Shown here: positions 1 to 40,808 of the stretch, one piece after another
Position numbering within the stretch: the stretch's first letter is position 1
How the letters are laid out: each line of letters opens with the position of its first letter
IMG/VR virus record: IMGVR_UViG_2778261545_000004
Source of the DNA: a virus
Lineage: Duplodnaviria > Heunggongvirae > Uroviricota > Caudoviricetes
Reading direction: 5' to 3' (one strand)
DNA length: 40,808 nt
Position numbers and translations under genes: made by a program
The notes under the pieces: model-generated
The model's input: the letters and a program-made list of their open reading frames with translations, nothing else
The model's database searches: none
Told to the model about the DNA's origin: nothing

Positions 1-465
1 TCACTTTGATTCAATTTTGAAACTTTTTTTAACCACTAAAATCATGCAGCTAATCACTTCTGCAATGAGGTTAAGAGATAGCACGATAGCAAAAAGTTCT
101 AAAGCAGTAAATAGCTTGCCTTTAGAAGGGATAAATTCGTGCTGAGGATAATTTACTAGTGGTATGTCATAATTACGTAAATAGGGAAGGAAGATTGTTA
201 CTGCCAGACACATGACCAGTAATTTCAAATCTAATTCTAAACTATCTAAATAGTCCGTAAAGTCTGTGCTTTTCTCGCCCTTATTAATGACAGCCAAAAT
301 TCCGAAGATAACGGAGATACCTGCGGCAATACCTCCAAGTATTGAACCTATTACTCCAGCAGAAGCCTGCTCAAGTAAGGTATAAATGGTTTTATCAGTC
401 GATGCTAATGCTAAGCACAAAAAGAAGGTAGCTATAGCTTTAATCCAGACAGTTAGATTTTGCAT
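1..465 (-). CDS. Small integral membrane protein, four predicted TM helices (second gene of int-proximal cargo operon)
   Basis: 154 aa ORF with four hydrophobic stretches; ATG at 463-465 lies inside the 3' end of the upstream gene (26-nt overlap, translational coupling); AT-rich. Confidence 0.55.
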   Translation of the reverse strand: MQNLTVWIKAIATFFLCLALASTDKTIYTLLEQASAGVIGSILGGIAAGISVIFGILAVINKGEKSTDFTDYLDSLELDLKLLVMCLAVTIFLPYLRNYDIPLVNYPQHEFIPSKGKLFTALELFAIVLSLNLIAEVISCMILVVKKSFKIESK

Positions 466-1336
466 TTTTGAACGTATACCTGTTTTGATGTAATGCTATG
501 ATCTCTTTAATATCATTTGCTGAGTAGCCATCAAGTTCAATTTCTGATATCTCACCTTCGATCAGCACGATTTTGGCTGTCTGATTACTGGATACCGTAG
601 TAGATTTTGACTTGAGTGTCTTACGTCCTTTAATCAACCATGACCCGCCACCATCTTTGACCCAGTCAACAAGAGTCTCAGCCCAATGAGAACCTTTGAG
701 TTTCAAATTGCCATCTTTGTTTTCAAAAATAGTGGTCACAGTATTTGCATTGGTATCTTTTTCAAGCTTCCGTAAATCATTGGTTAACGCTTGCTTACTG
801 CTTCCGAAGATATTCGGAGTAATCAGCGTAAAGCTGACTTTGTCGATAAATTGAAGCCTATGGTATTCTGACCAAAAATCTTCCATTTCAAGACAAGGCT
901 CTATAAATATTCTAAGTCCTAACTGAGCCAAATAGTCGTTATTGGCTAGATCTTCAAACGCTTTAGCAACTTGTTGCGCATCCTTGAAAACAGCGGTTTT
1001 CCTCTCAACCAGTAACACCTGCTCTACTTTGTCCCAAATCCATACGATAGGTGGATAGTTGTCTACATCGTACTCTCGAAAGTCTTTATCATGTCCTTTA
1101 ATCTTTTGCAGCTTTGATATGACTCCAGCCATAACACCATCAGTAGGTTTTATGCTCAATTTCAGGGTGTAACTAGTTTTCTTATGAACGGAAGGTGTTG
1201 ATGACGTCATGTGTAAATTTTTTGCAGCGATAACCATAGCATTTTCAAAATGAGAGATATCTTTCTGAACAGTTCCTTTCGAAAAGAGGTCTGGATCGCG
1301 CGGTCTCATTAACACACGTAAGGCATACAACTGCAT
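440..1336 (-). CDS. Hypothetical soluble protein, 298 aa (first gene of int-proximal cargo operon)
   Basis: Long ORF with AGGAG 7 nt upstream of ATG; AT-rich relative to phage core; no family recognised by eye. Confidence 0.6.
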   Translation of the reverse strand: MQLYALRVLMRPRDPDLFSKGTVQKDISHFENAMVIAAKNLHMTSSTPSVHKKTSYTLKLSIKPTDGVMAGVISKLQKIKGHDKDFREYDVDNYPPIVWIWDKVEQVLLVERKTAVFKDAQQVAKAFEDLANNDYLAQLGLRIFIEPCLEMEDFWSEYHRLQFIDKVSFTLITPNIFGSSKQALTNDLRKLEKDTNANTVTTIFENKDGNLKLKGSHWAETLVDWVKDGGGSWLIKGRKTLKSKSTTVSSNQTAKIVLIEGEISEIELDGYSANDIKEIIALHQNRYTFKNAKSNCLD

Positions 1337-1365
1337 AAGAAAACTCCTGTAAACTATTTGGTTTC

Positions 1366-1393
1366 ATTATTCCATAAAACCAAGCACTTTCAA
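1366..1393 (-). promoter_or_regulatory. Candidate sigma70 promoter for the cargo operon (-35 TTGAAA, 16-bp spacer, -10 AATAAT on minus strand)
   Basis: Hexamers read directly on the reverse strand, about 30-55 nt upstream of the 440-1336 start. Confidence 0.35.
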
Positions 1394-1414
1394 GAGCTTA
1401 ATTTTCTTTCAATT

Positions 1415-1430
1415 CTGTATGCATATACAG
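1415..1430. promoter_or_regulatory. LexA (SOS) box-like palindrome CTGTATGCATATACAG
   Basis: Fits CTGT-N8-ACAG with AT-rich spacer; sits between int stop and the cargo operon promoter. Confidence 0.35.
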
Positions 1431-1451
1431 TATCATTCAATTTTGTAAAAT

Positions 1452-2579
1452 TCAAACCTTGATTTTTGCCCATTCCTTACCACGATCATCATGGTATTTA
1501 GCTGTCTGGTTAGGCGATTTATGTCCCAGAAGTTTTTGGGTGTCGACGCCCTGAGCTTCGTAAAGTCGCTCAGATAAAGATCTTTGTTCATGGAATGTGG
1601 CGGGCGAACCTTCACCCCAGTCAATGCCTGCTAAATCCCTCGCTTTACTGAAATTCATCGTCAATGTATTGGCTTTTACTTGCGCGCCACGTTCAGCCTG
1701 TGAAGTAGTACGAAAAAAATGTACAAGGTATGGGCTGACTGCATAGTCACGGCAGCGGGCTACTACATCGCGTAAACTCCAGTTAATTGCATTGAGGCGA
1801 AGGGAAAGCGGGATGGCGATTTTGCTCCCGGTTTTTTCTTGGATGACGTGAAGATGATCATCCCAAATATCGCTAAATTTCATACGTGAGATATCACCTA
1901 ACCGTTGGCCGGTAACCAGTGCTAACAGCATGGCATTCCCCATATAACGATGGCGGGCATCTGCGATATCAAAGATTTTTTGCCATTCTTCAAGACTTAA
2001 CCGTTGTCGGGTAATTTTTCTTCTGGGTTGTTTGGTTGCCAGTGCTGGATTATAGCCCGGAGGGACTTCCCCATAGTGTTGTGCCTCCTTGAATACATCA
2101 ATTAGAACGGAGCGGACTACTTGCGCCATCCTCGGTTGCCCGGCAGTGATATACTCGTCAAGTAATTGTGCTATATCCCTTACATCAACTGATGAAATTA
2201 ATTTCATTCCTGCTCGTTCCCTGAGCAAGGATACTGGTTTGGCTTTCTGTTTATAGGTGTTTAGCTTTATATCGCCACTTTCCAGTCTGTCATCCTGGAT
2301 TGCTTGATAGCGATCTAACCAGGTTGACGTTGTGATTGCTTTTCCTTTGCTGGTTGCGATCCTGTCACTGATAGCCAGAATCTGCCGGGTTCTTTGCTCA
2401 GCCAGGCGTGAATTTGCCTCAGTGGCAATAGCAATGGCTTCAGCTTCGTTTGTGCCTAAAGAATGAAACTTCCCGGTCACTGGATGTTTATATCGCCAAT
2501 AGACTTTATTTACTTTTCTACTATAAAGCGGATACAAGTTCGGGACTGAAACATTATTTTTACGTGGTCTGGCTGCCAT
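1452..2579 (-). CDS. int: Tyrosine-type phage integrase
   Basis: 375 aa; typical integrase N-terminal arm and C-terminal catalytic region; overlapped by xis at its 5' end. Confidence 0.9.
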   Translation of the reverse strand: MAARPRKNNVSVPNLYPLYSRKVNKVYWRYKHPVTGKFHSLGTNEAEAIAIATEANSRLAEQRTRQILAISDRIATSKGKAITTSTWLDRYQAIQDDRLESGDIKLNTYKQKAKPVSLLRERAGMKLISSVDVRDIAQLLDEYITAGQPRMAQVVRSVLIDVFKEAQHYGEVPPGYNPALATKQPRRKITRQRLSLEEWQKIFDIADARHRYMGNAMLLALVTGQRLGDISRMKFSDIWDDHLHVIQEKTGSKIAIPLSLRLNAINWSLRDVVARCRDYAVSPYLVHFFRTTSQAERGAQVKANTLTMNFSKARDLAGIDWGEGSPATFHEQRSLSERLYEAQGVDTQKLLGHKSPNQTAKYHDDRGKEWAKIKV

Positions 2580-2805
2580 TACTTAAAATCCTTTGTAGAA
2601 TAATAGAATCATTTTTCTTGATGACAGGAGTAATTAATTCCCCAACTAACTCTGCGTCCTCACGCACTCGCCATAGTCGACCTTGTTTCATTGCCGGTGG
2701 ACAAAATAAATTCTGCTTAGCATAACGACGCAATGTGGACACGCTTGGAGGATTACTTCTGTATTTTTCCGCAGCCCATTCCTCAAGTGTCAGCATTTGA
2801 AGCAT
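2560..2805 (-). CDS. xis: Excisionase
   Basis: Small basic protein (MLQMLTLEEWAAEKY...) overlapping the int start; start chosen at ATG 2805 with GAGG upstream (ORF track starts at 2820). Confidence 0.75.
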   Translation of the reverse strand: MLQMLTLEEWAAEKYRSNPPSVSTLRRYAKQNLFCPPAMKQGRLWRVREDAELVGELITPVIKKNDSIILQRILSNGSQTT

Positions 2806-2848
2806 TTTTGATAACCTCATTTCTTTTGCTACAAAACTATTTCACTAG

Positions 2849-3397
2849 TTAATTTCGCTGTCTGGATTGTTTATGCATCTTATGCAGCTCTTTAAAGCGT
2901 TCCATAAACATCCCGTAGGCATGGCCCGGTGCCAGTGGAATCACGTTGAACATCTCTGTTGCCGGGATGCCTTCCAGTACAGGCCAGAAAGAGCCATCAT
3001 CAAGCCCGAGATCGCGGCGTTCGGTTGCCAGCATGATGAGATCGGCATATTTCACGGGCGTACTCATAACCGGGGGTAACCCGTATTTCTCACGGATTAC
3101 GGCGTCTATTTTTTCTTCCATCTGTTTATAGTCAGGAAGAAGGCGTTTCAGTGGAGCGGGGATGTCCTGGCAATACACTTCTGTTGCATCATGCATTAAC
3201 GCTTCAAAAGCAAATTCCTGCGGTACCAGTTGGCTGCAAAGAACCGCATGTTGGGCGACGCTGTAGAAGTGTGAAAGATGTCCTGCAAAGCGACAGATAT
3301 TTGAAAGGGAAAACGCGATATCGTTAATAACGATATCGTCTTTATTTATCCTGTCATAATAAAAATGCTTCCCAGAAAAAGTTTTAATAAATGACAT
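2849..3397 (-). CDS. HD-domain phosphohydrolase (YfdR-like 5'-deoxynucleotidase)
   Basis: 182 aa from ATG 3397 (GGAG upstream); H..HD metal-binding signature (FAGHLSHF...HDATE); ORF-track N-terminal extension rejected. Confidence 0.7.
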   Translation of the reverse strand: MSFIKTFSGKHFYYDRINKDDIVINDIAFSLSNICRFAGHLSHFYSVAQHAVLCSQLVPQEFAFEALMHDATEVYCQDIPAPLKRLLPDYKQMEEKIDAVIREKYGLPPVMSTPVKYADLIMLATERRDLGLDDGSFWPVLEGIPATEMFNVIPLAPGHAYGMFMERFKELHKMHKQSRQRN

Positions 3398-3491
3398 TTT
3401 GTTCTCCACGTTATTTGCGCTGCACCGCACTGAATTCTGGTAAAAGGAAGCCCTCACCATCCGGCGATTATTGAGTTAATTACGTTTCCAT

Positions 3492-3513
3492 AAATGCCCC
3501 CGCAGGGGCATTT
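3492..3513 (-). terminator. Stem-loop downstream of the YfdQ-like gene (AAATGCCCC-CGCA-GGGGCATTT)
   Basis: Perfect 9-bp inverted repeat read directly; weak U-tract, so a weak terminator or processing site. Confidence 0.3.
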
Positions 3514-3525
3514 GCAGTAATCAAA

Positions 3526-4350
3526 TCAGGCGGTGAAAGTACCAATAAAGGTTTCTACTTTGCTGTCTTTGAATTTCTCAACAAGCAGATCGCGAAATTC
3601 GTTAGCCATTTCTTCCTGCACCGCCTCCAGCTGAATAATGCGCAGAACAAGTACAGGACGATCGCCAGTGATAATGCTGAGGCGTAATTTAAAAGAACGT
3701 TCTTTCAGACCTTCAAACGGAACGCATTTAAATTCAAATGCCACTGGCATAATGTCTTTGGTCTTCGCTTCGACAGACTCCATCAGGGAGCGTTTGCCGC
3801 TGAAGTCATTGTCTTCAAAATCAGCAGTCTGGTTCGCTTCAATTGTGATTTTACGGATCGCCGCAGCCGCTTTGGTTGCCTGAATGGCGTCACCATTAGC
3901 ATCAAAGCCCACAAGGTTGTCGGCCCAGTCTTCAATCCATTCTGCCAGTGATTTCTGGGAGTTACGCTCGCCGTGAACAGACAACAGAGCAGAGAACGGT
4001 GCTGTCTTTTTCAGTTTGAGAGTGGCGGTGTTATCTGCGTGGCCTGGTTCATCAATAGTACCCAGGTTAAGCACACTGACGGCACGCATATTATCAGCAT
4101 CGATAAAGCAGCGGGTGCCTTCATCTGCAAGATCTTTAGAATAACGGGTAAAGTCATCAATGCTGGCAGTGGAAAGCGCACCACGGAAACGGAAGCGATT
4201 TAAATTAAATTTTTCCAGGTCATGAATGCGGAAATTCTCAGGCAATGCCACAGCATCGGCACCAATCTTACTGATAATTTCATTAACACCCTGAGCAGAA
4301 ATAAGGGCATGGATTTGATTAATTGCGGTTGCGTCTAAGTTCTGAGACAT
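3526..4350 (-). CDS. YfdQ-family prophage protein (function unknown)
   Basis: 274 aa; same length and gene order as the yfdP-yfdQ-yfdR block of E. coli prophage remnants (from memory, not searched). Confidence 0.6.
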
Positions 4351-4415
4351 AATAAGTCCTCACTATATAAAGATATTCAGTGATGAGATAAATAATCAGT
4401 TAATTAAAAACGATA

Positions 4416-4778
4416 TTAACGACCTGCTGCGCGGAGTTTTCCGTCAGGTTCACCGGCAAGAGTCAGTAACTGTCCCTGGTCTTCCTGCAGAATAGTCAGG
4501 CGACCACCGCGATTGACATACATCGGCGTTTCGGTGGTGTCTTCTTCGGAAATTTTCCCGCGGTTAGTCGGGCGAACATATGAGAGTTTGTGTTTGATTT
4601 TCACACGGTTCTCATCAAATGGTTCGATTTCCAGGTTGAGTGAGACCTTACCTTTGGTTTTCGTGTTCATCACACCGGAAGCGACTTCACTGAGAACTGC
4701 GCCGATTTTGGTTTCAAATACGCCGCCGTCCAGCTCCCCGATAAATGCCTGCACATCAGTACTGCGTTCGCTAGCCAT
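4416..4778 (-). CDS. YfdP-like small prophage protein
   Basis: 120 aa from ATG 4776-4778 with GAGGAG 7 nt upstream; the ORF-track extension to 5096 is rejected. Confidence 0.5.
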   Translation of the reverse strand: MASERSTDVQAFIGELDGGVFETKIGAVLSEVASGVMNTKTKGKVSLNLEIEPFDENRVKIKHKLSYVRPTNRGKISEEDTTETPMYVNRGGRLTILQEDQGQLLTLAGEPDGKLRAAGR

Positions 4779-4789
4779 TTTGCTGCTCC

Positions 4790-5110
4790 TCATCATATCG
4801 ACCCTGCAAGGCCGATTAGTTTCTCCACAAAACAGAGAAGAACACCTGCGGTGGCAGCCGCCCGGATGGATTGGGTTATGAGCCCGTCGTCCGGTGATGC
4901 TCTTCTCTGTTTTGTAAAAAGGACGGTACCAGCCGGAAGCAAGGGTACAAACTGGTACCGCCAGGACTACACACAGCATAAAGTTGTGGTGCCGGGTGCC
5001 TCCCGGTGCCTGGCGAAGGTTGCACACCAGGCGGGTGGGTATCCACAGAAGGTCGACTGTCAGCCTCAACCTTAACCCGCGTGCGCTGAGCCGCATTCAC
5101 CACAACGCTA
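4790..5110. other. GC-rich non-coding block with nested perfect inverted repeats (candidate structured RNA or DNA element)
   Basis: 14-bp perfect inverted repeat CAAAACAGAGAAGA / TCTTCTCTGTTTTG (4827-4840 and 4901-4914), 9-bp inverted repeat CGGTACCAG / CTGGTACCG (4924-4932 and 4952-4960); ORFs open in several frames but none protein-like. Confidence 0.3.
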
Positions 5111-5179
5111 AGGATTCTCTCTGGTTGAAAATACTTAGCTGTTATGTGCCTGCTTTTAGCCACATCAGGCGAGGTGGAC

Positions 5180-5231
5180 CTGGTTATTCCCCAACAACAA
5201 GGATTCGGTTAATCTGGTTATCCCCAACAAC
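5180..5231 (+). repeat. Direct repeat pair CTGGTTAT(T)CCCCAACAAC upstream of the 5247 moron
   Basis: Copies at 5180-5198 and 5214-5231, 34 bp apart, 15-65 nt upstream of the ATG. Confidence 0.6.
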
Positions 5232-5246
5232 GCAAAAGGAAAAGAA

Positions 5247-5681
5247 ATGTCCGGTAATATCTATACGCTGTACAAATCCCACTGTGAAAATGTTGGAAAG
5301 TATCGGGGCATTGAAATCAGTGGGGTAGTGTCATCAGTCGAAATAAGCAAAGTTGAATCAAGGGCAACATTACTTACTCTTTTGGACCTTGTCTTACATG
5401 AGCACCGGAAGAAATTCGGCACTCCCTATAATCAGTTGAATGGGAAAAAGGCTCTGGTTCACCTTATTCTGATGAAGCATCACTGGATGCCAAAACAGAT
5501 TAATGAGATGAAATTTGATGAACTTCTTCTTTCAATTCAGGATGAACTCACACTTGATAAAATAAGCGTAACCGCCCAGAAATTTTTAGATTATCGAGAC
5601 TGGAGATCACAAATTCATCACTTTGATGATTTTGACGAAAATGAATGGGATCCTAATTTGTCTGCACAATATCTAAAGTAA
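5247..5681 (+). CDS. Hypothetical protein, 144 aa (opposite-strand moron in the early-left region)
   Basis: AAGGAAAAG RBS, AT-rich, transcribed against the leftward early operon; no family recognised. Confidence 0.55.
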   Translation: MSGNIYTLYKSHCENVGKYRGIEISGVVSSVEISKVESRATLLTLLDLVLHEHRKKFGTPYNQLNGKKALVHLILMKHHWMPKQINEMKFDELLLSIQDELTLDKISVTAQKFLDYRDWRSQIHHFDDFDENEWDPNLSAQYLK

Positions 5682-5859
5682 CATCCTGTGATAAAACCGT
5701 GATTTCCTGATCCAGTTTTTTTAAGGAGTCTATTGTTTCCTGTCGATAAGACAGCACTTCACGAAGCTGGTTTATAGCTGCCAGCTTCTTTGTCATCCAC
5801 TCATAAATTTCCTCATCTGTGTAGCCAGGCGCGACGATTTTGGGTTCTGTTTTGTGCAT
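5653..5859 (-). CDS. Small hypothetical protein, first gene of the leftward early operon
   Basis: 68 aa from the ATG preceded by AGGAG with 7-nt spacer; convergent 29-nt overlap with the 5247-5681 gene. Confidence 0.4.
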   Translation of the reverse strand: MHKTEPKIVAPGYTDEEIYEWMTKKLAAINQLREVLSYRQETIDSLKKLDQEITVLSQDVTLDIVQTN

Positions 5860-5918
5860 TTCACATCTCCTCAAGTTATCAGTTACTTGTTGATGGGGAC
5901 CAGATTGTTAAAGAGCTA

Positions 5919-5945
5919 AGCGTCCTGTAGGGCGCTTTTTTGTTG
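5919..5945 (+). terminator. Rho-independent terminator-like hairpin with T6 tract
   Basis: AGCGTCC-TGTA-GGGCGCT followed by TTTTTTGTTG; more stable on plus strand (G-U pair). Confidence 0.4.
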
Positions 5946-6107
5946 CTAACGAATCATCCTGGACTTCATATGCCCCAGGCGGCTACTTCGTGGGCGTCCT
6001 GCCTGTTCGTTTTTGACATTTACTGACTGCTTACGACACATGCACCGTGTTGCAACCAGATTTTGTTGTAATCCTGTAGTTGGTCTGGAACAAAAGATAA
6101 AATTAAA

Positions 6108-6143
6108 TTGCGAGATATGCAAGTGATATTTGCGAGATATGCA
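6108..6143. promoter_or_regulatory. OL-like operators: two copies of TTGCGAGATATGCAA
   Basis: Identical 15-mers at 6108-6122 and 6129-6143, centres 21 bp apart, between the repressor 3' end and the leftward genes. Confidence 0.45.
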
Positions 6144-6152
6144 AATTTATAG

Positions 6153-6178
6153 GTAATAAAAAGCCACCTTTCGGTGGC
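6153..6178 (-). terminator. Rho-independent terminator downstream of the repressor gene
   Basis: On minus strand GCCACC-GAAA-GGTGGC followed by UUUUUAUU, immediately after the stop at 6199. Confidence 0.6.
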
Positions 6179-6198
6179 CGATGGATGGGATATTGAGG

Positions 6199-6891
6199 TT
6201 AATTATGTCTCTTAAGGGTTTGCGACTGACTGATTAAGACCTTTCCAAAGACCATGAATCGGTGTTCGTTTTCGCTAGTAATTCCCCATTCACGGTAAAT
6301 CTGGTTATCAGAAATCACCAGCAGTTTGTCAGGAATCATTTGAAGTCTTTTAACGTATATTTTGTCATCAAAACCAAAGACATATATACCATCACCATCA
6401 AACTGATTGATGCTGACATCAACGAAGATGAGATCTCCTGGCTCAATGGTTGGACACATACTGTCCCCACGAACGTTGATAACTTTGATGTGATTGGCTG
6501 GTCGTCCGCCGAACATTGATACAGCATTATCAGTTCTGTATTCGATGGCATGAATCACATCAATGACATCACCGCCCTGGATAAGGCCATTTCCCGCACT
6601 GGCACTGATATCCAGCATTTCAATACGGAACACATCCTTCACCTGCGCAACATCCTCATTATTACTGTTTTTATATACAGTATTACTTTTGTGGGCAGAG
6701 GTAAAGAGATCAGCAATATCAACACCTAAGCTCTTGGCAATATTACTCAGTGTTTGTTCGGTAAATTGTTTTTGCTTACCCGTTTCTAAGCGCGAGATGT
6801 TCGCCGCATCTACTCCTATCGCTTCAGCGAGATCGGCGATTTTCATGTTCTTCGCTTGGCGAAGTTGTCTGACTCGGTTTCCTATGTTCAT
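6199..6891 (-). CDS. CI-like prophage repressor (HTH domain plus S24 LexA-like autopeptidase domain)
   Basis: 230 aa; N-terminal HTH, C-terminal peptidase region with the conserved Ser (GDSMCP) and Lys (VKRL); divergent from a Cro-like gene. Confidence 0.9.
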   Translation of the reverse strand: MNIGNRVRQLRQAKNMKIADLAEAIGVDAANISRLETGKQKQFTEQTLSNIAKSLGVDIADLFTSAHKSNTVYKNSNNEDVAQVKDVFRIEMLDISASAGNGLIQGGDVIDVIHAIEYRTDNAVSMFGGRPANHIKVINVRGDSMCPTIEPGDLIFVDVSINQFDGDGIYVFGFDDKIYVKRLQMIPDKLLVISDNQIYREWGITSENEHRFMVFGKVLISQSQTLKRHN

Positions 6892-6911
6892 GCGTTTATT
6901 ACATTTCTTTA

Positions 6912-6974
6912 TTGCGTGATAAGCAAATCAACTTGCGCAAAATAATTGCGTGAAATAACATGCATAACGCGCAA
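6912..6974. promoter_or_regulatory. OR-like operator region between repressor and cro
   Basis: TTGCGTGATAAGCAA (6912-6926) and ATGCATAACGCGCAA (6960-6974) share the TTGC-N7-GCAA architecture of the OL copies. Confidence 0.45.
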
Positions 6975-6988
6975 TATTTGGAGGGCGT

Positions 6989-7249
6989 ATGCAATCACCA
7001 TTACGAAATGTGCGTAAGGCGCATGGTTTCACTTTGCAGCATGTTGCTGCGGGTGTTCAAATCAATCCAGCGACGTTGAGTCGTATTGAGAGGCTGGAGC
7101 AGATTCCATCTATCGAGCTTGCAGAACGTTTAGCCAATTTTTTTAAGGGTGAAGTCAGCGAAATGCAGATTCTTTATCCGGCACGTTTTCAATCTAGCCA
7201 AAACCAGAATGGGTTTAAACCACAGGAACAGGAGGTGAACCGTGGGTAA
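6989..7249 (+). CDS. Cro-like HTH transcriptional regulator
   Basis: 86 aa, HTH (GFTLQHVAAGVQINPATLSRIER), divergent from the repressor; GGAGG upstream. Confidence 0.8.
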   Translation: MQSPLRNVRKAHGFTLQHVAAGVQINPATLSRIERLEQIPSIELAERLANFFKGEVSEMQILYPARFQSSQNQNGFKPQEQEVNRG

Positions 7250-7793
7250 GCATCACTGGAAAGTAGAAAAACAGCCTGAGTGGTACGTGAAAGCTGTCAG
7301 AAAAACTATCGCAAAGTTGCCGGGTGGTTACGCTGAAGCAGCTGACTGGCTGGATGTAACAGAGAACGCATTATTTAACCGCCTTCGTGCCGATGGCGAT
7401 CAGATTTTCCCGCTGGGATGGGCAATGGTTTTGCAACGTGCTGGTGGAACTCACTTCATTGCTGACGCTGTGGCGCAGTCTGCAAATGGCGTCTTTGTGT
7501 CTCTTCCTGATGTCGAGGATGTGGACAACGCCGATATCAACCAACGCCTGCTGGAGGTCATTGAACAGATCGGCAGTTATTCAAAACAGATTCGTTCAGC
7601 AATTGAAGACGGTGTAGTGGAACCGCATGAGAAGACAGCAATTAACGACGAGCTGTACCTCTCAATTTCGAAGCTGCAGGAGCATGCAGCACTGGTCTAC
7701 AAAATCTTTTGCGTTTCAGAAAGTAGTGACGCCCGCGAGTGTGCAGCTCCGGGCGCCGTGGCGTGTCGTGACTGTGGAGAAACTAACGCATGA
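7242..7793 (+). CDS. Early regulatory protein (CII-like / YmfL-like)
   Basis: 183 aa, GTG start with AGGAGGTGA upstream, overlaps cro stop; position immediately after cro. Confidence 0.55.
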
Positions 7794-8128
7794 ACAGTTT
7801 AACAACACACTACCGTCGCTCGCAACTGATTGCGCTTCCTGTACCGGGTGGAAAAGCGAAGGTGGAGTATTGCTATGCAGTAAATGTACCAGGTGACAGG
7901 GAAATTGTAACCCACAGCTTTGCTGAGTGGGCTGTGGGTGATTTCAACCGGCAGAAGGAGACAGTCCTTTGCGACAAGTTAACCGCTGGTTCAAAGATCA
8001 CTACGGAGTGCCCGTCAGAGTCATTCGTTGGGAGCCGGAAACACAACGAGTTATCTACCTCCGCGAAGGCTATGAGCATGAGTGCTTCAGCCCGCTCGAA
8101 CAGTTTCGTCGTAAATTCAGGGAAATAG
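7790..8128 (+). CDS. Hypothetical ORF (frame uncertain; see finding on frame switch)
   Basis: ATGA stop-start overlap with the upstream gene; N-terminal half looks protein-like, C-terminal half is Ser/Thr-rich and looks out of frame. Confidence 0.3.
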
Positions 8129-8148
8129 AGGTCGGTCATGAGCACTAA
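7969..8148 (+). CDS. Alternative small ORF in the neighbouring frame (TTG start), 59 aa
   Basis: AAGGAG 9 nt upstream of TTG; translation [32 protein letters not shown]... is protein-like; below the ORF-track length cutoff. Confidence 0.3.
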
Positions 8149-9079
8149 ATTAACCGGCTATGTATGGGATGGTTGCGCTGCATCAGGCATGAAATTATCC
8201 AGCGTGGCAATTATGGCCCGCCTGGCTGATTTCAGTAATGACGAAGGTGTGTGTTGGCCATCAATTGAAACCATTGCCCGTCAGATTGGCGCGGGGATGA
8301 GTACCGTCAGGACGGCTATCGCACGGCTGGAAGCAGAAGGCTGGTTAACGCGTAAGGCGCGTCGCCAGGGTAACCGCAATGCGTCGAATGTTTATCAGCT
8401 TAACGTTGCGAAGCTTCAGGCAGCGGCATTTTCTCAACTGTCAGATTCTGACCCGTCAAAATCTGACGCATCAAAATCTGACCCGTCAAAATTTGATGCG
8501 TCGAAATCTGGCAAAAAAGCGGGTTTTCACCCGTCAGAATCTGGCGGGGATCCGTCAGTAAAATCAAAACATGATCCGTCAGATAAAAAACCTTCTCGTC
8601 CGGACGCTTCGCAACCGGACACGCAGACGGATGAACAGGATTTTTTAACTCGCCATCCTGATGCGGTTGTATTCAGCCCTAAAAAGCGCCATTGGGGAAC
8701 GCAGGATGATTTGACCTGCGCACAGTGGCTCTGGAAAAAAATCATCGCCCTGTACGAGCAAGCCGCCGAATGTGACGGCGAGGTGGTTCGTCCCAAAGAA
8801 CCGAACTGGACAGCCTGGGCAAACGAAATTCGCCTGATGTGTGTGCAGGATGGTCGTACTCACAAACAAATCTGCGAGATGTACAGCCGCGTCAGCCGCG
8901 ATCCGTTCTGGTGCCGTAACGTGCTCAGCCCGTCGAAGTTGCGGGAAAAATGGGATGAGCTTTCCCTGCGCTTATCACCGTCCGTCAGCACGTACACCGA
9001 AAAACGCGAAGACCCGTACTTCAAATCCAGTTACGACAACGTGGACTACAGCCAGATCCCGGCAGGATTCAGGGGGTGA
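8138..9079 (+). CDS. Replication initiator protein (O-like: N-terminal HTH domain, low-complexity linker, C-terminal domain)
   Basis: 313 aa; GAGG RBS; iteron array lies inside the linker-coding region as in lambda O. Confidence 0.7.
   Translation: MSTKLTGYVWDGCAASGMKLSSVAIMARLADFSNDEGVCWPSIETIARQIGAGMSTVRTAIARLEAEGWLTRKARRQGNRNASNVYQLNVAKLQAAAFSQLSDSDPSKSDASKSDPSKFDASKSGKKAGFHPSESGGDPSVKSKHDPSDKKPSRPDASQPDTQTDEQDFLTRHPDAVVFSPKKRHWGTQDDLTCAQWLWKKIIALYEQAAECDGEVVRPKEPNWTAWANEIRLMCVQDGRTHKQICEMYSRVSRDPFWCRNVLSPSKLREKWDELSLRLSPSVSTYTEKREDPYFKSSYDNVDYSQIPAGFRG
8447..8590 (+). repeat. Iteron array (probable replication origin) inside the O-like gene
   Basis: At least five copies of CCGTCA(A/G)(A/T)A(A/T)-type repeats, including two longer TCTGACCCGTCAAAAT units. 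Confidence 0.5.
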
Positions 9080-9081
9080 TC

Positions 9082-9570
9082 ATGAGTCTTTTGAATGAAG
9101 TTCAGAAATTCATTGAAGCCCATCCGGGATGTACTTCCGGAGACATTGCGGATGCTTTTGCAGGTTACTCACGGCAGCGCGTTCTGCAGTCAGCAAGCAA
9201 GTTACGTCAGAGTGGGCGTGTGGCTCACCGTTGTGAAGGAGATACACGCAGACATTTCCCGCGCCTGACTGAGAGAGCGCAGGAACCGGAACCACAACCA
9301 GTTCGAGAAACCAGACCTGTGCGCAATTTCTATGTCGGCACTAACGATCCACGGGTGATTTTGTGCCTGACCCGCCAGGCTGAAGAACTGGAGTCCAGGG
9401 GCTTATACCGTCGTGCTGCAACCGTGTGGATGGCGGCATTCCGTGAAAGCCACTCCCAGCCAGAACGAAACAATTTTCTGGCGCGTCGTGAGCGGTGCTT
9501 ACGGAAAAGCAGCAAGCGCGCTGCATCGGGTGAAGAGTGGTATCTGTCAGGGAATTACGTGGGGGCTTAA
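9082..9570 (+). CDS. Putative transcriptional regulator (winged-helix N-terminus, PerC-like C-terminus)
   Basis: AGGGGG RBS 5 nt before ATG 9082; C-terminal AEELESRGLYRRAATVWMAAF resembles PerC-family proteins (from memory). Confidence 0.45.
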   Translation: MSLLNEVQKFIEAHPGCTSGDIADAFAGYSRQRVLQSASKLRQSGRVAHRCEGDTRRHFPRLTERAQEPEPQPVRETRPVRNFYVGTNDPRVILCLTRQAEELESRGLYRRAATVWMAAFRESHSQPERNNFLARRERCLRKSSKRAASGEEWYLSGNYVGA

Positions 9571-10223
9571 TGAGTAATAAATATTGCCAGGCGCTGGTGG
9601 AACTGCGGAACAAACCAGCCCATGAACTGAAGGAAGTGGGCGATCAGTGGCGCACGCCGGACAACATTTTCTGGGGAATTAACACCCTGTTTGGCCCGTT
9701 TGTTCTGGATCTGTTTACTGACGGTGATAACGCCAAATGTGCCGCGTATTACACGGCGGAAGATAACGCGCTGGCGCATGACTGGTCAGAACGTCTTGCG
9801 GAGCTTAAAGGTGCTGCCTTTGGTAATCCCCCATACAGCCGCGCCAGTCAGCATGAGGGACAATACATCACCGGCATGCGTTACATCATGAAACATGCCA
9901 GTGCCATGCGTGATAAGGGCGGGCGCTATGTTTTCCTGATCAAAGCTGCCACCAGCGAAGTGTGGTGGCCGGAAGATGCGGACCATATTGCTTTTATTCG
10001 CGGGCGTATTGGTTTTGAACTGCCTGCCTGGTTTATCCCGAAGGATGAGAAGCAGGTGCCGACAGGCGCTTTCTTCGCTGGTGCTATTGCTGTTTTCGAC
10101 AAGACCTGGAAGGGACCGGCAATCAGCTACATCGGGCGCGATGAACTTGAGGCATGTGGTGAAGCCTTTCTGGTGCAGGTTCGCCAGCAGGCGGAAAAAC
10201 TGGTCAGGGAGATGGCGGCATGA
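9570..10223 (+). CDS. Phage DNA N6-adenine methyltransferase (Dam-like), orphan
   Basis: NPPY catalytic motif (FGNPPYS); GGGGG RBS; start ATG 9570 overlaps the upstream stop; no cognate restriction gene adjacent. Confidence 0.8.
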   Translation: MSNKYCQALVELRNKPAHELKEVGDQWRTPDNIFWGINTLFGPFVLDLFTDGDNAKCAAYYTAEDNALAHDWSERLAELKGAAFGNPPYSRASQHEGQYITGMRYIMKHASAMRDKGGRYVFLIKAATSEVWWPEDADHIAFIRGRIGFELPAWFIPKDEKQVPTGAFFAGAIAVFDKTWKGPAISYIGRDELEACGEAFLVQVRQQAEKLVREMAA

Positions 10224-10546
10224 CGACGTTAACTCAATGCCAGCAGCAGGTGCTGGATATGCTGATTTCTTACCAGAAAGAGCGTGGCTTTCCGCCAACC
10301 AATCAGGAGGTGGCAACCATGCTGGGATACCGTTCAGTGAATGCAGCGGTAGAGCATCTTCGTGCACTGGAGAAAAAAGGCGTCATCACGATAAAGCGTG
10401 GCGTGGCCCGGGGGATAACGCTTCATACCGCGGTGAAGGACGACGACAGCGAGGCGGTCGGGATTATCCGCGCACTGCTTGCCAGTGAGGAAAACGCCAG
10501 GCTGCGTGCAGCCCACTGGTTACATGAGAGAGGCCTGAAAGTATGA
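10220..10546 (+). CDS. LexA N-terminal DNA-binding-domain homologue lacking the autopeptidase domain
   Basis: 108 aa; LTQCQQQVLDMLISYQKERGFPPTNQEVATMLGYRSVNAAVEHLRALEKKGVI closely matches the LexA winged-HTH; no S24 domain. Confidence 0.7.
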   Translation: MTTLTQCQQQVLDMLISYQKERGFPPTNQEVATMLGYRSVNAAVEHLRALEKKGVITIKRGVARGITLHTAVKDDDSEAVGIIRALLASEENARLRAAHWLHERGLKV

Positions 10547-10932
10547 AGCTGATCTTGCCTTTCCCGCCCAGCGTGAACACGTACTGGCGACACCCCAACA
10601 AAGGGGCGTTTGCTGGTAAGAGTCTGATAAGCGCGGTGGGGCGAAAATTCCAGAGCGCGGCGTGCGCAGCAATAGTTGAGCAGTTACGTCGTCTGCCGAA
10701 ACCAACGTCGGCACCTGCTTCAGTGGAGATCGTGTTGTTTCCTCCGGATAACCGGATCCGCGATCTGGACAACTATAACAAGGCGCTGTTTGACGCCCTG
10801 ACCCACGCGGGTGTGTGGGAAGACGACAGTCAGGTGAAAAGAATGCTGGTGGAGTGGGGACCGGTTATCCCGGGAGGGAAGGTCGAGATCACTATCAGTA
10901 AGTACGAGAAAACGGCGGGTGCAGCCGCCTGA
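10543..10932 (+). CDS. rusA: Holliday junction resolvase RusA
   Basis: 129 aa, RusA-like N-terminus (LPFPPSVNTYWRH) and acidic catalytic region (DLDNYNKALFDAL). Confidence 0.85.
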   Translation: MKLILPFPPSVNTYWRHPNKGAFAGKSLISAVGRKFQSAACAAIVEQLRRLPKPTSAPASVEIVLFPPDNRIRDLDNYNKALFDALTHAGVWEDDSQVKRMLVEWGPVIPGGKVEITISKYEKTAGAAA

Positions 10933-10951
10933 TTAAGAGGAGAAACGAAGT

Positions 10952-11761
10952 ATGAATAATCTGATGGTCATTGATGGTATTGAAGTTCGTCGTGATGCTT
11001 ATGGGCGTTACAGCCTGAACGATCTGCACAGGGCAGCCGGGGGAGAACAAAAAAACCGCCCGAAATACTGGCTCTCCAATAAGCAAACCTGTGAATTGAT
11101 TGAACAACTTTTCACCGAGGGTGGAATTCCGCCTCTGGAACAAAATCAACCAGTTAGCGTCATTAATGGCGGAAATAACCAGGGGACGTATGTCTGCAAA
11201 GAACTGGTGTATGCCTATGCAATGTGGATCAGCCCGTCATTCCATCTGAAGGTGATCCGTACTTTCGATATGGTAACCAGCGTACCGGAAAAATTATCCG
11301 GGCAGGCTGCTGACAAGATGCAGGCTGGAGTGATTCTGCTGGACTTTATGCGCAGGGAGTTAAACCTGTCTAACTCTTCAGTGCTTGGGGCCTGTCAGAA
11401 ACTCCAGGAGGCTGTTGGCTTACCGAATCTGGCACCGCGCTATGCCATTGATGCTCCTGCTGACGCGCCTGATGGCTCAAGTCGCCCGACACTGTCGCTG
11501 AGTGCACTGCTGAAACAGTATGGTATCCGCCTTACGGCTAATCAGGCATATCACCAGATGGCGAAGCTGGGGATCGTCGAGCAGCGCGAACGATACAGCC
11601 GTACCGCGATTAACAACATCAAAAAATTCTGGTCGCTGACGGCGAAAGGCTGCATGTTCGGCAAGAACATCACCAGTCCCGCAAATCCGCGCGAGACGCA
11701 GCCGCATTTCTTCGAATCCCGATTCCCTGAGCTGTTAAAGTTGCTCGATACCGTTCATTGA
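10952..11761 (+). CDS. KilA-N domain protein (antirepressor-like)
   Basis: 269 aa, N-terminal KilA-N signature (YSLNDLHRAAGG...WLSNKQTCELI...YAMWISPSFHLKV); strong AGAGGAG RBS. Confidence 0.75.
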   Translation: MNNLMVIDGIEVRRDAYGRYSLNDLHRAAGGEQKNRPKYWLSNKQTCELIEQLFTEGGIPPLEQNQPVSVINGGNNQGTYVCKELVYAYAMWISPSFHLKVIRTFDMVTSVPEKLSGQAADKMQAGVILLDFMRRELNLSNSSVLGACQKLQEAVGLPNLAPRYAIDAPADAPDGSSRPTLSLSALLKQYGIRLTANQAYHQMAKLGIVEQRERYSRTAINNIKKFWSLTAKGCMFGKNITSPANPRETQPHFFESRFPELLKLLDTVH

Positions 11762-11762
11762 G

Positions 11763-12758
11763 GTGACCGTGAGAGCACTACTGACCCCTGAAATAGCCCC
11801 GCGTATGGGGATCGTATTGTTCAGACCAGGTTCAGAGCTGATGCCCCTGTTTATGCAGGGGCGTGTACTGCTGGAGCCTGAGCCGGAACGTTATTCATCT
11901 TTCGCCAGTGGTGCCGTTCCCGCGGCATCACAACCGCTGGCGGATGATCCTGCTGTTCGGGCCGTGTTCCGCAATGAGGCAGTGATCCGTCGTGCTGGTG
12001 GCGTAGAATGTCTTGAAAGCTGGTTACTTCGTGAAAAAGGCTGCCAGTGGCCTCATTCCGACTGGCACAGCGAGAACATGACCACAATGCGACACGCGCC
12101 GGGCGCAATCCGTCTGTGCTGGCACTGTGATAACCAGCTGCGCGATCAGTTCACGGAACGGCTGGAATCAATGGCAACGGATAACTGTGCCCGCTGGGTG
12201 TTGTCTGTTGTGCGTCGGGATCTCGGTTTTGATGATAGTCACGTTGTGACAATGCCGGAACTGTGCTGGTGGCTGATTCGTAATGACCTGGCGGATGCCT
12301 TACCGGAAAGTGCAGCCCGTAAGGCACTGAGATTACCAAAGCCTGTTGTGCCGTCTGTCACCCGGGAAAGTGACCTTGTGCCTTCGGTTCCTGCCACCAG
12401 CATCATCCAGGATAAGGCAAAAAAGGTGCTGGCGCTGAAAGTGGATCCGGAGTCGCCGGAGTCTTTTATGTTACGCCCAAAACGTCGCCGCTGGGTTAAT
12501 GAAAAGTACACGCGCTGGGTTAAGACACAGCCGTGTGCATGTTGTGGAAAGCCCGCTGATGATCCCCACCACCTGATAGGCCACGGTCAGGGGGGAATGG
12601 GTACAAAAGCGCATGACCTCTTTGTGTTGCCTTTGTGCAGAAAGCATCACGACGAGCTGCATGCGGATACCGTGGCATTTGAAGAGAAGTATGGCTCCCA
12701 GCTGGAGCTGATATTTCGTTTTATCGATCGTGCGCTGGAAATAGGCGTGCTGGCCTGA
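11763..12758 (+). CDS. DUF968-like prophage protein with Cys/His-rich C-terminal motif (putative nuclease)
   Basis: 331 aa; C-terminal PCACCGKPADDPHHLIGHG...CRKHHDELH; start codon uncertain (GTG). Confidence 0.55.
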   Translation: MTVRALLTPEIAPRMGIVLFRPGSELMPLFMQGRVLLEPEPERYSSFASGAVPAASQPLADDPAVRAVFRNEAVIRRAGGVECLESWLLREKGCQWPHSDWHSENMTTMRHAPGAIRLCWHCDNQLRDQFTERLESMATDNCARWVLSVVRRDLGFDDSHVVTMPELCWWLIRNDLADALPESAARKALRLPKPVVPSVTRESDLVPSVPATSIIQDKAKKVLALKVDPESPESFMLRPKRRRWVNEKYTRWVKTQPCACCGKPADDPHHLIGHGQGGMGTKAHDLFVLPLCRKHHDELHADTVAFEEKYGSQLELIFRFIDRALEIGVLA

Positions 12759-12775
12759 TTTTGTGGAGAAATTTG

Positions 12776-13141
12776 ATGCGTGATATTCAGATCATCCTTG
12801 AACGTTGGGGGGCATGGGCAGCTAGTGATAGCTCAGGAGTGGACTATTCGCCTATAGCTGCTGGGTTTAAGGGACTTCTTCCCTATACCAGTAAGGCACG
12901 CCAAGCTTGTTCAGATAATGATGCGCTAATTATTGAAAGTTGCTTGGAGCAACTAAAAAAAAGAAAACCTTATGAGCATTCTCTACTGGTTGCGCATTAT
13001 TTGTACGGGTTTTCAAAGCGGAAGATTGCCAAAGTACAAGGAAAGGATGAGAAATTAATCCGTATAGAAATATTGTTAGCAGAGGGATTCATTGATGGTT
13101 GCCTTTCTACTCTCGATATTCATTTAGATATGGAGTTATAA
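12776..13141 (+). CDS. Late-gene antiterminator Q (QuuD-like)
   Basis: 121 aa from ATG 12776 (GGAG upstream); MRDIQIILERWGAWAA N-terminus typical of this Q family. Confidence 0.8.
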   Translation: MRDIQIILERWGAWAASDSSGVDYSPIAAGFKGLLPYTSKARQACSDNDALIIESCLEQLKKRKPYEHSLLVAHYLYGFSKRKIAKVQGKDEKLIRIEILLAEGFIDGCLSTLDIHLDMEL

Positions 13142-13150
13142 TAAAAATAA

Positions 13151-13197
13151 CCCCGTAAACTTTATGTTTACGGGGGAAGGTTATTTCTTTTTTTTAT
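13151..13197. terminator. Bidirectional hairpin terminator between Q and the convergent TIR-like gene
   Basis: CCCCGTAAAC-TTTAT-GTTTACGGGG with T-rich tracts on both sides. Confidence 0.6.
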
Positions 13198-13996
13198 TAC
13201 TTTCAGATAATCGTCGGTTTAATGTGTATTTTATTTGGTTCCTAATCATTTTTTCAGGAATGTCATATTTGTCTAAGAATGATATTATTTCATCCTCGTC
13301 AAGCAATCCATTCTTTATAATTTCATCTATCTGTTTTTGTAGATACCAAACATCCTTCTGTTCTACAGGAGTTAAATTCATATGGCTATTTATGGAGTTG
13401 ATAGTAGCATCACGTTCAAGAACTCTAATCCTTTGATTTAATGAACGAGTGTTTTGTAATATTTCAGATAAAAGATCTTGTTCAGTACGTGGTTTTACTT
13501 CTTCAGTTGGAGGGTATTGATCTAAAGCTCGTTTAAAATTGTTTTCAAATTGCTCCCAGTATGTATTAAAAACTTGCTTTAGAATACGGTCATCTAAAGA
13601 TTTATCGACAAGACAATTGTTTATTGTCCTTACTAATTCCCAAACACTCTCTTTATTTGGCGTTGTGTGATTGAATTGAGCAAGTGGATCTTTTAAATCT
13701 TCTGGTTTTAAGTCAATCAAGAATGTACAAACTTTATTTGTTGAAAGTCCTTTTGCTAGTGCTCCTGTTTCAAACAAAATCCATGGTTTATTTTTATTTT
13801 CTTGTGTCAAACATACAATTCCGACAGATACATCTTTTAATTTATCATTAATTTCAGAGAACCATATAGCGCCACGATCAATATCTCTGGTTGAAATCCA
13901 TGGCTGCGAAGCTTGGATAACACACTTCAGCCAGTCGCTAATAAGTTCTGCAACAGCTTGACTTCTTTGCCCAGACCAACTTATGAACACTTTCAT
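13181..13996 (-). CDS. TIR-like domain protein with C-terminal helical domain (moron)
   Basis: 271 aa from MKVFISWSG (TGGAG 6 nt upstream); motifs DIDRG, VGIVCLT, PWILFETG match TIR consensus by eye; AT-rich; reverse orientation between Q and lysis genes. Confidence 0.55.
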   Translation of the reverse strand: MKVFISWSGQRSQAVAELISDWLKCVIQASQPWISTRDIDRGAIWFSEINDKLKDVSVGIVCLTQENKNKPWILFETGALAKGLSTNKVCTFLIDLKPEDLKDPLAQFNHTTPNKESVWELVRTINNCLVDKSLDDRILKQVFNTYWEQFENNFKRALDQYPPTEEVKPRTEQDLLSEILQNTRSLNQRIRVLERDATINSINSHMNLTPVEQKDVWYLQKQIDEIIKNGLLDEDEIISFLDKYDIPEKMIRNQIKYTLNRRLSESNKKKK

Positions 13997-14120
13997 TATG
14001 TACTCCATGTAATCACTCAAAAGGAACTGAAATTTACATTAAAAATTAAATAAAATCACTCACGCGGTCCGCAGAAACCATTGTAATCTGTTATGAGTGG
14101 TTACTTCGCCACACAACTTA

Positions 14121-14150
14121 AACCCGCCGTCGAGCGGGTTTTGTCGTTTC
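14121..14150 (+). terminator. tR'-like rho-independent terminator upstream of the lysis cassette
   Basis: AACCCGC-CGTCGA-GCGGGTT followed by TTGTCGTTTC; expected target of Q antitermination. Confidence 0.5.
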
Positions 14151-14293
14151 TGGTCCTAGGGATTAATTGCTTCTGCCCTATCCCGCAGTTATCCATTGGC
14201 TCGGCTTCTTTTACGTTTCCGCTTCTGATTTGCGGTTCGTGGTACACCCTCAATTTGCACCTCCTTTATCGGCGAGGTGAGAGATAACTACAA

Positions 14294-14620
14294 ATGCCTC
14301 ATAACCCAAATACCTGGCTGGAGTTGTTCCAGAGCTGGTGGCGTGGAGACACACCACTGGGCGCAGTAATTATGTCGATCGTTATGGCTGGCTTGCGCAT
14401 TGCCTATTTTGGCGGTGGTGGTGGCTGGAAGCGAAAAACGCTCGAGATTTTTCTCTGTGGCGCTCTGACACTGACTTTTGCATCCGCTCTTGAGTATGTC
14501 GGATGGCCTAAATCTCTTTCTGTTGCCATTGGTGGCGGCGTTGGGCTGATCGGGGTCGATGCTATTCGTGGTGCGGCAATGAGAGTAATCGGTAACAAGT
14601 TTGGTAGCTCGAAGGAGTAA
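14294..14620 (+). CDS. Holin (lambda S-like, class I)
   Basis: 108 aa, three hydrophobic segments, charged C-terminus; pattern resembles lambda S (YxGG...C..I.W). Confidence 0.7.
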   Translation: MPHNPNTWLELFQSWWRGDTPLGAVIMSIVMAGLRIAYFGGGGGWKRKTLEIFLCGALTLTFASALEYVGWPKSLSVAIGGGVGLIGVDAIRGAAMRVIGNKFGSSKE

Positions 14621-14623
14621 TTT

Positions 14624-15100
14624 ATGCAGGAACTAAATCCTCAGCGTAAAGCTTTCCTTGATATGGTGGCCTGGTCAGAAGGAACGGATAACGGGCGACA
14701 ACCGACACGTAACCACGGTTATGACGTTATTGTTGGCGGCGAACTGTTTACTGATTACTCCGATCACCCTCGCAAACTTGTCACGTTAAACCCCAAACTC
14801 AAATCAACAGCAGCCGGACGTTACCAGCTTCTTTCCCGTTGGTGGGATGCTTACCGTAAGCAACTTGGACTGAAAGACTTCTCTCCGAAAAGCCAGGATG
14901 CTGTTGCGCTGCAGCAGATTAAGGAGCGTGGCGCTTTACCGATGATTGATCGCGGTGATATTCGTCAGGCAATCGACCGTTGCAGCAATATCTGGGCGTC
15001 GTTACCTGGTGCAGGTTATGGTCAGTATGAACATAAAATAGGCGACCTGATTGCCCGATTTAAAGAGGCTGGTGGGGAAGTAAATGAAGCTGAGATATAA
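14624..15100 (+). CDS. R: Endolysin, lambda R-type lytic transglycosylase
   Basis: 158 aa, near-identical to lambda R as recalled (QRKAFLDMVAWSEGTDNGRQ...GYDVIVGGELFTDYSDHP); AAGGAG RBS. Confidence 0.9.
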   Translation: MQELNPQRKAFLDMVAWSEGTDNGRQPTRNHGYDVIVGGELFTDYSDHPRKLVTLNPKLKSTAAGRYQLLSRWWDAYRKQLGLKDFSPKSQDAVALQQIKERGALPMIDRGDIRQAIDRCSNIWASLPGAGYGQYEHKIGDLIARFKEAGGEVNEAEI

Positions 15101-15476
15101 GCTGGTTATTGTTGCCTTCTTTGTTACCGTCATTGGTTCCTTCATCTGGTCTACCGGGCATTACTACAGCAAATATCAGCACGAAAAGGAGCGTGCTGAT
15201 GAGGCTGTACGAAATGCTGAATCAGCAACTGCCATTACCCGTAACGTTCTGCAATCACTGCAAATCATCAATACAGTTATAGAGGCTAACCAGCATGCAA
15301 AACAGCAGATCGCACTGGAGTCACAGAGAACCCAGGAAGATATCAAAGTGGCTGTTGCGGATGATGATTGTGCTTCACGTCATGTGCCTGCTGCCGCTGC
15401 TGACCGGTTGCGGAAGTACGCGAACAGTTTACGTGCCGGTTCCGGCGGTACCGCTGCCAACAAGCCTGACCACTGA
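15084..15476 (+). CDS. Rz: i-spanin (Rz-like)
   Basis: N-terminal TM helix then coiled-coil region; overlaps endolysin stop. Confidence 0.65.
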   Translation: MKLRYKLVIVAFFVTVIGSFIWSTGHYYSKYQHEKERADEAVRNAESATAITRNVLQSLQIINTVIEANQHAKQQIALESQRTQEDIKVAVADDDCASRHVPAAAADRLRKYANSLRAGSGGTAANKPDH

Positions 15477-15618
15477 AACGCCCCAGCCAGTCATTCCCGA
15501 CCCGCTGACCTATGGGGCCAGTCTGGATCTGAATGTGAGCCTGCTTTCGGCGCTGGGCCAGTGCAACATCGACAAGGCCAGTATCAGGAAGATAGAAACG
15601 TCACGCAACTCACAGTAG
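15361..15618 (+). CDS. Rz1: o-spanin lipoprotein (Rz1-like), overlapped architecture
   Basis: Alternate frame inside and beyond Rz; lipobox LLTGC, Pro-rich mature part; start uncertain (15295 or 15361). Confidence 0.5.
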   Translation: MMIVLHVMCLLPLLTGCGSTRTVYVPVPAVPLPTSLTTETPQPVIPDPLTYGASLDLNVSLLSALGQCNIDKASIRKIETSRNSQ

Positions 15619-15657
15619 CCATTACAAAGCTCATCTGCGGGTGGGCTTTGTAATGGC

Positions 15658-15957
15658 TTATTCGTAGTTGTCACCAGGGAAGTATTCCTGAAACTTTGAT
15701 TTTGGGAGCTGGGTTTTCGCGAAGTTCGCAAGCCTTCCTCTTGTAAGCATGTAGTCACACCCACCTTCTTGTTTGAGAAGGTCACTAGCTAATGTCCGAT
15801 ACACAACGTCACTTCGCAAAATTTCAATGGTGGAATTCCTGATGAGAAATGTTTCACACATCGGGCATCTAATTAACCAAGCGGTATCACGGTTCTGCCA
15901 GGTCGCATCTGAATTGCAAGCCGGGCAGCATTTCTGATCTTCTTGTCCTATGACCAT
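15658..15957 (-). CDS. Hypothetical Cys-rich protein (zinc-ribbon-like), moron between spanins and HNH
   Basis: 99 aa from second ATG (GAGAG 7 nt upstream); CCPAC...CPMCE motifs; reverse orientation in the late region. Confidence 0.45.
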   Translation of the reverse strand: MVIGQEDQKCCPACNSDATWQNRDTAWLIRCPMCETFLIRNSTIEILRSDVVYRTLASDLLKQEGGCDYMLTRGRLANFAKTQLPKSKFQEYFPGDNYE

Positions 15958-16036
15958 TGTCATGCTCTCGCATAGTGAAGGAATTTTCAGATTAACTCAT
16001 TTTCAGACGCATCGTAATGGCTTAAGGAAACAATTA

Positions 16037-16387
16037 ATGCCACCACGTACACCAAAAGCCTGCCGCGTTCGCGGTTGCCGCAATACCACTACTGACCCGT
16101 CAGGCTATTGCGAAAGCCACAAAAGCGAAGGCTGGAAGCAATACAAACCAGGCCTGTCACGTCATCAGCGCGGTTACGGTTCGAAGTGGGATACCATCCG
16201 TGAACGTGTGCTGAAGCGTGACAAAGGCCTGTGTCAGTTATGTCTGCGTGCCGGTGTGGTGCGTGAGGCGAAAACCGTTGACCACATTATCCCTAAGGCG
16301 CATGGCGGCACTGACGCTGACAGTAATCTGCAGAGCCTGTGCTGGCCATGTCATAAGGCGAAAACGGCCCGTGAACGGTTGAAGTAA
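16037..16387 (+). CDS. HNH endonuclease (terminase-associated)
   Basis: 116 aa from ATG 16037 (AAGGAAA RBS); HNH motif (DHIIPKAHGG...N...CWPCH); immediately upstream of terS. Confidence 0.85.
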   Translation: MPPRTPKACRVRGCRNTTTDPSGYCESHKSEGWKQYKPGLSRHQRGYGSKWDTIRERVLKRDKGLCQLCLRAGVVREAKTVDHIIPKAHGGTDADSNLQSLCWPCHKAKTARERLK

Positions 16388-16413
16388 GAACCAGTTCCCA
16401 CAGCCAGAGGGGA

Positions 16414-16474
16414 GGGGCGGGTCAAATCCCTGTGACCTGACGTCTTCCGGACTGCCCGCCCCATCGTTTTTTTA
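16414..16474. other. GC-rich inverted repeat plus T-tract between HNH and terS (candidate cos/packaging site or terminator)
   Basis: GGGGCGGG (16414-16421) and CCCGCCCC (16455-16462) followed by ATCGTTTTTTTA. Confidence 0.3.
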
Positions 16475-16512
16475 TACCCGCGAAAAATGAAATTTAACCA
16501 GGAGTGCCGCAT

Positions 16513-17007
16513 ATGGCTGGAACGGCGGGGCGTTCCGGGCGTCGCCCCAAGCCAACGGCGCGCAAGGCGCTGGCCGGAAACCCCGGCAAGCGAGCCCTGA
16601 ATAAAGATGAACCTGTTTTTACGCCCATCAAAGGTGTTGAGCCACCGGAGTGGTTCGCTGAAGAAGATCTCCCTCTCGCCACGATCATGTGGCAACTGAC
16701 AGCCAAAGAACTCTGCGGTCAGGGCCTGCTGTGCGTGACTGACCTCGCGGTGCTTGAGCGGTGGTGCGTGGCCTACGAGTTCTGGCGACGTGCCGTGAAA
16801 AATATTGCCATACAGGGCAACACCATCACCGGTGCAATGGGCGGCAGGGTCAAAAATCCGGAGCTGACCGCCAAAAAAGAACAGGAGTCCGAGATGAGCA
16901 GCACGGGGGCAATGCTCGGACTCGACCCCAGCAGCCGCCAGCGTCTGATTGGCCTGGCGGGGCAGAAGAAAGCCACTAACCCGTTTCTGAAAATCATCGA
17001 GTCATGA
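16513..17007 (+). CDS. Terminase small subunit
   Basis: 165 aa from ATG 16513 (AGGAG 8 nt upstream); basic N-terminus; directly precedes terL. Confidence 0.8.
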
Positions 17008-18737
17008 GCCGGAAATCTTACCCCAACGTAAATGCTGCCAATCAGTATGCCCGTGATGTTGTGCGCGGAAAGATTGTGGCCTGCCAGTTTGTGATTCAGG
17101 CCTGCCAGCGCCATCTTGATGACCTGATGGCGGAAAAAAGTAAGTCGTTTCGTTACCGCTTCGACAAGGACCTGGCTGAACGGGCCGCGAAATTTATTCA
17201 GCTGTTGCCACACACCAAGGGGGAGTGGGCATTCAAGAGGATGCCCATCACGCTGGAACCGTGGCAGCTCTTTGTGATCTGCTGTGCGTTTGGCTGGGTC
17301 AATAAAGGCTCCCGGCTGCGCCGCTTCAGGGAGGTGTATACCGAAATCCCCCGTAAGAACGGCAAATCGGCAATCTCTGCCGGTGTTGCCCTGTATTGTT
17401 TTGCCTGTGATAACGAGTTTGGCGCGGAAGTGTATTCCGGTGCCACGACAGAGAAACAGGCGTGGGAAGTCTTTCGCCCGGCGCGACTGATGTGTAAACG
17501 CACACCCATGCTGACGGAAGCGTTCGGGATTGAGGTTAACGCCTCAAACATGAACCGTCCGGAGGATGGCGCGCGGTTTGAACCGCTGATCGGTAACCCC
17601 GGTGATGGTTCATCACCCCACTGTGCCGTGGTGGATGAATATCACGAGCACGCCACCGATGCGCTTTATACCACGATGCTTACCGGGATGGGCGCGCGAC
17701 GTCAGCCACTGATGTGGGCCATCACCACCGCCGGGTACAACATTGAGGGGCCGTGCTACGACAAGCGGCGGGAAGTTATCGAGATGCTCAACGGTTCGGT
17801 ACCCAACGATGAACTGTTCGGGATCATCTATACCGTTGACGAAGGCGATGACTGGACCGACCCGCAGGTGCTGGAAAAAGCTAACCCGAATATTGGCGTG
17901 TCGGTTTATCGCGAATTTTTGTTAAGTCAGCAGCAGCGTGCGAAAAATAACGCCCGTCTGGCAAACGTCTTTAAAACAAAACACCTCAATATCTGGGTGT
18001 CGGCGCGTTCGGCGTATTTCAACCTGGTGAGCTGGCAGAGCTGCGAGGATAAATCACTGACCCTTGAGCAGTTTGAGGGGCAACCGTGCATTCTGGCCTT
18101 TGACCTGGCGCGTAAGCTGGATATGAACAGCATGGCGCGACTTTATACCCGCGAGATTGACGGTAAAACGCATTACTACAGTGTGGCTCCGCGCTTCTGG
18201 GTACCGTATGACACGGTGTACAGCGTCGAGAAAAATGAAGATCGCCGGACAGCCGAACGCTTTCAGAAATGGGTGGAAATGGGCGTTCTGACCGTTACCG
18301 ATGGTGCGGAGGTGGATTATCGCTACATCCTCGAGGAGGCCAAAGCGGCGAACAAAATCAGCCCGGTCAGTGAGTCACCCATCGACCCCTTCGGGGCGAC
18401 CGGGTTGTCACATGACCTTGCTGATGAAGACCTGAATCCCGTCACTATCATTCAGAACTACACCAACATGTCCGACCCGATGAAAGAGCTGGAAGCGGCA
18501 ATTGAATCGGGGCGCTTTCATCATGATGGCAATCCCATCATGACCTGGTGTATCGGCAATGTGGTCGGCAAAACCATTCCGGGTAACGATGATGTGGTGA
18601 AACCCGTCAAAGAGCAGGCGGAAAACAAAATTGACGGTGCAGTTGCGCTGATTATGGCGGTTGGCAGAGCCATACTGTACGAGAAAGAAGACACGCTGTC
18701 TGACCACATTGAGTCCTATGGGATCCGCTCGCTTTAA
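17004..18737 (+). CDS. Terminase large subunit
   Basis: 577 aa; Walker A-like region (EIPRKNGKS), C-terminal nuclease region; overlaps terS stop. Confidence 0.9.
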
Positions 18738-18748
18738 CTGAGGTAATT

Positions 18749-18931
18749 ATGATCATGCTGATTCTCGCGCCTCTGGTGGGCGTGCTGGGGGCGCTTTTGC
18801 TGGCGTATGGTGCCTGGCTGATTTATCCCCCGGCGGGGTTTGTTGTTGCCGGGGCGTTGTGCCTGTTCTGGTCGTGGCTGGTAGCGCGATATCTCGACCG
18901 TACACAGCTGTCTGTTGGTGGAGGTAAATAG
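18749..18931 (+). CDS. Small hydrophobic protein (two predicted TM segments)
   Basis: 60 aa, GAGGT RBS, stop overlaps portal start. Confidence 0.4.
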
Positions 18932-20172
18932 TGTTCTTTTCGGGATTATTTCAACGAAAAAGTGACGCACCGGTGACCACGCCAGCAGAGCTGGCGGATG
19001 CCATCGGGTTGTCCTACGACACCTATACCGGAAAGCAGATCAGCAGTCAGCGGGCCATGCGACTGACGGCGGTTTTTTCCTGCGTCAGAGTGCTGGCAGA
19101 GTCGGTCGGGATGTTGCCCTGCAATCTGTATCACCTGAACGGCAGCCTGAAGCAGAGAGCCACCGGCGAACGTCTGCATAAACTGATCTCCACGCATCCC
19201 AATGGCTATATGACGCCGCAGGAGTTCTGGGAGCTGGTGGTCACCTGTCTGTGCCTGCGGGGAAACTTTTACGCCTACAAAGTGAAAGCATTTGGCGAAG
19301 TGGCTGAACTGCTGCCCGTCGATCCCGGCTGTGTGGTACCGAAGCTTAACAGTAGCTGGGAGCCGATCTATCAGGTCACATTCCCGGATGGCTCCACGGA
19401 TGTACTGAGCCAGGAAGATATCTGGCATGTGCGCACGCTGACGCTGGACGGACTGGTGGGGCTGAATCCCATCGCCTATGCCCGCGAGGCAATATCGCTG
19501 GCGGCAGCGACCGAAGAGCACGGGGCCAGACTGTTCAGCAATGGCGCGGTGACGTCGGGTGTGTTGCGTACAGAGCAGACGCTGTCAGATCAGGCTTATG
19601 AGCGCCTGAAGAAAGATTTTGAGGAGCGTCACACCGGGCTTGGCAATGCTCACCGCCCGATGATCCTTGAGATGGGGCTGGACTGGAAGTCGATGGCGCT
19701 GAACGCCGAGGACAGCCAGTTCCTGGAAACCCGCAAGTTTCAGCTTGAAGAAATCTGTCGTCTGTTCCGGGTGCCATTGCACATGGTGCAGAACACCGAT
19801 CGCGCCACCTTCAACAATATCGAAGAGCTGGGGCTGGGATTTATCAACTATTCACTGGTGCCGTATCTGACCCGCATTGAGCAGCGGATCAACACCGGAC
19901 TGGTACGAAAAAGTAAGCAGGGCGTTTATTACGCCAAATTTAACGCCGGGGCCTTACTGCGCGGGGATATGAAGTCCCGTTTTGAAGCCTACGCTACCGG
20001 GATCAACTGGGGAATTTACTCTCCCAATGACTGCCGCGACCTGGAAGATATGAATCCGCGTCCCGGTGGTGATGTCTATCTCACACCGATGAACATGACC
20101 ACGAAACCCTCCGATGGCAGTAAAGCCGGTAAGCAGAAGGATAACACCAATGCAGACGAAACAACGTCTTGA
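18931..20172 (+). CDS. Portal protein (HK97 family)
   Basis: 413 aa, GTG start with GGAGG upstream; position between terL and prohead protease. Confidence 0.85.
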   Translation: MFFSGLFQRKSDAPVTTPAELADAIGLSYDTYTGKQISSQRAMRLTAVFSCVRVLAESVGMLPCNLYHLNGSLKQRATGERLHKLISTHPNGYMTPQEFWELVVTCLCLRGNFYAYKVKAFGEVAELLPVDPGCVVPKLNSSWEPIYQVTFPDGSTDVLSQEDIWHVRTLTLDGLVGLNPIAYAREAISLAAATEEHGARLFSNGAVTSGVLRTEQTLSDQAYERLKKDFEERHTGLGNAHRPMILEMGLDWKSMALNAEDSQFLETRKFQLEEICRLFRVPLHMVQNTDRATFNNIEELGLGFINYSLVPYLTRIEQRINTGLVRKSKQGVYYAKFNAGALLRGDMKSRFEAYATGINWGIYSPNDCRDLEDMNPRPGGDVYLTPMNMTTKPSDGSKAGKQKDNTNADETTS

Positions 20173-20800
20173 TGTACCGCTGAGTCTGAAATCTGTCAGT
20201 GACTCCGGTGAGTTTGAAGGGTATGGCTCCGTCTTTGGTGTAAAGGACAGCCACGATGATGTGGTGATGTCAGGGGCATTTGCCGCTTCCCTGCGGGCGT
20301 GGAGTGACAGAAAAGCGTTACCTGCGCTGCTCTGGCAGCACCGCATGGATGAACCCATCGGTGTTTACACCGAAATGAAGGAAGACGATGTCGGGCTTTA
20401 CGTCAGGGGACGGTTGCTTATTGATGATGATCCCCTCGCAAAACGCGCACATGCACACATGAAGGCCGGTTCGTTAACCGGCCTTTCTATTGGGTACGTC
20501 CTGAAAGACTGGGAATACGACCGGACGAAAGAAGCCTTTCTGCTGAAAGAAATCGACCTCTGGGAAGTCAGTCTGGTGACGTTCCCGTCTAACGACGAGG
20601 CGCGGATCAGCGACGTCAAGAACGCGCTGGCCCGCGGGGAAATCCCCGAACAGAAAAAAATCGAAAGAGTCCTGCGTGATGTCGGACTCTCCCGTACCCA
20701 GGCCAAAGCATTCATGGCCGGGGGCTATGGCGCACTGTCCCTGCGCGACGCTGAGGATGTGAGCTCTGCACTGAATGCACTGAAAAATCTGAACTTCTAA
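20150..20800 (+). CDS. Prohead maturation protease (HK97 family)
   Basis: 216 aa from ATG 20150 (AAGGA upstream); between portal and capsid. Confidence 0.8.
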   Translation: MQTKQRLDVPLSLKSVSDSGEFEGYGSVFGVKDSHDDVVMSGAFAASLRAWSDRKALPALLWQHRMDEPIGVYTEMKEDDVGLYVRGRLLIDDDPLAKRAHAHMKAGSLTGLSIGYVLKDWEYDRTKEAFLLKEIDLWEVSLVTFPSNDEARISDVKNALARGEIPEQKKIERVLRDVGLSRTQAKAFMAGGYGALSLRDAEDVSSALNALKNLNF

Positions 20801-20814
20801 TCAGGAGAAATACG

Positions 20815-22020
20815 ATGGCGGTAGATATTAAAGATGTCGAACAGGTCGCGCAGGAGCTGCAGCAGAAGTTTGACGACTTCAAAGCAAAGAACGACAAGCG
20901 CGTGGATGCGATTGAGCAGGAAAAAGGCAAGCTTGCCGGCCAGGTGGAAACCCTGAACGGGAAACTCAGCGAGCTGGAAAACCTCAAAAGCGATCTTGAA
21001 AAAGAGCTGCTTGAGCTGAAACGTCCGGCAGGTGGTGCGCAAAATAAACTGGCCACCGAGCATAAAGAAGCGTTTGTGGGCTTCCTGCGTAAAGGCCGTG
21101 AAGATGGTCTGCGCGATCTGGAGCGCAAGGCATTGCAGGTGGGCACCGATGAAGACGGCGGCTATGCCGTGCCGGAAGCACTGGATCGCAACATTCTCAC
21201 CCTGCTGAAAGATGAAGTGGTGATGCGCCAGGAAGCCACGGTGATCACCGTTGGTGGTTCCGACTACAAAAAACTGGTGAATCTGGGCGGCACGGCTTCC
21301 GGATGGGTTGGCGAGACTGACGCGCGCTCCCAGACTGCCACCTCAAAACTGGGCCTGATTGAACCTTTCATGGGGGAAATCTACGGTAACCCGCAGGCCA
21401 CCCAGAAAATGCTGGATGATGCCTTTTTCAACGTGGAAGCATGGATCAACAGCGAGCTGGCAACCGAATTTGCCGAACAGGAAGATATTGCCTTTACCAC
21501 CGGCGATGGTACCAAGAAGCCGAAAGGGTTCCTGGCGTATGAATCCACTGATGAAACCGATAAGGTCCGGGCGTTCGGCAAACTTCAGCATATTGTATCC
21601 GGCGAAGCGACGGCGGTGACCGCAGACGCCATTATCAAACTGATTTACACGCTGCGTAAGGCACACCGCACCGGCGCGAAGTTCATGATGAACAACAACA
21701 GCCTGTTTGCCATCCGTCTGCTTAAAGACAGCGAGGGTAACTATCTGTGGCGTCCGGGGCTGGAACTGGGGCAGCCGTCCTCTCTGGCGGGTTACGGTAT
21801 CGCTGAAAACGAACAGATGCCGGATATCGCCGCTGATGCGAAAGCCATTGCATTTGGTAACTTCAAACGGGGTTACACCATCGTTGACCGTATCGGCACC
21901 CGCATTCTGCGTGACCCGTACACCAATAAACCGTTTGTCGGTTTTTATACCACCAAGCGCACCGGCGGGATGCTGGTCGATTCGCAGGCCATCAAACTGC
22001 TGAAGATTGCAGCGGCGTAA
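20815..22020 (+). CDS. Major capsid protein (HK97 fold) with N-terminal coiled-coil delta domain
   Basis: 401 aa; N-terminal ~100 aa coiled coil then capsid domain; GGAGAAATACG RBS region. Confidence 0.9.
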   Translation: MAVDIKDVEQVAQELQQKFDDFKAKNDKRVDAIEQEKGKLAGQVETLNGKLSELENLKSDLEKELLELKRPAGGAQNKLATEHKEAFVGFLRKGREDGLRDLERKALQVGTDEDGGYAVPEALDRNILTLLKDEVVMRQEATVITVGGSDYKKLVNLGGTASGWVGETDARSQTATSKLGLIEPFMGEIYGNPQATQKMLDDAFFNVEAWINSELATEFAEQEDIAFTTGDGTKKPKGFLAYESTDETDKVRAFGKLQHIVSGEATAVTADAIIKLIYTLRKAHRTGAKFMMNNNSLFAIRLLKDSEGNYLWRPGLELGQPSSLAGYGIAENEQMPDIAADAKAIAFGNFKRGYTIVDRIGTRILRDPYTNKPFVGFYTTKRTGGMLVDSQAIKLLKIAAA

Positions 22021-22069
22021 TCACTCAGGGGCGCGGAACCGCGCCCCCTGTTCTGACGGGTGAAGAATC

Positions 22070-22270
22070 ATGATCCTGAAACAAGATCTGAAATGGTCAC
22101 CGGACGGTATGCGTGTTGAGGTCATTCGGGCCGGTGAGTATGACGACGGGGCGCTTCCTGCCCGGGTGCAGGAGATTGCACTTCAGGCCGGGTTAGCAGA
22201 GCGCGGAATCAGTGCAAAAAGCAGTAAAGCGGCAAAAGAGAAAAAAGCCACGACCAGTAAAGAGGGCTGA
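22070..22270 (+). CDS. Small hypothetical protein
   Basis: 66 aa ORF between capsid and connector genes, same strand. Confidence 0.4.
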   Translation: MILKQDLKWSPDGMRVEVIRAGEYDDGALPARVQEIALQAGLAERGISAKSSKAAKEKKATTSKEG

Positions 22271-22272
22271 GT

Positions 22273-22596
22273 ATGCTTCTGACAATGGAAGAGATTAAAG
22301 CCCAACTCCGGCTGGATGAGGATTTCGATGCTGATGACCGCCATCTGCAACTGCTGGCCTGTGCGGCGCAAAAGCGGACGGAAACGTATCTGAACCGGAA
22401 GCTCTATGCACCGGATGAAACCATTCCGGACAGCGATCCGGACGGACTGCACCTGCCGGATGATATTCGCCTGGGGATGCTGATGCTTATCAGCCATTTT
22501 TACGAAAACCGCTCGTCGGTTACGGAAGTGGAGAAACTCGACATGCCGCAGAGTTTTGGCTGGCTTGTTGGCCCGTACAGGTACTTTCCGCAATGA
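22273..22596 (+). CDS. Head-tail connector protein (gp6-like)
   Basis: 107 aa, position and acidic N-terminus typical of this family. Confidence 0.7.
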   Translation: MLLTMEEIKAQLRLDEDFDADDRHLQLLACAAQKRTETYLNRKLYAPDETIPDSDPDGLHLPDDIRLGMLMLISHFYENRSSVTEVEKLDMPQSFGWLVGPYRYFPQ

Positions 22597-23003
22597 AAAT
22601 TCGTCAGGCGCAGACCAGCGCAACCTACATTCTGCCGGACCCCGGCGAACTGAATAAACGCGTCCTGATCCGCCAGCGGGTGGATATGCCCGCGGATAAC
22701 TTTGGCGTGGAGCCTCAATACCCGGTTATGTTCCGGACATGGGCGAGGGTTATCCAGACCAGTGCCACCACCTGGCAGGAAACCGCGCAGACCGGAGACG
22801 CCATCACCCATTACATCACCATTCGCTACCGCCGGGGGATCACTGCTGATTATGAGGTGGTCTGTGATGACAGTGTGTACCGGGTGAAACGTCAGCGCGA
22901 TCTGAACGGGGCGCGGCGCTTTCTGCTGCTGGAGTGTACGGAGCTGGGCGAATGTAGGCAGAGTCACGGAGGCAACAATGACGACTTCCTTTTTGCACGT
23001 TGA
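22593..23003 (+). CDS. Head closure / head-tail adaptor protein
   Basis: 136 aa, overlapping starts and stops with neighbours. Confidence 0.6.
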   Translation: MKIRQAQTSATYILPDPGELNKRVLIRQRVDMPADNFGVEPQYPVMFRTWARVIQTSATTWQETAQTGDAITHYITIRYRRGITADYEVVCDDSVYRVKRQRDLNGARRFLLLECTELGECRQSHGGNNDDFLFAR

Positions 23004-23484
23004 TTTTCAGCAGCCCGCGGAGATGCGCTTTAACCGCGCCCGTGTCCGGCGGGCGTTTGTCACGATTGGTCAGCGTCATATGCGTGATGCCCGTCGGCTG
23101 GTGATGCGCCGTGCGCGGTCGGCACCGGGTGAAAACCCCGGTTATCAGACCGGACGCCTGGCTCGTTCGATTGGTTACATGGTACCCAGAGCCAGTAAAA
23201 AGCGAGCCGGTTTTATGACACGCATTGCCCCTAACCAGCACAACGGGAAGGGGAACCGGATGATCTCTGGTGACTTCTATCCGGCGTTTCTGTTTTTTGG
23301 TGTCCGGGGAGGAGCAAGACGTCGTCGTAGTCATCATCGTGGTGCATCCGGTGGCAGCGGCTGGCGACTGGCTCCACGTAATAACTTCATGGTGGAAACG
23401 CTTGAAAAGAACCGCAGCTGGACACGCTATTTTCTGGCGCGGGAATTGCGTAAATCACTGAAGCCGGAGCGACGACACAGATGA
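22978..23484 (+). CDS. Tail-completion protein (HK97 gp10-like)
   Basis: 168 aa, GGAGG RBS, gene order. Confidence 0.55.
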   Translation: MTTSFLHVDFQQPAEMRFNRARVRRAFVTIGQRHMRDARRLVMRRARSAPGENPGYQTGRLARSIGYMVPRASKKRAGFMTRIAPNQHNGKGNRMISGDFYPAFLFFGVRGGARRRRSHHRGASGGSGWRLAPRNNFMVETLEKNRSWTRYFLARELRKSLKPERRHR

Positions 23485-24041
23485 AACTGACGCCTGTTAT
23501 TGCTGCACTGCGTGCCCGCTGTCAGTATTTTGAAAACCGGGTTGCAGGCGCGGCCCAGTTCAAAAATCTGCCGGAGGTCGGAAAGCTGAAACTCCCGGCG
23601 GCATATGTGGTACCGGGGGATGATTCTCCGGGAGAAAACAAAAGCCAGACCGACTACTGGCAGGAGCTGAAAGAGGGCTTCTCCGTGGTTGTCATACTGA
23701 GTAACGGGCGTGATGAGCGCGGTCAGTTTGCCTCGTATGATGTGGTGGACGATGTCCGGCAGATGCTCTTTAAGGCCCTGCTGGGCTGGAACCCGGAAGC
23801 GTGCGGTAACCCGATTACCTATGACGGCGGCACGCTGCTGGATCTGAATCGTCATGAGCTGATTTATCAGTTCGATTTTTCGGTCATCAGCGAGCTTACC
23901 GAAGACGATACCCGCCAGCAGGATGACCTGAACAGTCTGGATGAACTGCAAACGCTGGCGATTGATGTTGATTATCTCGAGCCCGGTAACGGGCCTGACG
24001 GCGATATCGAACATCACACCGAAATACCCCTTCCTTCCTGA
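23481..24041 (+). CDS. Mu gp37-like tail protein
   Basis: 186 aa immediately upstream of the sheath module. Confidence 0.5.
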   Translation: MKLTPVIAALRARCQYFENRVAGAAQFKNLPEVGKLKLPAAYVVPGDDSPGENKSQTDYWQELKEGFSVVVILSNGRDERGQFASYDVVDDVRQMLFKALLGWNPEACGNPITYDGGTLLDLNRHELIYQFDFSVISELTEDDTRQQDDLNSLDELQTLAIDVDYLEPGNGPDGDIEHHTEIPLPS

Positions 24042-24049
24042 GGATCATC

Positions 24050-24220
24050 ATGTTTGTGAAACCTGTTAAAGGGCGGTCAGTGCCTGACCCTGCCCGCGGC
24101 GACCTTTTGCCCGCCGAAGGGCGAAATGTTGACGAGAACAACTACTGGCTGCGCCGTGAAGCAGCGGGTGATATCCGGCGCGTGAATAAAAAGGTGAATA
24201 CCGATGACGATAAGCTTTAA
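24050..24220 (+). CDS. Small conserved protein preceding the sheath gene (DUF2635-like)
   Basis: 56 aa MFVKPVKGRSVPDPARGDLLPAEGRNVDENNYW..., GAGGAT RBS; below ORF-track cutoff. Confidence 0.5.
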   Translation: MFVKPVKGRSVPDPARGDLLPAEGRNVDENNYWLRREAAGDIRRVNKKVNTDDDKL

Positions 24221-25700
24221 CACCATTCCGTCGAATACGCTGGTTCCGTTGTTTTATGCGGAAATGGATAACCAGGCTGCGAATACTGCACAGGACAGCG
24301 GAGCGTCGCTGCTGATTGGTCATGCCAATAACGGTGCAGAGATTGTTGCCAACAGTCTGGTGCTGATGCCGTCGGCAGACTATGCACGCCAGATTTGTGG
24401 TGCGGGAAGTCAGCTGGCGCGTATGGTTGAGGCTTATCGCCAGACCGACCCGTTTGGCGAGTTGTATGTGATTGCCGTTCCTGAATCCACGGGCGCGGCG
24501 GCAACGGTTACGCTGACGGTGACAGGGGCGGCAACCGAAACCGGCACGGTGAATGTTTATGTGGGACGTACCCGCGTGCAGGCACCGGTGACCAATGGCG
24601 ATAACGTCGCGACGATTGCCAGCAGTATCCAGGATGCCATCAATGCCGTTCCGACCCTGCCGTTTACGGCCTCATCTTCGGCAGGCGTGGTCACACTGAC
24701 CGCGCGTCATAAGGGGCTTTGCGGGAATGAAATTCCTGTCAGCCTCAATTACTACGGCTTTGGTGGGGGCGAAGTGCTGCCAGCGGGCGTACAGATTGCT
24801 GTGGCGACGGGTACCGCCGGAACGGGCGCTCCGGTTCTCACCGGTGCGGTGGCTGCAATGGCGGATGAGCCGTTTGATTATATCGGTCTGCCGTTCAACG
24901 ACACGGCCTCCGTTAACACGCTGGTGACCGAGATGAACGATACCAGCGGTCGCTGGAGCTATGCGCGTCAGCTGTATGGTCATGTGTATACGGCAAAGAC
25001 CGGCACGCTGTCAGAACTGGTGACCGCAGGTGACCAGTTTAACCAGCAGCACATTACCCTGGCGGGATACGAAAAAGAAACCCAGACACCTGCCGACGAG
25101 CTGGCGGCAAGCCGTACCGCCCGCGCAGCGGTGTTTATCCGCAACGATCCGGCACGTCCCACGCAGACCGGTGAGCTGGTGGGTATGCTGCCTGCGCCGA
25201 AGGGGAAACGGTTCACGATGACAGAACAACAGACCCTGCTGTCTCATGGCGTGGCAACGGCGTATGTCGAAAGTGGGGTACTGCGCATTCAGCGTGATGT
25301 CACCACGTACAGGAAAAACGCTTACGGGGTTGCGGATAACAGCTACCTCGACAGCGAGACGCTGCATACCAGTGCGTATGTACTGCGCAAACTGAAATCC
25401 GTCATTACCAGTAAGTACGGGCGTCACAAGCTTGCCAGCGACGGTACCCGCTTTGGTCCCGGTCAGGCGATTGTCACCCCGGCGGTGATCAAAGGGGAAC
25501 TGCTGGCAACCTACCGTCAGCTTGAGCGTGCGGGGATCGTGGAAAACTACGAACTGTTTAAGCAGTACCTGGTTGTGGAGCGTGATGCCAGCGATCCGAA
25601 CCGCCTGAACACGCTGTTCCCGCCTGACTATGTTAACCAGTTGCGTGTTTTTGCCGTGGTTAACCAGTTCCGTCTTCAGTATTCAGAGGAGTCCGCATAA
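24204..25700 (+). CDS. Contractile tail sheath protein (Mu L-like)
   Basis: 498 aa; size and position upstream of the tube gene. Confidence 0.85.
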   Translation: MTISFNTIPSNTLVPLFYAEMDNQAANTAQDSGASLLIGHANNGAEIVANSLVLMPSADYARQICGAGSQLARMVEAYRQTDPFGELYVIAVPESTGAAATVTLTVTGAATETGTVNVYVGRTRVQAPVTNGDNVATIASSIQDAINAVPTLPFTASSSAGVVTLTARHKGLCGNEIPVSLNYYGFGGGEVLPAGVQIAVATGTAGTGAPVLTGAVAAMADEPFDYIGLPFNDTASVNTLVTEMNDTSGRWSYARQLYGHVYTAKTGTLSELVTAGDQFNQQHITLAGYEKETQTPADELAASRTARAAVFIRNDPARPTQTGELVGMLPAPKGKRFTMTEQQTLLSHGVATAYVESGVLRIQRDVTTYRKNAYGVADNSYLDSETLHTSAYVLRKLKSVITSKYGRHKLASDGTRFGPGQAIVTPAVIKGELLATYRQLERAGIVENYELFKQYLVVERDASDPNRLNTLFPPDYVNQLRVFAVVNQFRLQYSEESA

Positions 25701-26056
25701 TGGCCCGTATCGGGGGAACCTGTTATTTCAAAATTGACGGTCAGCAGCTATCGCTGACCGGCGGCATTGAGGTGCCCATGAACAAAACGGTTAACGATGA
25801 CATCATCGGTCTGGACGGTTCAGTGGACCGCAAGGAAACTCACCGTGCGCCTTATGTCAAAGGGACCTTCAAGGTGCCGAAGAGTTTTCCGGTGAGCAAA
25901 ATCACCTCGTCTGATGAGATGACCATCACTGCCGAGCTGGCGAACGGTCAGGTCTATGTATTGTCGTCAGCCTGGCTGCACGGCGAAGCGAACCATAATG
26001 CCGAAGAAGGCACAGTCGATCTTGAGTTCCACGGTGAAGAAGGGGATTACCAGTAA
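25700..26056 (+). CDS. Tail tube protein (Mu M-like)
   Basis: 118 aa directly after the sheath. Confidence 0.8.
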   Translation: MARIGGTCYFKIDGQQLSLTGGIEVPMNKTVNDDIIGLDGSVDRKETHRAPYVKGTFKVPKSFPVSKITSSDEMTITAELANGQVYVLSSAWLHGEANHNAEEGTVDLEFHGEEGDYQ

Positions 26057-26325
26057 TGAAAGAGCTTGAGTTAAAGAAACCGATTATTGCTCATGGCGAG
26101 ACACTCTCCGTACTGGAGTTTGATGAACCCACCGGGAAGGATGTCCGCGAGCTGGGGTATCCCTACCAGATGAATCAGGATGAGTCCGTCAGACTTCTGG
26201 CGCATGTGGTGTCGAAATACATTGTGCGGCTGGCGAAAGTGCCGCAAAGCTCTGTCGACCAGATGTCTCCGGCAGACCTGAATGCAGCGGCGTGGCTTGT
26301 GGCCGGTTTTTTCCTCCAGGCCTGA
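26056..26325 (+). CDS. Tail assembly chaperone (short form)
   Basis: 89 aa immediately upstream of the tape measure gene. Confidence 0.7.
   Translation: MKELELKKPIIAHGETLSVLEFDEPTGKDVRELGYPYQMNQDESVRLLAHVVSKYIVRLAKVPQSSVDQMSPADLNAAAWLVAGFFLQA
26307..26313 (+). promoter_or_regulatory. -1 programmed ribosomal frameshift slippery heptamer T_TTT_TTC
   Basis: Heptamer in correct phase (codons GGT TTT TTC) 10 nt before the chaperone stop; -1 frame stays open to 26474. Confidence 0.6.
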
Positions 26326-26474
26326 CGGCTGAATACCTCACTGATCGCTTCTTTGACTGCGCCAGTTACTGGCGCATTAATCCCTTCGAATTGCTGAATA
26401 TGCCGATCAGTGAAATTCCCTTGCTGGTCAGTCAGGCAAACAGGATAGAGCAGGAGAAACGCACACATGGCTGA
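26307..26474 (+). CDS. Frameshift extension of the tail assembly chaperone (long form C-terminus)
   Basis: -1 frame after the slippery site reads FFPPGLTAEYLTDRFF... for 55 codons and overlaps the tape measure start. Confidence 0.55.
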   Translation, partial: FFPPGLTAEYLTDRFFDCASYWRINPFELLNMPISEIPLLVSQANRIEQEKRTHG

Positions 26475-28299
26475 ATTTGAGCTTAAGGCGTTGATCACCG
26501 GTGTCGACAGGCTTTCTCCCGCGCTGTCGAAAATGCAAAAGAAAATCCGGGGATTTAAACGCCAGGCGGAAGAAGCGTCACAGGGTGGGCTGGCGCTTGG
26601 TGGCGGACTGGCAGCGGGTCTGACGCTTTCCCTGAAATCTTATGCCGATCAGGAAAACGCCGCCACCGGGCTGAAAGTCGCCATGATGGATGCGAACGGC
26701 GAGGTTGGAAAGAGCTTTCAGGACATCAATAAACTGGCTATTGGCCTGGGTAACCAGCTACCCGGTACAACGGCTGATTTCCAAAACATGATGCAGATGC
26801 TGGTACGTCAGGGGATCCCGGCAGAAAACATTCTGGGTGGTGTGGGTAAAGCGACAGCTTATCTTGCGGTACAACTGAAAAAAACACCGGAAGCGGCTGC
26901 TGAGTTTGCTGCAAAGATGCAGGATGCTACCGGAACGGCGTCAGAAGACATGATGGGGCTGTTCGACACTATCCAGAAGGCGTTTTATCTGGGCGTTGAC
27001 GATACCAACATGTTGTCCTTCTTCACTAAAACCAGTTCTGTTCTGAAGATGGTGAACAAGGACGGTCTTCAGGCTGCACAGAGCCTTGCCCCCATCAGCG
27101 TCATGATGGATCAGATGGGGATGAACGGGGAGTCGGCAGGTAACGCCCTGCGAAAAGTTATCCAGTCCGGATTAAGCGTTAAGAAAATCAGGGACGTCAA
27201 TAAAATCATGGCCCGCCAGAAACTCGGGGTACAGCTCGATTTTACTGACGGCAAAGGAAGTTTTGGCGGTCTTGATAACATGTTCAGGCAACTGGCAAAG
27301 CTGCGAAAACTGACCGACGTTAAGCGAACAGGTGTACTTAAGGCAATATTTGGTGATGATGCCGAAACCCTTCAGGTGGTCAATGCACTAATCGATAAAG
27401 GAAAGGATGGCTACGATCAGATCCAGCAGAAGATGAATAAACAGGCCAGCCTGAATAAACGTGTTCAGGCTCAGCTTGGTACGCTGTCCAACCTGTGGGA
27501 GGCAATGACAGGGACCGCAACTAACGGCCTTGCGGCTATTGGCGGCGCATTTTCTGGTGACGCTAAAAATATCACGCAATGGCTGGGGGAGTTGGGGGAG
27601 AAATTCACGAAGTTTGCGGATGAAAATCCCCGGATTATTCGCGGCGTCGTCGGGCTTGCTGCCGGTCTTGCGATTCTGAAACTGGGATTGATGGGCGTTG
27701 GCGGTGCCATCAGTATTGTCAGCAGGATCATGTCGATGACGCCGATTGGCATGATTGCGACGGCGATAGCCCTGGCTGCGGGATTAATTATCACTAACTG
27801 GGATGTTGTCGGACCTTATTTTAAGAAACTATGGGAAACCATTGGTCCTTATTTTGAGGCTGGCTGGGAACTCCTTAAGAAAGTTTTTGCCTGGTCGCCG
27901 CTGGGGATGGTGATCAATAACTGGGGACCGGTTGTTAAGTGGTTTCAGGATATGTGGGATAAGCTGAAGCCGATTATTGAATGGTTTACCGACAGTTCCG
28001 GTGACACGGTCGATGCCATTAACTCGGCGCAGTGGGGCGCGGGTGCTTATGATGCTTATGGGACGGGAATACCGGCACGGGGATACACTCCTTATCCGGC
28101 GGTGGATCCGGCTCAGGTAAACAACGCCTCCGATGCCACAGGCTCGAATCCCTTCATGATTAATAAAGCTACCGCGCCAAAAGTTGATGGTGAGATCAAG
28201 GTATCATTTATAAATATGCCACCAGATATGCGGGTTACGGAAACACGCTCCAGTGGCATTGATATAAATCACGATGTCGGCTATACCCGATTTTGGTAG
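26467..28299 (+). CDS. Tail tape measure protein
   Basis: 610 aa, helical Ala/Gly-rich, central hydrophobic segments. Confidence 0.9.
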   Translation: MAEFELKALITGVDRLSPALSKMQKKIRGFKRQAEEASQGGLALGGGLAAGLTLSLKSYADQENAATGLKVAMMDANGEVGKSFQDINKLAIGLGNQLPGTTADFQNMMQMLVRQGIPAENILGGVGKATAYLAVQLKKTPEAAAEFAAKMQDATGTASEDMMGLFDTIQKAFYLGVDDTNMLSFFTKTSSVLKMVNKDGLQAAQSLAPISVMMDQMGMNGESAGNALRKVIQSGLSVKKIRDVNKIMARQKLGVQLDFTDGKGSFGGLDNMFRQLAKLRKLTDVKRTGVLKAIFGDDAETLQVVNALIDKGKDGYDQIQQKMNKQASLNKRVQAQLGTLSNLWEAMTGTATNGLAAIGGAFSGDAKNITQWLGELGEKFTKFADENPRIIRGVVGLAAGLAILKLGLMGVGGAISIVSRIMSMTPIGMIATAIALAAGLIITNWDVVGPYFKKLWETIGPYFEAGWELLKKVFAWSPLGMVINNWGPVVKWFQDMWDKLKPIIEWFTDSSGDTVDAINSAQWGAGAYDAYGTGIPARGYTPYPAVDPAQVNNASDATGSNPFMINKATAPKVDGEIKVSFINMPPDMRVTETRSSGIDINHDVGYTRFW

Positions 28300-28327
28300 C
28301 CAGGATTCCCCTCACAGGTATTGCTGG

Positions 28328-28355
28328 TTGTAAGTCATAAATAGAGTGATAGAAT
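28328..28355 (+). promoter_or_regulatory. Candidate sigma70 promoter of the tail-embedded moron (-35 TTGTAA, 16 bp, -10 TAGAAT)
   Basis: Hexamers read directly, about 35 nt upstream of ATG 28391. Confidence 0.4.
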
Positions 28356-28390
28356 TAATGCACATTTAGAAAAATGTTAATAGGCGAAAA

Positions 28391-28921
28391 ATGAAAGGCT
28401 ATATCACAGCAAGTGTAATTCTTGGAGCAGCGGCTGTTTTTTCATCTCTCATAATCTCTGGCAACATCTCCTTTAAAGATGAACATATTATTCAGTTATC
28501 TGGAGGAGCCATAAAACTTGGTGATGTTTATAAAGAAAATAAATTGATAAGTGCAAAGATTATTTTTCCAGATAATCAGGGTGAACAGATTCTTGTTGTC
28601 GACGGCAATCCTGAAAACTTTAAGGAGGATTTTCAGGAGAAATTAAATAAAGTAATAAAAACTTTAAATGCGTCAAAGAAAAAAGATGAAGAGAAAGTTA
28701 GCCTGGATAATTTAAGTGTTATTGAAGAGTCTAAACTAGAGCTCGTTTCTGCGGTGCGTTACTCTGCTCAGTATGTTCCTATGTTTACTCTGACGCTGGA
28801 CAAAAAAGAAATTACCATGCCTAAAAATACGGTAATATTTCCATTTGCCAGCGATGAAACAGCTAAGTATTTAAATGAACAACAGCAAAAGTATAAAGAT
28901 TCGTTGTTTCTGACTCGCTAA
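28391..28921 (+). CDS. Hypothetical membrane-anchored or exported protein (moron inside the tail operon)
   Basis: 176 aa, N-terminal hydrophobic signal/anchor, Lys/Glu-rich, strongly AT-rich; own promoter and terminator. Confidence 0.6.
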   Translation: MKGYITASVILGAAAVFSSLIISGNISFKDEHIIQLSGGAIKLGDVYKENKLISAKIIFPDNQGEQILVVDGNPENFKEDFQEKLNKVIKTLNASKKKDEEKVSLDNLSVIEESKLELVSAVRYSAQYVPMFTLTLDKKEITMPKNTVIFPFASDETAKYLNEQQQKYKDSLFLTR

Positions 28922-28941
28922 TTAATAAAATTCATTACAAG

Positions 28942-28972
28942 GCCACCTTCTAATAGGTGGCTTTTTTATTTT
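28942..28972 (+). terminator. Rho-independent terminator after the moron
   Basis: GCCACC-TTCTAATA-GGTGGC followed by TTTTTTATTTT. Confidence 0.65.
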
Positions 28973-28982
28973 CGGAGTGTAT

Positions 28983-30311
28983 ATGACGTGGAAAGACAGG
29001 CTTCAGGATGCGTCATTTCGAGGTGTGCCGTTTAAGGTTGAAGAAGAAAGTGCGGGAACCGGCCGTCGTGTGGAAACACACGAATATCCGAACCGCGACA
29101 AACCCTATACCGAAGATCTGGGAAAAGTCACTTTCCGCCCGTCCATCACGGCTTATGTGGTGGGAGATGACTGCTTTGACCAGCGCGATCGCCTGATTGA
29201 CGCGCTGAATAAACCCGGTCCCGGCACGCTTGTCCACCCGACATACGGTGAGTTGAAAGTCTGTGTTGACGGGGAAGTTCGGGTCAGCACATCGAAGAGT
29301 GAAGGGCGTATTGTCCGCTTTGACCTGAAGTTTGTCGAAGCGGGAGATCTCTCTTACCCCACATCAGGCGTGGCGACGGCGCAGACGCTGATGTCATCCT
29401 GTTCTGCACTGGATGACTGCATCAGTGACAGCTTCAGCGGTTTCAGTATCGATGGCGTGGCGGATTTTGTGCAGAACGACGTTATCGGTAATGCCAGCAC
29501 AATGCTTGGGTATGTTTCTGATGCGATGAAAGTGGTGGATTCTGCCGTATCGGATGCCGCCAGGCTGTTGCAGGGTGATATCTCGGTACTTCTGCCGCCG
29601 CCATCGTCAGGCAAAAATTTCGTTGAGCAGGTGCAGAAAATGTGGCGTACCGGGAAACGCCTTTATGGTAACGCCAGCGACCTGGTCACCATGATCAAAA
29701 CGCTTTCCGGTGTCAGCCTCGGCAGCGATCTGCAACCGCGCGGCGTCTGGAAAACGGACAGTAAAACCACCGCCACGGCGACGCAGCAGCGTAACGTGGT
29801 TGCCAGCACCCTTCGTACGACCGCAATCAGCGAAGCGGCGTATGCCGTCATCCGATTGCCTGCGCCAACAACTTCCGCGGTGATGCAGAATGCCACAGTG
29901 GGGCAGGCAACAACACCCGCGCAGAGCACTGGCTGGCCTTCCGTCACGCATCCGGTACTGAACAATGCACCGGCGGTGAAAAACACGGTTGACCTGCCGA
30001 CGTGGGAAGAACTGACTGACATTCGCGACACACTGAATACGGCAATTGATAAGGAGTTGTCCCGTACAACCAGCGATGCGCTGTTTCTGGCGCTGCGCCG
30101 GGTGAAAGCAGATCTGAATGCGGATATCAACACGCGCCTTGAACAGTCTGCACGGATCATTCAGCGCACACCGGATGAGGTTTTACCCGCGCTGGTGCTG
30201 GCGGCGACCTGGTTTGATAACGCGGCGCGTGACGCGGACATTATCCGGCGTAATGCCATTACGCATCCCGGCTTTGTGCCGGTGATCCCTCTGAAGGTGC
30301 CAGTGCAATGA
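28983..30311 (+). CDS. DNA circulation protein (Mu N-like)
   Basis: 443 aa from ATG 28983 (GGAG 5 nt upstream); position after tape measure. Confidence 0.75.
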   Translation: MTWKDRLQDASFRGVPFKVEEESAGTGRRVETHEYPNRDKPYTEDLGKVTFRPSITAYVVGDDCFDQRDRLIDALNKPGPGTLVHPTYGELKVCVDGEVRVSTSKSEGRIVRFDLKFVEAGDLSYPTSGVATAQTLMSSCSALDDCISDSFSGFSIDGVADFVQNDVIGNASTMLGYVSDAMKVVDSAVSDAARLLQGDISVLLPPPSSGKNFVEQVQKMWRTGKRLYGNASDLVTMIKTLSGVSLGSDLQPRGVWKTDSKTTATATQQRNVVASTLRTTAISEAAYAVIRLPAPTTSAVMQNATVGQATTPAQSTGWPSVTHPVLNNAPAVKNTVDLPTWEELTDIRDTLNTAIDKELSRTTSDALFLALRRVKADLNADINTRLEQSARIIQRTPDEVLPALVLAATWFDNAARDADIIRRNAITHPGFVPVIPLKVPVQ

Positions 30312-31387
30312 ACGACAATGTCACGCTACGGGTAAATGGCCGGGAGTGGAATGGCTGGACATCGGTGCGCATCGGTGCCGGTATTGAACGGCTGGCGCGG
30401 GATTTCAGCGTGGAGATCACCCGCCAGTGGCCGGGTGATGAGGGTATTACCACGCTTCAGCCGCGCATTAAAAACGGTTCAAAAGTGGAGGTGCTGATTG
30501 GTGATGAGCTGGTGATCACCGGCTGGGTGGAGGCGACGCCCGTTCGTTACGATGCCCGTTCGGTCAGCACCGGTATTGCCGGACGTAGTCTGACGGCTGA
30601 CCTGATTGACTGTGCAGCCGAACCGACACAGTTTAACGGACGATCACTGGTACAGATTGCGCAGGCGCTTGCTGCGCCCTTCGGCATTGAGGTGGTGAAC
30701 AGCGGTGCGCCGTCGGGTGTTATTCCTGATGTCCAGCCCGATCACGGTGAAACGGTGATCGAGGTGATTAACAAAATACTCGGTCAGCAGCAGGCGCTGG
30801 CTTATGACGACCCGCACGGCAGGCTGGTGATTGGCGGTATTGGCTCAACGCGGGCACATACCGCGCTGGTACTCGGGGAAAACATCCTTTCCTGCGATAC
30901 GGAGAAGAGTATCCGGGAGCGATTTTCTGTTTACCAGGTGGCGGGGCAGCGTGCCGGAAACGACGATGATTTCGGTGAGGCCACCACCACCGCGCTGCGG
31001 GCCCGCACAGAGGACGCATTTATTGCCCGTTACCGTCCGATGTATATCAGGCAGACAGGGCAGGCTACGGGGGCAGGTTGTATTGCCCGTGCGGACTTTG
31101 AGGCCCGACAACGGGCGGCGCGGACGGATGAAACCACCTATGTGGTGCAGGGCTGGCGACAGGGTAACGGTACGCTGTGGCAGCCCAACCAGCGGGTGAT
31201 TGTCTTTGATCCGGTCTGTGGTTTCGACAATACCGAACTGCTTGTTTCGGAAGTCACGTTTACTCAGGACCAGAACGGCACCCTGACGGAAATCCGTGTC
31301 GGCCCGCCTGATGCTTATCTGCCTGAACCCGAAGCCCCCGGCGCGCGGAAAAAGAAAAAAGCCAGAGTACAGGAGGACCCGTTCTGA
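30308..31387 (+). CDS. Tail/baseplate hub protein (Mu P-like)
   Basis: 359 aa, overlapping start. Confidence 0.75.
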   Translation: MNDNVTLRVNGREWNGWTSVRIGAGIERLARDFSVEITRQWPGDEGITTLQPRIKNGSKVEVLIGDELVITGWVEATPVRYDARSVSTGIAGRSLTADLIDCAAEPTQFNGRSLVQIAQALAAPFGIEVVNSGAPSGVIPDVQPDHGETVIEVINKILGQQQALAYDDPHGRLVIGGIGSTRAHTALVLGENILSCDTEKSIRERFSVYQVAGQRAGNDDDFGEATTTALRARTEDAFIARYRPMYIRQTGQATGAGCIARADFEARQRAARTDETTYVVQGWRQGNGTLWQPNQRVIVFDPVCGFDNTELLVSEVTFTQDQNGTLTEIRVGPPDAYLPEPEAPGARKKKKARVQEDPF

Positions 31388-31935
31388 TGAGGACGATTGA
31401 AGCCATGCAGCGACAACTCCTCGGCCTGATTGGGCGGGCCGTGGTGAAAAGCATCAGTGCCGCCACGAAATGTCAGACCGTGGATGTGTCCCTGATTGCC
31501 GGTGAACCCAAAGCCGGGGTTGAACATCTTGAACCCTACGGTTTTACCGCAAGGGCAAACAGCGGTGCGGAAGCGGTGGTGTTGTTTCCGGATGGCGACC
31601 GTTCTCATGCGGTGGTTGTTACGGTGTCGGACCGTCGCTACCGCCTGAAAGGGCTGCAGACGGGCGAGGTGGCTGTCTATGACGATCAGGGGCAGTCCGT
31701 GACGCTGACCCGGGAGGGGATCGTGGTGGACGGTGCAGGTAAAACGATCACGTTTCGCAATGCACCTGAAGCACGTTTTGAAATGGACCTGGAAGTGACC
31801 GGACAGGTGAAAGACCTGTGCGACTCCGGCGGCACCACCATGTCAGCGATGCGGCTTGCCTATAACGGGCATAGTCACAGAGAGAACGGTCAGGGCAGTA
31901 ACACCGACAAACCGGATAAAGCGATGGAGGCATGA
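31387..31935 (+). CDS. Baseplate assembly protein V-like (spike)
   Basis: 182 aa, gene order. Confidence 0.75.
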   Translation: MRTIEAMQRQLLGLIGRAVVKSISAATKCQTVDVSLIAGEPKAGVEHLEPYGFTARANSGAEAVVLFPDGDRSHAVVVTVSDRRYRLKGLQTGEVAVYDDQGQSVTLTREGIVVDGAGKTITFRNAPEARFEMDLEVTGQVKDLCDSGGTTMSAMRLAYNGHSHRENGQGSNTDKPDKAMEA

Positions 31936-32360
31936 TGGAACTGTGGCTGACGGTGAACGGTAAACGCACCTGCGCCAGCGCACCGCTGGATCCGCTGACC
32001 CGCGCCGTGGTGATTTCCCTGTTTACCTGGCGGCGGGCGGAGCCTGATGACAACGCCGACGTCCCGATGGGATGGTGGGGGGATACCTGGCCTGCGGTAC
32101 AGAATGACCGTTACGGCTCCCGACTGTGGCTGCTTCAGCGCAGCAAACTGACCAATCAGCTGGTGCAGACGGTAAGGGGGTATATCCGCGAATGCCTGCA
32201 ATGGATGATTGATGATGGCGTGGTGTCCCGTATTGATCTGGATATCCGCCGCACCGGGATTAATGAACTGGGTAACAGTATCACTCTCTGGCGTCGTGAC
32301 GGACCGGTAATGATTTCTTTTGATGATCTGTGGAGTGCGATAACGCATGGCGGACAGTGA
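31932..32360 (+). CDS. Baseplate protein (Mu gp46 / W-like)
   Basis: 142 aa, gene order. Confidence 0.7.
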   Translation: MMELWLTVNGKRTCASAPLDPLTRAVVISLFTWRRAEPDDNADVPMGWWGDTWPAVQNDRYGSRLWLLQRSKLTNQLVQTVRGYIRECLQWMIDDGVVSRIDLDIRRTGINELGNSITLWRRDGPVMISFDDLWSAITHGGQ

Positions 32361-33405
32361 ATTTCAGCGCCCGACGCTGGCAGAAAATATCAGTATGCTC
32401 CGTAACGATTTATTCGCCAGGCTGGACGTCAGCGACACGCTCCGGCGCATGGATGAAGACGTGCGGGCAAAGGTGTATGCGGCGGCGCTGCATACGGTTT
32501 ACGGTTACATCGATTATCTGGCAATGAACATGCTGCCTGACCTGTGCGATGAGTCCTGGCTGGCGCGACATGCTGCGATGAAACGGTGTCCGCGCAAGGG
32601 GGCCACGGCTGCCAGCGGGTATATGCGCTGGGAAGGTGTCAGCGATGGCCTGAAGGTGACTGCCGGGAGCGTGATTCAGCGCGATGACCTGGTTCAGTAC
32701 ACGGCAACTGCTGATGCAACCAGCTCCGGTGGTGTCCTGCGCGTGCCGATCACTTGCTCAAGTGCAGGCGCGGTCGGTAACGCTGACGACGGTACGGCAT
32801 TAATCCTGGTCACGCCGGTGAATGGTCTGCCGTCTTCCGGTGTTGCAGATACTCTGACTGGCGGATTCGATACTGAAGATCTGGAAACGTGGCGCGCCCG
32901 CGTCATTGAGCGGTATTACTGGACGCCGCAGGGCGGGGCTGACGGGGACTATGTCGTCTGGGCTAAAGAAGTGCCCGGCATTACCCGCGCATGGACATAC
33001 CGTCACTGGATGGGAACGGGAACTGTCGGTGTGATGATTGCCAGCAGTGACCTGATTAATCCCATTCCGGAAGAATCAACGGAAACGGCGGCAAGACAAC
33101 ATATCGGGCCACTGGCCCCGGTGGCAGGCTCTGATTTGTATGTGTTCAGGCCGGTGGCACATACGGTGGATTTTCATATCCGCGTGACGCCGGACACACC
33201 GGAAATACGGGCTGCCATCACCGCGGAGTTGCGTTCGTTCCTGCTGCGTGATGGTTATCCGCAGGGAGAACTGAAGGTATCGCGTATCAGTGAGGCGATT
33301 TCCGGTGCGAACGGGGAATACAGCCATCAGTTGCTTACACCGGCAGACAATATCTCCATTGCAAAAAATGAACTGGCGGTACTGGGGACGATTTCATGGA
33401 CGTGA
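32347..33405 (+). CDS. Baseplate J-like protein (Mu gp47)
   Basis: 352 aa, gene order. Confidence 0.8.
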
Positions 33406-33980
33406 CAAACGATGATTACATCCGTCTGTTGTCGGCACTGTTGCCCCCCGGTCCGGCGTGGTCAGCCAGCGATCCGGCGATTGCCGGTGCGGCACCGTCA
33501 TTAACCCGCGTTCATCAGCGTGCGGATGCCCTGATGCGGGAGCTGGATCCGCGCACCACCACTGAACTGATAAACCGCTGGGAGAGTCTGTGCGGTCTGC
33601 CGGATGAATGTATTCCCGCAGGGACACAGACCCTTCGCCAGCGTCAGCAACGGCTGGATGCGAAGGTTAACCTGGCGGGCGGCATCAACGAGAATTTTTA
33701 TCTTGCACAGCTTGCTGCCCTGGGCAGACCAGACGCTACCATCACGCGATACGACAAAAGCACGTTCACCTGCTCATCGGCCTGTACTGACGCGGTGAAT
33801 GCGCCGGAATGGCGGTATTACTGGCAGGTCAACATGCCAGCCGCCACAAACACCACCTGGATGACATGTGGCGATCCCTGTGATTCCGCGCTGCGTATCT
33901 GGGGCGACACCGTTGTCGAATGTGTGCTTAACAAACTCTGCCCGTCGCATACCTACGTAATTTTTAAATATCCGGAGTAA
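33396..33980 (+). CDS. Tail protein (Mu gp48 / P2 I-like)
   Basis: 194 aa preceding the tail fibre gene. Confidence 0.7.
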
Positions 33981-33983
33981 TCC

Positions 33984-34811
33984 ATGCATCGTATAGACAC
34001 GAAAACCGCGCAGAAGGATAAGTTCGGCGCGGGTAAGAACGGTTTTACCCGTGGTAACCCCCAGACTGGCACACCTGCCACCGATCTGGATGATGACTAC
34101 TTTGATATGTTGCAGGAAGAACTCTGCAGCGTGGTGGAGGCATCCGGTGCCAGCCTGGAGAAGGGGCGAAACGACCAGTTGCTTACCGCGCTTCGTGCTC
34201 TGCTGTTAAGCCGCAAGAATCCGTTTGGTGATATCAAATCGGATGGCACGGTGAAAACGGCTCTCGAAAACCTTGGTTTGGGAGAAGGCTCAGCATTACC
34301 CGTTGGTGTGCCTGTTCCGTGGCCTTCAGCCACTCCGCCAACAGGCTGGCTGAAATGCAATGGTGCGGCTTTTTCTGCTGAAGAATACCCGGAACTGACA
34401 AAGGCTTACCCGACCAATAAATTGCCTGATTTACGCGGTGAATTTATTCGTGGCTGGGATGATGGACGTGGAGTGGATGCGGGGCGAGCCTTGCTAAGTC
34501 TTCAGAATGACTCTTTTGAAGCTCACAGGCATGAGTCCTTTTTTTACGCGGGTATTTCACGCAATGAAACACCATTAAAAAATCTTCCAAGTTCAGACGA
34601 GATGCTGACTTTAAGTTCCACAACTAATGCCTTGTCCCCGGACAGTATTGATGCCACCAATTCGTTAATTGGTAATGATGATTACAACTGTCTGATTGAA
34701 GGAAATAAAAATAACAAACGAACGGCAACGGGGTTGAGTACCAGTATTGTCGGTGCAGCAGAGACACGCCCACGTAATATTTCATTTAATTACATTGTGA
34801 GGGCTGCATGA
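33984..34811 (+). CDS. Tail fibre protein (constant N-terminus fused to currently expressed variable C-terminus)
   Basis: 275 aa; conserved N-terminus [21 protein letters not shown]; recombination site lies at codon ~93. Confidence 0.8.
34261..34286. promoter_or_regulatory. DNA invertase crossover site (hix/gix-like), left
   Basis: CTCTCGAAAACC-TT-GGTTTGGGAGAA; 20 of 26 positions match the right site in inverted orientation. Confidence 0.5.
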
Positions 34812-35413
34812 TGTATAACGCCATCTTAAATAATAAATTTATTGCCACAAAGGCAGGAGAGATTACCGTTTATAACTATGACAGTGAGACACGGGAGTAT
34901 ATTTCTGCATCAACTGAATATCTTGCTGTGGGTGTCGGTATCCCTGCATATTCCTGTTTAGATGCTCCTGACACACATAAGGTTGGTTATGCAATCTGCC
35001 GTTCGGCAGATTTAAACTCATGGGAATATGTGCCAGACCATCGCGGTGAAGTTGTCTATAACACCGAAACGGGAGAATCAAAAGAAATCACAGCTCCGGG
35101 TGATTACCCTGAAAATACAACCACTATCGTCCCGTTAACGCCATACGATAAATGGGATGGTGAGAAATGGGTGACAGATACTGAGGCACAGCATAGTGCC
35201 GCAGTAGACGCGGCAGAAGCACAGCGCCAGTCGCTGATTGATGCTGCAATGGCTTCCATCAGTCTGATTCAACTGAAATTACAGGCCGGGCGGAAGCTGA
35301 CGCAGGCAGAAACAACCCGATTTAACGCCGTGCTGGATTACATTGACGCGGTGACGGTAACAGATACCAGCACCACGCCGGATGTCATCTGGCCTGAACT
35401 GCCGGAGGCGTAG
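34808..35413 (+). CDS. Tail fibre assembly chaperone (Tfa), currently expressed orientation
   Basis: 201 aa, conserved C-terminus ([12 protein letters not shown]); ATGA overlap with fibre stop. Confidence 0.8.
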
Positions 35414-35813
35414 GCCATTCAATATCGGGTGCTGTTGAAGTATCAACACGCATCAGCAGCACACGGTATTTCTTCCATTCGGTGAGAGTTGAAGTTTCTT
35501 CATCAGTTGCGATATCAGCATCAACAGCATCCTGACGCCAGGATATTTCACTGTCAGCTTTTTCCCGTAATTGGGATTTTTTAACTTCAGCAATAGCTAT
35601 TAATTCCTTTTTGGTCGGCTGAGGAATATCTATCAGTGCTGGTTTTCCATTCAGTGTTCCAATCTGTTTTCCTGGTGGAATATCCGTAAATAACTTTTTA
35701 TGTTCTTCCTCACTGACTATTACACCATCATCAGGCCACAGACCTGATGCCTCAAATTTTTCTTTCTCCGATATGGGGAAAAAGCCATTTGCTTTAGCGC
35801 TCCATACGTACAT
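35385..35813 (-). CDS. Alternative tail fibre assembly chaperone (inverted cassette)
   Basis: 142 aa, conserved C-terminus ([10 protein letters not shown]); convergent 29-nt overlap with tfa. Confidence 0.75.
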
Positions 35814-35814
35814 A

Positions 35815-36109
35815 TCAATACCCCACCGCTATAATGTCCACATTAAATCCCCCGGGACCTGCCTGCCAGATGCTGGCCCCTGTTAATGATTTTGTTTGAT
35901 GAACAACCGCCACATTTGCTGGCGATTGTGTTTCAGTTGTTACAGTACCGATATCATTCCAGTTAATTGAGATGGAATAGTTCGTTGTTGTAAACGACCG
36001 GGGGAAAGTTATGTGTCTTACATTGGTGCCGACAGGAAATCCAAGATAAACACGCTGAATTATCATTCCTCCAGGTAACATAACCCAGTTAGCACCTTCT
36101 CCAAAACCA
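35815..36109 (-). other. Promoterless alternative tail-fibre C-terminal cassette (expressed only after inversion)
   Basis: Reverse-strand coding segment beginning at the right crossover site; inversion would fuse it in frame to the fibre N-terminus. Confidence 0.6.
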
Positions 36110-36122
36110 ACGTTTATGAAAA
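36097..36122. promoter_or_regulatory. DNA invertase crossover site (hix/gix-like), right
   Basis: TTCTCCAAAACC-AA-CGTTTATGAAAA resembles the Hin hixL sequence as recalled (TTCTTGAAAACCAAGGTTTTTGATAA). Confidence 0.55.
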
Positions 36123-36176
36123 TGCAGAAATAACGAGCAAATGGCATCATTCCTGCTTTTGTCAGAGGGATCCACT

Positions 36177-36368
36177 ATGCTTATTGGCTATGTACGCGTA
36201 TCAATAAATGACCAGAACACAGATCTACAACGTAATGCGTTGAACTGTGCAGGATGCGAGCTGATTTTTGAAGACAAGATAAGCGGTACAAAGTCCGAGA
36301 GCCTAGGGCTGACAGTGCTGTTCTTGATGCAAATTAAAGGATTTAATAGTGAGTTGCGGCCTTACTAA
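36177..36368 (+). pseudogene. pin: Truncated serine DNA invertase (Pin/Gin/Hin family), N-terminal ~41 codons only
   Basis: MLIGYVRVSINDQNTDLQRNALNCAGCELIFEDKISGTKSE matches the invertase N-terminus including the catalytic Ser region, then diverges and stops; full-length is ~185 aa. Confidence 0.7.
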
Positions 36369-36401
36369 TGTAAGGCCGCTATAATCATTTTATTAATTGC
36401 A

Positions 36402-38291
36402 TTAATCGTATTTTGGCCATACTTTCAATGCAATTTCCCCCAACTTTTTACCTCGCTCCAGTATTTCACTCTCATCCCATTTATCCTTAAGTATAAGTGG
36501 TATGTTCAGTCGTAGATTGGTGTGGACGATGAGAGCATCACGTTTTTTCAGAAATACAGCATTCTGAACGGAACGGTTTACGCTAAGGTTAAGCAAAGTT
36601 AGATTTCCCAACGTAGCTATCGCTTGTTGCCGTTTCCTTACCAGTAGCTGTTCAGGGGTAAGATCGGTTCCAGACAGAACAATTTGGTTCATTACCGTAG
36701 CATCTGAATTTGTCACCATATGACCATTTTCGAGAGGCCAACAGGAATACCAACTTTGAGGCATAAGATGATCGATATCGAGATTAGAAAGATTTGGAAC
36801 ATCAGGCTTTTCTGTCTTTACTTGGCGACAAAGTTCTCTTTCAAGTTCCGTTAACATTGAGCGCATTTTCGGTGCGTCGAGCCTGCCAGGATAAAGTGGA
36901 GCATTGATGCAAGCGTTGAGAAATTCTGAGTCCCCAGGCCAACGTGAGGCTTCGCCATTTAAGCTATTGAGGATATTACGTAACTCAATACTGGAAATTT
37001 CCGTTTTAGACAAGTGTCGCAATACATTCATAAATACATTGTTGTAATTCTTTGGCGTCAGGCCACATACGGATCTTCGTACTACGTAGGAGACAAGATC
37101 ATTATACATGGCTGCTTTCTCATCATCGGCGATGTTAGCTATCGAAATGAACAAAGCAAGCGGATAGAGTGTCGTCACATCATAGGCTGCGATGCGATGT
37201 CCAAAGTGTGAGATGGGGGTTGTGCCAAAACCACCAACCAATTCTTTATATTGTGATGCATATTGTTTGAGGCGCTTTACTTGCAGATCTGCTCGTTGTG
37301 AAGGCAAGTCCTTACTTACATAATCACGATACTCATTGTAAAGGCGAGACAGATCAATTTCACGCTGCCTTTCTGATTGCAATGTCGCATGTACAAGCCA
37401 CTCCATGCGTGGTTTATTAATACGTCCACGGCGTTGCTTTTCCGACCAGTATTTATCTTCAAAGATCTTCCACTCATTTTCATATAATTCAATAGTATTA
37501 ATATTTTCATGCTCAGCGCACATAAAGATATAGTTGCGAATAAGATCCGTTGCATGAAGTTCCGCTCCTCGCCCATTTAATGTTTCAAAAATTATTTGGG
37601 CATCATCTTCAGCTTCGAGAAATATGCTTACCAGTTTCAGATCCGTCAAGACAGCCTCAATTAGTGCTACAGCATTTTCTTGTGGTGAGCGGTTTTCTAT
37701 TTTAATCCATTTTATAAAGGCTTCAGTAAAAAACCATAATGCCTCTAGTGACGGCGGGTGGTTGAAATGTTTACGTAACGTACCATGTTGCGTGAAGCTA
37801 TCAGAAAATACATTACGGAGATCGTCAATATTATCAACATTAAGACTTTGAATAAAATGAGTTTGATCTCGAAAAGTTGGCCACAGTTTGAAGCATTCTA
37901 CCTTTTTATTTCTCATCGTTGCTTCGTTTGTATTTTTCAAGCAAGTCAATACTAACCCTTCCAGTTCAGAAAGGCCTGTAGCACGCAATGATAATCGAAT
38001 GGATGCCAGAATATATTGAAGAGTGGTTAAACGTTGCTGGCCGTCAATAATATGTATGGTATCTACACCTAACAAGCTGTTTTTGAGTTGAGGTTCCAGC
38101 ACCACCGCGCCGAGGAAATGAGGGGTTGGTTTTGTTCCCGAAAGTCGGCTCTGTGCTTTTTCGAAGATATCCTCCAGCAAAGCTGACCATTGGTTTCGTT
38201 GCGTCCATACGTAGGCACGTTGATAGAATGGAACACGATATTGTCGTTGATTTTGGAAAATTTGCTGGATGGTTAGCGTTTCGGATTTCAT
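36402..38291 (-). CDS. GmrSD-family type IV (modification-dependent) restriction endonuclease, fused DUF262-DUF1524
   Basis: 629 aa; N-terminal VPFYQRAYVW and IIDGQQRLTTL (DUF262), C-terminal DIDHLMPQSW ... GNLTLLNLSVNRS (His-Me finger); AT-rich. Confidence 0.8.
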   Translation of the reverse strand: MKSETLTIQQIFQNQRQYRVPFYQRAYVWTQRNQWSALLEDIFEKAQSRLSGTKPTPHFLGAVVLEPQLKNSLLGVDTIHIIDGQQRLTTLQYILASIRLSLRATGLSELEGLVLTCLKNTNEATMRNKKVECFKLWPTFRDQTHFIQSLNVDNIDDLRNVFSDSFTQHGTLRKHFNHPPSLEALWFFTEAFIKWIKIENRSPQENAVALIEAVLTDLKLVSIFLEAEDDAQIIFETLNGRGAELHATDLIRNYIFMCAEHENINTIELYENEWKIFEDKYWSEKQRRGRINKPRMEWLVHATLQSERQREIDLSRLYNEYRDYVSKDLPSQRADLQVKRLKQYASQYKELVGGFGTTPISHFGHRIAAYDVTTLYPLALFISIANIADDEKAAMYNDLVSYVVRRSVCGLTPKNYNNVFMNVLRHLSKTEISSIELRNILNSLNGEASRWPGDSEFLNACINAPLYPGRLDAPKMRSMLTELERELCRQVKTEKPDVPNLSNLDIDHLMPQSWYSCWPLENGHMVTNSDATVMNQIVLSGTDLTPEQLLVRKRQQAIATLGNLTLLNLSVNRSVQNAVFLKKRDALIVHTNLRLNIPLILKDKWDESEILERGKKLGEIALKVWPKYD

Positions 38292-38547
38292 TGTTTACCT
38301 ATAAATAACATTAAGTGACATTCTACAAGAGTAAGAAATTCATCTGAGTCAGAACAATCATTTTTATGTAGTTATGATACAGTGTATTTGTTACTGGTGA
38401 AGTAAAAATAAGAAACCCCGCTTTTGAATGCTGACGCGCTACGGTTTCATTGGATATTTTTTGTCTCTCCTCCATCCCGTTGGTGTTCTGTTTAGACTGA
38501 TAACTTGCTGTTTTAATTGATATTAGTTTCTTGCGCCGTCCAATCAT

Positions 38548-38579
38548 GGTTGGTGGGTTGGTGGGTTGGTGGGTTGGTG
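38548..38579. repeat. Tandem octamer repeat (GGTTGGTG) x4
   Basis: Read directly; G-tract spacing compatible with a G-quadruplex; about 260 bp upstream of the GmrSD start. Confidence 0.8.
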
Positions 38580-38646
38580 GGAGTTAAATCCACATTGGTA
38601 TGAATAACATAGAATATGAATTAGTGTTTCAGAATTGCTTCAGCCA

Positions 38647-38976
38647 TCACTTTTTAATACGTTCAATTTGAATGTTTATTTCCGAAACAATTTTTTCAGG
38701 TTTCAGTCCCTCGTTAGATTGCACAAAATCTCTAATTTGCATCATTCGATGTGCACAAATTTGTAATTCGCTATAAACACTTAGCTCGTCAGATTCATTT
38801 TGAGATTGTTCACCTGTTTAAAATTCTACATAAGTATGTGGCGGATTGTGATAAACACGAGAAATCGGGGTTGGCCACCATTCCTCACCGGTCACTACGT
38901 CCGCATCGAATAGTACAGTTTTGTCAATTTCCATTAATTTCTGGATAAGAACAGAAGTTTTCAAGCGAACCTCCAT
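38647..38976 (-). pseudogene. ORF interrupted by one in-frame TAA (possible pseudogene)
   Basis: 52 codons, TAA at 38818-38820, then 56 more protein-like codons in the same frame; no clear RBS. Confidence 0.2.
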
Positions 38977-39120
38977 TTTGCCATAAAGTGGTTATCAAAA
39001 CGCTACGTAAACTATACAAAATCAGCGAGTTATGGTGAAGGTAAAAAAACAAGTTTAGATGTTCGTTAAGTATAAAATTGTTTTAATTCAATTGGATATA
39101 ATAATTTTCTAAATCTAATG

Positions 39121-39282
39121 TTACGCCATATGGGCTGGACTGAAGCCGCAGACCTGATTGTTAAAGGTATGGAAGGCGCAATCAACGCCAAGACTGTAAC
39201 CTATGACTTCGAACGTCTGATGGAAGGCGCTAAACTGCTGAAATGTTCAGAATTTGGTGATGCGATCATCAAGAACATGTAA
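39121..39282 (+). pseudogene. icd: Displaced 3' fragment of isocitrate dehydrogenase gene (icd), 53 codons
   Basis: Reads [53 protein letters not shown], matching the Icd C-terminus as recalled; in-frame TAA immediately upstream. Confidence 0.75.
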
Positions 39283-39305
39283 TCACTACATGTGTTTAAT
39301 ATTGC

Positions 39306-39337
39306 AACGGGCGTATAACACGCCCGTTGTTTTATTT
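39306..39337 (+). terminator. Rho-independent terminator (native icd terminator)
   Basis: AACGGGCG-TATAACA-CGCCCGTT followed by GTTTTATTT, 24 nt after the icd stop. Confidence 0.65.
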
Positions 39338-39384
39338 ATGTAGGTATTATTAATAGCATATCGAGCATATTTATATAAAACCCT

Positions 39385-39708
39385 TTACTTGAGCCCATAT
39401 GGGCATATTTTTATAATGCAACTATTATGCAAACATTTATTTGTTATTTTGCTTTCTCCTGGAGGACACTCTTGACTGCTTTTGAGTAGACTCCATAAAT
39501 CCTTGTTGAATGGTGCGATGTTATAAATAGTAATAGGATATTCTTTATCTTTAAGGATAATTCCAGATTTAACCGGTGTAAATATACTGCCAGGAGGGAG
39601 AAATATAGTAGATTGATACCAGATGATCATTTTCATATTACCCCATATGGCTGAAAAAGATATGCCGCATGAAGGTTGAATTATCGTGTCAATTACTATC
39701 CACTTCAT
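39385..39708 (-). CDS. iraM: Anti-adaptor protein IraM-like
   Basis: 107 aa, [23 protein letters not shown]... matches IraM as recalled; position next to the icd fragment as in E. coli K-12. Confidence 0.6.
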
Positions 39709-40143
39709 TTGTTATGTCTTATCCCACGGTATTTAATATAGTTCATTTGGATGTTCATTTCTTTATTTTGCATATGAGTATATTACCCCTTCAAAAAATA
39801 AATTAATTAAAACGATTACTTATATAAAACAAAATTTAAAGCAAGGAATCTCAATGGATGTTAAACAAAATGAGATTTAGTGAAAACAATAAATTATTCA
39901 CTTCGTTTTAGATTTGTTTAGCTATAATGTTATACATTCAAATGACTGAACATCCTGTAATTAAAACATAGCCTTTATGCTACTTTGTGCCAATTTGCTA
40001 AACATTATGGTTGCCTTTTTATATAACGATAATAATGAATATAAGCATGACATGAGAATAAGGTTTCAATTTTTGAGTTATATAGGAAAGGTTTAACCTG
40101 TTCCTGGCTAAAATACATATAACTGGATGATGACTAAACCAAA

Positions 40144-40196
40144 AAACATGTGCGTTAAGTATTGAAACGGGCGTATGGCACACCCGTTGTTTTTAT
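40144..40196 (+). repeat. Second diverged copy of the icd-terminator element
   Basis: AACATGTGCGTTAAGTATTGAAACGGGCGTATGGCACACCCGTTGTTTTT is ~85% identical to 39289-39337. Confidence 0.6.
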
Positions 40197-40403
40197 AAAT
40201 ATATTAACCGTTATAAAATAACGTATAGAAAGTCAAGTGATCACATTTCAAATATCAATTTGATAGTATTGGCATGGTGATTATTTATGGGTAGCAATAA
40301 AAGGACAGTATTTATCATCCATAGGGATAGTCTCTGTACTTTTATTCCCATTATGCTAATGCCTTACTGAATTATGAAGCATTTCTTAAGCATCCAACTT
40401 TAG

Positions 40404-40808
40404 CTAGATTAATGGTTTATTATTTTCTACATCTTCAATATATAAAAGCGTATTATCAATGGCGTAGTAACTGCGTTTGTTATGATTAACATCAGTAACC
40501 CACCGGAAAACGCCCGCGCCTGCTAGTGTTGAACAGTATTCCCGAAATGTAGATTTTCCGCAAATATGAAGCAATGCGGCCTCTTTTATTTTAGCAGGGT
40601 TCTTGGTCGTACTAACTTTTAACAGGTTCCTGGTTCCTCTTAATAACAAAACCGTGTCATCGTGAGTAATAATTCTGATGTTATCCGTAGCCAGATAATA
40701 AATGTAATGTGCAATACGGTGATGTTTTAATTCTGAATAAAACCAGGAGAAGTTTTGCTCTTTTCTCACTTGCTCAAACATCTTTTGAAAAACAACGACC
40801 TGATCCAT
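40404..40808 (-). CDS. ycgX: YcgX-like protein (DUF1398 family); start codon coincides with the window edge
   Basis: 134 aa ORF; size and position after iraM match E. coli K-12 order (from memory); N-terminus could extend beyond the window. Confidence 0.45.
   Translation of the reverse strand: MDQVVVFQKMFEQVRKEQNFSWFYSELKHHRIAHYIYYLATDNIRIITHDDTVLLLRGTRNLLKVSTTKNPAKIKEAALLHICGKSTFREYCSTLAGAGVFRWVTDVNHNKRSYYAIDNTLLYIEDVENNKPLI

What the first reader, a model, noticed from the sequence alone, without database searches (positions are those of the whole stretch)
15658..15963. Reverse-strand Cys-rich small gene between the spanins and the HNH/terminase module
A 99 aa ORF on the opposite strand in the late operon carries two Cys pairs (CCPAC…CPMCE) suggestive of a zinc ribbon. 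The Rz/Rz1-to-HNH junction is not a usual gene position, so this is another moron of unknown function, possibly a small regulator or anti-defence factor.
Basis: partly seen in the sequence, partly recalled or inferred. Interest (0 to 1): 0.4.

Follow-up and report, generated by a model that had tools for sequence, protein, structure and literature searches.

The report
Small zinc-ribbon moron gene in prophage
The reverse-strand ORF is a real, conserved 99-residue zinc-ribbon gene of unknown function, one of several optional cargo cassettes that lambda-like prophages carry between their lysis and DNA-packaging genes (the slot where phage lambda carries bor); RefSeq leaves it unannotated, but it is otherwise ordinary.

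Summary
The ORF is real. 15658-15963(-) is open for 101 codons, but homologues start two codons later (ATG 15957, 99 aa). Against homologues at 50-86% nucleotide identity, only this frame stays open. Differences concentrate at third codon positions, and dN/dS is 0.07-0.14. Four cysteines (CPxC...CxxCE) are invariant in 16 family members. The family is small and confined to enterobacterial lambdoid prophages. It has no Pfam, PHROG, NCBIfam or PADLOC family and no structural match. RefSeq leaves it unannotated in all 32 complete E. coli genomes that carry it. In eight different prophage backgrounds the gene lies between the lysis and terminase genes, antisense to the late operon. Related prophages have this slot empty or filled with other cargo. 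The cassette has lower GC, a weak conserved -10-like element and a covarying 3' hairpin. Function is inferred only. The N-terminal ribbon resembles Lar restriction-alleviation proteins below threshold, the C-terminal helical domain is new, and the protein is acidic to neutral. My best guess is a lysogen-expressed small binding protein, with Lar-like modulation of restriction as the leading but weak candidate. Interest is modest.

The parts
15658..15957 (-). Coding sequence of the 99-aa protein, stop codon TAA 15660-15658 included. An in-frame ATG at 15963 would add Met-Thr (101 aa) but is not used by the homologues.
15838..15933 (-). N-terminal C4 zinc-ribbon domain (residues 9-40). Invariant Cys codons: C11 15925-15927, C14 15916-15918, C31 15865-15867, C34 15856-15858. 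Invariant motif: CPxCxSxAxWxN...CxxCE.
   Evidence: Alignment. The AF2 model has four beta strands over residues 6-40. Lar_restr_allev matches below threshold in 16/16 members.
15661..15837 (-). C-terminal helical domain (residues 41-99, four predicted helices). No family or fold match. The last 28 residues resemble a repeat unit of the 869-aa protein P0009.
15617..15658 (.). Hairpin that fills the 39-nt gap between the Rz1 stop (15616-15618) and the ORF stop. It is conserved downstream of family members with compensatory changes, and it also occurs in HK022/mEp phages that lack the gene. It has no canonical U-tract on the gene strand.
15964..15968 (-). SD-like GAGAG, 6 nt upstream of ATG 15957. 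The GA is invariant in 8 loci.
15989..15994 (-). Putative -10 element TAATCT. T1, A2 and T6 are invariant in 8 loci, where the element reads TATGAT, TACACT or TATTGT. Inferred, weak.
   Evidence: The consensus scan did not pick it up.
16012..16017 (-). Putative -35 element TTACGA, 17 nt upstream of the -10. Inferred, weak.
15650..15660 (+). Left copy of the 11-bp direct repeat GTAATGGCTTA at the cassette edge. It overlaps the 3' arm of the hairpin and the ORF stop.
16014..16024 (+). Right copy of the direct repeat GTAATGGCTTA, just before the SD and start of HNH. The motif TAAGCCATTAC on the gene strand is also conserved upstream of homologues in other phages.
15579..16035 (.). The segment that differs from 'empty-site' relatives. 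It comprises the last ~13 codons of Rz1, the hairpin, the ORF and its 5' region. Relatives have ~80 bp here.
15295..15618 (+). Rz1 (LysC) o-spanin gene, convergent with the ORF (flanking context).
16038..16387 (+). Terminase-associated HNH endonuclease gene, divergent from the ORF (flanking context). The point equivalent to the ends of the SfV genome record lies at 16445/16446.

Best explanation
The ORF is a self-contained single-gene moron cassette, made of a 5' region, a 99-codon gene and a 3' hairpin. It sits in the lysis/packaging junction of an SfV-like E. coli prophage, antisense to the late operon. It encodes a soluble, acidic-to-neutral cytoplasmic protein with an N-terminal C4 zinc ribbon and a novel four-helix C-terminal domain.

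Inferred mechanism: the gene is transcribed from its own weak promoter independently of Q-dependent late transcription, so it is on in the lysogen and probably straight after infection, and is overridden by convergent late transcription. The product has no catalytic motifs. It most likely works by binding stoichiometrically, through the conserved ribbon face (S16, A18, W20, N22), to a host or incoming-phage nucleic-acid-handling protein or nucleic acid. The leading specific candidate is Lar-like modulation of restriction-modification, at about 25%.

Shown here: the gene is real and under purifying selection, the Cys ligands are invariant, the cassette is present or absent among relatives, its slot and orientation are fixed, and the hairpin covaries. 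Inferred: the promoter, zinc binding, timing of expression, the binding mechanism and the target.
For: Coding and selection.
Family and invariant residues.
Slot and orientation: the same in 8 prophage backgrounds with at least 4 terminase types and several lysis types. The apparent exception, L025-27, is a prophage fragment that retains a TerS remnant.
Presence/absence: 32 of 1298 E. coli genomes with these flanks carry the cassette. Others are empty or carry other cargo.
Composition: GC is 45% against 52-60% in neighbouring late genes.
Expression signals: a conserved TAnnnT and an SD-like GA lie upstream in 8 loci.
3' end: the hairpin has 6/15 pairs changed on both sides, and 0/500 shuffles reach the covariation score. 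Distant members have a canonical terminator instead.
Positional precedent: lambda bor has the same position and orientation.
Lar lead: Lar_restr_allev is the top Pfam hit in 16/16 members, best E 1.4e-5. Lar-like PHROGs hit 9/16 and 7/16 members.
Structure and charge: confident AF2 models, pLDDT 82. pI 4.9-7.7.
Against: No sigma-70 consensus promoter passes the scan in the window or in three homologous loci. No expression data were available.

The Lar match is below Pfam's cut-off (17.7 vs 28.6 bits). It covers only profile positions 4-33, which is the ribbon. hhalign against K-12 Lar/RalR gives 23% probability, and cysteine-dominated ribbon matches are promiscuous: PaaD, YjdM, YacG and DUF7351 also hit.

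Lar lies in an early operon, not in this slot.

Foldseek against PDB and BFVD found nothing at E<0.1 for the whole protein or the C-domain.

No partner gene is conserved next to it.

Current PGAP does not call it.
Confidence: 0.55

Rival explanations
1. It is a prophage-protective or host-modulating factor (superinfection exclusion, defence accessory or fitness factor) expressed in the lysogen. It would act on an incoming phage or a host pathway and have nothing to do with restriction alleviation.
For: The antisense, own-promoter arrangement is that of lysogen-expressed morons such as lambda bor in the same slot. The same prophage carries a TIR defence-type moron on the minus strand upstream of the holin (PADLOC TIR-TM, E 1.5e-57). 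Distant family members sit next to a DndB-like two-gene operon.
Against: PADLOC gave no usable match for the protein itself (best E 0.009-0.05). There is no membrane segment or signal peptide to suggest an exclusion protein (sequence; GRAVY -0.3 to -0.6). The DndB linkage is confined to one subclade and is explained by a shared 2.5-kb block. Neighbours are otherwise unrelated.
Confidence: 0.25
2. It is a small DNA-binding transcription regulator, with the zinc ribbon joined to a helix-turn-helix-like C-terminal domain. The architecture would resemble IS1 InsA or the MqsA antitoxin, and the protein would control its own or neighbouring promoters.
For: The C-terminal part matches 6 tandem repeat units of P0009 (E 1.1e-9; hhalign 86%, E 5e-6 over 28 columns). 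The P0009 repeats together give a near-threshold HTH_32 score. The helix pattern (LA..LL...G....LT...LA.FAK) can be read as an HTH.
Against: No member hits any HTH family in Pfam. Foldseek with the C-domain model returns no HTH protein. The predicted linker between the candidate helices is 8 residues rather than a tight turn. The family is acidic to neutral, with net charge -5 to +0.7. No palindrome is conserved in the 5' region.
Confidence: 0.12
3. It is an accessory to packaging, acting on HNH/terminase or cos/pac, which would explain why it always lies beside the start of the packaging module.
For: In every context its 5' end faces the terminase genes, at distances from about 75 bp to about 1 kb. 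In the window it lies 490-790 bp from the point equivalent to the ends of the SfV genome record.
Against: It is on the opposite strand from the late operon. It is absent from about 97% of E. coli prophages with the same Rz/HNH flanks and from SfV itself. It occurs with at least four unrelated terminase types, so a specific partner is unlikely.
Confidence: 0.04
4. It is not a functional protein gene: either a chance antisense ORF or a decaying remnant. The conserved feature would then be the DNA or an RNA.
For: RefSeq PGAP leaves it unannotated in 32/32 complete genomes. The SD and promoter are weak. One frameshifted copy exists (P0006).
Against: dN/dS is 0.07-0.14 with saturated synonymous sites. 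Codon-position periodicity holds in all 21 pairs, and only this frame is open in 7 homologues. The four Cys are invariant. The commonest variant is seen on at least 1000 contigs in E. coli, Salmonella and Shigella. Rfam finds nothing.
Confidence: 0.04

Closest known systems
Lar / RalR of the Rac prophage (Pfam PF14354 Lar_restr_allev, TIGR03655 anti_R_Lar)
   Same: Both are small prophage-encoded proteins whose core is a C4 zinc ribbon of the form K-x-CPxC...CxxCE. Lar_restr_allev is the best Pfam hit for all 16 family members, and two distant members carry a precomputed 'weak' PF14354 hit.
   Different: The score is below the curated cut-off, and only the ribbon (profile positions 4-33 of 58) aligns. 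K-12 Lar is 64 aa and single-domain, and its ribbon is followed by EALERWNKR. This protein instead has a 59-residue helical domain. Lar lies in the early recET region, not at the lysis/terminase junction. RalR has been reported as a DNase toxin of a type I TA pair (PMC4041452), and nothing here suggests that.
Lambda bor (and the moron concept)
   Same: Both occupy the same slot and orientation: immediately after Rz/Rz1, on the strand opposite the late operon, before the packaging genes. Both are about 97-99 codons long and are present or absent among related phages. Both fit the definition of a moron quoted in PMC2629481.
   Different: There is no sequence relationship. Bor is an outer-membrane lipoprotein that confers serum resistance (record note), whereas this protein has no signal sequence and is a cytoplasmic zinc-ribbon protein.
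Lambda Ral
   Same: It is a possible functional analogue if the Lar lead is right. Ral is a small (67 aa) phage protein that alleviates type IA restriction by speeding up modification (PMC12707154).
   Different: No sequence similarity was detected. Ral is in the early left operon. The comparison rests on function only and is untested.
Zinc-ribbon plus helical-domain small regulators (IS1 InsA, antitoxin MqsA). This comparison is from my own knowledge and was not tested here.
   Same: The size and two-part layout are similar: an N-terminal CxxC...CxxC ribbon followed by a short helical domain.
   Different: No significant sequence or fold match was found (Zn_ribbon_InsA: E 0.068 in 1 of 16 members). 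There is no adjacent toxin or transposase. The family is not basic.
P0009, an 869-aa metagenomic protein with 8 tandem ~60-residue repeats
   Same: It shares the two-helix motif [LV][ST]xxx[LIV]xxxAKxxLxxxx[FY]xxx[FY]P with the last 28 residues of this protein.
   Different: It has no zinc ribbon, is uncharacterised, comes from an unknown AT-rich organism, and aligns with only part of the C-domain.

Membership tests
Lar restriction-alleviation family (PF14354 / TIGR03655) | Score at or above the curated family threshold | tested here: not met
   Window protein: 17.7 bits against the gathering score of 28.6. The best member reaches E 1.4e-5. TIGR03655 is hit by only 3 of 16 members, at E >= 0.012.
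Lar restriction-alleviation family (PF14354 / TIGR03655) | C4 zinc ribbon with a CPxC knuckle followed by a CxxC knuckle | tested here: met
   C11, P12, C14, C31, C34 and E35 are invariant. The region aligns with K-12 Lar residues 5-35.
Lar restriction-alleviation family (PF14354 / TIGR03655) | Single-domain protein of about 50-70 aa, with the post-ribbon helix bearing the A-x-x-x-W-N-x-R type motif seen in K-12 Lar | tested here: not met
   The protein is 99 aa. Only profile positions 4-33 of 58 are matched. No WNxR follows the ribbon; a 59-residue four-helix domain does instead.
Lar restriction-alleviation family (PF14354 / TIGR03655) | Alleviates type I restriction or enhances modification | not testable with these tools
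   This needs plating assays of unmodified phage on EcoKI-type hosts.
Moron (independently expressed insert in a phage operon; definition quoted in PMC2629481) | Present in some and absent from other closely related phages at the same position | tested here: met
   32 of 1298 E. coli genomes with these flanks carry it. SfV and strain FXCREC043 have an empty site, and SfIV, 689R6 and EH09-18-41 carry other inserts.
Moron (independently expressed insert in a phage operon; definition quoted in PMC2629481) | Own promoter and terminator | tested here: inconclusive
   A conserved, covarying 3' hairpin is present, or a canonical terminator in distant members. Upstream there is only a weak -10/-35 with an invariant TAnnnT, and the consensus scan found none.
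Moron (independently expressed insert in a phage operon; definition quoted in PMC2629481) | Base composition differs from the surrounding operon | tested here: met
   GC is 45.0% (GC3 47%), against 55.7% for HNH, 59.7% for TerS and 54.2% for TerL.
Moron (independently expressed insert in a phage operon; definition quoted in PMC2629481) | Expressed from the repressed prophage | not testable with these tools
   No transcript data were available. The opposite-strand orientation is consistent with it, but that is an inference.
Zinc-ribbon fold | Two CxxC knuckles at beta-hairpin turns, with four conserved metal ligands | tested here: met
   The four Cys are invariant. AF2 places strands at 6-10, 17-23, 26-31 and 35-40 around them, with pLDDT 81-85. 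Metal binding itself was not tested.
Helix-turn-helix DNA-binding domain (C-terminal half) | Significant match to an HTH family or fold | tested here: not met
   No member hits an HTH family in Pfam. Foldseek of the C-domain against PDB returns no HTH, with best E 6.5. The only link is indirect, through the P0009 repeats, whose summed HTH_32 score is just under threshold.
Known anti-phage defence proteins (PADLOC-DB 2.0) | Match to a defence-system protein model | tested here: not met
   Best matches are LmuB (E 0.021) and DolA (E 0.0092), both short marginal stretches.

The most novel reading that the evidence does not exclude
The family could be a new class of small anti-restriction or anti-defence proteins: a Lar-type ribbon fused to a novel helical effector domain. 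Its fixed place next to the packaging start puts it within about 0.5-0.8 kb of the last-packaged chromosome end in cos phages. From my own knowledge of lambda, that end is the first to be injected. Under its own constitutive promoter the gene would then be among the first expressed on entry, like leading-region anti-restriction genes of T7 and conjugative plasmids.
Probability: 0.12. Interest if true: 0.6.

Novelty: new member of a known kind. Interest (0 to 1): 0.3.

Why it matters
In practice, this is a conserved protein-coding gene that current RefSeq annotation omits from every complete E. coli genome that carries it. It also founds a small family, about 16 clusters at 90% identity, that has no Pfam, PHROG or NCBIfam model. 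In biological terms, it adds a cytoplasmic zinc-ribbon protein to the cargo known from the lysis/packaging junction of lambdoid prophages, a hot spot that also carries bor, a GrlR-family regulator and a DndB-like operon. If the protein proves to modulate restriction or another defence, it would be a compact new inhibitor with a new C-terminal domain. If not, it is one more uncharacterised moron. Nothing here overturns current understanding.

Tried and rejected
- **Family libraries:** Pfam, PHROGs, NCBIfam and PADLOC scans of all 16 members gave only sub-threshold zinc-ribbon hits.
- **Sequence searches:**
  - The exhaustive HMMER search of 1.84 billion representatives found only family members plus two repeat proteins.
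  - The word-indexed profile search at E<=10 found nothing outside the family.
  - tblastn against 50,697 phage genomes found nothing, with the window protein or with distant member P0016.
  - tblastn against plasmids gave one hit, on a 1.3-Mb record.
- **HTH idea:** not confirmed. It rests only on a 28-column hhalign match to the P0009 repeats.
- **Lar link:** profile comparison with K-12 Lar gave 23% probability.
- **Promoter scans:** no consensus sigma-70 site in the window or in three homologous loci.
- **Rfam:** nothing.
- **Conserved partner gene:** rejected, because the neighbours differ in every context.
- **DndB-like operon:** it sits next to distant members, but this reflects one shared 2.5-kb block that includes a TerS remnant. 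It is not an independent context.
- **Palindrome in the 5' region (AATCTCAGATT):** rejected, because it is broken in the window sequence.
- **Mobile HNH element:** rejected, because the gene occurs with terminase types that lack HNH.

Full report
**The observation**

The minus strand is open from 15963 to 15658 (101 codons plus stop). All homologues start at the second ATG (15957, MVIGQ..., 99 aa). That ATG has an SD-like GAGAG 6 nt upstream.

An ORF of this length is not remarkable in itself. The window holds 65 ORFs of 110 aa or more, many of them antisense artefacts.

**Is it a gene?**

- A protein search found relatives at 90, 86, 80 and 60% identity. A profile search widened this to about 16 clusters at 90% identity, reaching down to about 40% identity.
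- In seven homologous DNAs with pairwise identity as low as 51%, only this frame is free of stops. Differences follow pos3 >> pos1 > pos2 in all 21 pairs.
- Nei-Gojobori dN/dS is 0.07-0.14 at dS 0.6-1.7.
- Five E. coli copies I read are intact, with 0-3 substitutions.
- The commonest variant (S58G) is recorded on at least 1000 contigs from E. coli, Salmonella and Shigella, always as 'hypothetical protein'.
- One frameshifted copy exists on a 972-bp metagenome contig (P0006).

RefSeq/PGAP annotates nothing here in all 32 complete E. coli genomes that carry DNA at least 99% identical. This is a real gene that current annotation misses.

**Context**

The window is an SfV-like prophage. The local gene order is:

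- Q antiterminator
- a minus-strand TIR gene
- lambda-family holin
- GH24 endolysin
- Rz and Rz1
- this gene (minus strand)
- HNH endonuclease
- P27-type small terminase
- large terminase

The ends of the SfV genome record map to 16445/16446, between HNH and the small terminase.

**Synteny**

SfV itself and E. coli FXCREC043 have Rz1 followed directly by HNH. SfIV, 689R6 and other strains carry unrelated inserts there, including a GrlR-family regulator. Of 1298 E. coli genomes with similar flanks, only 32 have this cassette.

Homology to an empty-site relative breaks at about 15578, inside the last codons of Rz1, and resumes at about 16033, at the HNH start. The cassette has 45% GC, against 52-60% in the neighbouring late genes. 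An 11-bp direct repeat, GTAATGGCTTA, lies at each edge.

**Position**

I recovered eight distinct prophage contexts for family members: the window, L003-5, L006, L012-14, L015, L016-18, L022 and L023. In every one the gene lies between the lysis genes and the terminase genes, on the strand opposite the late operon. The lysis and packaging modules themselves differ between contexts:

- HNH with a P27-type small terminase
- lambda-like DUF1441 with GpA
- Terminase_2 with Terminase_6
- a ParB_N-type protein
- Mu_F/portal_3 head modules

An apparent exception lies next to a relaxase and an integrase (L025-27). It shares a 2.48-kb block with L023 that includes a remnant of the small terminase gene, so it is a prophage fragment.

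Lambda bor occupies exactly this slot and orientation. It is a classical moron slot and, in E. coli, a cargo hot spot.

**Cassette anatomy**

The roughly 80 nt upstream of the ATG are conserved among close cassettes whose upstream neighbours are unrelated. Across eight loci the invariant upstream columns spell a -10-like TAnnnT (window TAATCT, 15994-15989; elsewhere TATGAT, TACACT, TATTGT) and the GA of an SD-like element. A weak -35 (TTACGA, 16017-16012) lies 17 nt upstream of the -10. None of these passes a consensus promoter scan, so the promoter is an inference.

The 39 nt between the converging stop codons of Rz1 and this gene are almost entirely a hairpin (15617-15658; -27 kcal/mol on the gene strand, z = -5.9). 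Homologous hairpins follow the gene in six other loci, and the stem is maintained by compensatory changes:

- 84% of cells are paired.
- 6 of 15 pairs are changed on both sides.
- 0 of 500 shuffles reach the covariation score.
- The slid-register controls score far lower.

Two distant members have a canonical intrinsic terminator instead. The same hairpin occurs in HK022 and the mEp phages without the gene. It may therefore double as a recombination linker. Rfam has no match.

**The protein**

Invariant residues in 16 members are M1, G4, C11, P12, C14, S16, A18, W20, N22, C31, C34, E35, I39, A57, L60, L71, T72 and A80. AlphaFold2 gives pLDDT 82. It predicts four beta strands around the two knuckles (residues 6-40), then four helices. 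The C-terminal domain modelled alone also gives pLDDT 82. The family is acidic to neutral (pI 4.9-7.7, net charge -5 to +0.7) and hydrophilic, with no signal peptide or membrane segment.

Family searches:

- Lar_restr_allev (PF14354) is the top Pfam hit for all 16 members, but below threshold. The window protein scores 17.7 bits against 28.6, and the best member reaches E 1.4e-5.
- The Lar match covers only the ribbon, profile positions 4-33 of 58.
- Other ribbon families (PaaD, DUF7351, YjdM, YacG) also hit weakly.
- hhalign against K-12 Lar/RalR gives 23% probability over 30 columns.
- NCBIfam, PHROGs and PADLOC give nothing usable.
- The exhaustive representative search and a profile search at E<=10 find nothing outside the family apart from two repeat proteins.
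- Foldseek against PDB and BFVD finds no neighbour for either model.
- The gene is absent from 50,697 sequenced phage genomes.

The last 28 residues resemble a repeat unit of an 869-aa metagenomic protein (hhalign 86%, E 5e-6). The repeats of that protein together score just under threshold for HTH_32. That is too indirect to call the C-domain an HTH, and the fold search and charge argue against it.

**How it most likely works**

Shown here: the cassette is an independently evolving, selectively maintained single gene in a moron slot. It has four invariant cysteines and a conserved 3' hairpin.

Inferred: the gene is transcribed from its own weak promoter whenever late transcription is off, meaning in the lysogen and probably on entry. 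Convergent Q-antiterminated late transcription then silences it. The product has no catalytic motif and a strongly conserved ribbon face, so it most likely acts by stoichiometric binding to a protein or nucleic acid.

My estimates for the target are:

- about 25% for Lar-like modulation of restriction-modification. This is the only homology lead, and it is weak;
- about 25% for a prophage-protective or host-modulating role unrelated to restriction;
- about 12% for a DNA-binding regulator;
- about 4% for a packaging accessory;
- about 4% for a non-functional ORF.

**Comparison with known systems and verdict**

As a genetic element this is a typical moron and a positional analogue of lambda bor. 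As a protein it is not a member of the Lar family. It fails the score threshold, the domain layout and the post-ribbon motif, although it shares the ribbon type. It is an uncharacterised family of a known kind. Interest is modest. The useful outputs are the corrected start codon, the proof that the ORF is coding, the missing RefSeq annotation, and the definition of the slot and cassette.

Noticed in passing
window 13181-14020 (-), probable start 13996: A very AT-rich (32.5% GC) TIR-domain gene lies on the minus strand between the Q antiterminator and the holin. It matches PADLOC model TIR-TM at E 1.5e-57, and PGAP calls it a TIR domain-containing protein. In strain A17 the same slot holds two different hypothetical genes. 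This is a second moron hot spot and a probable defence gene.
   Followed up: partly
window 15658-15963; 32 RefSeq E. coli genomes (e.g. NZ_CP104516.1 1005497-1005802): RefSeq/PGAP leaves a gap of about 420 bp with no feature where this conserved gene lies. GenBank submissions list it as a hypothetical protein of 99 or 101 aa.
   Followed up: yes
L029 824-1144 (NZ_CP063503.1), also H101 and H102: In other E. coli prophages with the same Rz/HNH flanks, the slot holds a plus-strand 'GrlR family regulatory protein' gene. Other strains carry different hypothetical genes there.
   Followed up: partly
L023 6810-8503; L025 3067-4748; L026, L027: Distant family members (P0016, P0018) converge on a two-gene operon made of a 379-aa DndB-like protein (Pfam E 2e-33; PADLOC DndB E 4e-22) and an unassigned 181-185-aa protein. 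The 2.5-kb block is shared at 84% identity between a prophage and a locus next to a TraI_2 relaxase and an integrase. It may be a defence module.
   Followed up: partly
P0009 (869 aa, metagenomic): This protein has a coiled-coil N-terminus, 8 tandem ~60-residue repeats that each end in RFP, and a C-terminal domain of about 200 residues. The repeats share a two-helix motif with the C-terminus of the window protein and together score just under threshold for HTH_32. Its origin and function are unknown.
   Followed up: partly
window 15617-15658; HK022 NC_002166 39675-39716; mEp235, mEpX2, HK446, mEp506: The hairpin after Rz1 is 93% identical to a sequence that follows a different gene in HK022-type phages, about 350 bp upstream of their HNH gene. 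It looks like a shared module-boundary element.
   Followed up: partly
window 15650-15660 and 16014-16024: An 11-bp direct repeat, GTAATGGCTTA, flanks the cassette. The motif TAAGCCATTAC on the gene strand is also conserved upstream of the gene in other phages. Its origin is unexplained; it could be a duplication of a hairpin arm or an insertion footprint.
   Followed up: partly
L001 2465-2737 (= window ~15084-15356): PGAP marks the Rz (DUF2570) gene as an incomplete pseudogene in strain E4 and omits it in A17, although the 130-codon ORF 15084-15476 is intact in the window. This is probably an annotation artefact of the overlapping Rz/Rz1 pair.
   Followed up: no
window 16445/16446: The right and left ends of the SfV genome record join contiguously here (93% identity over 298 bp), between HNH and the small terminase. 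This is the likely cos region of this prophage.
   Followed up: partly
P0006 (ENA contig, 972 bp) and P0027: One copy of the gene carries a frameshift after residue 59 and reads into the alternative minus-strand frame (window ORF 15510-15785). Some annotations call only that alternative frame. It could be a sequencing error or a pseudogene; this was not resolved.
   Followed up: no

Follow-up and report, generated by a model that had tools for sequence, protein, structure and literature searches.

The gene described here belongs to a family of small tail genes, Pfam PF10948 (DUF2635), whose founding member is gp38 of phage Mu (Mup38, AAF01116.1). Mu gp38 is 67 aa long, and its gene is found between gp37 (K) and gp39 (L), with a stop codon that overlaps the start of the sheath gene by 4 nt. 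A second relative, orf10 of phage SfV (NP_599042.1), is annotated as “DUF2635 domain-containing protein; similar to phage Mu GP38”; the proteins of SfI, SfII and E. coli prophages are grouped with it and show no difference of substance. A third is orthogroup OG0000019 of the SfV-type (Rp4) R-tailocins of Pseudomonas. PFL_1215, to which the note on Orf10 of DVM-2008 refers, is one of its proteins. This orthogroup is the sole family member with direct protein-level detection, and its gene belongs to a head-less bacteriocin cluster and not to a phage. With the T4 gp15 and P2 gpS-type terminators the likeness is confined to the label in the Mu GenBank record and to some role in tail completion. 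There is no similarity of sequence or fold, DUF2635 proteins are far smaller, and in Mu it is gp37, not gp38, that is seen to cap the sheath. A literature search by family and gene name found no publication on “DUF2635” and nothing relevant for “Mup38”. The family is very widely distributed, its members are strongly conserved and highly expressed, and it forms part of one of the best-studied phage tails.

The DNA analysed, hereafter the window, is a stretch of 40,808 nt from a Caudoviricetes virus (IMG/VR record IMGVR_UViG_2778261545_000004). Features of the tail region that are referred to below are the following, with strand and basis where these apply.

22593..23003, head completion protein (position and ORF/Pfam)
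22978..23484, Neck1-type protein (position and ORF/Pfam)
23481..24041, + strand, tail terminator (Mu gp37/K-type), 186 aa, upstream neighbour (PF23840 Phage_tail_terminator, E=2e-25)
24040..24045, + strand, GAGGAT, Shine-Dalgarno-like motif of the small gene (read directly from the sequence)
24050..24220, + strand, DUF2635/Mup38-family gene, ATG start, 56 codons, TAA stop (ORF list, PF10948, PHROG 208)
24050..24184, + strand, codons 1-45, conserved core, predicted folded (alignments A1 and A2, AF2)
24185..24217, + strand, codons 46-56, variable charged C-terminal tail, predicted disordered (AF2, homolog variation)
24191..24197, + strand, AAGGTGA, Shine-Dalgarno-like motif of the sheath gene, within the C-terminal codons of the small gene (sequence)
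24204..24220, + strand, 17 nt shared by the 3′ end of the small gene and the 5′ end of the sheath gene (translational coupling)
24204..25700, + strand, tail sheath (Mu gpL-type), 498 aa, downstream neighbour (Phage_sheath_1, sheath_1C and domII; PHROG 165)
25700..26056, tube (ORF/Pfam)
26056..26325, tail assembly chaperone (PF10109)
26467..28299, tape measure protein (ORF/Pfam)

The product of the small ORF (56 aa) is MFVKPVKGRSVPDPARGDLLPAEGRNVDENNYWLRREAAGDIRRVNKKVNTDDDKL. It is 100% identical to SfV orf10, with the same relative coordinates and the same 17-nt sheath overlap, and the two genes are separated by 3 substitutions, all synonymous. The original prediction of a 56-codon ORF with a GAGGAT ribosome binding site, overlapping the sheath gene by 17 nt, is correct in each of these points, as judged from the sequence and the ORF call. 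GAGGAT shares bases with the TGA (24039-24041) of the terminator gene and is separated from the ATG by a spacer of 4 bases (CATC). That the gene had been missed holds for the ORF list, which has a default threshold of 60 aa, and this cutoff alone accounts for its absence there; it does not hold for public annotation, where the SfV record and RefSeq/PGAP list the gene. The gene is in fact already known: it has been in the SfV genome annotation since publication, a Pfam family is devoted to it, and PGAP calls it routinely.

The N-terminus had been described as that of a small protein family of Mu-like tail clusters, and database searches bear this out. PF10948 is matched at 60.9 bits (gathering cutoff 26.6, E=9.8e-17) over profile positions 1-45 of 46, and PHROG 208 (“unknown function”) at E=3.6e-26. 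A tblastn comparison with Mu gives 42.3% identity to gp38 over residues 3-54 (E=9e-7, Mu 21498-21653). The same motif is present in gp38, which differs in its longer Lys/Ser-rich tail and its shorter overlap. The surroundings also differ, in that Mu has a Mu-type head and a transposition module whereas the window element has an HK97-like head module. OG0000019 shows about 60% identity in the core and the same terminator-DUF2635-sheath order. The core motif of the family is KPxxGRxVxDPxxGxxLPxxGxxVxxxxYWxRRxxxGD(V/I). In alignments of 20 (A1) and 69 (A2) sequences P5, P14, L20, G24, W33 and R35 are invariant, and the window protein carries P5, G8, V11, D13-P14, L20, G24, V27, W33, R35-R36 and G40-D41, all invariant or nearly so in both. 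The invariant residues are common to phages of Enterobacteria, Pseudomonas, Burkholderia, Bordetella, Vibrio and Acetobacter.

Among close relatives the gene hardly varies. This region of the window is 96-98% identical to the temperate Shigella/E. coli phages SfI, SfII, SfIV and SfV and to related E. coli phages, and the protein is unchanged in all 80 of the IMG/VR loci listed. The same 261-nt stretch is present in 1,070 of 5,426 complete RefSeq E. coli genomes, about a fifth, where PGAP names the product “DUF2635 domain-containing protein” and flanks it with “phage tail terminator protein” and the sheath. There is nothing unusual about the window copy, which as a finding in this window is ordinary.

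ORFs of 56 aa or more number 190 over the six frames of the window, so the length of the small ORF is by itself no better than chance. Three antisense ORFs of 49-85 aa also lie over the site, none with a Pfam match. The homologous ORF was taken from 16 phage loci (SfV, Mu, phiP27, ST64B, EPP-1, YeP1, AH07, IPK, BgVeeders33, phiNP, PG1, BZS1, phiAP1, PBb002, DVM-2008 and the window). It is open and begins with ATG in 16 of 16, always with the core motif. Nei-Gojobori dN/dS between the window and ST64B, EPP-1, phiP27, YeP1 and AH07 is 0.10-0.36, with synonymous sites close to saturation in these comparisons. As a frame control, the ungapped 129-nt core of 6 phages was compared in 15 pairs in each of the three frames. 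In the DUF2635 frame 15 of 15 pairs have an omega of 0.05-0.24, against 0.65-8.5 in the two shifted frames. Between the window and ST64B the core differs at 1, 3 and 19 sites at codon positions 1, 2 and 3, respectively, so that position 3 dominates. Thus the reading frame is conserved in related tail clusters, being open, ATG-initiated and under purifying selection in every cluster examined, and homology together with this frame-specific selection shows, at the level of sequence comparison, that 24050..24220 is a genuine protein-coding gene. That it is a chance ORF without a product, for which the abundance of ORFs of this size in the window speaks, is contradicted by homology, by selection and by the proteomics described below; this explanation is refuted, and the probability left to it is next to nil.

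The family extends well beyond these phages. A profile search found 1,959 DUF2635 clusters at 90% identity, and an exhaustive HMM search found 3,296 representatives at 50% identity, with an E of at most 1e-10 for 370. Among the best 150 of the 3,296 representatives, 146 are 44-105 aa in size, and nearly all are stand-alone proteins. The homologs whose lengths were examined range from 52 to 137 aa overall, with a C-terminal tail that varies in both length and sequence. The order terminator, DUF2635, sheath is found in 26 of 29 diverse loci examined. DUF2635 accompanies the Mu-type tail module (terminator, DUF2635, sheath, tube, TAC, TMP, DNA_circ_N and gpP), while the attached head modules vary between Mu-type, HK97-type and lambda-type; the gene is kept with each. 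It is also kept in head-less SfV-type (Rp4) Pseudomonas tailocin clusters, directly after the holin and the terminator. Head-less tailocin clusters retain tail morphogenesis and regulatory genes only (Hockett et al. 2015, PMC4542187). Since DUF2635 is among the genes kept, its role must be in the tail and not in head assembly or DNA packaging.

A sheath-anchored survey covered 189 phage records, and ten divergent lineages were checked by profile HMM. A DUF2635 ORF lies immediately 5′ of the sheath gene in seven of the ten: Ralstonia YO023_3, Shewanella MuM16-2, Vibrio 1.136.O, Mannheimia 3927AP2, SuMu, Rhizobium PPF1 and RR1-A, with a weak HMM match in the case of PPF1 and RR1-A. No DUF2635-like ORF was detected by profile HMM before the sheath gene of Ralstonia YO382_2 and YO356_1 (L104 and L105, about 1025-1504), thus a related contractile tail module exists without this gene. 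In these two, which lack a small ORF at this place, a 159-aa gene stops exactly at the sheath start, and the sheath lineage is a distant one (28-31% identity). In Burkholderia vB_D1 the DUF2635 position is occupied by an 88-aa ORF (L109:1083-1349) that gives no HMM match. There is a loose resemblance to the DUF2635 motif in its C-terminal part, …GVGRVVVNREFGG…RILRLLDDNDLI, and it has an acidic Pro-rich extension that is N-terminal, whereas the extension in DUF2635 proteins is C-terminal. This ORF may be a very divergent DUF2635 relative.

The arrangement of signals around the gene was compared in 19 homologous loci. Relative to the terminator stop, the start of the small gene ranges from 14 nt before to 9 nt after; the terminator is the upstream neighbour in all Mu-type loci. 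An SD-like motif is located 4-11 nt 5′ of the small-gene start. In 17 of the 19, the DUF2635 gene runs 1-17 nt into the sheath gene, and in the remaining two the distances are 0 and 6 nt. In 19 of 19 the sheath SD lies inside the C-terminal codons of DUF2635. Because DUF2635 begins next to the end of the terminator gene and ends inside the sheath gene, the terminator, DUF2635 and sheath genes form one translationally coupled unit. A promoter scan found no sigma-70-like promoter within 22000-26600, and no Rfam family was detected anywhere in the window, which fits a single polycistronic late operon. The C-termini of DUF2635 proteins are rich in Lys, Gly and Glu (e.g., …KKGGE, …KEKK, …KGSKG), and this is partly dictated by codons that double as an AAGGAG-like sheath ribosome binding site. 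Such a dual-coding constraint probably explains part of the tail composition; the selected part of the protein is the core of 45 residues.

AF2 modeling gave a mean pLDDT of 86.5, with about 95 for residues 1-45 and 47-77 in the tail. The model predicts a compact alpha/beta domain of about 45 residues, with strands and a helix at 31-39, followed by a short disordered charged tail. A PDB sequence search with the single protein gave no match, and one with a 20-sequence profile gave chance DARPin matches only (E>1). The L9-N-domain-like modules, i.e., the N-domain of B. subtilis YqbF (2hjq) and the C-domain of lambda gpFI (2lsm), have scores insufficient for homology, show no sequence similarity to DUF2635 and are encoded at different genomic positions.

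In rare natural fusions from metagenomic phages the DUF2635 domain forms the N-terminal ~50 residues and is followed by a Pro-rich linker and large domains. Three proteins of this set are listed here.

P0237, 402 aa, L016:3036-4244, DUF2635 domain, linker and fn3 domain
P0285, 737 aa, L017:1580-3793, DUF2635 domain, and a C-terminal region containing the Asp-box-like motif SEDDGETF
P0292, 171 aa, L098:2958-3473, DUF2635 domain, followed by a laminin-G-like protein

The genes for these fusions are located in neck or fibre clusters (head-tail adaptor, head completion, Neck1 and Gly_rich_2 fibre-like proteins), and the short contigs carry no sheath gene. Modules placed N-terminally in this way commonly serve to attach an appendage to the particle.

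Protein-level data are available for tailocins and for the Mu virion. In the study of Carim et al. 2021 (PMC8319346), MudPIT was applied to Pseudomonas tailocins after partial purification, the sample being the 30% ammonium-sulfate precipitate of a filtered, mitomycin-induced lysate. OG0000019 is a 182-nt “Rp4 structural” gene between the terminator (OG18) and the sheath (OG20). According to Table S4 of that study, its product was detected in Pse04 with 93.3% coverage, 69 spectra and an NSAF of 0.026 (sheath 0.051, terminator 0.018, tube 0.008), in Pse05 with 88.3% coverage, 38 spectra and an NSAF of 0.011 (sheath 0.055, terminator 0.006, tube 0.005), and in Pse06 with 55% coverage, 32 spectra and an NSAF of 0.024. 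It exceeds the terminator in both Pse04 and Pse05. Host proteins in these preparations are mostly at an NSAF of 0.0002-0.002, and tailocin proteins make up 8-16 mol% of the samples (PMC8319346). These data are direct evidence that the DUF2635 product is stable, abundant and fractionates with tail particles, in crude samples of which tailocin proteins are only 8-16 mol%. It should be noted that the chaperone ortholog Pseudo4_contig_3_1018 reaches an NSAF of 0.054 with 233 spectra in Pse04, level with the sheath (PMC8319346). A chaperone is unexpected in finished tails, and its abundance is a warning on inferring structure from crude tailocin preparations. The tailocin proteomics of Ghequire et al. 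2015 are not applicable here, as BW11M1 (the Rp2 reference) and RW10S2 are not of the SfV-like Rp4 type. In the SuMu virion proteomics paper, whose MS is weak, gp38 is absent from the text.

In the 2025 cryo-EM study of whole Mu, at 3.3-3.5 A, the portal, adaptor, terminator, sheath, tube, TMP C-terminus and whole baseplate are resolved, and the gp37 hexamer caps the tube and sheath through a C-terminal beta-hairpin (PMC11915804). The virion maps have no density for gp38, which the authors class among “probably structural proteins” with structure not resolved (PMC11915804). The mature Mu virion thus does not contain gp38 as an ordered, stoichiometric component.

Several readings of the function can be weighed against these results. 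The sole functional label in circulation comes from the Mu record AF083977.1, where Mu_38 is named “putative sheath terminator protein”, i.e., a ring that caps the last sheath layer as an analogue of T4 gp15. The position between the terminator and sheath genes would fit, by analogy with two-protein completion systems. However the label carries no supporting note, the predicted 45-residue fold is unlike known terminator folds, with no sequence similarity either, and it is contradicted by the Mu structure, in which the cap is formed by gp37 and gp38 is not in the density (PMC11915804). This reading is largely refuted and very unlikely to be right. Still less probable is that the ORF is a coupling leader, in which only translation through to the sheath start matters and the peptide has no function. 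The overlap with the sheath start (17 of 19 loci) and the position of the sheath SD inside the ORF speak for such a leader, but it is contradicted by strong frame-specific purifying selection on the amino acids, by residues invariant across phages of Enterobacteria to Acetobacter, by a confident AF2 fold, by reuse of the domain in fusions, and by a stable and abundant protein.

As the main alternative to the reading favoured below, it is possible, though on balance doubtful, that DUF2635 is a non-structural assembly factor that acts transiently on the sheath subunits or the terminator during tail completion and is then released. It might, for example, block premature sheath polymerisation or time the capping, and it would be absent from finished particles. 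The near-atomic Mu maps, in which gp38 has no density, as is also the case for the known chaperone gp41 (PMC11915804), are consistent with such a role, as are the small size of the protein and its translationally coupled position directly 5′ of the sheath gene. The signal in the tailocin preparations is also compatible with a non-structural protein, as a genuine chaperone ortholog is also abundant there. On the other hand, the fusions to fn3 and other large domains in neck and fibre clusters resemble virion-attached proteins and not chaperones, DUF2635 outnumbers the terminator in the precipitates of Pse04 and Pse05, and the variable low-complexity C-terminal tails resemble exposed linkers.

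The reading favoured here, to which we give an even chance, is that the DUF2635 protein is an accessory or docking protein associated with the head-proximal end of the tail, and not the sheath terminator. In support of docking, the fusions place the DUF2635 domain N-terminal to a linker and large domains in neck and fibre clusters. The conserved domain would dock on the head-proximal end of the finished tail, on either the terminator hexamer or the last sheath ring, and the C-terminus would stay free and flexible. Its binding might be loose or sub-stoichiometric, or the joining of the head might displace it. Loose binding or displacement at head joining would reconcile the abundance of the protein with head-less tailocins and its invisibility in Mu virions. 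A wider form of this docking role is put forward tentatively, and is rather unlikely in its full extent: DUF2635 may be a portable docking module of ~45 residues for the neck and proximal tail, which in Mu- and SfV-type tails stands alone on the head-proximal face of the finished tail, is retained on tailocins, is lost or displaced by the head, and elsewhere anchors large fn3, laminin-G-like or Asp-box-containing appendages to the neck. If true, DUF2635 would be an unrecognised and widespread adaptor in tail completion and head-tail joining. Taken together, the tailocin proteomics, the Mu cryo-EM and the natural fusions lead to a testable idea on tail completion.

A role for DUF2635 as the tail assembly chaperone (lambda gpG/GT-type, Phage_TAC_7) was also considered and rejected; that role is held by the separate gene 26056..26325 (PF10109), with a slip site and a -1 extension. 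The chaperone gene ends in ...GGT TTT TTC CTC CAG GCC TGA, with a -1 slippery heptamer T_TTT_TTC at 26307-26313, and a -1 frame ORF at 26292..26474 extends just beyond the ATG of the tape measure gene (26467). On these sequence features, 26056-26474 has the form of a classic gpG/GT-type programmed frameshift. The putative frameshift-extended product is unannotated in RefSeq SfV, where a gap is present between orf13 and orf14.

Gaps and errors in annotation were also noted in and around the small gene. The DUF2635 ORF is intact and has no CDS feature in SfIV (NC_022749.1, 7619-7786), phiP27 (NC_003356.1, 29200-29361) and VIT_AJPSC (OR799564.1, 7619-7786), a recurrent annotation gap for this gene. 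ORF cutoffs of 60 aa hide real tail genes, and several deposited phage genomes are still without the DUF2635 gene. The upstream neighbour is affected in another way. PHROG 209 names the tail terminator family “portal protein”, and the RefSeq records of Mu, SfMu, D108 and Mannheimia 3927AP2 do likewise for gp37, whereas PF23840 and the Mu cryo-EM identify gp37 as the tail terminator. The “portal protein” label on gp37 looks like a propagated mis-annotation.

What the first reader, a model, noticed from the sequence alone, without database searches (positions are those of the whole stretch)
28300..28972. Self-contained moron (promoter, gene, terminator) inside the tail operon
Between the tape measure and DNA-circulation genes sits a strongly AT-rich 176 aa ORF with an N-terminal signal/anchor sequence, a candidate sigma70 promoter and a clean intrinsic terminator. 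Mu-type tail modules normally have no gene here. Membrane or periplasmic morons at such positions are often superinfection-exclusion or receptor-masking factors.
Basis: partly seen in the sequence, partly recalled or inferred. Interest (0 to 1): 0.5.

Follow-up and report, generated by a model that had tools for sequence, protein, structure and literature searches.

The report
Envelope-protein moron after tape-measure gene
An AT-rich accessory gene sits between two tail genes of an SfV-like E. coli prophage and encodes an uncharacterised membrane-anchored protein predicted to face the periplasm; it is one of at least four interchangeable envelope-protein cassettes at this spot, and its most likely (untested) role is blocking entry of other phages.

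Summary
A 531-nt ORF (28391-28921, 176 aa, 34.5% GC against 51-57% in its neighbours) fills the gap between the tape-measure gene (26467-28299) and the Mu-N-like DNA-circulation/baseplate-hub gene (true start ATG 28983). It has a sigma-70-like promoter with an extended -10 (28328-28355) and a strong hairpin plus T-run (28939-28972).

It is a moron, not a tail component. SfV, SfI and SfII have about 98% identical flanking proteins and only a roughly 60-nt gap. Of 5426 complete E. coli genomes, 1093 have the flanks. 179 of them carry this gene, and 85, 72 and 55 carry three unrelated cassettes: a signal-peptide protein, a TM-anchored OB-fold protein on the opposite strand, and a lipoprotein. All four cargo proteins are envelope-targeted.

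Orthologues (42-60% identity, dN/dS 0.04-0.17) occupy the same slot in Leclercia and Edwardsiella prophages. One survives alone in a decayed Lelliottia prophage.

The protein (PHROG 5485, function unknown; no Pfam, NCBIfam or PADLOC match) has an N-terminal TM helix and a confidently modelled alpha/beta domain with no relative in the PDB.

Function is inferred, not shown: most likely superinfection exclusion at the periplasm or inner membrane, by analogy with HK97 gp15 and P22 SieA. It is a new member of a known kind, of moderate interest.

The parts
26467..28299 (+). Tail tape-measure protein gene (left border of the slot). Its last codons (…GYTRFW*) mark the left junction of the cassette.
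   Evidence: PF10145 at 1.3e-26 and phrog_28/17727. 97.9% aa identity to SfV/SfII TMP.
28300..28982 (+). The variable slot: 683 nt here against about 60 nt in SfII/SfV. 34.3% GC.
   Evidence: Alternative contents in other E. coli genomes.
28328..28355 (+). Sigma-70-like promoter: TTGTAA, 16 nt, extended -10 TGaTAGAAT.
   Evidence: 9/12 match; the count does not exceed shuffles. The position aligns with -35/-10-like hexamers in the Leclercia and Lelliottia orthologous loci.
28382..28387 (+). Weak Shine-Dalgarno sequence (AGGCGA), 6 nt before the ATG.
   Evidence: Read directly from the sequence.
28391..28921 (+). Moron ORF, 176 aa. PHROG 5485 member of unknown function.
28400..28459 (+). Codons 4-23: N-terminal hydrophobic helix (signal-anchor, or possibly a cleavable signal peptide), rich in small residues (GAAAVFSS).
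   Evidence: Kyte-Doolittle mean 2.09. AF2 helix 2-23. Conserved across the family.
28484..28903 (+). Codons 32-171: predicted periplasmic alpha/beta domain (four strands, helix, beta-hairpin, helix).
   Evidence: AF2 mean pLDDT 91 with a 51-sequence alignment. No PDB relative. One BFVD match, to a phage lipoprotein.
28939..28972 (+). Intrinsic terminator: 10-bp stem, 6-nt loop, T-run.
   Evidence: dG -15.6 kcal/mol, z -5.6. Hairpins in an equivalent position, with different stem sequences, occur in the SKA5, lipoprotein and Leclercia cassettes and in the empty SfII slot.
28983..30311 (+). Mu gpN-like DNA-circulation/baseplate-hub gene (right border of the slot). SD GGAG at 28974-28977.
   Evidence: PF07157 at 4e-34 and phrog_184. 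Start codon taken from the RefSeq annotation of the 99% identical H10407 locus and from the alignment.

Best explanation
The segment is a horizontally acquired moron cassette (promoter, gene, terminator). It sits in a recombination-permissive gap between the tape-measure gene and the gpN gene of an SfV-like, lambdoid-regulated prophage with a Mu-type tail.

Shown here:
- The gene is dispensable for the virion.
- It is one of at least four non-homologous cassettes that replace one another at this site.
- It is under purifying selection.

Predicted from sequence and model:
- It encodes a protein with one N-terminal membrane helix and a compact alpha/beta domain of about 150 residues with no relative in the PDB.

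Inferred:
- The N-terminal lysine and the hydrophobic helix give an N-in/C-out topology, so the domain faces the periplasm while tethered to the inner membrane.
- The gene is transcribed from its own promoter in the lysogen. Its terminator keeps that transcription out of the baseplate genes.
- In lytic growth, Q-modified RNA polymerase reads through the terminator, so the protein is also made late.
- Most likely function: superinfection exclusion at the entry step. The tethered periplasmic domain would intercept a component that incoming phages deliver into the periplasm or inner membrane (tape-measure protein, tail tip or ejection proteins), or a host inner-membrane factor they need. DNA would then not reach the cytoplasm even though adsorption is normal.

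Confidence by step: moron status about 0.95, envelope location about 0.85, exclusion function about 0.4.
For: Not a tail component:
- SfV, SfI and SfII lack the gene although TMP and gpN are about 98% identical.
- Only 179 of the 1093 E. coli genomes with these flanks carry it.

Foreign origin:
- 34.5% GC against 51-57% in the flanks. The orthologues are also 35-39% GC inside 50-58% flanks.

Real, selected gene:
- dN/dS is 0.04-0.17.
- 75 of 80 IMG/VR copies are intact and differ only by conservative substitutions.
- The family has 77 representatives at 50% clustering, nearly all full-length ones between about 165 and 200 aa and sharing the N-terminal hydrophobic segment and two conserved motifs.

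Autonomous unit:
- In Lelliottia amnigena only about 150 nt of the TMP 3' end, the gene and its terminator survive next to icd. All tail genes are gone and the ORF is intact.
- The alternative OB-fold cassette lies on the opposite strand, so it cannot be read from the late operon.
- The terminator hairpin is strong.

Envelope location:
- Hydrophobic helix at residues 5-23.
- The only fold match is a phage protein annotated as a lipoprotein.
- The other three cassettes at the slot encode a Sec-signal protein, a TM-anchored PF12869 OB-fold protein and a lipobox lipoprotein.

Conflict-gene signature:
- The protein is 42-60% identical between genera. The neighbouring baseplate protein gpP and the tail tube protein are 79-88% identical, and the sheath about 75%.

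Defence context:
- The same prophage carries a TIR-domain protein and a GmrSD enzyme at the other classic moron positions.
- Distant homologues sit in small integrative islands next to an Mrr-like restriction enzyme.

Precedent:
- HK97 gp15 is a single-TM moron protein encoded next to the tape-measure gene. It blocks DNA entry, and sensitivity to it depends on the phage's tail region (PMC3594210).
Against: - There is no functional, transcript or localisation data for any member. Every database name is 'hypothetical protein', and literature searches on the identifiers found nothing.
- There is no sequence or fold similarity to any characterised exclusion or defence protein. PADLOC, Pfam and NCBIfam give 0 hits, and the PDB searches give none.
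- The promoter match is no better than chance in AT-rich DNA.
- From general knowledge, a 680-nt stretch of 34% GC DNA in E. coli is a likely H-NS target, so expression in the lysogen may be low or conditional.
- The envelope bias of the cassettes fits any surface-related lysogenic-conversion function equally well.
- Whether the hydrophobic segment is an anchor or is cleaved (possibly after IIS23) is unresolved.
Confidence: 0.4

Rival explanations
1. A lysogenic-conversion factor unrelated to phages. The periplasmic or inner-membrane protein would improve host fitness, for example envelope stress tolerance, serum or bile resistance, or colonisation, as lambda Bor and Lom do.
For: - Predicted envelope location.
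- Carried by E. coli from many hosts and pathotypes, including ETEC H10407.
- Retained on its own in a decayed prophage in Lelliottia.
- Strong purifying selection.
- Morons with such roles are well documented (PMC3594210).
Against: - No similarity to any known virulence or stress protein.
- It is the fastest-diverging gene of the tail neighbourhood apart from mosaic tape-measure genes.
- It is swapped for unrelated envelope proteins at the same slot. That pattern fits an arms race better than a housekeeping benefit.
- The family also occurs in marine Pseudomonas-like bacteria on islands with restriction genes, so it is not tied to an animal host.
Confidence: 0.25
2. An orphan immunity protein against a periplasm-acting toxin, such as a colicin M- or pesticin-type bacteriocin or a T6SS or CDI cell-wall effector, carried as prophage cargo.
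For: - The architecture, a small periplasmic domain tethered by one N-terminal helix, is that of colicin M immunity protein Cmi and of many T6SS amidase immunity proteins (general knowledge).
- Mobile-element carriage and rapid divergence are typical of immunity genes.
Against: - No toxin gene is adjacent in any of the loci inspected.
- No fold match to Cmi or to any solved immunity protein.
- Immunity genes usually occur in arrays or next to effectors, which was not seen here.
Confidence: 0.1
3. A late-expressed accessory gene that serves the phage's own lytic cycle. It might protect lysing cells or progeny from wasteful re-adsorption and injection, or tune lysis or the envelope, rather than being a prophage-expressed gene.
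For: - It lies on the same strand inside the late operon, so Q-antiterminated transcription must traverse it. Q is at 12761-13141.
- The promoter is not statistically supported.
- The only fold relative is a lipoprotein of a virulent Pseudomonas myovirus of the family Vandenendeviridae.
Against: - The stand-alone copy in Lelliottia has no late operon.
- The sister OB-fold cassette is antisense to the late operon.
- Distant homologues lie in non-phage integrative islands.
- The gene is absent from 50,697 GenBank phage genomes by tblastn.
- This rival overlaps with the exclusion hypothesis in mechanism and differs only in timing.
Confidence: 0.1
4. A structural or assembly component of the tail, for example a chaperone or baseplate accessory.
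For: - Its position is conserved between TMP and gpN in prophages of three genera.
Against: - Absent from SfV, SfI and SfII, which have near-identical tail genes.
- Absent from about 84% of E. coli prophages that share these flanks.
- Replaced there by unrelated proteins, one of them on the opposite strand.
- The N-terminal membrane helix is incompatible with cytoplasmic tail assembly.
- Foreign base composition.
Confidence: 0.02

Closest known systems
HK97 gp15 moron (Cumby et al. 2012; reviewed in PMC3594210)
   Same: - An AT-biased, self-contained cassette inserted in a tail operon next to the tape-measure gene and absent from close relatives.
- A small protein with a single N-terminal membrane helix.
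- gp15 blocks DNA entry in a way that depends on the superinfecting phage's tail region (hybrid phages point to the tail tube or tape-measure protein). That is the mechanism proposed here.
   Different: - No sequence relationship. gp15 is YebO-like, while this protein has no Pfam hit.
- gp15 lies upstream of the tape-measure gene, between the chaperone and TMP genes. This gene lies downstream.
- gp15 is far smaller than this protein, which carries a folded alpha/beta ectodomain of about 150 residues.
- HK97 has a siphovirus tail. This prophage has a contractile Mu-type tail.
- The function here is untested.
P22 SieA, and the inner-membrane or periplasmic exclusion proteins T4 Imm and Sp
   Same: - Phage-encoded and located at the inner membrane or in the periplasm.
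- They act after adsorption to stop DNA or ejection-protein passage (PMC10883804).
- They are fast-diverging families.
   Different: - SieA is a polytopic inner-membrane protein encoded outside the tail operon.
- No homology.
- T4 Imm and Sp belong to a virulent phage.
Cor (phi80, N15, HK022) and T5 Llp receptor-masking lipoproteins
   Same: - Small envelope proteins encoded in or next to tail genes that exclude superinfecting phages.
- One of the alternative cassettes in this very slot is a 225-aa lipoprotein.
   Different: - The window protein has no cysteine and therefore no lipobox.
- It is predicted to be tethered to the inner membrane, so masking of an outer-membrane receptor is unlikely.
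Lactococcal Sie2009 and TP-J34 Ltp (general knowledge)
   Same: - Prophage-encoded, membrane-tethered proteins of about 140-170 aa whose extracytoplasmic domain blocks DNA injection. Ltp targets the tape-measure protein.
   Different: - Their hosts are Gram-positive.
- They are encoded near the lysogeny module, not in the tail operon.
- No homology was detected.
PHROG 5485 / PHROG 34391
   Same: - The window protein matches phrog_5485 end to end (E 4e-108), and all 51 aligned family members match it.
   Different: - The PHROG carries no functional annotation, so membership names the family but says nothing about function.

Membership tests
Phage moron (sense of Juhala/Hendrix) | Inserted between two genes that are adjacent in related phages | tested here: met
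   SfV, SfI and SfII have a gap of about 46-60 nt between TMP and gpN, and their flanking proteins are about 98% identical to the window's.
Phage moron (sense of Juhala/Hendrix) | Base composition distinct from the surrounding genes | tested here: met
   34.5% GC (GC3 30%) against 51-57% (GC3 56-63%).
Phage moron (sense of Juhala/Hendrix) | Own promoter | tested here: inconclusive
   A 9/12 sigma-70 match with an extended -10 at 28328-28355, but no excess over shuffles. The position is conserved in orthologous loci. Indirect support comes from the stand-alone copy and the antisense sister cassette.
Phage moron (sense of Juhala/Hendrix) | Own terminator | tested here: met
   Hairpin at 28939-28964 plus T-run, dG -15.6, z -5.6. 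Caveat: the empty slot also has a hairpin plus T-run.
Phage moron (sense of Juhala/Hendrix) | Expressed from the repressed prophage | not testable with these tools
   No transcript data were found. Literature searches on the identifiers returned nothing.
HK97 gp15 / YebO-like exclusion proteins | Sequence similarity to gp15/YebO | tested here: not met
   No Pfam family at E <= 0.1 for the window protein, and no consistent hit among 51 family members.
HK97 gp15 / YebO-like exclusion proteins | Single N-terminal membrane-spanning helix | tested here: met
   Residues 5-23, Kyte-Doolittle mean 2.09. AF2 helix 2-23.
HK97 gp15 / YebO-like exclusion proteins | Blocks phage DNA entry when expressed from a prophage | not testable with these tools
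   Needs plating, adsorption and DNA-entry assays.
Known anti-phage defence systems (PADLOC-DB 2.0) | Match to a defence-protein profile | tested here: not met
   0 families at E <= 1.
Cor/Llp-type receptor-masking lipoproteins | Lipobox with an acylated cysteine | tested here: not met
   The protein contains no cysteine.
Core Mu-type tail/baseplate proteins | Conserved in all relatives that share the tail module | tested here: not met
   Absent from SfV, SfI and SfII and from about 84% of E. coli prophages with the same flanks. Replaced there by unrelated genes.
Spanin (Rz-type i-spanin) | N-terminal TM helix plus a coiled-coil periplasmic domain, encoded in the lysis cassette with an Rz1 partner | tested here: not met
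   The TM helix is present, but the domain is a two-layer alpha/beta fold and the gene lies in the tail operon. In the 99% identical H10407 prophage the lysis cassette already has DUF2570/Rz and LysC/Rz1 genes.
PHROG 5485 | Full-length match to the profile | tested here: met
   E 4.3e-108, residues 1-176 against profile 1-176. 51 of 51 aligned relatives match.

The most novel reading that the evidence does not exclude
The gap after the tape-measure gene of SfV-like prophages may be a dedicated hotspot. Non-homologous envelope proteins would be swapped there as alternative entry-blocking (superinfection-exclusion) modules. They are the 176-aa TM-anchored protein, a secreted 164-170-aa protein, a TM-anchored OB-fold protein and a 225-aa lipoprotein. 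On this reading the PHROG-5485 family is a new exclusion family whose alpha/beta ectodomain has no solved structural relative. It would recognise the incoming tail's tape-measure or tail-tip proteins in the periplasm. It would also be spread beyond phages, onto small integrative islands in other Gammaproteobacteria.
Probability: 0.3. Interest if true: 0.6.

Novelty: new member of a known kind. Interest (0 to 1): 0.42.

Why it matters
About 3% of complete E. coli genomes carry this gene, and about 7% carry one of the four cassettes at this slot. The carriers include reference pathogens such as ETEC H10407 and UMNK88, yet none of the four proteins has a known function.

If they are entry blockers, three things follow:
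- They would help explain strain-specific resistance to temperate and therapeutic phages.
- They would give a compact, well-delimited natural swap site for discovering envelope-level defences.
- They would provide a protein with no solved structural relative for studying how contractile-tail phages cross the periplasm.

If they are not, the result is still useful. It settles that this ORF is accessory cargo and not part of the Mu-type tail.

Tried and rejected
- **Sequence families.** Pfam, NCBIfam and PADLOC gave no hit. PDB sequence profiles gave only noise, E >= 0.3.
- **First AlphaFold run.** With 14 close sequences the model was poor (pLDDT 60). It was replaced by the 51-sequence model.
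- **tblastn against 50,697 GenBank phages.** The window protein and a distant homologue found nothing real.
- **Rfam.** Only sub-threshold matches of leader-peptide attenuator models to the terminator hairpin.
- **Invertase idea.** I considered that the resolvase next to the distant homologues controls an invertible promoter. No convincing inverted repeats bracket the upstream region, so I dropped it.
- **Paralogue idea.** I considered that the 180-aa gene preceding the Pseudomonas-type homologue is a paralogue. hhalign probability was 0.7%, so I rejected it.
- **'Plasmid' records.** I considered that the 35-38 kb 'plasmid' records carrying the gene are circular phage genomes, which would prove activity. 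The one inspected is a partial prophage with IS26, so it was not used as evidence.
- **The search for related loci.** The wide alignment failed for lack of a conserved stretch. The close alignment worked.
- **Literature.** Searches for the protein and locus identifiers returned nothing.
Full report
**1. What is in the window**

The gap between the tape-measure gene (26467-28299; PF10145, phrog_28) and the Mu-N-like DNA-circulation/baseplate-hub gene (PF07157, phrog_184) holds one ORF: 28391-28921 on the + strand, 176 aa.
- **Composition.** The ORF is 34.5% GC (GC3 30%) and the whole gap is 34.3% GC. The tape-measure, gpN and sheath genes are 51%, 56% and 57%.
- **Promoter-like site.** TTGTAA, 16 nt, TG-n-TAGAAT lies at 28328-28355. 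A 10-bp hairpin with a T-run lies at 28939-28972.
- **Terminator strength.** The hairpin folds at -15.6 kcal/mol, z = -5.6 against dinucleotide shuffles.
- **Promoter significance.** The number of promoter-like matches (2) is not above chance for this AT-rich stretch (3.0 +/- 2.0 in shuffles). On its own the match is weak evidence.
- **Downstream gene start.** The downstream gene starts at ATG 28983, behind GGAG at 28974-28977, not at the GTG at 28977 that the mechanical ORF list gives.
- **RNA families.** Rfam finds nothing here apart from sub-threshold matches of attenuator models to the hairpin.

**2. Whose genome this is**

The window is an SfV/SfI/SfII-type prophage of E. coli. It has lambdoid regulation and an HK97-type head, followed by a Mu-type contractile tail module. 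The regulatory genes are:
- an integrase at 1452-2579 (-);
- a CI-like repressor at 6199-6891 (-);
- Q at 12761-13141.

Because the late operon is driven by a Q antiterminator, an intrinsic terminator in the middle of the tail genes does not stop late transcription (established lambdoid biology). It would stop transcripts that start at an ordinary promoter in the lysogen.

**3. Moron or tail gene?**

- In SfV, SfI and SfII, all sequenced phage isolates, the two flanking genes are separated by about 46-60 nt. Their TMP and gpN are 97.9-98.2% identical in protein sequence to those of the window.
- Among 5426 complete E. coli genomes, 1093 contain the flanks and only 179 contain this cassette. 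In 180 of the 181 matching records it is at least 99% identical.

So the gene is dispensable for the virion and has spread recently.

**4. The slot is a swap site**

Other E. coli prophages with the same flanks carry unrelated sequences in the same gap. I counted each one separately.

| Cassette | Strand | Genomes (of 5426) |
|---|---|---|
| This 176-aa protein | + | 179 |
| 170-aa protein with a Sec-type signal peptide (MRIFVFFISALLSFNLAA/EE), also in the isolated phage SKA5 | + | 85 |
| 148-aa protein with an N-terminal TM helix and a PF12869 OB-fold | opposite | 72 |
| 225-aa lipoprotein (…LLGGC) | + | 55 |

- Roughly 36% of these prophages therefore carry cargo here.
- All four cargo proteins are envelope-targeted.
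- The cassettes share only the last codons of TMP and the start of gpN. The plus-strand cassettes each end in a hairpin with a different stem sequence, followed by the same T-run and SD.
- The empty site in SfII also has a hairpin plus T-run. A terminator is therefore a feature of the slot and not proof of autonomy for this cassette alone.

**5. Relatives of the gene**

- **Close homologues.** They are few. The E. coli cluster has 524 member sequences, and the exact window protein is seen on at least 1000 contigs. Proteins 52-59% identical come from Leclercia, Lelliottia and metagenomes.
- **Same slot in other genera.** In Leclercia adecarboxylata, L. pneumoniae and two further loci (one metagenomic, one IMG/VR viral contig), the homologue lies between TMP and gpN. 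So does the 42% identical protein of Edwardsiella anguillarum.
- **Selection.** Pairwise dN/dS is 0.04-0.17 where synonymous sites are not saturated. 75 of 80 IMG/VR copies are intact and differ only by conservative substitutions such as V16I.
- **Rate of divergence.** The protein is 42-60% identical across these prophages. gpP and the tail tube are 79-88% identical, the sheath about 75% and gpN 68-73%. It is the fastest-evolving gene of the neighbourhood apart from mosaic tape-measure genes.
- **A stand-alone copy.** In Lelliottia amnigena the gene sits next to icd. All that remains is about 150 nt of the TMP 3' end, the upstream region, the intact ORF and the hairpin. Every tail gene is gone. 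This is the best available evidence that the gene works as a free-standing unit and is worth keeping without the phage.
- **Promoter alignment.** The -35 and -10 hexamers of the window align with TTGCAA/TTGTCA and xxxAAT hexamers in these loci.

**6. The wider family**

- A profile search of 1.84 billion representatives found 77 proteins at E < 0.001. Nearly all full-length ones are between about 165 and 200 aa. They share an N-terminal hydrophobic helix, a motif N-I-x-T-T-x-G-x-V-x-L-G-x-V-Y-x-E just after it, and a second motif Y-x-S-E-x-x-P-x-F-x-L-x-L-D.
- All 51 aligned members match phrog_5485 (function unknown). None matches Pfam consistently.
- Two distant members (24% identity, Pseudomonas-like marine genomes) lie not in tail operons but in small integrative islands. 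Their neighbours include a serine recombinase, a resolvase, an Mrr-like restriction enzyme, or a tyrosine integrase with a DUF5906 primase.
- The family is thus mobile-element cargo in general.

**7. The protein**

- **Sequence features.** It has no cysteine or tryptophan. The ectodomain pI is 5.6. A hydrophobic stretch spans residues 5-23, preceded by Lys2.
- **Model.** With the 51-sequence alignment AlphaFold2 gives mean pLDDT 91 and pTM 0.76. The model has a helix at 2-23, a four-stranded sheet (32-72), a helix (74-93), a long beta-hairpin (114-143) and a C-terminal helix (149-171).
- **Anchor or signal peptide.** The hydrophobic segment is as conserved as the rest of the protein within the close family and is rich in small residues. 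I therefore favour a retained signal-anchor over a cleaved signal peptide. Cleavage after IIS23 cannot be excluded.

**8. How it most likely works**

- **Shown.** It is accessory, foreign, selected and interchangeable with other envelope proteins.
- **Predicted from sequence and model.** It has a single membrane helix and a compact alpha/beta domain. That this domain faces the periplasm is inferred from the topology argument, not measured.
- **Inferred.** It is made in the lysogen from its own promoter, and inevitably also late from the Q-dependent transcript. It interferes with phage entry after adsorption.
- **Closest precedents.** HK97 gp15 is a single-TM moron protein encoded beside the tape-measure gene. 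It blocks DNA entry in a way that depends on the phage's tail region (PMC3594210). [quoted passage not shown] SNIPE is a membrane defence that associates with tape-measure proteins during injection (PMC13190303).
- **Supporting context.** The same prophage carries a TIR-domain protein (13181-14020, -) and a GmrSD enzyme (36402-38291, -) at the other two classic moron positions.
- **Against.** Nothing about function, transcription or localisation has been measured for any member. There is no homology to any known exclusion or defence protein. AT-rich foreign DNA is often silenced by H-NS in E. coli (general knowledge).
- **Probabilities.** I put the exclusion function at about 0.4. The other roles are: a different lysogenic-conversion role about 0.25; immunity to a periplasm-acting toxin about 0.1; a purely late, phage-serving role about 0.1; a tail component about 0.02.

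**9. Comparison with known systems and novelty**

As a genetic element it meets the definition of a moron on insertion, composition and terminator. The promoter test is inconclusive, and expression cannot be tested here. It is not a member of the gp15/YebO family, and it does not match any PADLOC family or the Cor/Llp lipoproteins (no lipobox), or fit the spanins; the comparison with SieA is by analogy only, with no homology found by Pfam or PADLOC. It is a member of PHROG 5485, which has no annotation.

I file it as a new member of a known kind. The less ordinary part is the slot itself: at least four unrelated envelope proteins alternate directly after the tape-measure gene across about 390 E. 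coli genomes. That makes a concrete, testable set of candidate entry-level exclusion modules. Interest is moderate (0.42).

Noticed in passing
window 13181-14020 (-): A 279-aa protein with a TIR_2 domain (PF13676, E 4e-7) is encoded on the opposite strand between the Q antiterminator gene (12761-13141) and the lysis genes. This is a classic moron position, and the protein is a likely defence gene. In the H10407 relative the same position holds a KAP-family NTPase instead.
   Followed up: partly
window 36402-38291 (-): A 629-aa GmrSD-type (type IV) restriction endonuclease (PF03235 plus PF07510) lies downstream of the tail-fibre genes. It is a second defence-type cargo gene in this prophage.
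   Followed up: partly
window 28977-28985: The gpN-like gene most likely starts at ATG 28983 (SD GGAG at 28974-28977), as annotated in the 99% identical H10407 locus. It does not start at the GTG at 28977 given by the ORF list.
   Followed up: yes
L002 (SfII) 2016-2054; window 28939-28972: The 'empty' TMP-gpN junction of SfII already has a hairpin plus T-run, annotated as a rho-independent terminator, just before the gpN SD. A terminator inside the late tail operon is therefore a conserved feature of this module whether or not cargo is present. Its role in the empty state is unexplained.
   Followed up: partly
L004 8013-9808 (also L005, L006, L009): Leclercia-type prophages carry two further genes without Pfam hits (503-507 aa and 94 aa) between gpN and gpP. 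E. coli and L. pneumoniae relatives have none there. This looks like a second cargo slot in the same tail module.
   Followed up: no
L008 5830-6565 (Lelliottia amnigena, next to icd): A prophage remnant consisting only of the last ~150 nt of the tape-measure gene, the intact moron homologue and its hairpin sits downstream of icd, a well-known prophage attachment site.
   Followed up: partly
L014 2173-7534; L018 5935-14462: Distant homologues (24% identity) lie in small integrative islands. The neighbours are a large serine recombinase, a resolvase and an Mrr-like restriction enzyme in one case, and a tyrosine integrase plus DUF5906 primase in the other. A 180-aa unknown gene precedes the homologue in L014 and is not a paralogue.
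   Followed up: partly
window 33984-36150: The tail-fibre region has a forward fibre gene plus assembly gene (33984-35413). It also has an inverted pair on the opposite strand, a Caudo_TAP gene (35385-35813) and a Gp53-like C-terminal fragment (35815-36150). This is the layout of a Pin/Gin-invertible host-range segment. In H10407 a pinE invertase follows, whereas in the window the next gene is GmrSD.
   Followed up: no
L102 (CP088862.1, 35.4-kb 'plasmid'): Several 19-64 kb records labelled as plasmids carry the cassette. The one inspected is a partial copy of this prophage interrupted by IS26, not a complete phage genome.
   Followed up: partly

Follow-up and report, generated by a model that had tools for sequence, protein, structure and literature searches.

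An e14-type invertible tail-fibre segment beside a truncated pin invertase gene

Introduction

Does an invertible tail-fibre segment become fixed once the invertase gene beside it has been cut short? The question is raised by a locus in a 40.8-kb stretch of viral DNA (hereafter the window, meaning the whole stretch that was analysed), in which a sequence-only reading had described two 26-bp inverted sites with TT/AA centres, two fibre-tip/tfa cassettes laid out as in the Mu G segment and a truncated invertase next to them, and had called the arrangement apparently locked. The system itself is already known: it is the same as Pin/pix of the K-12 prophage e14, whose P segment, PinE invertase and pix sites have been described (Plasterk & van de Putte 1985, as cited in PMC4272514; Kirigo et al. 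2025, PMC12529663), and it is of the same class as Gin/gix of Mu. The locus lies in an e14-like myovirus prophage of full length, inserted at icd. We argue that it is a P segment of the e14 type with a dead resident pin, and that it is probably a competent substrate flipped occasionally in trans.

Results

Crossover sites and fibre cassettes

Direct comparison of the two crossover sites (Table 1) in inverted orientation showed matches at 20/26 positions, and since AA is the reverse complement of TT, both sites carry the same core. With their imperfect 12-bp half-sites (CTCTCGAAAACC, TTCTCCCAAACC, TTCTCCAAAACC and TTTTCATAAACG) and their shared 2-bp core, the two inverted 26-bp elements have the form of Hin/Gin/Cin/Pin sites. 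Both contain the published e14 inversion repeats (PMC12529663), pixL including the repeat TTGGTTTGGGAGAAGG, and both are in good agreement with the actual gix sites of Mu and with the Sandmeier consensus given in PMC4134206. Additionally, 67.5 bp separate the centre of pixR from the invertase start codon downstream of it, a spacing equal to that between gixR and gin in Mu. An exact-seed repeat search of the window did not list the pair because its longest exact seed is shorter than 9 bp.

Table 1 Features of the locus and its surroundings, with positions in the window.
Feature	Position	Strand	Details
Current tail-fibre gene, 275 aa	33984..34811	+	Pfam Collar PF07484, 6.5e-15
Left crossover site (pixL)	34261..34286		CTCTCGAAAACC-TT-GGTTTGGGAGAA, central TT 34273-34274; identical to K-12 pixL
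Invertible P-type segment	34275..36108		1834 bp between the two central dinucleotides
Chaperone of current cassette, 201 aa, TfaE-like	34808..35413	+	Pfam Caudo_TAP, 8.7e-30
Alternative tail-fibre assembly chaperone, 142 aa	35385..35813	-	Pfam Caudo_TAP, 1e-33
Alternative fibre tip (gp53-like)	35815..36150	-	Pfam Gp53-like_C, 6.7e-6; cassette proper 35815-36108
Right crossover site (pixR)	36097..36122		TTCTCCAAAACC-AA-CGTTTATGAAAA, central AA 36109-36110; 25/26 to K-12 pixR
Truncated pin invertase	36177..36368	+	pin homology ~36177-36312, then unrelated sequence to stop 36368
Presumed recombinational enhancer	36198..36261	+	Two G-N13-C candidate Fis cores in pin stump
GmrSD-type type IV restriction gene, 629 aa	36402..38291	-	Pfam GmrSD_N + GmrSD_C
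icd' fragment, right attachment end of e14-like prophage	39118..39282	+	Aligns to K-12 icdC

A 20/26 inverted repeat is by itself only moderately unusual: generic repeats of this kind gave eight overlapping matches in positions 33001-38000, where 20 shuffles gave a mean of 0.45, and 2 of the 20 shuffles yielded some such repeat. The latter might suggest that the inverted repeat arose by chance and that the region is no switch; however, the site-specific content of pixL and pixR is far beyond chance. The pattern TNTCNNAAACSNNSGTTTNNGANA has exactly two matches in the 40.8-kb window, which are pixL and pixR, with 0 expected, and a site matrix trained on 39 distinct invertase-proximal sites from other genera scores pixL at 33.3 bits (minus strand) and pixR at 30.6 bits, the training median being 32.7. 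With the same matrix, the next-best place in the window reaches 9.4 bits and the 99.99th percentile stands at 3.9. This specificity, the identity to the K-12 pix sites and natural inversions that end at pixL and pixR (see below) refute a chance repeat, to which we assign a negligible probability. The sites and their centres had been correctly read, and of the alignments proposed with that reading, the one to pix places them with the pix sites of K-12, gix being comparable.

The current fibre gene, annotated as ‘phage tail protein’ in LST200A and SOI121, consists of a constant N-terminal part (33984-34274) and an exchangeable C-terminal cassette (34275-34811), and its product is 69% identical to K-12 StfP2, the fibre of the inverted state in K-12. 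The 201-aa chaperone is 88.5% identical to K-12 TfaE, and the 142-aa chaperone on the opposite strand 33% identical to K-12 TfaP. Pfam domains in both cassettes, together with the Mu G annotation, bear out the Mu-G-like layout. The alternative tip presently reads as a 111-aa open reading frame (ORF) that starts with the ATG at 36150 and has its first 14 codons outside the segment, an architecture of the StfE2 type; leader and junction share 80% identity with K-12 StfE2 across 20 aa, and StfE2 is reported to show activity once it is expressed (PMC12529663). The earlier description of this tip as promoterless is reasonable by default, in that a simple promoter scan found no sigma-70-like promoter for the ORF, which may still have one, while the start codon outside the segment gives the tip a reading frame in its present state. 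In-silico exchange at the core produced the in-frame fusion that had been predicted (...ALENLG-FGEGANWV...), with a product of 194 aa, and the corresponding fused 585-bp gene is annotated at the fibre position in MEI148-20EC and 20KM0223N. Judged by sequence, the locus is thus of the Mu S/U-S'/U' type, with a constant N-terminus and two in-frame C-terminal cassettes that each have their own chaperone.

The truncated pin gene and its surroundings

The stump keeps nucleotides (nt) 1 to ~136 of pin, amounting to ~45 of 184 codons. Compared to K-12 pinE, 117 of its first 120 nt are identical, and homology is gone after ~nt 136; Pfam Resolvase aligns with residues 3-47 only, out of a 145-position profile, Pfam finds no helix-turn-helix domain in the stump, and PGAP labels the equivalent feature ‘incomplete; missing C-terminus’. 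A switch of this class would be expected to have, next to the segment, a small serine invertase with both a catalytic and a C-terminal helix-turn-helix domain; such a gene is lacking here, in agreement with the truncation noted in the sequence-only reading. Because the resident gene is a remnant, the switch is not autonomous and an invertase would be required in trans, as had also been claimed; no invertase gene is visible in the 40.8-kb window, either in the ORF list or by Pfam.

The GmrSD gene downstream is recognised by PADLOC as mREase_IV, with 1516 bits over its full length, and no K-12 homology was found between 36313 and 39107; a module bearing this gene has taken the place of the 3' part of pin and of mcrA. 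The prophage looks complete and aligns colinearly with SOI121 at 99.05%, and the equivalent of its icd' fragment is annotated as partial isocitrate dehydrogenase in a relative genome. An e14-type prophage at icd, pix sites and the gene order ymfQ-stf-tfa...pin together identify the locus as an e14 P segment. The pin/GmrSD junction is common to 286 of 5426 complete E. coli genomes. Prophages inserted elsewhere in the chromosome, with different fibres, carry this junction too, indicating that the module moves by recombination.

A part of pin that survives in the stump may serve as the recombinational enhancer. Two candidate Fis cores, at 36198-36212 (pin nt 22-36) and 36247-36261 (nt 71-85), are both conserved in K-12 pinE and Mu gin, the proximal one with a C-to-T change at its centre. 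The position of the presumed enhancer was derived from family-wide synonymous conservation together with published geometry (PMC3798978). Across 73 Pin-family genes, synonymous variation is 0.23 in codons 8-12, 0.46 in codons 24-29 and 0.86 in codons 30-184, and the two suppressed patches coincide with the two candidate cores. The centre of the proximal core lies ~95 bp from that of pixR, and the geometry of the stretch fits that published for the Hin enhancer, a 65-bp element with Fis sites at both ends and a distance of ~100 bp to hix (PMC3798978). Binding of Fis to the patches kept in the stump is putative. Since both patches are kept in the stump, the locus appears to be cis-competent, with a putative enhancer, and dependent on an invertase in trans. 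Retention of the enhancer was also considered as a sign of selection, and this idea was dropped, because a random breakpoint in the 555-nt gene would keep nt 1-85 in ~85% of cases.

Inversion among related prophages

The segment aligns in reverse in two of the loci compared with the window (L002 and L003), with both flanks colinear. When the locus was inverted in silico, it matched MEI148-20EC at 99.9% and 20KM0223N at 99.5% identity, with an identical truncation junction. Only 2 base differences separate the inverted window from MEI148-20EC across 33500-36600, and ~8 in a 6.5-kb block, just to the left of which genomes of the same orientation show 16-18 differences per 500 bp. 20KM0223N contains exactly the predicted hybrid sites, in which the outer halves stay and a G/T marker in the inner half moves, limiting the crossover to 7 bp, TTGGTTT, around the core. 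An independent second pair, made up of 19AR0646 and GPEC874, carries different cassettes and a different stump allele; its two members share the same stump, are 100% and 99.98% identical in the flanks and differ only by inversion, the segment being reversed. Both orientations, with exchange at the core, are thus found between genomes. As near-identical inverted relatives carry the same stump, genome comparison establishes that the segment has flipped at least twice in relatives after the truncation, and the earlier notion of a locked segment does not hold beyond the cis sense.

Among junction-bearing genomes, the gp53-like cassette lies beside the stump in 12 and the collar cassette in 68; these counts come from 611-nt junction queries and are an unclean orientation ratio for one cassette pair, the cassettes being shuffled among lineages. 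The first junction queries were only 18% truncation-specific, and the counts at 80% coverage were discarded. Strict comparisons of orientation were confined to full-length matches, comprising five genomes in the orientation of the window and two in the opposite one, plus two partial, and to the second pair.

Candidate sources of a trans-acting enzyme are widespread: of 5426 complete E. coli genomes, 2751 have pinQ/pinR-type genes and 1148 the 3' part of pinE. For the K-12 P segment, inversion by PinQ and PinR is documented (PMC12529663), and prophage Phi4 of EC958, with a severely truncated invertase, shows both orientations in PacBio reads (PMC4134206). 19AR0646 and GPEC874 each have one pin-5'-like place in the genome, which hints weakly that the flipping enzyme is no close relative of pinE, or was present only transiently. 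Which enzyme acts in trans, and how this particular strain behaves, we infer from these comparisons.

Discussion

Our data are best explained by the following mechanism. A serine DNA invertase would cut both 26-bp sites at the identical 2-bp core (TT) and exchange the halves, thereby changing which fibre C-terminus and cognate chaperone are linked to the constant N-terminal part of the fibre and to the late operon. The GmrSD type IV restriction module replaced pin after ~nt 136, along with the downstream mcrA region, leaving as surviving cis parts both crossover sites and the 5' coding stretch with its presumed two-Fis-site enhancer. With the resident invertase dead and the cis parts kept, the segment cannot switch by itself and would nevertheless be a competent substrate, flipped occasionally by a compatible trans invertase whose source could be a plasmid, a further prophage or an element of the P1 or Mu type.

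A reading that differs from this one in rate and not in kind is that the segment is effectively frozen in this strain, no compatible invertase being present or expressed, so that the collar-type fibre is expressed, the gp53-like cassette is silent or reads as the 111-aa ORF, and the flips in relatives were rare accidents. In its favour, the P segment of K-12 is locked in a single orientation once pinE is deleted, although pinQ and pinR are still present in the chromosome (PMC12529663), and native trans activity can therefore be negligible; by our reading, which is not that of the authors of PMC12529663, the deletion would also remove the presumed enhancer. The window contains no invertase gene, and LST200A, OZ547164 and OZ546951, which have the same orientation, show one pin-5'-like place per genome, a weak hint in the same direction. 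However, the segment flipped recently, and at least twice, in truncated backgrounds, with a block divergence of ~0.1% or less, all cis elements are intact (the enhancer as judged by sequence), and pinQ/pinR-type genes are found in roughly half of the complete E. coli genomes, so that we consider a frozen segment plausible and rather unlikely.

The identical junction at different chromosomal sites and beside different fibres shows that the module is exchanged between phages, and could also mean that no inversion followed the truncation, the stump/GmrSD module having been imported by homologous recombination into prophages of either orientation. Such an import would need crossovers at both 26-bp sites, twice independently, yet both pairs are near-identical without a break through flanks and segment, and orientation alone changes, exactly at the sites. 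Moreover, the hybrid sites of 20KM0223N are those expected from core exchange, and the comparison with MEI148-20EC shows no step in SNP density at pixR or at the stump, making import very unlikely. RecA-dependent homologous recombination at the short inverted repeats, with no site-specific enzyme involved, is likewise hard to sustain: the sites do share 16-21 bp of perfect inverted identity, inside which the marker limits the crossover to 7 bp, but 16-21 bp is below the minimal length for efficient RecA recombination. Two independent recent events and a frequent orientation polymorphism (12 vs 68 genomes) are also hard to reconcile with this route, which we regard as highly improbable. The trans-flipped P segment accordingly stays the probable explanation.

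For annotation, this means that a truncated invertase beside an invertible tail-fibre segment should not be equated with a fixed fibre allele; isolates that are identical elsewhere can have different fibre genes, and an assembler may return one state or the other. The synonymous-site footprint offers a simple criterion of whether an invertase remnant leaves its segment cis-competent. The results leave the understanding of the P-segment system unchanged and add one more case of invertible segments serviced by foreign invertases, now with population counts. A further and doubtful idea is that the stump is not mere debris, and that an orphan switch, made up of the two sites and the presumed enhancer, is kept functional while its state is set by the invertases of other mobile elements, whether resident or incoming. 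Were this true, the host range of the prophage would be coupled to the rest of the mobilome. The present orientation would also couple to it the production of the StfE2-like 111-aa gp53-domain protein, which could block phage adsorption; adsorption block of other phages has been reported for K-12. The GmrSD gene that destroyed pin would then adjoin a second, inversion-controlled defence function.

Compared to K-12 e14, the prophage shares the chromosomal site icd, the flanks (ymfQ upstream, the icd' fragment and iraM downstream), an identical left and a 25/26 right site, a nearly identical constant part of the fibre, the collar cassette (69%) and TfaE (88.5%), and an equal spacing between site and invertase start. 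It differs in that pin is cut after ~nt 136, with a GmrSD gene in place of mcrA, in that the second cassette is another allele, with no DNA match to K-12 and a chaperone at 33%, and in being full length (~39 kb), whereas K-12 holds a 15-kb remnant.

EC958 Phi4 resembles the locus in that its invertible tail-fibre segment, which has 26-bp sites, lies next to a severely truncated invertase (Forde et al. 2014, PMC4134206), inversion still being observed there and attributed to a trans invertase (PMC4134206). Phi4 is, however, another prophage; its sites are gix-like (TTATCGAATACC TC GGTTTACAGGAA), its segment measures 3106 bp, and the evidence there is read heterogeneity within a culture, in contrast to the comparison between genomes made here. 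Flipping of a segment by the invertase of another prophage, with family members interchangeable on their sites, is likewise known from PinQ/PinR on e14 and from Fin of Fels-2, which acts on the Salmonella H segment (as cited in PMC12529663 and in PMC4272514); in those cases the resident PinE or Hin is intact, whereas the present locus would depend wholly on foreign enzymes.

The Mu G segment has in common with the locus a constant fibre N-terminus, mirrored alternative C-termini and chaperones, an invertase gene directly downstream, and 26-bp sites with a 2-bp core and a site centre 67.5 bp from the start codon. In Mu, by contrast, the core is TC/GA instead of TT/AA, one gix half-site is TTCCTGTAAACC and not of the TTCTCC type, gin is intact and the fibre is longer. 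Mu Gin and K-12 PinE share their first 22 residues, apart from the GTG start codon.

The e14-type switch and its crossover sites

The locus is the known e14/Pin tail-fibre inversion switch, in an allele whose invertase has been destroyed by a GmrSD restriction-gene module. Strain SOI121 harbours a prophage of ~39 kb that looks complete, and the window is colinear with it at 99.05%. Genes for integrase, excisionase, repressor, replication, lysis, terminase, portal, capsid, sheath, tube, tape measure and baseplate are present in that prophage, which terminates in an icd' fragment beside iraM, the e14 attachment site. Escherichia coli K-12 e14 shows the same order, ymfQ-stf-tfa / tfa-stf-pinE-mcrA-icdC, except that the 3' part of pinE and mcrA are absent from the window. 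The K-12 pixL site is identical to the left crossover site (L) and pixR differs by one base from the right one (R), and both published end-point repeats of the e14 inversion, TTGGTTTGGGAGAAGG and CCTTCTCCCAAACCAA (PMC12529663), fall within L and R. Phage Mu is of like design, with S/U and U'/S' cassettes in mirror image, gin downstream and the same 67.5 bp from site centre to start codon; its sites, taken from the actual Mu sequence, are TTATCCAAAACC-TC-GGTTTACAGGAA (gixL) and TTCCTGTAAACC-GA-GGTTTTGGATAA (gixR).

Features of the switch locus in the window
Feature	Coordinates	Strand	Sequence or domain evidence
Site L	34261-34286		CTCTCGAAAACC-TT-GGTTTGGGAGAA; central dinucleotide TT
Current fibre gene, 275 aa, 3' part inside segment		plus	Pfam Collar
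Chaperone, 201 aa, 3' of collar fibre		plus	Pfam Caudo_TAP
Alternative chaperone, 142 aa		minus	Pfam Caudo_TAP
Alternative fibre tip	35815-36150 (as ORF)	minus	Pfam Gp53-like_C
Site R	36097-36122		TTCTCCAAAACC-AA-CGTTTATGAAAA; central dinucleotide AA
Invertase stump	36177-36368		Pfam Resolvase domain, residues 3-47 only
GmrSD-type type IV restriction gene, 629 aa, convergent	36402-38291	minus	Pfam GmrSD_N and GmrSD_C; PADLOC mREase_IV, 1516 bits, full length

The sequence-only reading had proposed two inverted 26-bp sites with central TT and AA, and direct comparison bears this out, with 20 of 26 positions identical in inverted orientation. A generic inverted repeat of that quality is only moderately unusual: the stretch 33001-38000 contains 8 overlapping windows, where 20 shuffles averaged 0.45 and two of them also gave 20/26 windows, and a general repeat search did not list the pair because it contains no 9-bp exact seed. 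That L and R pair by chance is, however, excluded, since the half-site pattern common to both, itself partly fitted to them, occurs at just these two places in the 40.8-kb window and in none of 100 shuffles. Because of that fitting, we built an independent reference matrix. Querying species-representative genomes with K-12 PinE gave 80 loci from many enterobacterial genera, in most of which an ...AAACC-NN-(C/G)GTTT... site precedes the invertase gene by 58-89 bp; the matrix comprises 39 distinct invertase-proximal sites, copies ≥95% identical to pinE being excluded. On this matrix, part of whose core is fixed by the site-collecting regex while its flanks are independent, L scores 33.3 bits (minus strand) and R 30.6 bits (plus strand), against a training median of 32.7 and 9.4 bits for the next-highest place in the window. 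Together with the match to pixL and pixR, these scores mark the sites as Hin-family type.

Between the sites, ORFs and Pfam domains agree with the arrangement originally described, a fibre C-terminus and tfa on the plus strand and an alternative tfa and fibre C-terminus on the minus strand. The predicted in-frame fusion was also reproduced: when the halves are swapped in silico at the central dinucleotide, the 97 constant codons read on into the second cassette (...ALENLG-FGEGANWV..., 194 aa), and the corresponding 585-bp gene is annotated in the records of two genomes, MEI148-20EC and 20KM0223N. The window is in the K-12 'inverted' state, its expressed fibre resembling StfP2 (69%), the K-12 fibre of that state, with TfaE (88.5%) for the chaperone. 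The 'silent' cassette is a complete 111-aa ORF starting at an ATG outside the segment; it resembles K-12 StfE2 in having 14 leader codons outside the segment followed by a gp53-like domain, but this domain is a different allele. When expressed, K-12 StfE2 is reported to block adsorption of phage T2 (PMC12529663). A simple scan found no promoter-like site for the 111-aa ORF.

An isolated phage of 43.5 kb, Escherichia phage vB_EcoM-689R6 (ON470584.1), encodes an invertase 96% identical to PinE (positions 28-579), so that e14-type free viruses with an intact switch exist. Elsewhere in the window, between the Q antiterminator and the holin, lies a 279-aa TIR-domain protein (13181-14020, minus strand; PADLOC TIR-TM, 1.7e-57), which is probably a defence moron.

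Truncation of the invertase

The adjacent invertase is truncated, as had been claimed. The ORF downstream of the segment begins MLIGYVRVS... and matches K-12 pinE at 117 of 120 nt at its 5' end, homology is lost after ~nt 136, and in related genomes the NCBI pipeline annotates its counterpart as 'recombinase family protein, incomplete, missing C-terminus'. No K-12 homology was found in window 36313-39107, and the GmrSD gene region stands where K-12 e14 has the 3' part of pinE and mcrA. The mcrA gene likewise encodes type IV restriction, and modification-dependent restriction genes appear to be exchanged at this end of the prophage. Of 5426 complete E. coli genomes, 286 carry the junction (36130-36560), with identities from 100% down to ~97%, indicating that the truncation is old and widespread. 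The same junction occurs in prophages away from icd, in SF-166, W21 and str. 3426 (locus positions ~4080-6200), beside DinI, ParA and GIY-YIG genes and in one case a 3-kb fibre, and the stump/GmrSD module thus moves between phages. In str. 3426 the locus has degenerated: an IS3 sits within the segment, and pixR reads AATTG in place of AAACC. A non-coding tandem repeat of GGTTGGTG (~4 copies, 38548-38581) upstream of the GmrSD gene interrupts the alignment to two relatives with the segment reversed, pointing to length polymorphism.

Inversion in close relatives

The 2.5-kb locus is found whole in the window orientation in five genomes, and MEI148-20EC (99.9%) and 20KM0223N (99.5%) contain the entire in-silico inverted form, truncation junction included; in both, the flanks are colinear and 34268-36115 is reversed. 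A single base, G or T at position 20, distinguishes the two inner half-sites of the window. In 20KM0223N it has travelled along with the segment, the outer half-sites staying in place, so that the exchange falls inside TTGGTTT around the core. Between the inverted window and MEI148-20EC there are 2 differences in 33500-36600 and ~8 over 32001-38581, whereas LST200A and SOI121, which share the window's orientation, differ from it at 16-18 positions per 500 bp within 32501-33500; the flip is thus much younger than the truncation. 19AR0646 and GPEC874 form a second pair, with a different stump allele and a different combination of cassettes (collar and glycine-rich); identity is 100% and 99.98% in the flanks, and the 1.86-kb segment is reversed at 99.89%. 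Junction queries demanding both cassette and truncation found the gp53-like cassette beside the stump in 12 genomes and the collar cassette in 68, not a pure orientation ratio because cassettes are shuffled between lineages.

With two pairs sharing a truncation and differing by a reversed segment, the earlier description 'apparently locked' does not stand at population level. Judged by this comparison of relatives' sequences, the segment is not locked on an evolutionary scale; a better description is that it needs an invertase supplied in trans and that its close relatives record two flips or more. In principle, the stump/GmrSD module could instead have been imported into prophages of either orientation with no flip after truncation, in keeping with the same junction in prophages at other loci; this leaves unexplained the unbroken near-identity across both sites in the two pairs. 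Inversion by RecA recombination is improbable, since two recent events would hardly be expected from a repeat of 16-21 bp.

Enzyme in trans and the retained enhancer

We infer that an invertase from elsewhere would flip the segment in trans. The PinQ and PinR invertases, which belong to other prophages of K-12, have been shown to act on the e14 segment and invert it (PMC12529663); the same paper cites action of Fels-2 Fin on the Salmonella H segment. An EC958 prophage with a severely truncated invertase showed both orientations within one culture (PMC4134206). The Pin switch itself and inversion in trans beside a truncated invertase are already in the literature. Candidate enzymes are common: of 5426 genomes, 2751 have genes of the pinQ/pinR type and 1148 have the part of pinE missing from the stump. 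Against easy action in trans, 19AR0646 and GPEC874 show no second close pin 5' region in the genome, and a K-12 pinE deletion was locked though chromosomal pinQ and pinR were present (PMC12529663). In our own interpretation, this locking may be due to loss of the presumed enhancer along with pinE.

In hin, gin and cin, the enhancer is embedded in the 5' part of the invertase coding sequence. Invertases of this family require two sites and an enhancer in cis; that of the Hin system is 65 bp long, carries Fis sites at both ends and lies ~100 bp from one of the crossover sites (PMC3798978). We aligned 73 distinct Pin-family genes by codon, Mu gin among them, and placed the presumed enhancer from the normalised synonymous entropy. 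Entropy was 0.23 at codons 8-12 and 0.46 at codons 24-29, against 0.92 at codons 13-23 and 0.86 at codons 30-184, and codons 25-27 each used a single codon in 88-95% of sequences. Each low-entropy patch coincides with a G-N13-C core, at pin nt 22-36 and nt 71-85, which the window shares with K-12 pinE and Mu gin; the core centres are 49 bp apart, and the proximal one is ~95 bp from the pixR centre. This suppressed synonymous variation is a footprint, read from sequence alone, of the presumed two-Fis-site enhancer, and could be used to judge invertase remnants elsewhere. Both patches lie well within the retained 136 nt, so that the stump, with its predicted Fis cores and both sites, would leave the segment still invertible; a random breakpoint would keep the enhancer ~85% of the time. 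Other sampled stumps have frameshifting indels only beyond ~nt 90 and an invariant distal core, in a sample too small to test selection. The window stump carries a C-to-T change at the proximal-core centre, which also converts Thr10, adjoining the catalytic Ser9, to Ile.

At two loci with a pin 95% identical to pinE, in E. coli ECMA0423 and S. flexneri SFBU1023, a 17-nt poly-C tract rather than a crossover site lies ~40-60 nt upstream of the invertase start, which could reflect a rearranged locus or a slippage-prone tract.

Follow-up and report, generated by a model that had tools for sequence, protein, structure and literature searches.

A displaced icd 3' end at the predicted attR of a full-length e14-family prophage

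Results

Genes and features at the right end of the prophage

The window, i.e. the whole 40,808-nt stretch analysed here (IMG/VR record IMGVR_UViG_2778261545_000004), is taken up almost entirely by the body of an e14-family prophage with SfV/SfI-like contractile-tail morphogenesis genes (1-39117). To the right of this body lies, on the plus strand, the coding sequence for Icd residues 363-416 followed by TAA (39118-39282, assigned by translation), which is a promoterless pseudogene equivalent to icdC of K-12. It is followed by the native icd intrinsic terminator (39304-39340, plus strand), with an 11-pair stem that includes 7 G-C pairs and a T tail, the same sequence being found in the unoccupied attB. 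The hairpin proper (39304-39330, with the T tail running to 39340) has a predicted folding energy of -20.9 kcal/mol (z = -4.7). Beyond the terminator are two host genes on the minus strand, iraM (39385-39708; NCBIfam anti-adapter protein IraM, 3e-51) and ycgX (40404-40808; Pfam DUF1398, 1e-47).

An earlier, sequence-only reading had described this junction as a 53-codon C-terminal fragment of icd with an in-frame TAA immediately upstream, followed by the icd terminator and iraM/ycgX-like genes. The fragment, the terminator and the identity of the two flanking genes all hold. The length does not, as we count 54 sense codons plus the stop (165 bp, equal to the length of K-12 icdC), and neither does the in-frame stop: translation places the nearest one at 39073-39075 (TAA), 15 codons upstream of the fragment's ATG, and the TAA that abuts this ATG (TAATG, 39116-39118) is out of frame.

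When 39100-39340 was aligned with icd and with the e14 attL and attR, as that reading had proposed, the fragment aligned to icd and the junction matched the e14 attR. The fragment and terminator together (39118-39340) match the intact icd of strain RM10042 at its 3' end in 223 of 223 positions; in this strain the site is unoccupied and icd directly abuts iraM without an insert. The identity of the fragment is 95% to the phage-borne icd end of strain SOI121 (copy A, described below), 92% to K-12 icdC and 84% to the e14-borne end of the K-12 icd. Moreover, when the 5' part of icd, the fragment and iraM were joined into a synthetic empty site, 3016 of the 5426 complete E. coli genomes, RM10042 among them, contained it without interruption, with identities of up to 99.6%. 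Because the fragment is 100% identical to the unoccupied attB and contiguous with the host flank, it is, judged by these alignments, the native icd 3' end of the host, displaced by the insertion. The annotation of the matching genomes gives it as a partial pseudogene of isocitrate dehydrogenase.

About 860 bp downstream of the icd terminator region, between ymgK and ymgL (40146-40193, plus strand), is a degraded repeat of it. It matches at 41 of 48 nucleotides, folds weakly (-9.9 kcal/mol, z = -1.0) and is also present in the empty-site strain RM10042; a pattern search of K-12 did not find it. We considered whether 40166-40193 could be the relic of an ancient attR and rejected this, the similarity of the upstream sequence to icd coding sequence scoring 22 against a shuffle mean of 24.9. 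At this second copy only the hairpin is duplicated, and the icd coding part has no duplicate. An Rfam search of the whole window matched no family.

The core block and the phage/host boundary

For the junction, we aligned the window with attL and attR of K-12, attL of SOI121, the unoccupied attB and attP of phage 21. Phage-side sequence gives way to icd between 39117 and 39118, to the nucleotide as in the K-12 e14 attR. From here, a block of 11 bp (39118-39128, plus strand; ATGTTACGCCA in the window, ATGYTRCGCCA as a pattern), which covers icd codons 363-366, is common to attL and attR, and the crossover must fall inside it. The very next position, 39129, is T in attR and native icd (His366 CAT) and C in attL and the phage-borne copy. 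The pattern occurs once in the window, at 39118, compared with 0.03 occurrences expected by chance; a second core, or an attL, within the window was thus rejected as a candidate. This 11-bp core was derived here by sequence comparison, and it is said to agree with that of Brody and Hill (1988). The exact point of strand exchange would lie somewhere within these 11 bp.

The boundary can also be seen in the comparison with strain LST200A, which carries the same prophage in a different host background: the two sequences agree throughout 38650-39120, and 39121 is the first position at which the host alleles differ. The Leu364 codon (39121-39123, TTA or CTG) tracks the host allele at both junctions and in both backgrounds, which suggests that it is part of the identity or overlap block. 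Alternatively, the phage variants may match their hosts at this codon.

Integrase, excisionase and arm sites

Two genes on the minus strand near the left end of the window encode the recombination proteins: intE (1452-2579), a tyrosine integrase identical to the K-12 e14 IntE at 350 of 373 residues (94%), and the excisionase gene xisE (2560-2805), the product of which is identical to the K-12 e14 XisE at 77 of 81 residues (95%). The integrase is 59% identical to the Int of phage 21 and 36% to that of lambda. On the P arm of the right junction, an exact match to GGTTATCAAAA (38990-39000, plus strand) is a candidate e14-type integrase arm site. It is located 127 bp left of the core, compared with 128 bp in the K-12 e14 attR, and with one mismatch allowed the motif is found four times in the window versus 0.9 expected. 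In attL of both K-12 and SOI121, three tandem copies of the arm motif follow the icd terminator. In phage 21, a different motif, TTCCCCAAAA, occupies the analogous one-plus-three positions, where it is annotated as attP subsites P1P2P3. By analogy with these annotated sites, GGTTATCAAAA may be bound by Int. The phage 21 motif (YTTCCCCAAAA) was not found near the junction, and its sole match in the window with one mismatch is at 36096, against 2.2 expected. Given the 94% identity of Int, the 95% identity of Xis, the e14-type arm motif and the absence of the phage 21 motif near the junction, the integration system is, by homology, of the e14 type and not of the phage 21 type.

A further exact copy of GGTTATCAAAA was noticed directly 5' of the xis start codon (2806-2816, minus strand). 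It is present in SOI121 and absent at the equivalent place in the K-12 e14, and it may be a chance occurrence or a lineage-specific regulatory site.

The left end in the closest genomes

As attL and the body of icd fall outside the window, the other end of the element is known from near-identical genomes. The closest complete genomes are those of SOI121, LST200A and GPEC1031; SOI121 has 7 differences from the window in the first 12 kb and is 99.5% identical over 33000-40808. All three strains have an intact icd of 416 codons (1251 bp) with a phage-borne 3' end, its stop lying 1,260 bp left of position 1 and e14-type arm sites following it. In these genomes the true left end of the prophage, attL in icd, is about 1.4 kb left of position 1, and the core-to-core distance is about 40.5 kb.

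The stretch between icd and the window start holds, in order, copy A with three arm sites, a 204-aa gene, an integrase fragment and copy B. Copy A is the working icd surrogate of the phage. The integrase fragment consists of ~94 codons from the C-terminus of another e14-type integrase (65-73% identical), and copy B is a decayed second icd surrogate with three stop codons and without the core. Just left of window position 1, the 204-aa membrane-protein gene, the integrase fragment and copy B form a fossil (positions 4742-6000 of the SOI121 left-end locus), a stretch found in 32-33 complete genomes. The 204-aa gene occurs, among complete E. coli genomes, only in the 33 that bear this composite. 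No complete E. coli genome was found to contain an intact donor of the integrase remnant; the closest intE to it is 80% identical at the DNA level.

Comparing SOI121, GPEC1031 and LST200A, the host DNA up to the core is about 1.4% different, and beyond it there are no differences for at least ~2.5 kb. The left-end differences between strains stop at 4543-4582 of the SOI121 locus, and those at the right end start at window position 39121. Because the fossil is identical across hosts whose flanks have diverged by ~1.4%, it is, on this comparison, part of the present mobile unit. The possibility that the icd-completing codons in SOI121 come from a different, dead element was also considered and rejected, as no differences between these strains were seen in copy A, the remnant, copy B or the cargo.

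The prophage body and its completeness

Open reading frames are kept for the terminase, portal, protease, capsid, connectors, sheath, tube, tape measure, baseplate and fibres. By blastn, the match of the K-12 e14 to the window is interrupted twice. The first gap (8371 to 17601) extends from a gene for replication as far as that for the large terminase subunit and corresponds to the chimeric gene ymfN, and the second (19338 to 32618) runs from the portal gene to baseplate J and corresponds to beeE/jayE. By these coordinates, the K-12 e14 corresponds to this phage with two internal deletions, of ~9.2 and ~13.3 kb, and the prophage keeps the ~22.5 kb lost from e14. The earlier suggestion that the element is far more complete than the e14 remnant is thus borne out, with ~40.5 kb compared with 15.2 kb and both of the blocks that e14 has lost present.

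Over window positions 1-25000, 80% is matched at 96.6% identity by the prophage record vB_EcoM-689R6, and the Shigella phages SfI, SfII, SfIV and SfV are 95-97% identical over 34-40% of the same region. We rejected vB_EcoM-689R6 as a free-phage reference, as this record is a predicted prophage with host flanks included, and used phage 21 for attP instead.

Cargo genes

Adjoining attR is a cargo gene of the GmrSD family of type IV restriction enzymes (36402-38291, minus strand), as predicted from a full-length match to the PADLOC model mREase_IV (E = 0, 1516 bits), with the Pfam domains GmrSD_N (DUF262; 2e-33) at the N-terminus and GmrSD_C (DUF1524; 4e-19) at the C-terminus. It occupies the slot of pinE-mcrA in the K-12 e14. 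Next to it, a remnant of pin, the tail-fibre invertase (36178-36312, plus strand), is cut by the GmrSD cassette after ~45 codons: homology to the e14 pinE ends at 36312 (blastn matches cover 36095-36312 only), and in SOI121 the remnant is annotated as a partial recombinase pseudogene. With pin truncated by the cassette, the tail-fibre switch should therefore be frozen. In the same region, segment 34759-35447 is inverted relative to the K-12 e14. Between the GmrSD gene and the core, a spacer of 826 bp contains a 52-aa ORF (38818-38976, minus strand) with a weak match to VC1380, which covers the N-terminal 46 of the 112 model positions at an E-value of 0.003, far below the cutoff; this ORF is probably a gene remnant.

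At the opposite end, between attL and intE, two overlapping genes on the minus strand (1-465 and 440-1336) form an operon in the slot of ymfD-ymfE-lit in e14. The first encodes a 154-aa protein with long hydrophobic stretches, membrane-spanning by the look of it, and the second a soluble protein of 298 aa. Neither was matched in Pfam, PADLOC, NCBIfam or PHROGs. Other icd prophages have different cargo in this slot, and we regard the pair as a candidate uncharacterised defence or abortive-infection system. Another defence candidate is the gene for a 279-aa TIR-domain protein (13181-14020, minus strand; PADLOC TIR-TM, 2e-57; Pfam TIR_2). Its location, flanked by the antiterminator Q gene and the lysis genes and on the opposite strand, is one where morons, i.e. 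accessory genes inserted in prophages, are typically found.

Discussion

Taken together, the findings indicate that 38990-39340 is almost certainly an attR, P-O-B' in lambda terms, belonging to a full-length prophage of the e14 family inside icd. That the integration is of the e14 style had been proposed from the sequence; the boundary at the e14 attR nucleotide, the e14-type Int and Xis and the spacing of the arm motif all agree with it. The mechanism would be as follows. The attP of the phage would include a copy of the final 54 icd codons and of the terminator, as is seen in sequenced virion genomes, e.g. that of phage 21, where the same icd surrogate, terminator and arm sites are found in attP. 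The e14-type tyrosine integrase would recombine attP with attB at ATGYTRCGCCA, so that the host icd is completed at attL by the phage-borne copy and stays functional. The attL would then be expected to consist of icd with ATGYTRCGCCAC, the 54-codon surrogate, the terminator and three GTTATCAAAA repeats, and the native 3' end with its terminator would become an unexpressed pseudogene beside iraM, at attR, ~40.5 kb further downstream. Int and Xis acting on attL and attR would restore the native icd. RecA, acting on direct repeats of ~218 bp with 95% identity, would also leave icd intact, possibly as a chimera. The mechanism is established for the lambda-type integrase, e14 and phage 21 (PMC6379469, PMC10111431, PMC12803456, PMC13626634), and Int/Xis-dependent excision has been published for e14 (PMC13626634 and references therein); by analogy with e14, this copy of the prophage may be excised in the same manner.

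The alternative that survives best is that the junction is a fixed relic, i.e. that the prophage is grounded, with no excision by Int and Xis, and that the icd repeats recombine only by RecA. It is consistent with the truncation of pin and the replacement of the e14-like right end by the GmrSD cassette, with the one early gene that is annotated as frameshifted in SOI121, and with the degenerate second icd copy and integrase fragment inside the element, which show past rearrangement. Nevertheless, we regard it as unlikely. Both int and xis are intact, with 94-95% identity to those of e14, a prophage that does excise (PMC13626634), the core and the arm motif are intact as well, and the head, tail and lysis ORFs are all open. 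Moreover, near-identical copies in hosts with ~1.4% flank difference imply recent horizontal movement of the 40.5-kb unit. Since pin is truncated and an early gene is annotated as frameshifted in SOI121, it can still be hypothesized that the phage is partly defective.

Two other explanations, equally improbable, are refuted by the comparisons made here. The insertion of a phage 21-type element, a lambdoid siphovirus with another integrase acting on this attB, might be considered since phage 21 and many lambda-like phages carry icd surrogates 90-95% identical to the fragment at this same site (PMC12803456), but the integrase is far closer to IntE of e14 (94%) than to Int of phage 21 (59%), YTTCCCCAAAA is absent near the junction and at chance level at 36096 while the e14-type motif is present, and the virion genes are of the contractile-tail type. 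That the fragment is itself a phage-borne surrogate, on an attL-like side or in a free attP, could be argued from how similar such surrogates are to native icd (e.g. 95% for copy A of SOI121), yet the fragment is 100% identical to the unoccupied attB, terminator and run into iraM included, it has the native/icdC state T at 39129, where attL copies have C (PMC13626634, Table 1, in which the His366 CAC/CAT marker is used as the signature of e14 excision), and no e14-type triple arm sites follow its terminator.

The attR reading places the junction next to several known systems. The nearest is the attR of e14 itself in K-12, where icdC (b4519, 1211413-1211577) has the same 165-bp icd end and the same junction nucleotide, the terminator is the same, the flank is the same iraM-ymgK-ymgL-ycgX, and GGTTATCAAAA is found at the matching distance from the core. 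The differences lie in the host allele, with Leu364 being TTA in the window and CTG in K-12 and with D/E and K/E differences near the C-terminus of the protein; in the size of the prophage and the two segments that e14 has lost; in the cargo, which is GmrSD in place of pinE-mcrA at attR and differs from ymfD-ymfE-lit at attL; and in the sequence of the P arm, which has diverged outside the functional motifs. In the case of phage 21, the attP with its icd-like pseudogene (OL657228.1, 27333-27599) corresponds to the same attB in icd and has the same layout, i.e. an arm site ~128 bp left of the core, the core, a 54-codon surrogate, the terminator, three tandem arm sites, int and xis. Phage 21 differs in its Int, in its arm motif (TTCCCCAAAA versus the e14-type GTTATCAAAA) and in being a lambdoid siphovirus.

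With the attR of lambda (P-O-B'), the similarity extends to a tyrosine integrase with an arm-binding domain, the need for Xis and the order attL-int-xis, tail genes, attR. Elements that integrate into gene 3' ends, in tRNA genes and icd, likewise keep their target functional by means of a surrogate 3' end (PMC10111431). Compared with lambda and the tRNA integrators, the target here is a protein-coding gene and the identity block extends beyond the core for ~220 bp. Finally, the serotype-converting Shigella myoviruses SfI, SfII, SfIV and SfV are alike in their early and morphogenesis genes, and their kinship with e14 has been published (PMC3636060); they differ in integrating at tRNA-thrW, in having another int/xis module and gtr genes, and in lacking an icd surrogate.

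The left end read in the closest genomes hints at the history of the element. Two elements that lay in tandem at icd were probably fused long ago by a deletion, of which the fossil would be the scar. Going one step further, it can be proposed, tentatively and with somewhat more doubt than belief, that the mobile unit is a fusion product, that tandem icd elements fuse, and that their att-proximal ends are exchangeable slots for defence genes.

The arrangement itself is widespread. The icd-iraM site is not contiguous in ~44% of 5,426 complete E. coli genomes, an e14-type intE-xisE pair is present in 497 of them, and the exact junction, counted where at least 80% of 38950-39720 was covered, is found in 155, several of them at 100% identity. 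Knowledge of the e14-type icd arrangement goes back to the 1980s, many RefSeq genomes already carry an annotation of this junction, and phage 21 is annotated with the icd-like pseudogene in its attP. The reading of the right end is thus correct, and what it describes is an arrangement already known, with an attachment mechanism described in 1988-1997.

Conclusions

The analysis fixes the right boundary of the prophage to the base, at 39117/39118. For annotation, this means that 39118-39282 is a pseudogene and not a small gene, and that everything to the right of 39118 is host chromosome. No new question about the attachment mechanism is raised. The prophage, as a full-length relative of the K-12 e14 remnant, shows which two blocks e14 has lost. 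If the fusion proposed for the left end is true, phages of the icd site could gain new att-proximal cargo by fusing with a tandem neighbour; the cargo would then be the two-gene operon (1-1336) at one end and GmrSD at the other, to be compared with lit and mcrA in e14.

Follow-up and report, generated by a model that had tools for sequence, protein, structure and literature searches.

The anti-adaptor gene iraM lies, in the stretch of DNA that we analysed (40,808 nt in length, hereafter the window), between two imperfect copies of the transcription terminator of the isocitrate dehydrogenase gene icd. The first copy, C1, is the terminator that follows the icd stop codon; the second, C2, is found on the far side of iraM. 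These two copies probably bound a small horizontally acquired islet made up of ymgK and of iraM with its regulatory region, and would then represent the scar of an old phage-type insertion at icd. IraM belongs to the anti-adaptors by which RpoS is stabilised, and not all E. coli have it.

The iraM locus and its two terminator copies

Most of the window (positions 1–39,117) is occupied by an intact e14-like prophage inserted in icd, with host flank of ~1.7 kb beyond it. The matching genome is that of E. coli strain A8, in which this prophage contains intE, xisE, and genes for the head and a contractile tail. At its attR, the prophage is followed by icdC (39,118–39,282, plus strand), the displaced host 3′ end of icd. 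Its translation corresponds to the Icd C-terminus (the last 54 codons) and the segment is annotated in strain A8 as a partial isocitrate dehydrogenase. The intact icd and the phage-borne icd 3′ end are located at attL, beyond the window.

C1 (39,291–39,336, plus strand), identified by terminator scan and folding, is composed of a spacer, a stem-loop and a T-run, and it directly follows the icd stop codon, so that one of the two repeats overlaps the 3′ end of a conserved gene. The left end of the insert is a spacer (39,337–39,384) that runs from the C1 T-run to the iraM stop codon and, according to locus alignment, is missing from iraM-less strains. Next is iraM itself (39,385–39,708, minus strand), which encodes an RssB anti-adaptor of 107 aa and is convergent with icd, as assigned by RefSeq annotation and protein matches. 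The right-hand part of the insert corresponds to the iraM upstream region (39,709–40,154, minus strand; GC content ~25–31%), which is also missing from iraM-less strains and which contains the 14-aa ymgK (39,961–40,005, minus strand; annotation and translation). C2 (40,155–40,194, plus strand), found by repeat detection, features the icd spacer, the terminator hairpin and the T-run in a decaying state. The right flank (40,195–40,808, minus strand) is common to all alleles, adjoins the single terminator copy in iraM-less strains, and contains the annotated genes ymgL (40,241–40,351, minus strand, also supported by its translation) and ycgX (40,404–40,808, minus strand). The GC content of the insert is 25–33%. 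The position of iraM between the two copies was thus as originally predicted, with the addition that ymgK is located there too; the two genes are the only open reading frames between C1 and C2 in the window.

The original prediction described an element of ~50 bp containing the icd terminator that recurs at ~85% identity ~870 bp downstream. This recurrence is real, and its dimensions needed only slight correction: repeat detection identified a direct repeat of 43 nt, 84% identical, at 39,291–39,333 and 40,151–40,193, with a spacing of 860 nt. A gapped local alignment of C1 with C2 scored 57, compared with 19.5 ± 2.6 for shuffled sequences (n = 300; maximum 32), and the 28-nt hairpin core has two matches in the window at three or fewer mismatches where none is expected. 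Together these two results exclude chance similarity of the copies. Based on comparison with a rare 6.3-kb allele of the locus (described below), the homology of C2 with the icd tail starts at TTAAGTATTG (position 40,155), and the homologous unit measures ~40 nt (39,296–39,335 and 40,155–40,194). The stretch ACATGTGCG ahead of position 40,155 probably resembles the icd spacer by coincidence; its by-eye alignment is to an unrelated stretch of the long allele. We also dismissed a 15-nt match between the e14 right arm (39,059–39,073) and the left edge of C2 (40,148–40,162), both because this edge falls outside the true repeat and because a match of this length is at chance level for AT-rich DNA. 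A transposon target-site duplication, which is expected to be short (2–14 bp) and identical, does not correspond to a repeat of ~40 nt with 16% divergence, and repeat detection in the window showed no terminal inverted repeats at the ends of the insert.

The icd terminator and its phage-borne copies

The hairpin of C1 is an 11-bp GC-rich stem-loop (39,304–39,330) followed by the T-run GTTTTAT. It is found by the terminator scan and is predicted to fold at −20.9 kcal/mol (z = −5.6). The hairpin sequence, AACGGGCGTATAACACGCCCGTT, is identical 3′ of icd in E. coli, E. albertii, Escherichia sp. and three Citrobacter species, as well as in phage 21. C1 acts as the intrinsic terminator of icd, is conserved and, by its position, would also end the convergent iraM transcript. 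An RNA-family search assigned the C1 hairpin to no known family: a match to tpke11 reached 26 bits, below the cut-off of 43, and a snoRNA match was spurious.

The element is specific to icd. An exact scan for the pattern AACGGGCGT-N8-CCCGTTGTT (18 specified bases) in one genome per species identified 23 stretches across 185,579 species. Nine of these are enterobacterial (Escherichia, Shigella and Citrobacter; three come from one Shigella genome, two of them overlapping), and all nine are located at icd 3′ ends, in host or prophage-borne copies. The remaining 14 are scattered single matches in unrelated phyla, which we read as chance matches based on a rough estimate of ~17 expected. In the same scan, two copies 860 nt apart were found only in E. 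coli and Shigella. Queries containing the element match at most four places per E. coli genome, and in the three records that we examined (strain A8, S. flexneri SFBU0723 and O18) the extra match corresponds to the opposite junction of a prophage inserted at icd. With two copies in the 40.8-kb window and 23 stretches in 185,579 genomes, the element does not behave as a REP/BIME, ERIC or similar repeat. A generic dispersed repeat, which the original prediction had named as the observation that would speak against it, is therefore not what we found, and the enterobacterial matches are all linked to icd.

The icd tail and terminator are carried by 26 phage records, including that of phage 21. Among the matches listed, the homology between phage and host ends at query position 134–136, which corresponds to 39,333–39,335 in the window and thus to the end of C1; at its other end, the homology of e14 and phage 21 begins 165 nt before the icd stop codon. 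The phage 21 record is annotated at this place with the terminator, three Int arm sites and then int. An arm of the phage 21 type (TTCCCCAAAA) follows the icd terminator in E. albertii, Escherichia sp. MOD1-EC7003 and O157:H7, and an arm of the e14 type (GTTAGNCTGCTAACGGTTATC...) follows it in two Citrobacter species and in a Shigella genome. The prophage in the window itself contains a third, diverged terminator copy at attL (TTAACGGGAGCGTAACGCTCCCGTTTTTTT). In strain FAH, phage-21-type sequence extends through the whole hairpin of the attR-side copy, which shows exchange between phage and host copies. These phages bring their own icd tail and terminator, so that insertion at icd routinely yields two copies of the terminator around foreign DNA.

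C2 shows none of the constancy of C1. In the type found in the window, a G-to-A change breaks a pair of the stem (−9.9 kcal/mol, z = −1.1), whereas the K-12 type, AACGGACGTGTGGCACGGCCGTT, has two stem changes that do not compensate each other and leave an A-G mismatch (−10.2 kcal/mol). The stem is intact in the C2 of L023 (−15.3 kcal/mol). The stem-disrupting changes of C2 are thus lineage-specific, and the C1 hairpin is invariant across genera. C2 was not called by the terminator scan, and the open reading frames of the window include no plus-strand gene upstream of it. Based on this weak folding, the lineage-specific breaks in the stem, the lack of a scan call and the lack of a plus-strand gene to terminate, C2 does not appear to be maintained as a terminator; as judged from its sequence, it is a second copy of the icd tail and terminator that is without function and decaying.

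We consider it very unlikely that C2 has been kept for use, either as the terminator of a minus-strand ycgX–ymgL transcript, insulating iraM, or as that of an unannotated plus-strand RNA. The single hairpin of iraM-less strains is located between icd and the convergent ymgL–ycgX and may act in both directions, and the base altered by the G-to-A change in the window can still pair, as G-U, in the minus-strand hairpin (−13.4 kcal/mol, z = −3.1). On that strand, however, the stem is followed by TCAATACTT and not by a U-tract; on the plus strand, the missing scan call, the folding energies of −9.9 to −10.2 kcal/mol with z of about −1, the uncompensated changes of the K-12 type and the lack of an upstream gene all speak against such a role. 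Function would also leave unexplained the homology of the spacer and the 13-nt icd tail that precedes the terminator relic in the 6.3-kb allele. C2-type copies in IMG/VR (24 matches) are mostly located ~620 nt from one end of the stored stretch, as C2 is in this window, and based on this position we take them to be host DNA that was called together with a prophage.

Alleles of the locus with and without iraM

Some E. coli genomes lack iraM and align with the region as two separate pieces. The four iraM-less loci that we read directly (L001, from strain O18, L002, L052 and L053) feature the icd stop codon, the spacer, the canonical hairpin and GTTTTTATAAATATGTTAACC, followed by ymgL and ycgX. 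These loci contain a single terminator copy, followed on the right by the sequence that flanks C2 on that side. The DNA missing from the empty site is one copy of the repeat plus 817 bp of cargo, 860 bp in all. Strains lacking exactly one copy together with iraM, which the original prediction had proposed as a check, therefore do exist. Among 5,426 complete E. coli genomes, a 201-nt query spanning the empty-site junction was covered in one place in 1,036 (~19%), and the iraM form was covered in 3,842 (~71%). A repeat-bounded islet gives a structural explanation for this presence/absence polymorphism of iraM, to which a rare 6.3-kb form also belongs.

Further variants of the locus were identified. 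IS200C is inserted exactly after the T-run in L003 and L054, other loci have IS1 or IS2 insertions, and the O157:H7 locus contains a lambdoid prophage and has lost its right side. The haplotypes of the right flank form four roughly equidistant groups, two of them iraM-plus and two iraM-less, and are uninformative as a guide to the direction of change. The YcgX homologues of Escherichia sp. E10V10, considered as an outgroup, belong to an unrelated locus beside flagellar genes.

The 6.3-kb allele was reached via YcgX variants (L060, L061 and L065; strain N96) and is present in 19 of the 5,426 genomes. Its terminator copies are 6,312 nt apart (L060, L065). From the left, it contains icd with its terminator, ~75 nt of e14-type arm, a hypothetical gene encoding a 455-aa protein that belongs to no Pfam family, a transposase pseudogene, trkG, a variant of iraM, a YmgB/AriR-like gene, the iraM upstream region, a terminator relic, and ymgL with ycgX. 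Its trkG shares 90% identity with the gene of that name in annotated K-12 MG1655 genomes, a gene of the Rac prophage. The iraM variant shows 79–80% nucleotide identity with iraM, and the region that matches the iraM upstream region is 72–74% identical. The spacer sequence at 39,337–39,384 of the window is found in the long allele after the trkG terminator instead. Relative to this allele, the common one lacks ~230 nt just to the left of C2.

The relic (L022, L060, L065) consists of ATCAAGAATATGTtaa, the spacer and the canonical hairpin, thus retaining the terminator together with the final 13 nt of icd, and it aligns with the icd tail over 66 nt at 80% identity. Because both the relic and the C2 of E. 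coli contain the derived spacer variant TTAAGTATTG, we regard them as orthologous. No significant icd homology was detected upstream of the 13 nt: when the upstream sequence was aligned to the last ~150 nt of icd, 502 of 1,000 shuffles scored as well, and 173 of 500 did so against the whole of icd. A remnant of icdC to the left of C2 or of the relic was rejected on these grounds, local alignment to icd being no better than shuffles.

Phage-arm DNA is absent after C1 in the window, and the long allele has ~75 nt of it directly after the icd-proximal terminator. This e14-type arm could have been left by another e14-like phage that integrated later and was then removed by a deletion from T-run to T-run, in which case it would be uninformative on how iraM arrived. 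The flanks of the long allele are 91–97% identical to E. coli, and its icd shows 29–39 differences in 1,080 nt, compared with 5–27 in the other E. coli sampled (an anomalous copy in S. flexneri SFBU0723 was set aside). By this measure, the long-allele lineage is at the limit of the icd diversity of E. coli or outside it.

This lineage already has both iraM and the relic, and loss of iraM is for this reason favoured over its never having been inserted. The C1/C2 duplication is thus probably older than the diversification of E. coli, and the iraM-less alleles are more likely to be C1/C2 deletions. The opposite direction, in which the iraM-less allele is ancestral and the islet entered E. coli once by site-specific insertion at the terminator (an att of ~66 nt, defining a third class of icd-targeting element), seems improbable to us. 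It is consistent with the sharp left boundary that the relic of the long allele shows in its icd homology (13 nt ahead of the stop codon), with the canonical hairpin of the single copy, which is identical to that of the outgroups, and with a search of metagenome contigs that gave no match to an empty-site chimera joining the icd tail to a C2-type loop. Against it stand the long-allele lineage, the lack of an integrase or attP, and the derived TTAAG spacer variant common to the relic and the E. coli C2, which suggests an early duplication and later loss.

Origin of the islet and comparison with known systems

The cargo of the islet looks foreign or mobile in origin, on account of its AT-rich composition and the location of IraM homologues in prophages or beside insertion sequences. 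The protein encoded in the window is 99% identical to proteins named anti-adapter protein IraM and matches PHROG 4407 (E = 4e-52). Homologues with 57–71% identity are found in lambdoid prophages, between the Q antiterminator gene or stx2AB and nanS-p with a holin gene; one further group of homologues adjoins IS21 and two are on short unplaced contigs. The contexts given are those that were looked up, and they are mostly lambdoid or Stx prophages or neighbours of IS21. At the nucleotide level, iraM has 72% matches in dozens of Stx2 phage records, where the gene is mostly unannotated. A characterised homologue, IraL, is encoded in the potB island of the uropathogenic strain CFT073 (PMC4045071). 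When chromosomal iraM is compared with the phage-borne homologues, similarity at the DNA level ends at the coding sequence, and it led to no donor element; likewise, the islet flanks have no DNA homology with phage genomes beyond the iraM coding sequence and the terminator.

It has been stated that iraM of K-12 “is found on the e14 prophage” (PMC4045071). The sequence of the locus contradicts this placement: iraM is located outside the prophage, past its attR and icdC, and also occurs where icd has no prophage (L004, L023).

Most likely, the duplication came about in the way that phages 21 and e14 produce one at icd today. Incoming DNA would have brought an icd 3′ tail and terminator, so that one copy stayed with icd and the other was stranded beyond the insert, and the integrated element would then have decayed down to its cargo genes; the 6.3-kb allele may represent a less reduced stage. 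We infer that an integrase made the insertion. C1 and C2 would now be substrates for deletion, and a crossover in the 15-nt block CACGCCCGTTGTTTT, which is identical in both copies and available for this, would remove one copy together with iraM and restore the canonical icd terminator, giving the allele of the iraM-less E. coli genomes.

The original prediction of a scar of an older site-specific insertion at icd is in agreement with the repeat, the empty site, the specificity to icd and the phage-borne terminator copies, and the integrative machinery is the part of it that we did not recover. Neither the 860-bp nor the 6.3-kb form contains an integrase or excisionase gene or fragment between the copies. 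Exact-match scans of viral and metagenome contigs, which miss divergent forms, found no attP-like junction (C2-left, hairpin, C1-right). No displaced 165-nt icd fragment of the e14/21 type is located beside C2; as a route of this type predicts 165 nt of icd and 13 nt are found, an extra deletion is needed. The companion proposal, that iraM is the cargo of a decayed integrative element, gains from the prophage homologues, from the phage-borne terminator copies and from the long allele with its phage arm, trkG and transposase pseudogene; no integrase remnant and no donor element was found. One specific version would involve a third class of icd-targeting element, distinct from e14 and phage 21 and with the icd terminator as att (~66 nt, beginning 13 nt ahead of the stop codon and ending with the T-run), that delivered iraM together with trkG and the ariR-like gene and of which the 6.3-kb allele is the least decayed form; we give this a small but appreciable chance of being correct.

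A local, non-mobile origin would dispense with an integrative element altogether: the terminator would have been duplicated by replication slippage or unequal crossing-over, and iraM, if not already nearby, would have come to lie between the copies through illegitimate or homologous recombination. It would account for the fact that no integrase, attP or donor element was found, and the T-run, at which several unrelated elements end or insert, IS200C included, could be a fragile position. We nevertheless judge its probability to be low. None of the sampled loci has an allele with two adjacent, empty copies; the cargo is AT-rich, and its homologues were found only in prophages, near insertion sequences and on a few short unplaced contigs. 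Furthermore, the phage-borne copies of the icd terminator provide a ready mechanism at this very site, and in the long allele phage-arm DNA directly follows the icd terminator. We retain a phage-type insertion as the preferred reading of the C1/C2 repeat.

The analysis identifies the icd terminator as a recurrent boundary of mobile DNA: it is the place where phage homology ends, the insertion point of IS200C and the edge of the islet. The analysis also ties chromosomal iraM to the phage-borne IraL/IraM family and corrects the assignment of the gene to e14. A scar of this kind is a familiar structure, and its description for iraM was apparently not present in the literature that we searched. 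The value of the result is in annotation and as an evolutionary note; it implies no new mechanism.

Four known systems are relevant for comparison. The iraL gene of CFT073, in its potB island, and the IraM homologues without a name in Stx2 phages belong to the same protein family and are cargo of lambdoid prophages. They differ in their place in the late region, where Q or stx is on one side and the lysis genes are on the other, in having no flanking DNA in common with chromosomal iraM and in not being bracketed by icd terminators.

Deletion between short direct repeats, by RecA-independent or short-homology recombination, is comparable with the step that would generate the empty site. A never-inserted history would give the same allele; the likeness is that the iraM-less allele is exactly the iraM-plus allele minus one repeat and the intervening DNA.

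The overall architecture is also that of repeat-flanked islets and decayed prophages at the 3′ ends of conserved or tRNA genes. The iraM islet differs from these in containing no recombinase remnant, in the 16% divergence of its repeats and in the nature of the repeat, which is a transcription terminator and not a tRNA or coding segment. In common with them, it has imperfect direct repeats with one at the 3′ end of a housekeeping gene, an AT-rich cargo of small regulatory genes, a presence/absence polymorphism and a clean empty site.

The fourth comparison is with the attL and attR of e14 and phage 21 at icd. The duplication made by these phages includes the last 165 nt of icd and is accompanied by an integrase, whereas C2 contains no coding sequence of icd (the relic of the long allele has 13 nt) and the islet has an insert of 860 bp with no integrase. 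The likenesses are the shared hotspot, the phage-borne icd tail and terminator, the two copies around an insert, and homology that ends at the T-run of C1. The window itself contains a live example of this arrangement, an e14-like prophage with intE, xisE and the displaced icdC (39,118–39,282), immediately beside the older scar that we propose for iraM.

Variation and exchange at the icd terminator

In two iraM-less E. coli strains, SB0258h1 (locus L003, 1552-3010) and GTEN_97 (locus L054), IS200C has inserted, as a single or a double copy, exactly 3' of the T-run of the icd terminator. In both of these IS200C-bearing loci the terminator loop is flipped, reading GTGTTATAC and not GTATAACAC, and the hairpin palindrome has therefore been inverted in place. 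The icd terminator of the window (C1) gave a match to the Rfam sRNA family tpke11 (window 39287-39357) that, at 26.4 bits, lies below the gathering score of 43 and most likely represents mere hairpin resemblance.

Versions of this terminator are also carried by phages. The prophage in the window brings its own icd 3' end, which lies at attL, beyond the limits of the window (L005, 5651-5700), and has a diverged terminator of its own, TTAACGGGAGCGTAACGCTCCCGTTTTTTT, which shares the architecture of the host icd terminator but differs from it in stem and loop, and other e14-like and 21-like phages carry a hairpin identical to that of the host. On the attR side in E. coli FAH (L053, 1520-1600), the sequence of the displaced icd fragment is of the phage-21 type as far as the end of the terminator hairpin, and host flank follows. 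This mosaic is evidence of gene conversion or homologous exchange between phage-borne and host copies.

Additional arrangements of the iraM region

The icd-ycgX locus has a third allele, present in 19 of 5,426 genomes, including E. coli N96 (L065, 4000-10370) and the loci L060 and L061. This allele is a 6.3-kb island containing a divergent iraM, an additional YmgB/AriR-like gene, a copy of trkG that shares 90% identity with the one annotated in K-12 MG1655 genomes, a transposase pseudogene, and a gene for a 455-aa protein of unassigned family with weak matches to PHROG 11707 and 10109. Just left of its relic second terminator copy, this long allele has a stretch of ~230 nt that the common allele lacks (L065, 10075-10320); the stretch contains no annotated gene, and hand translation alone gives a minus-strand open frame of ~80 codons.

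Two Logan contigs (L058 and L059) contain a further divergent variant of iraM, at 72% amino-acid identity, together with a YmgB-like gene; the pair is flanked on one side by the bluR region and on the other by a fragment of an IS3-family transposase. Because ycgX, ymgL and the terminator copy are all absent from the iraM block in these contigs, this block exists in further arrangements.

IraM homologues in Stx2-converting phages

Stx2-converting phages (L009-L012; phage records H71-H95, e.g., FJ188381 and AP012530) carry an IraM homologue (71% amino-acid and 72% nucleotide identity) in the order stx2B, iraM-like gene, nanS-p. Among the GenBank phage records listed as matches, the gene is unannotated or described as hypothetical or unknown in most, and only LC567829 names it iraM. 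This homologue could tie toxin-phage carriage to stabilisation of RpoS.

A restriction endonuclease gene near attR

At its right end, the e14-like prophage in the window carries a gene encoding a 629-aa GmrSD-type restriction endonuclease (window 36402-38291, minus strand; Pfam GmrSD_N and GmrSD_C). The slot adjoining attR looks like a swappable place for defence genes, and the position of the GmrSD-type gene is that of mcrA in K-12 e14.
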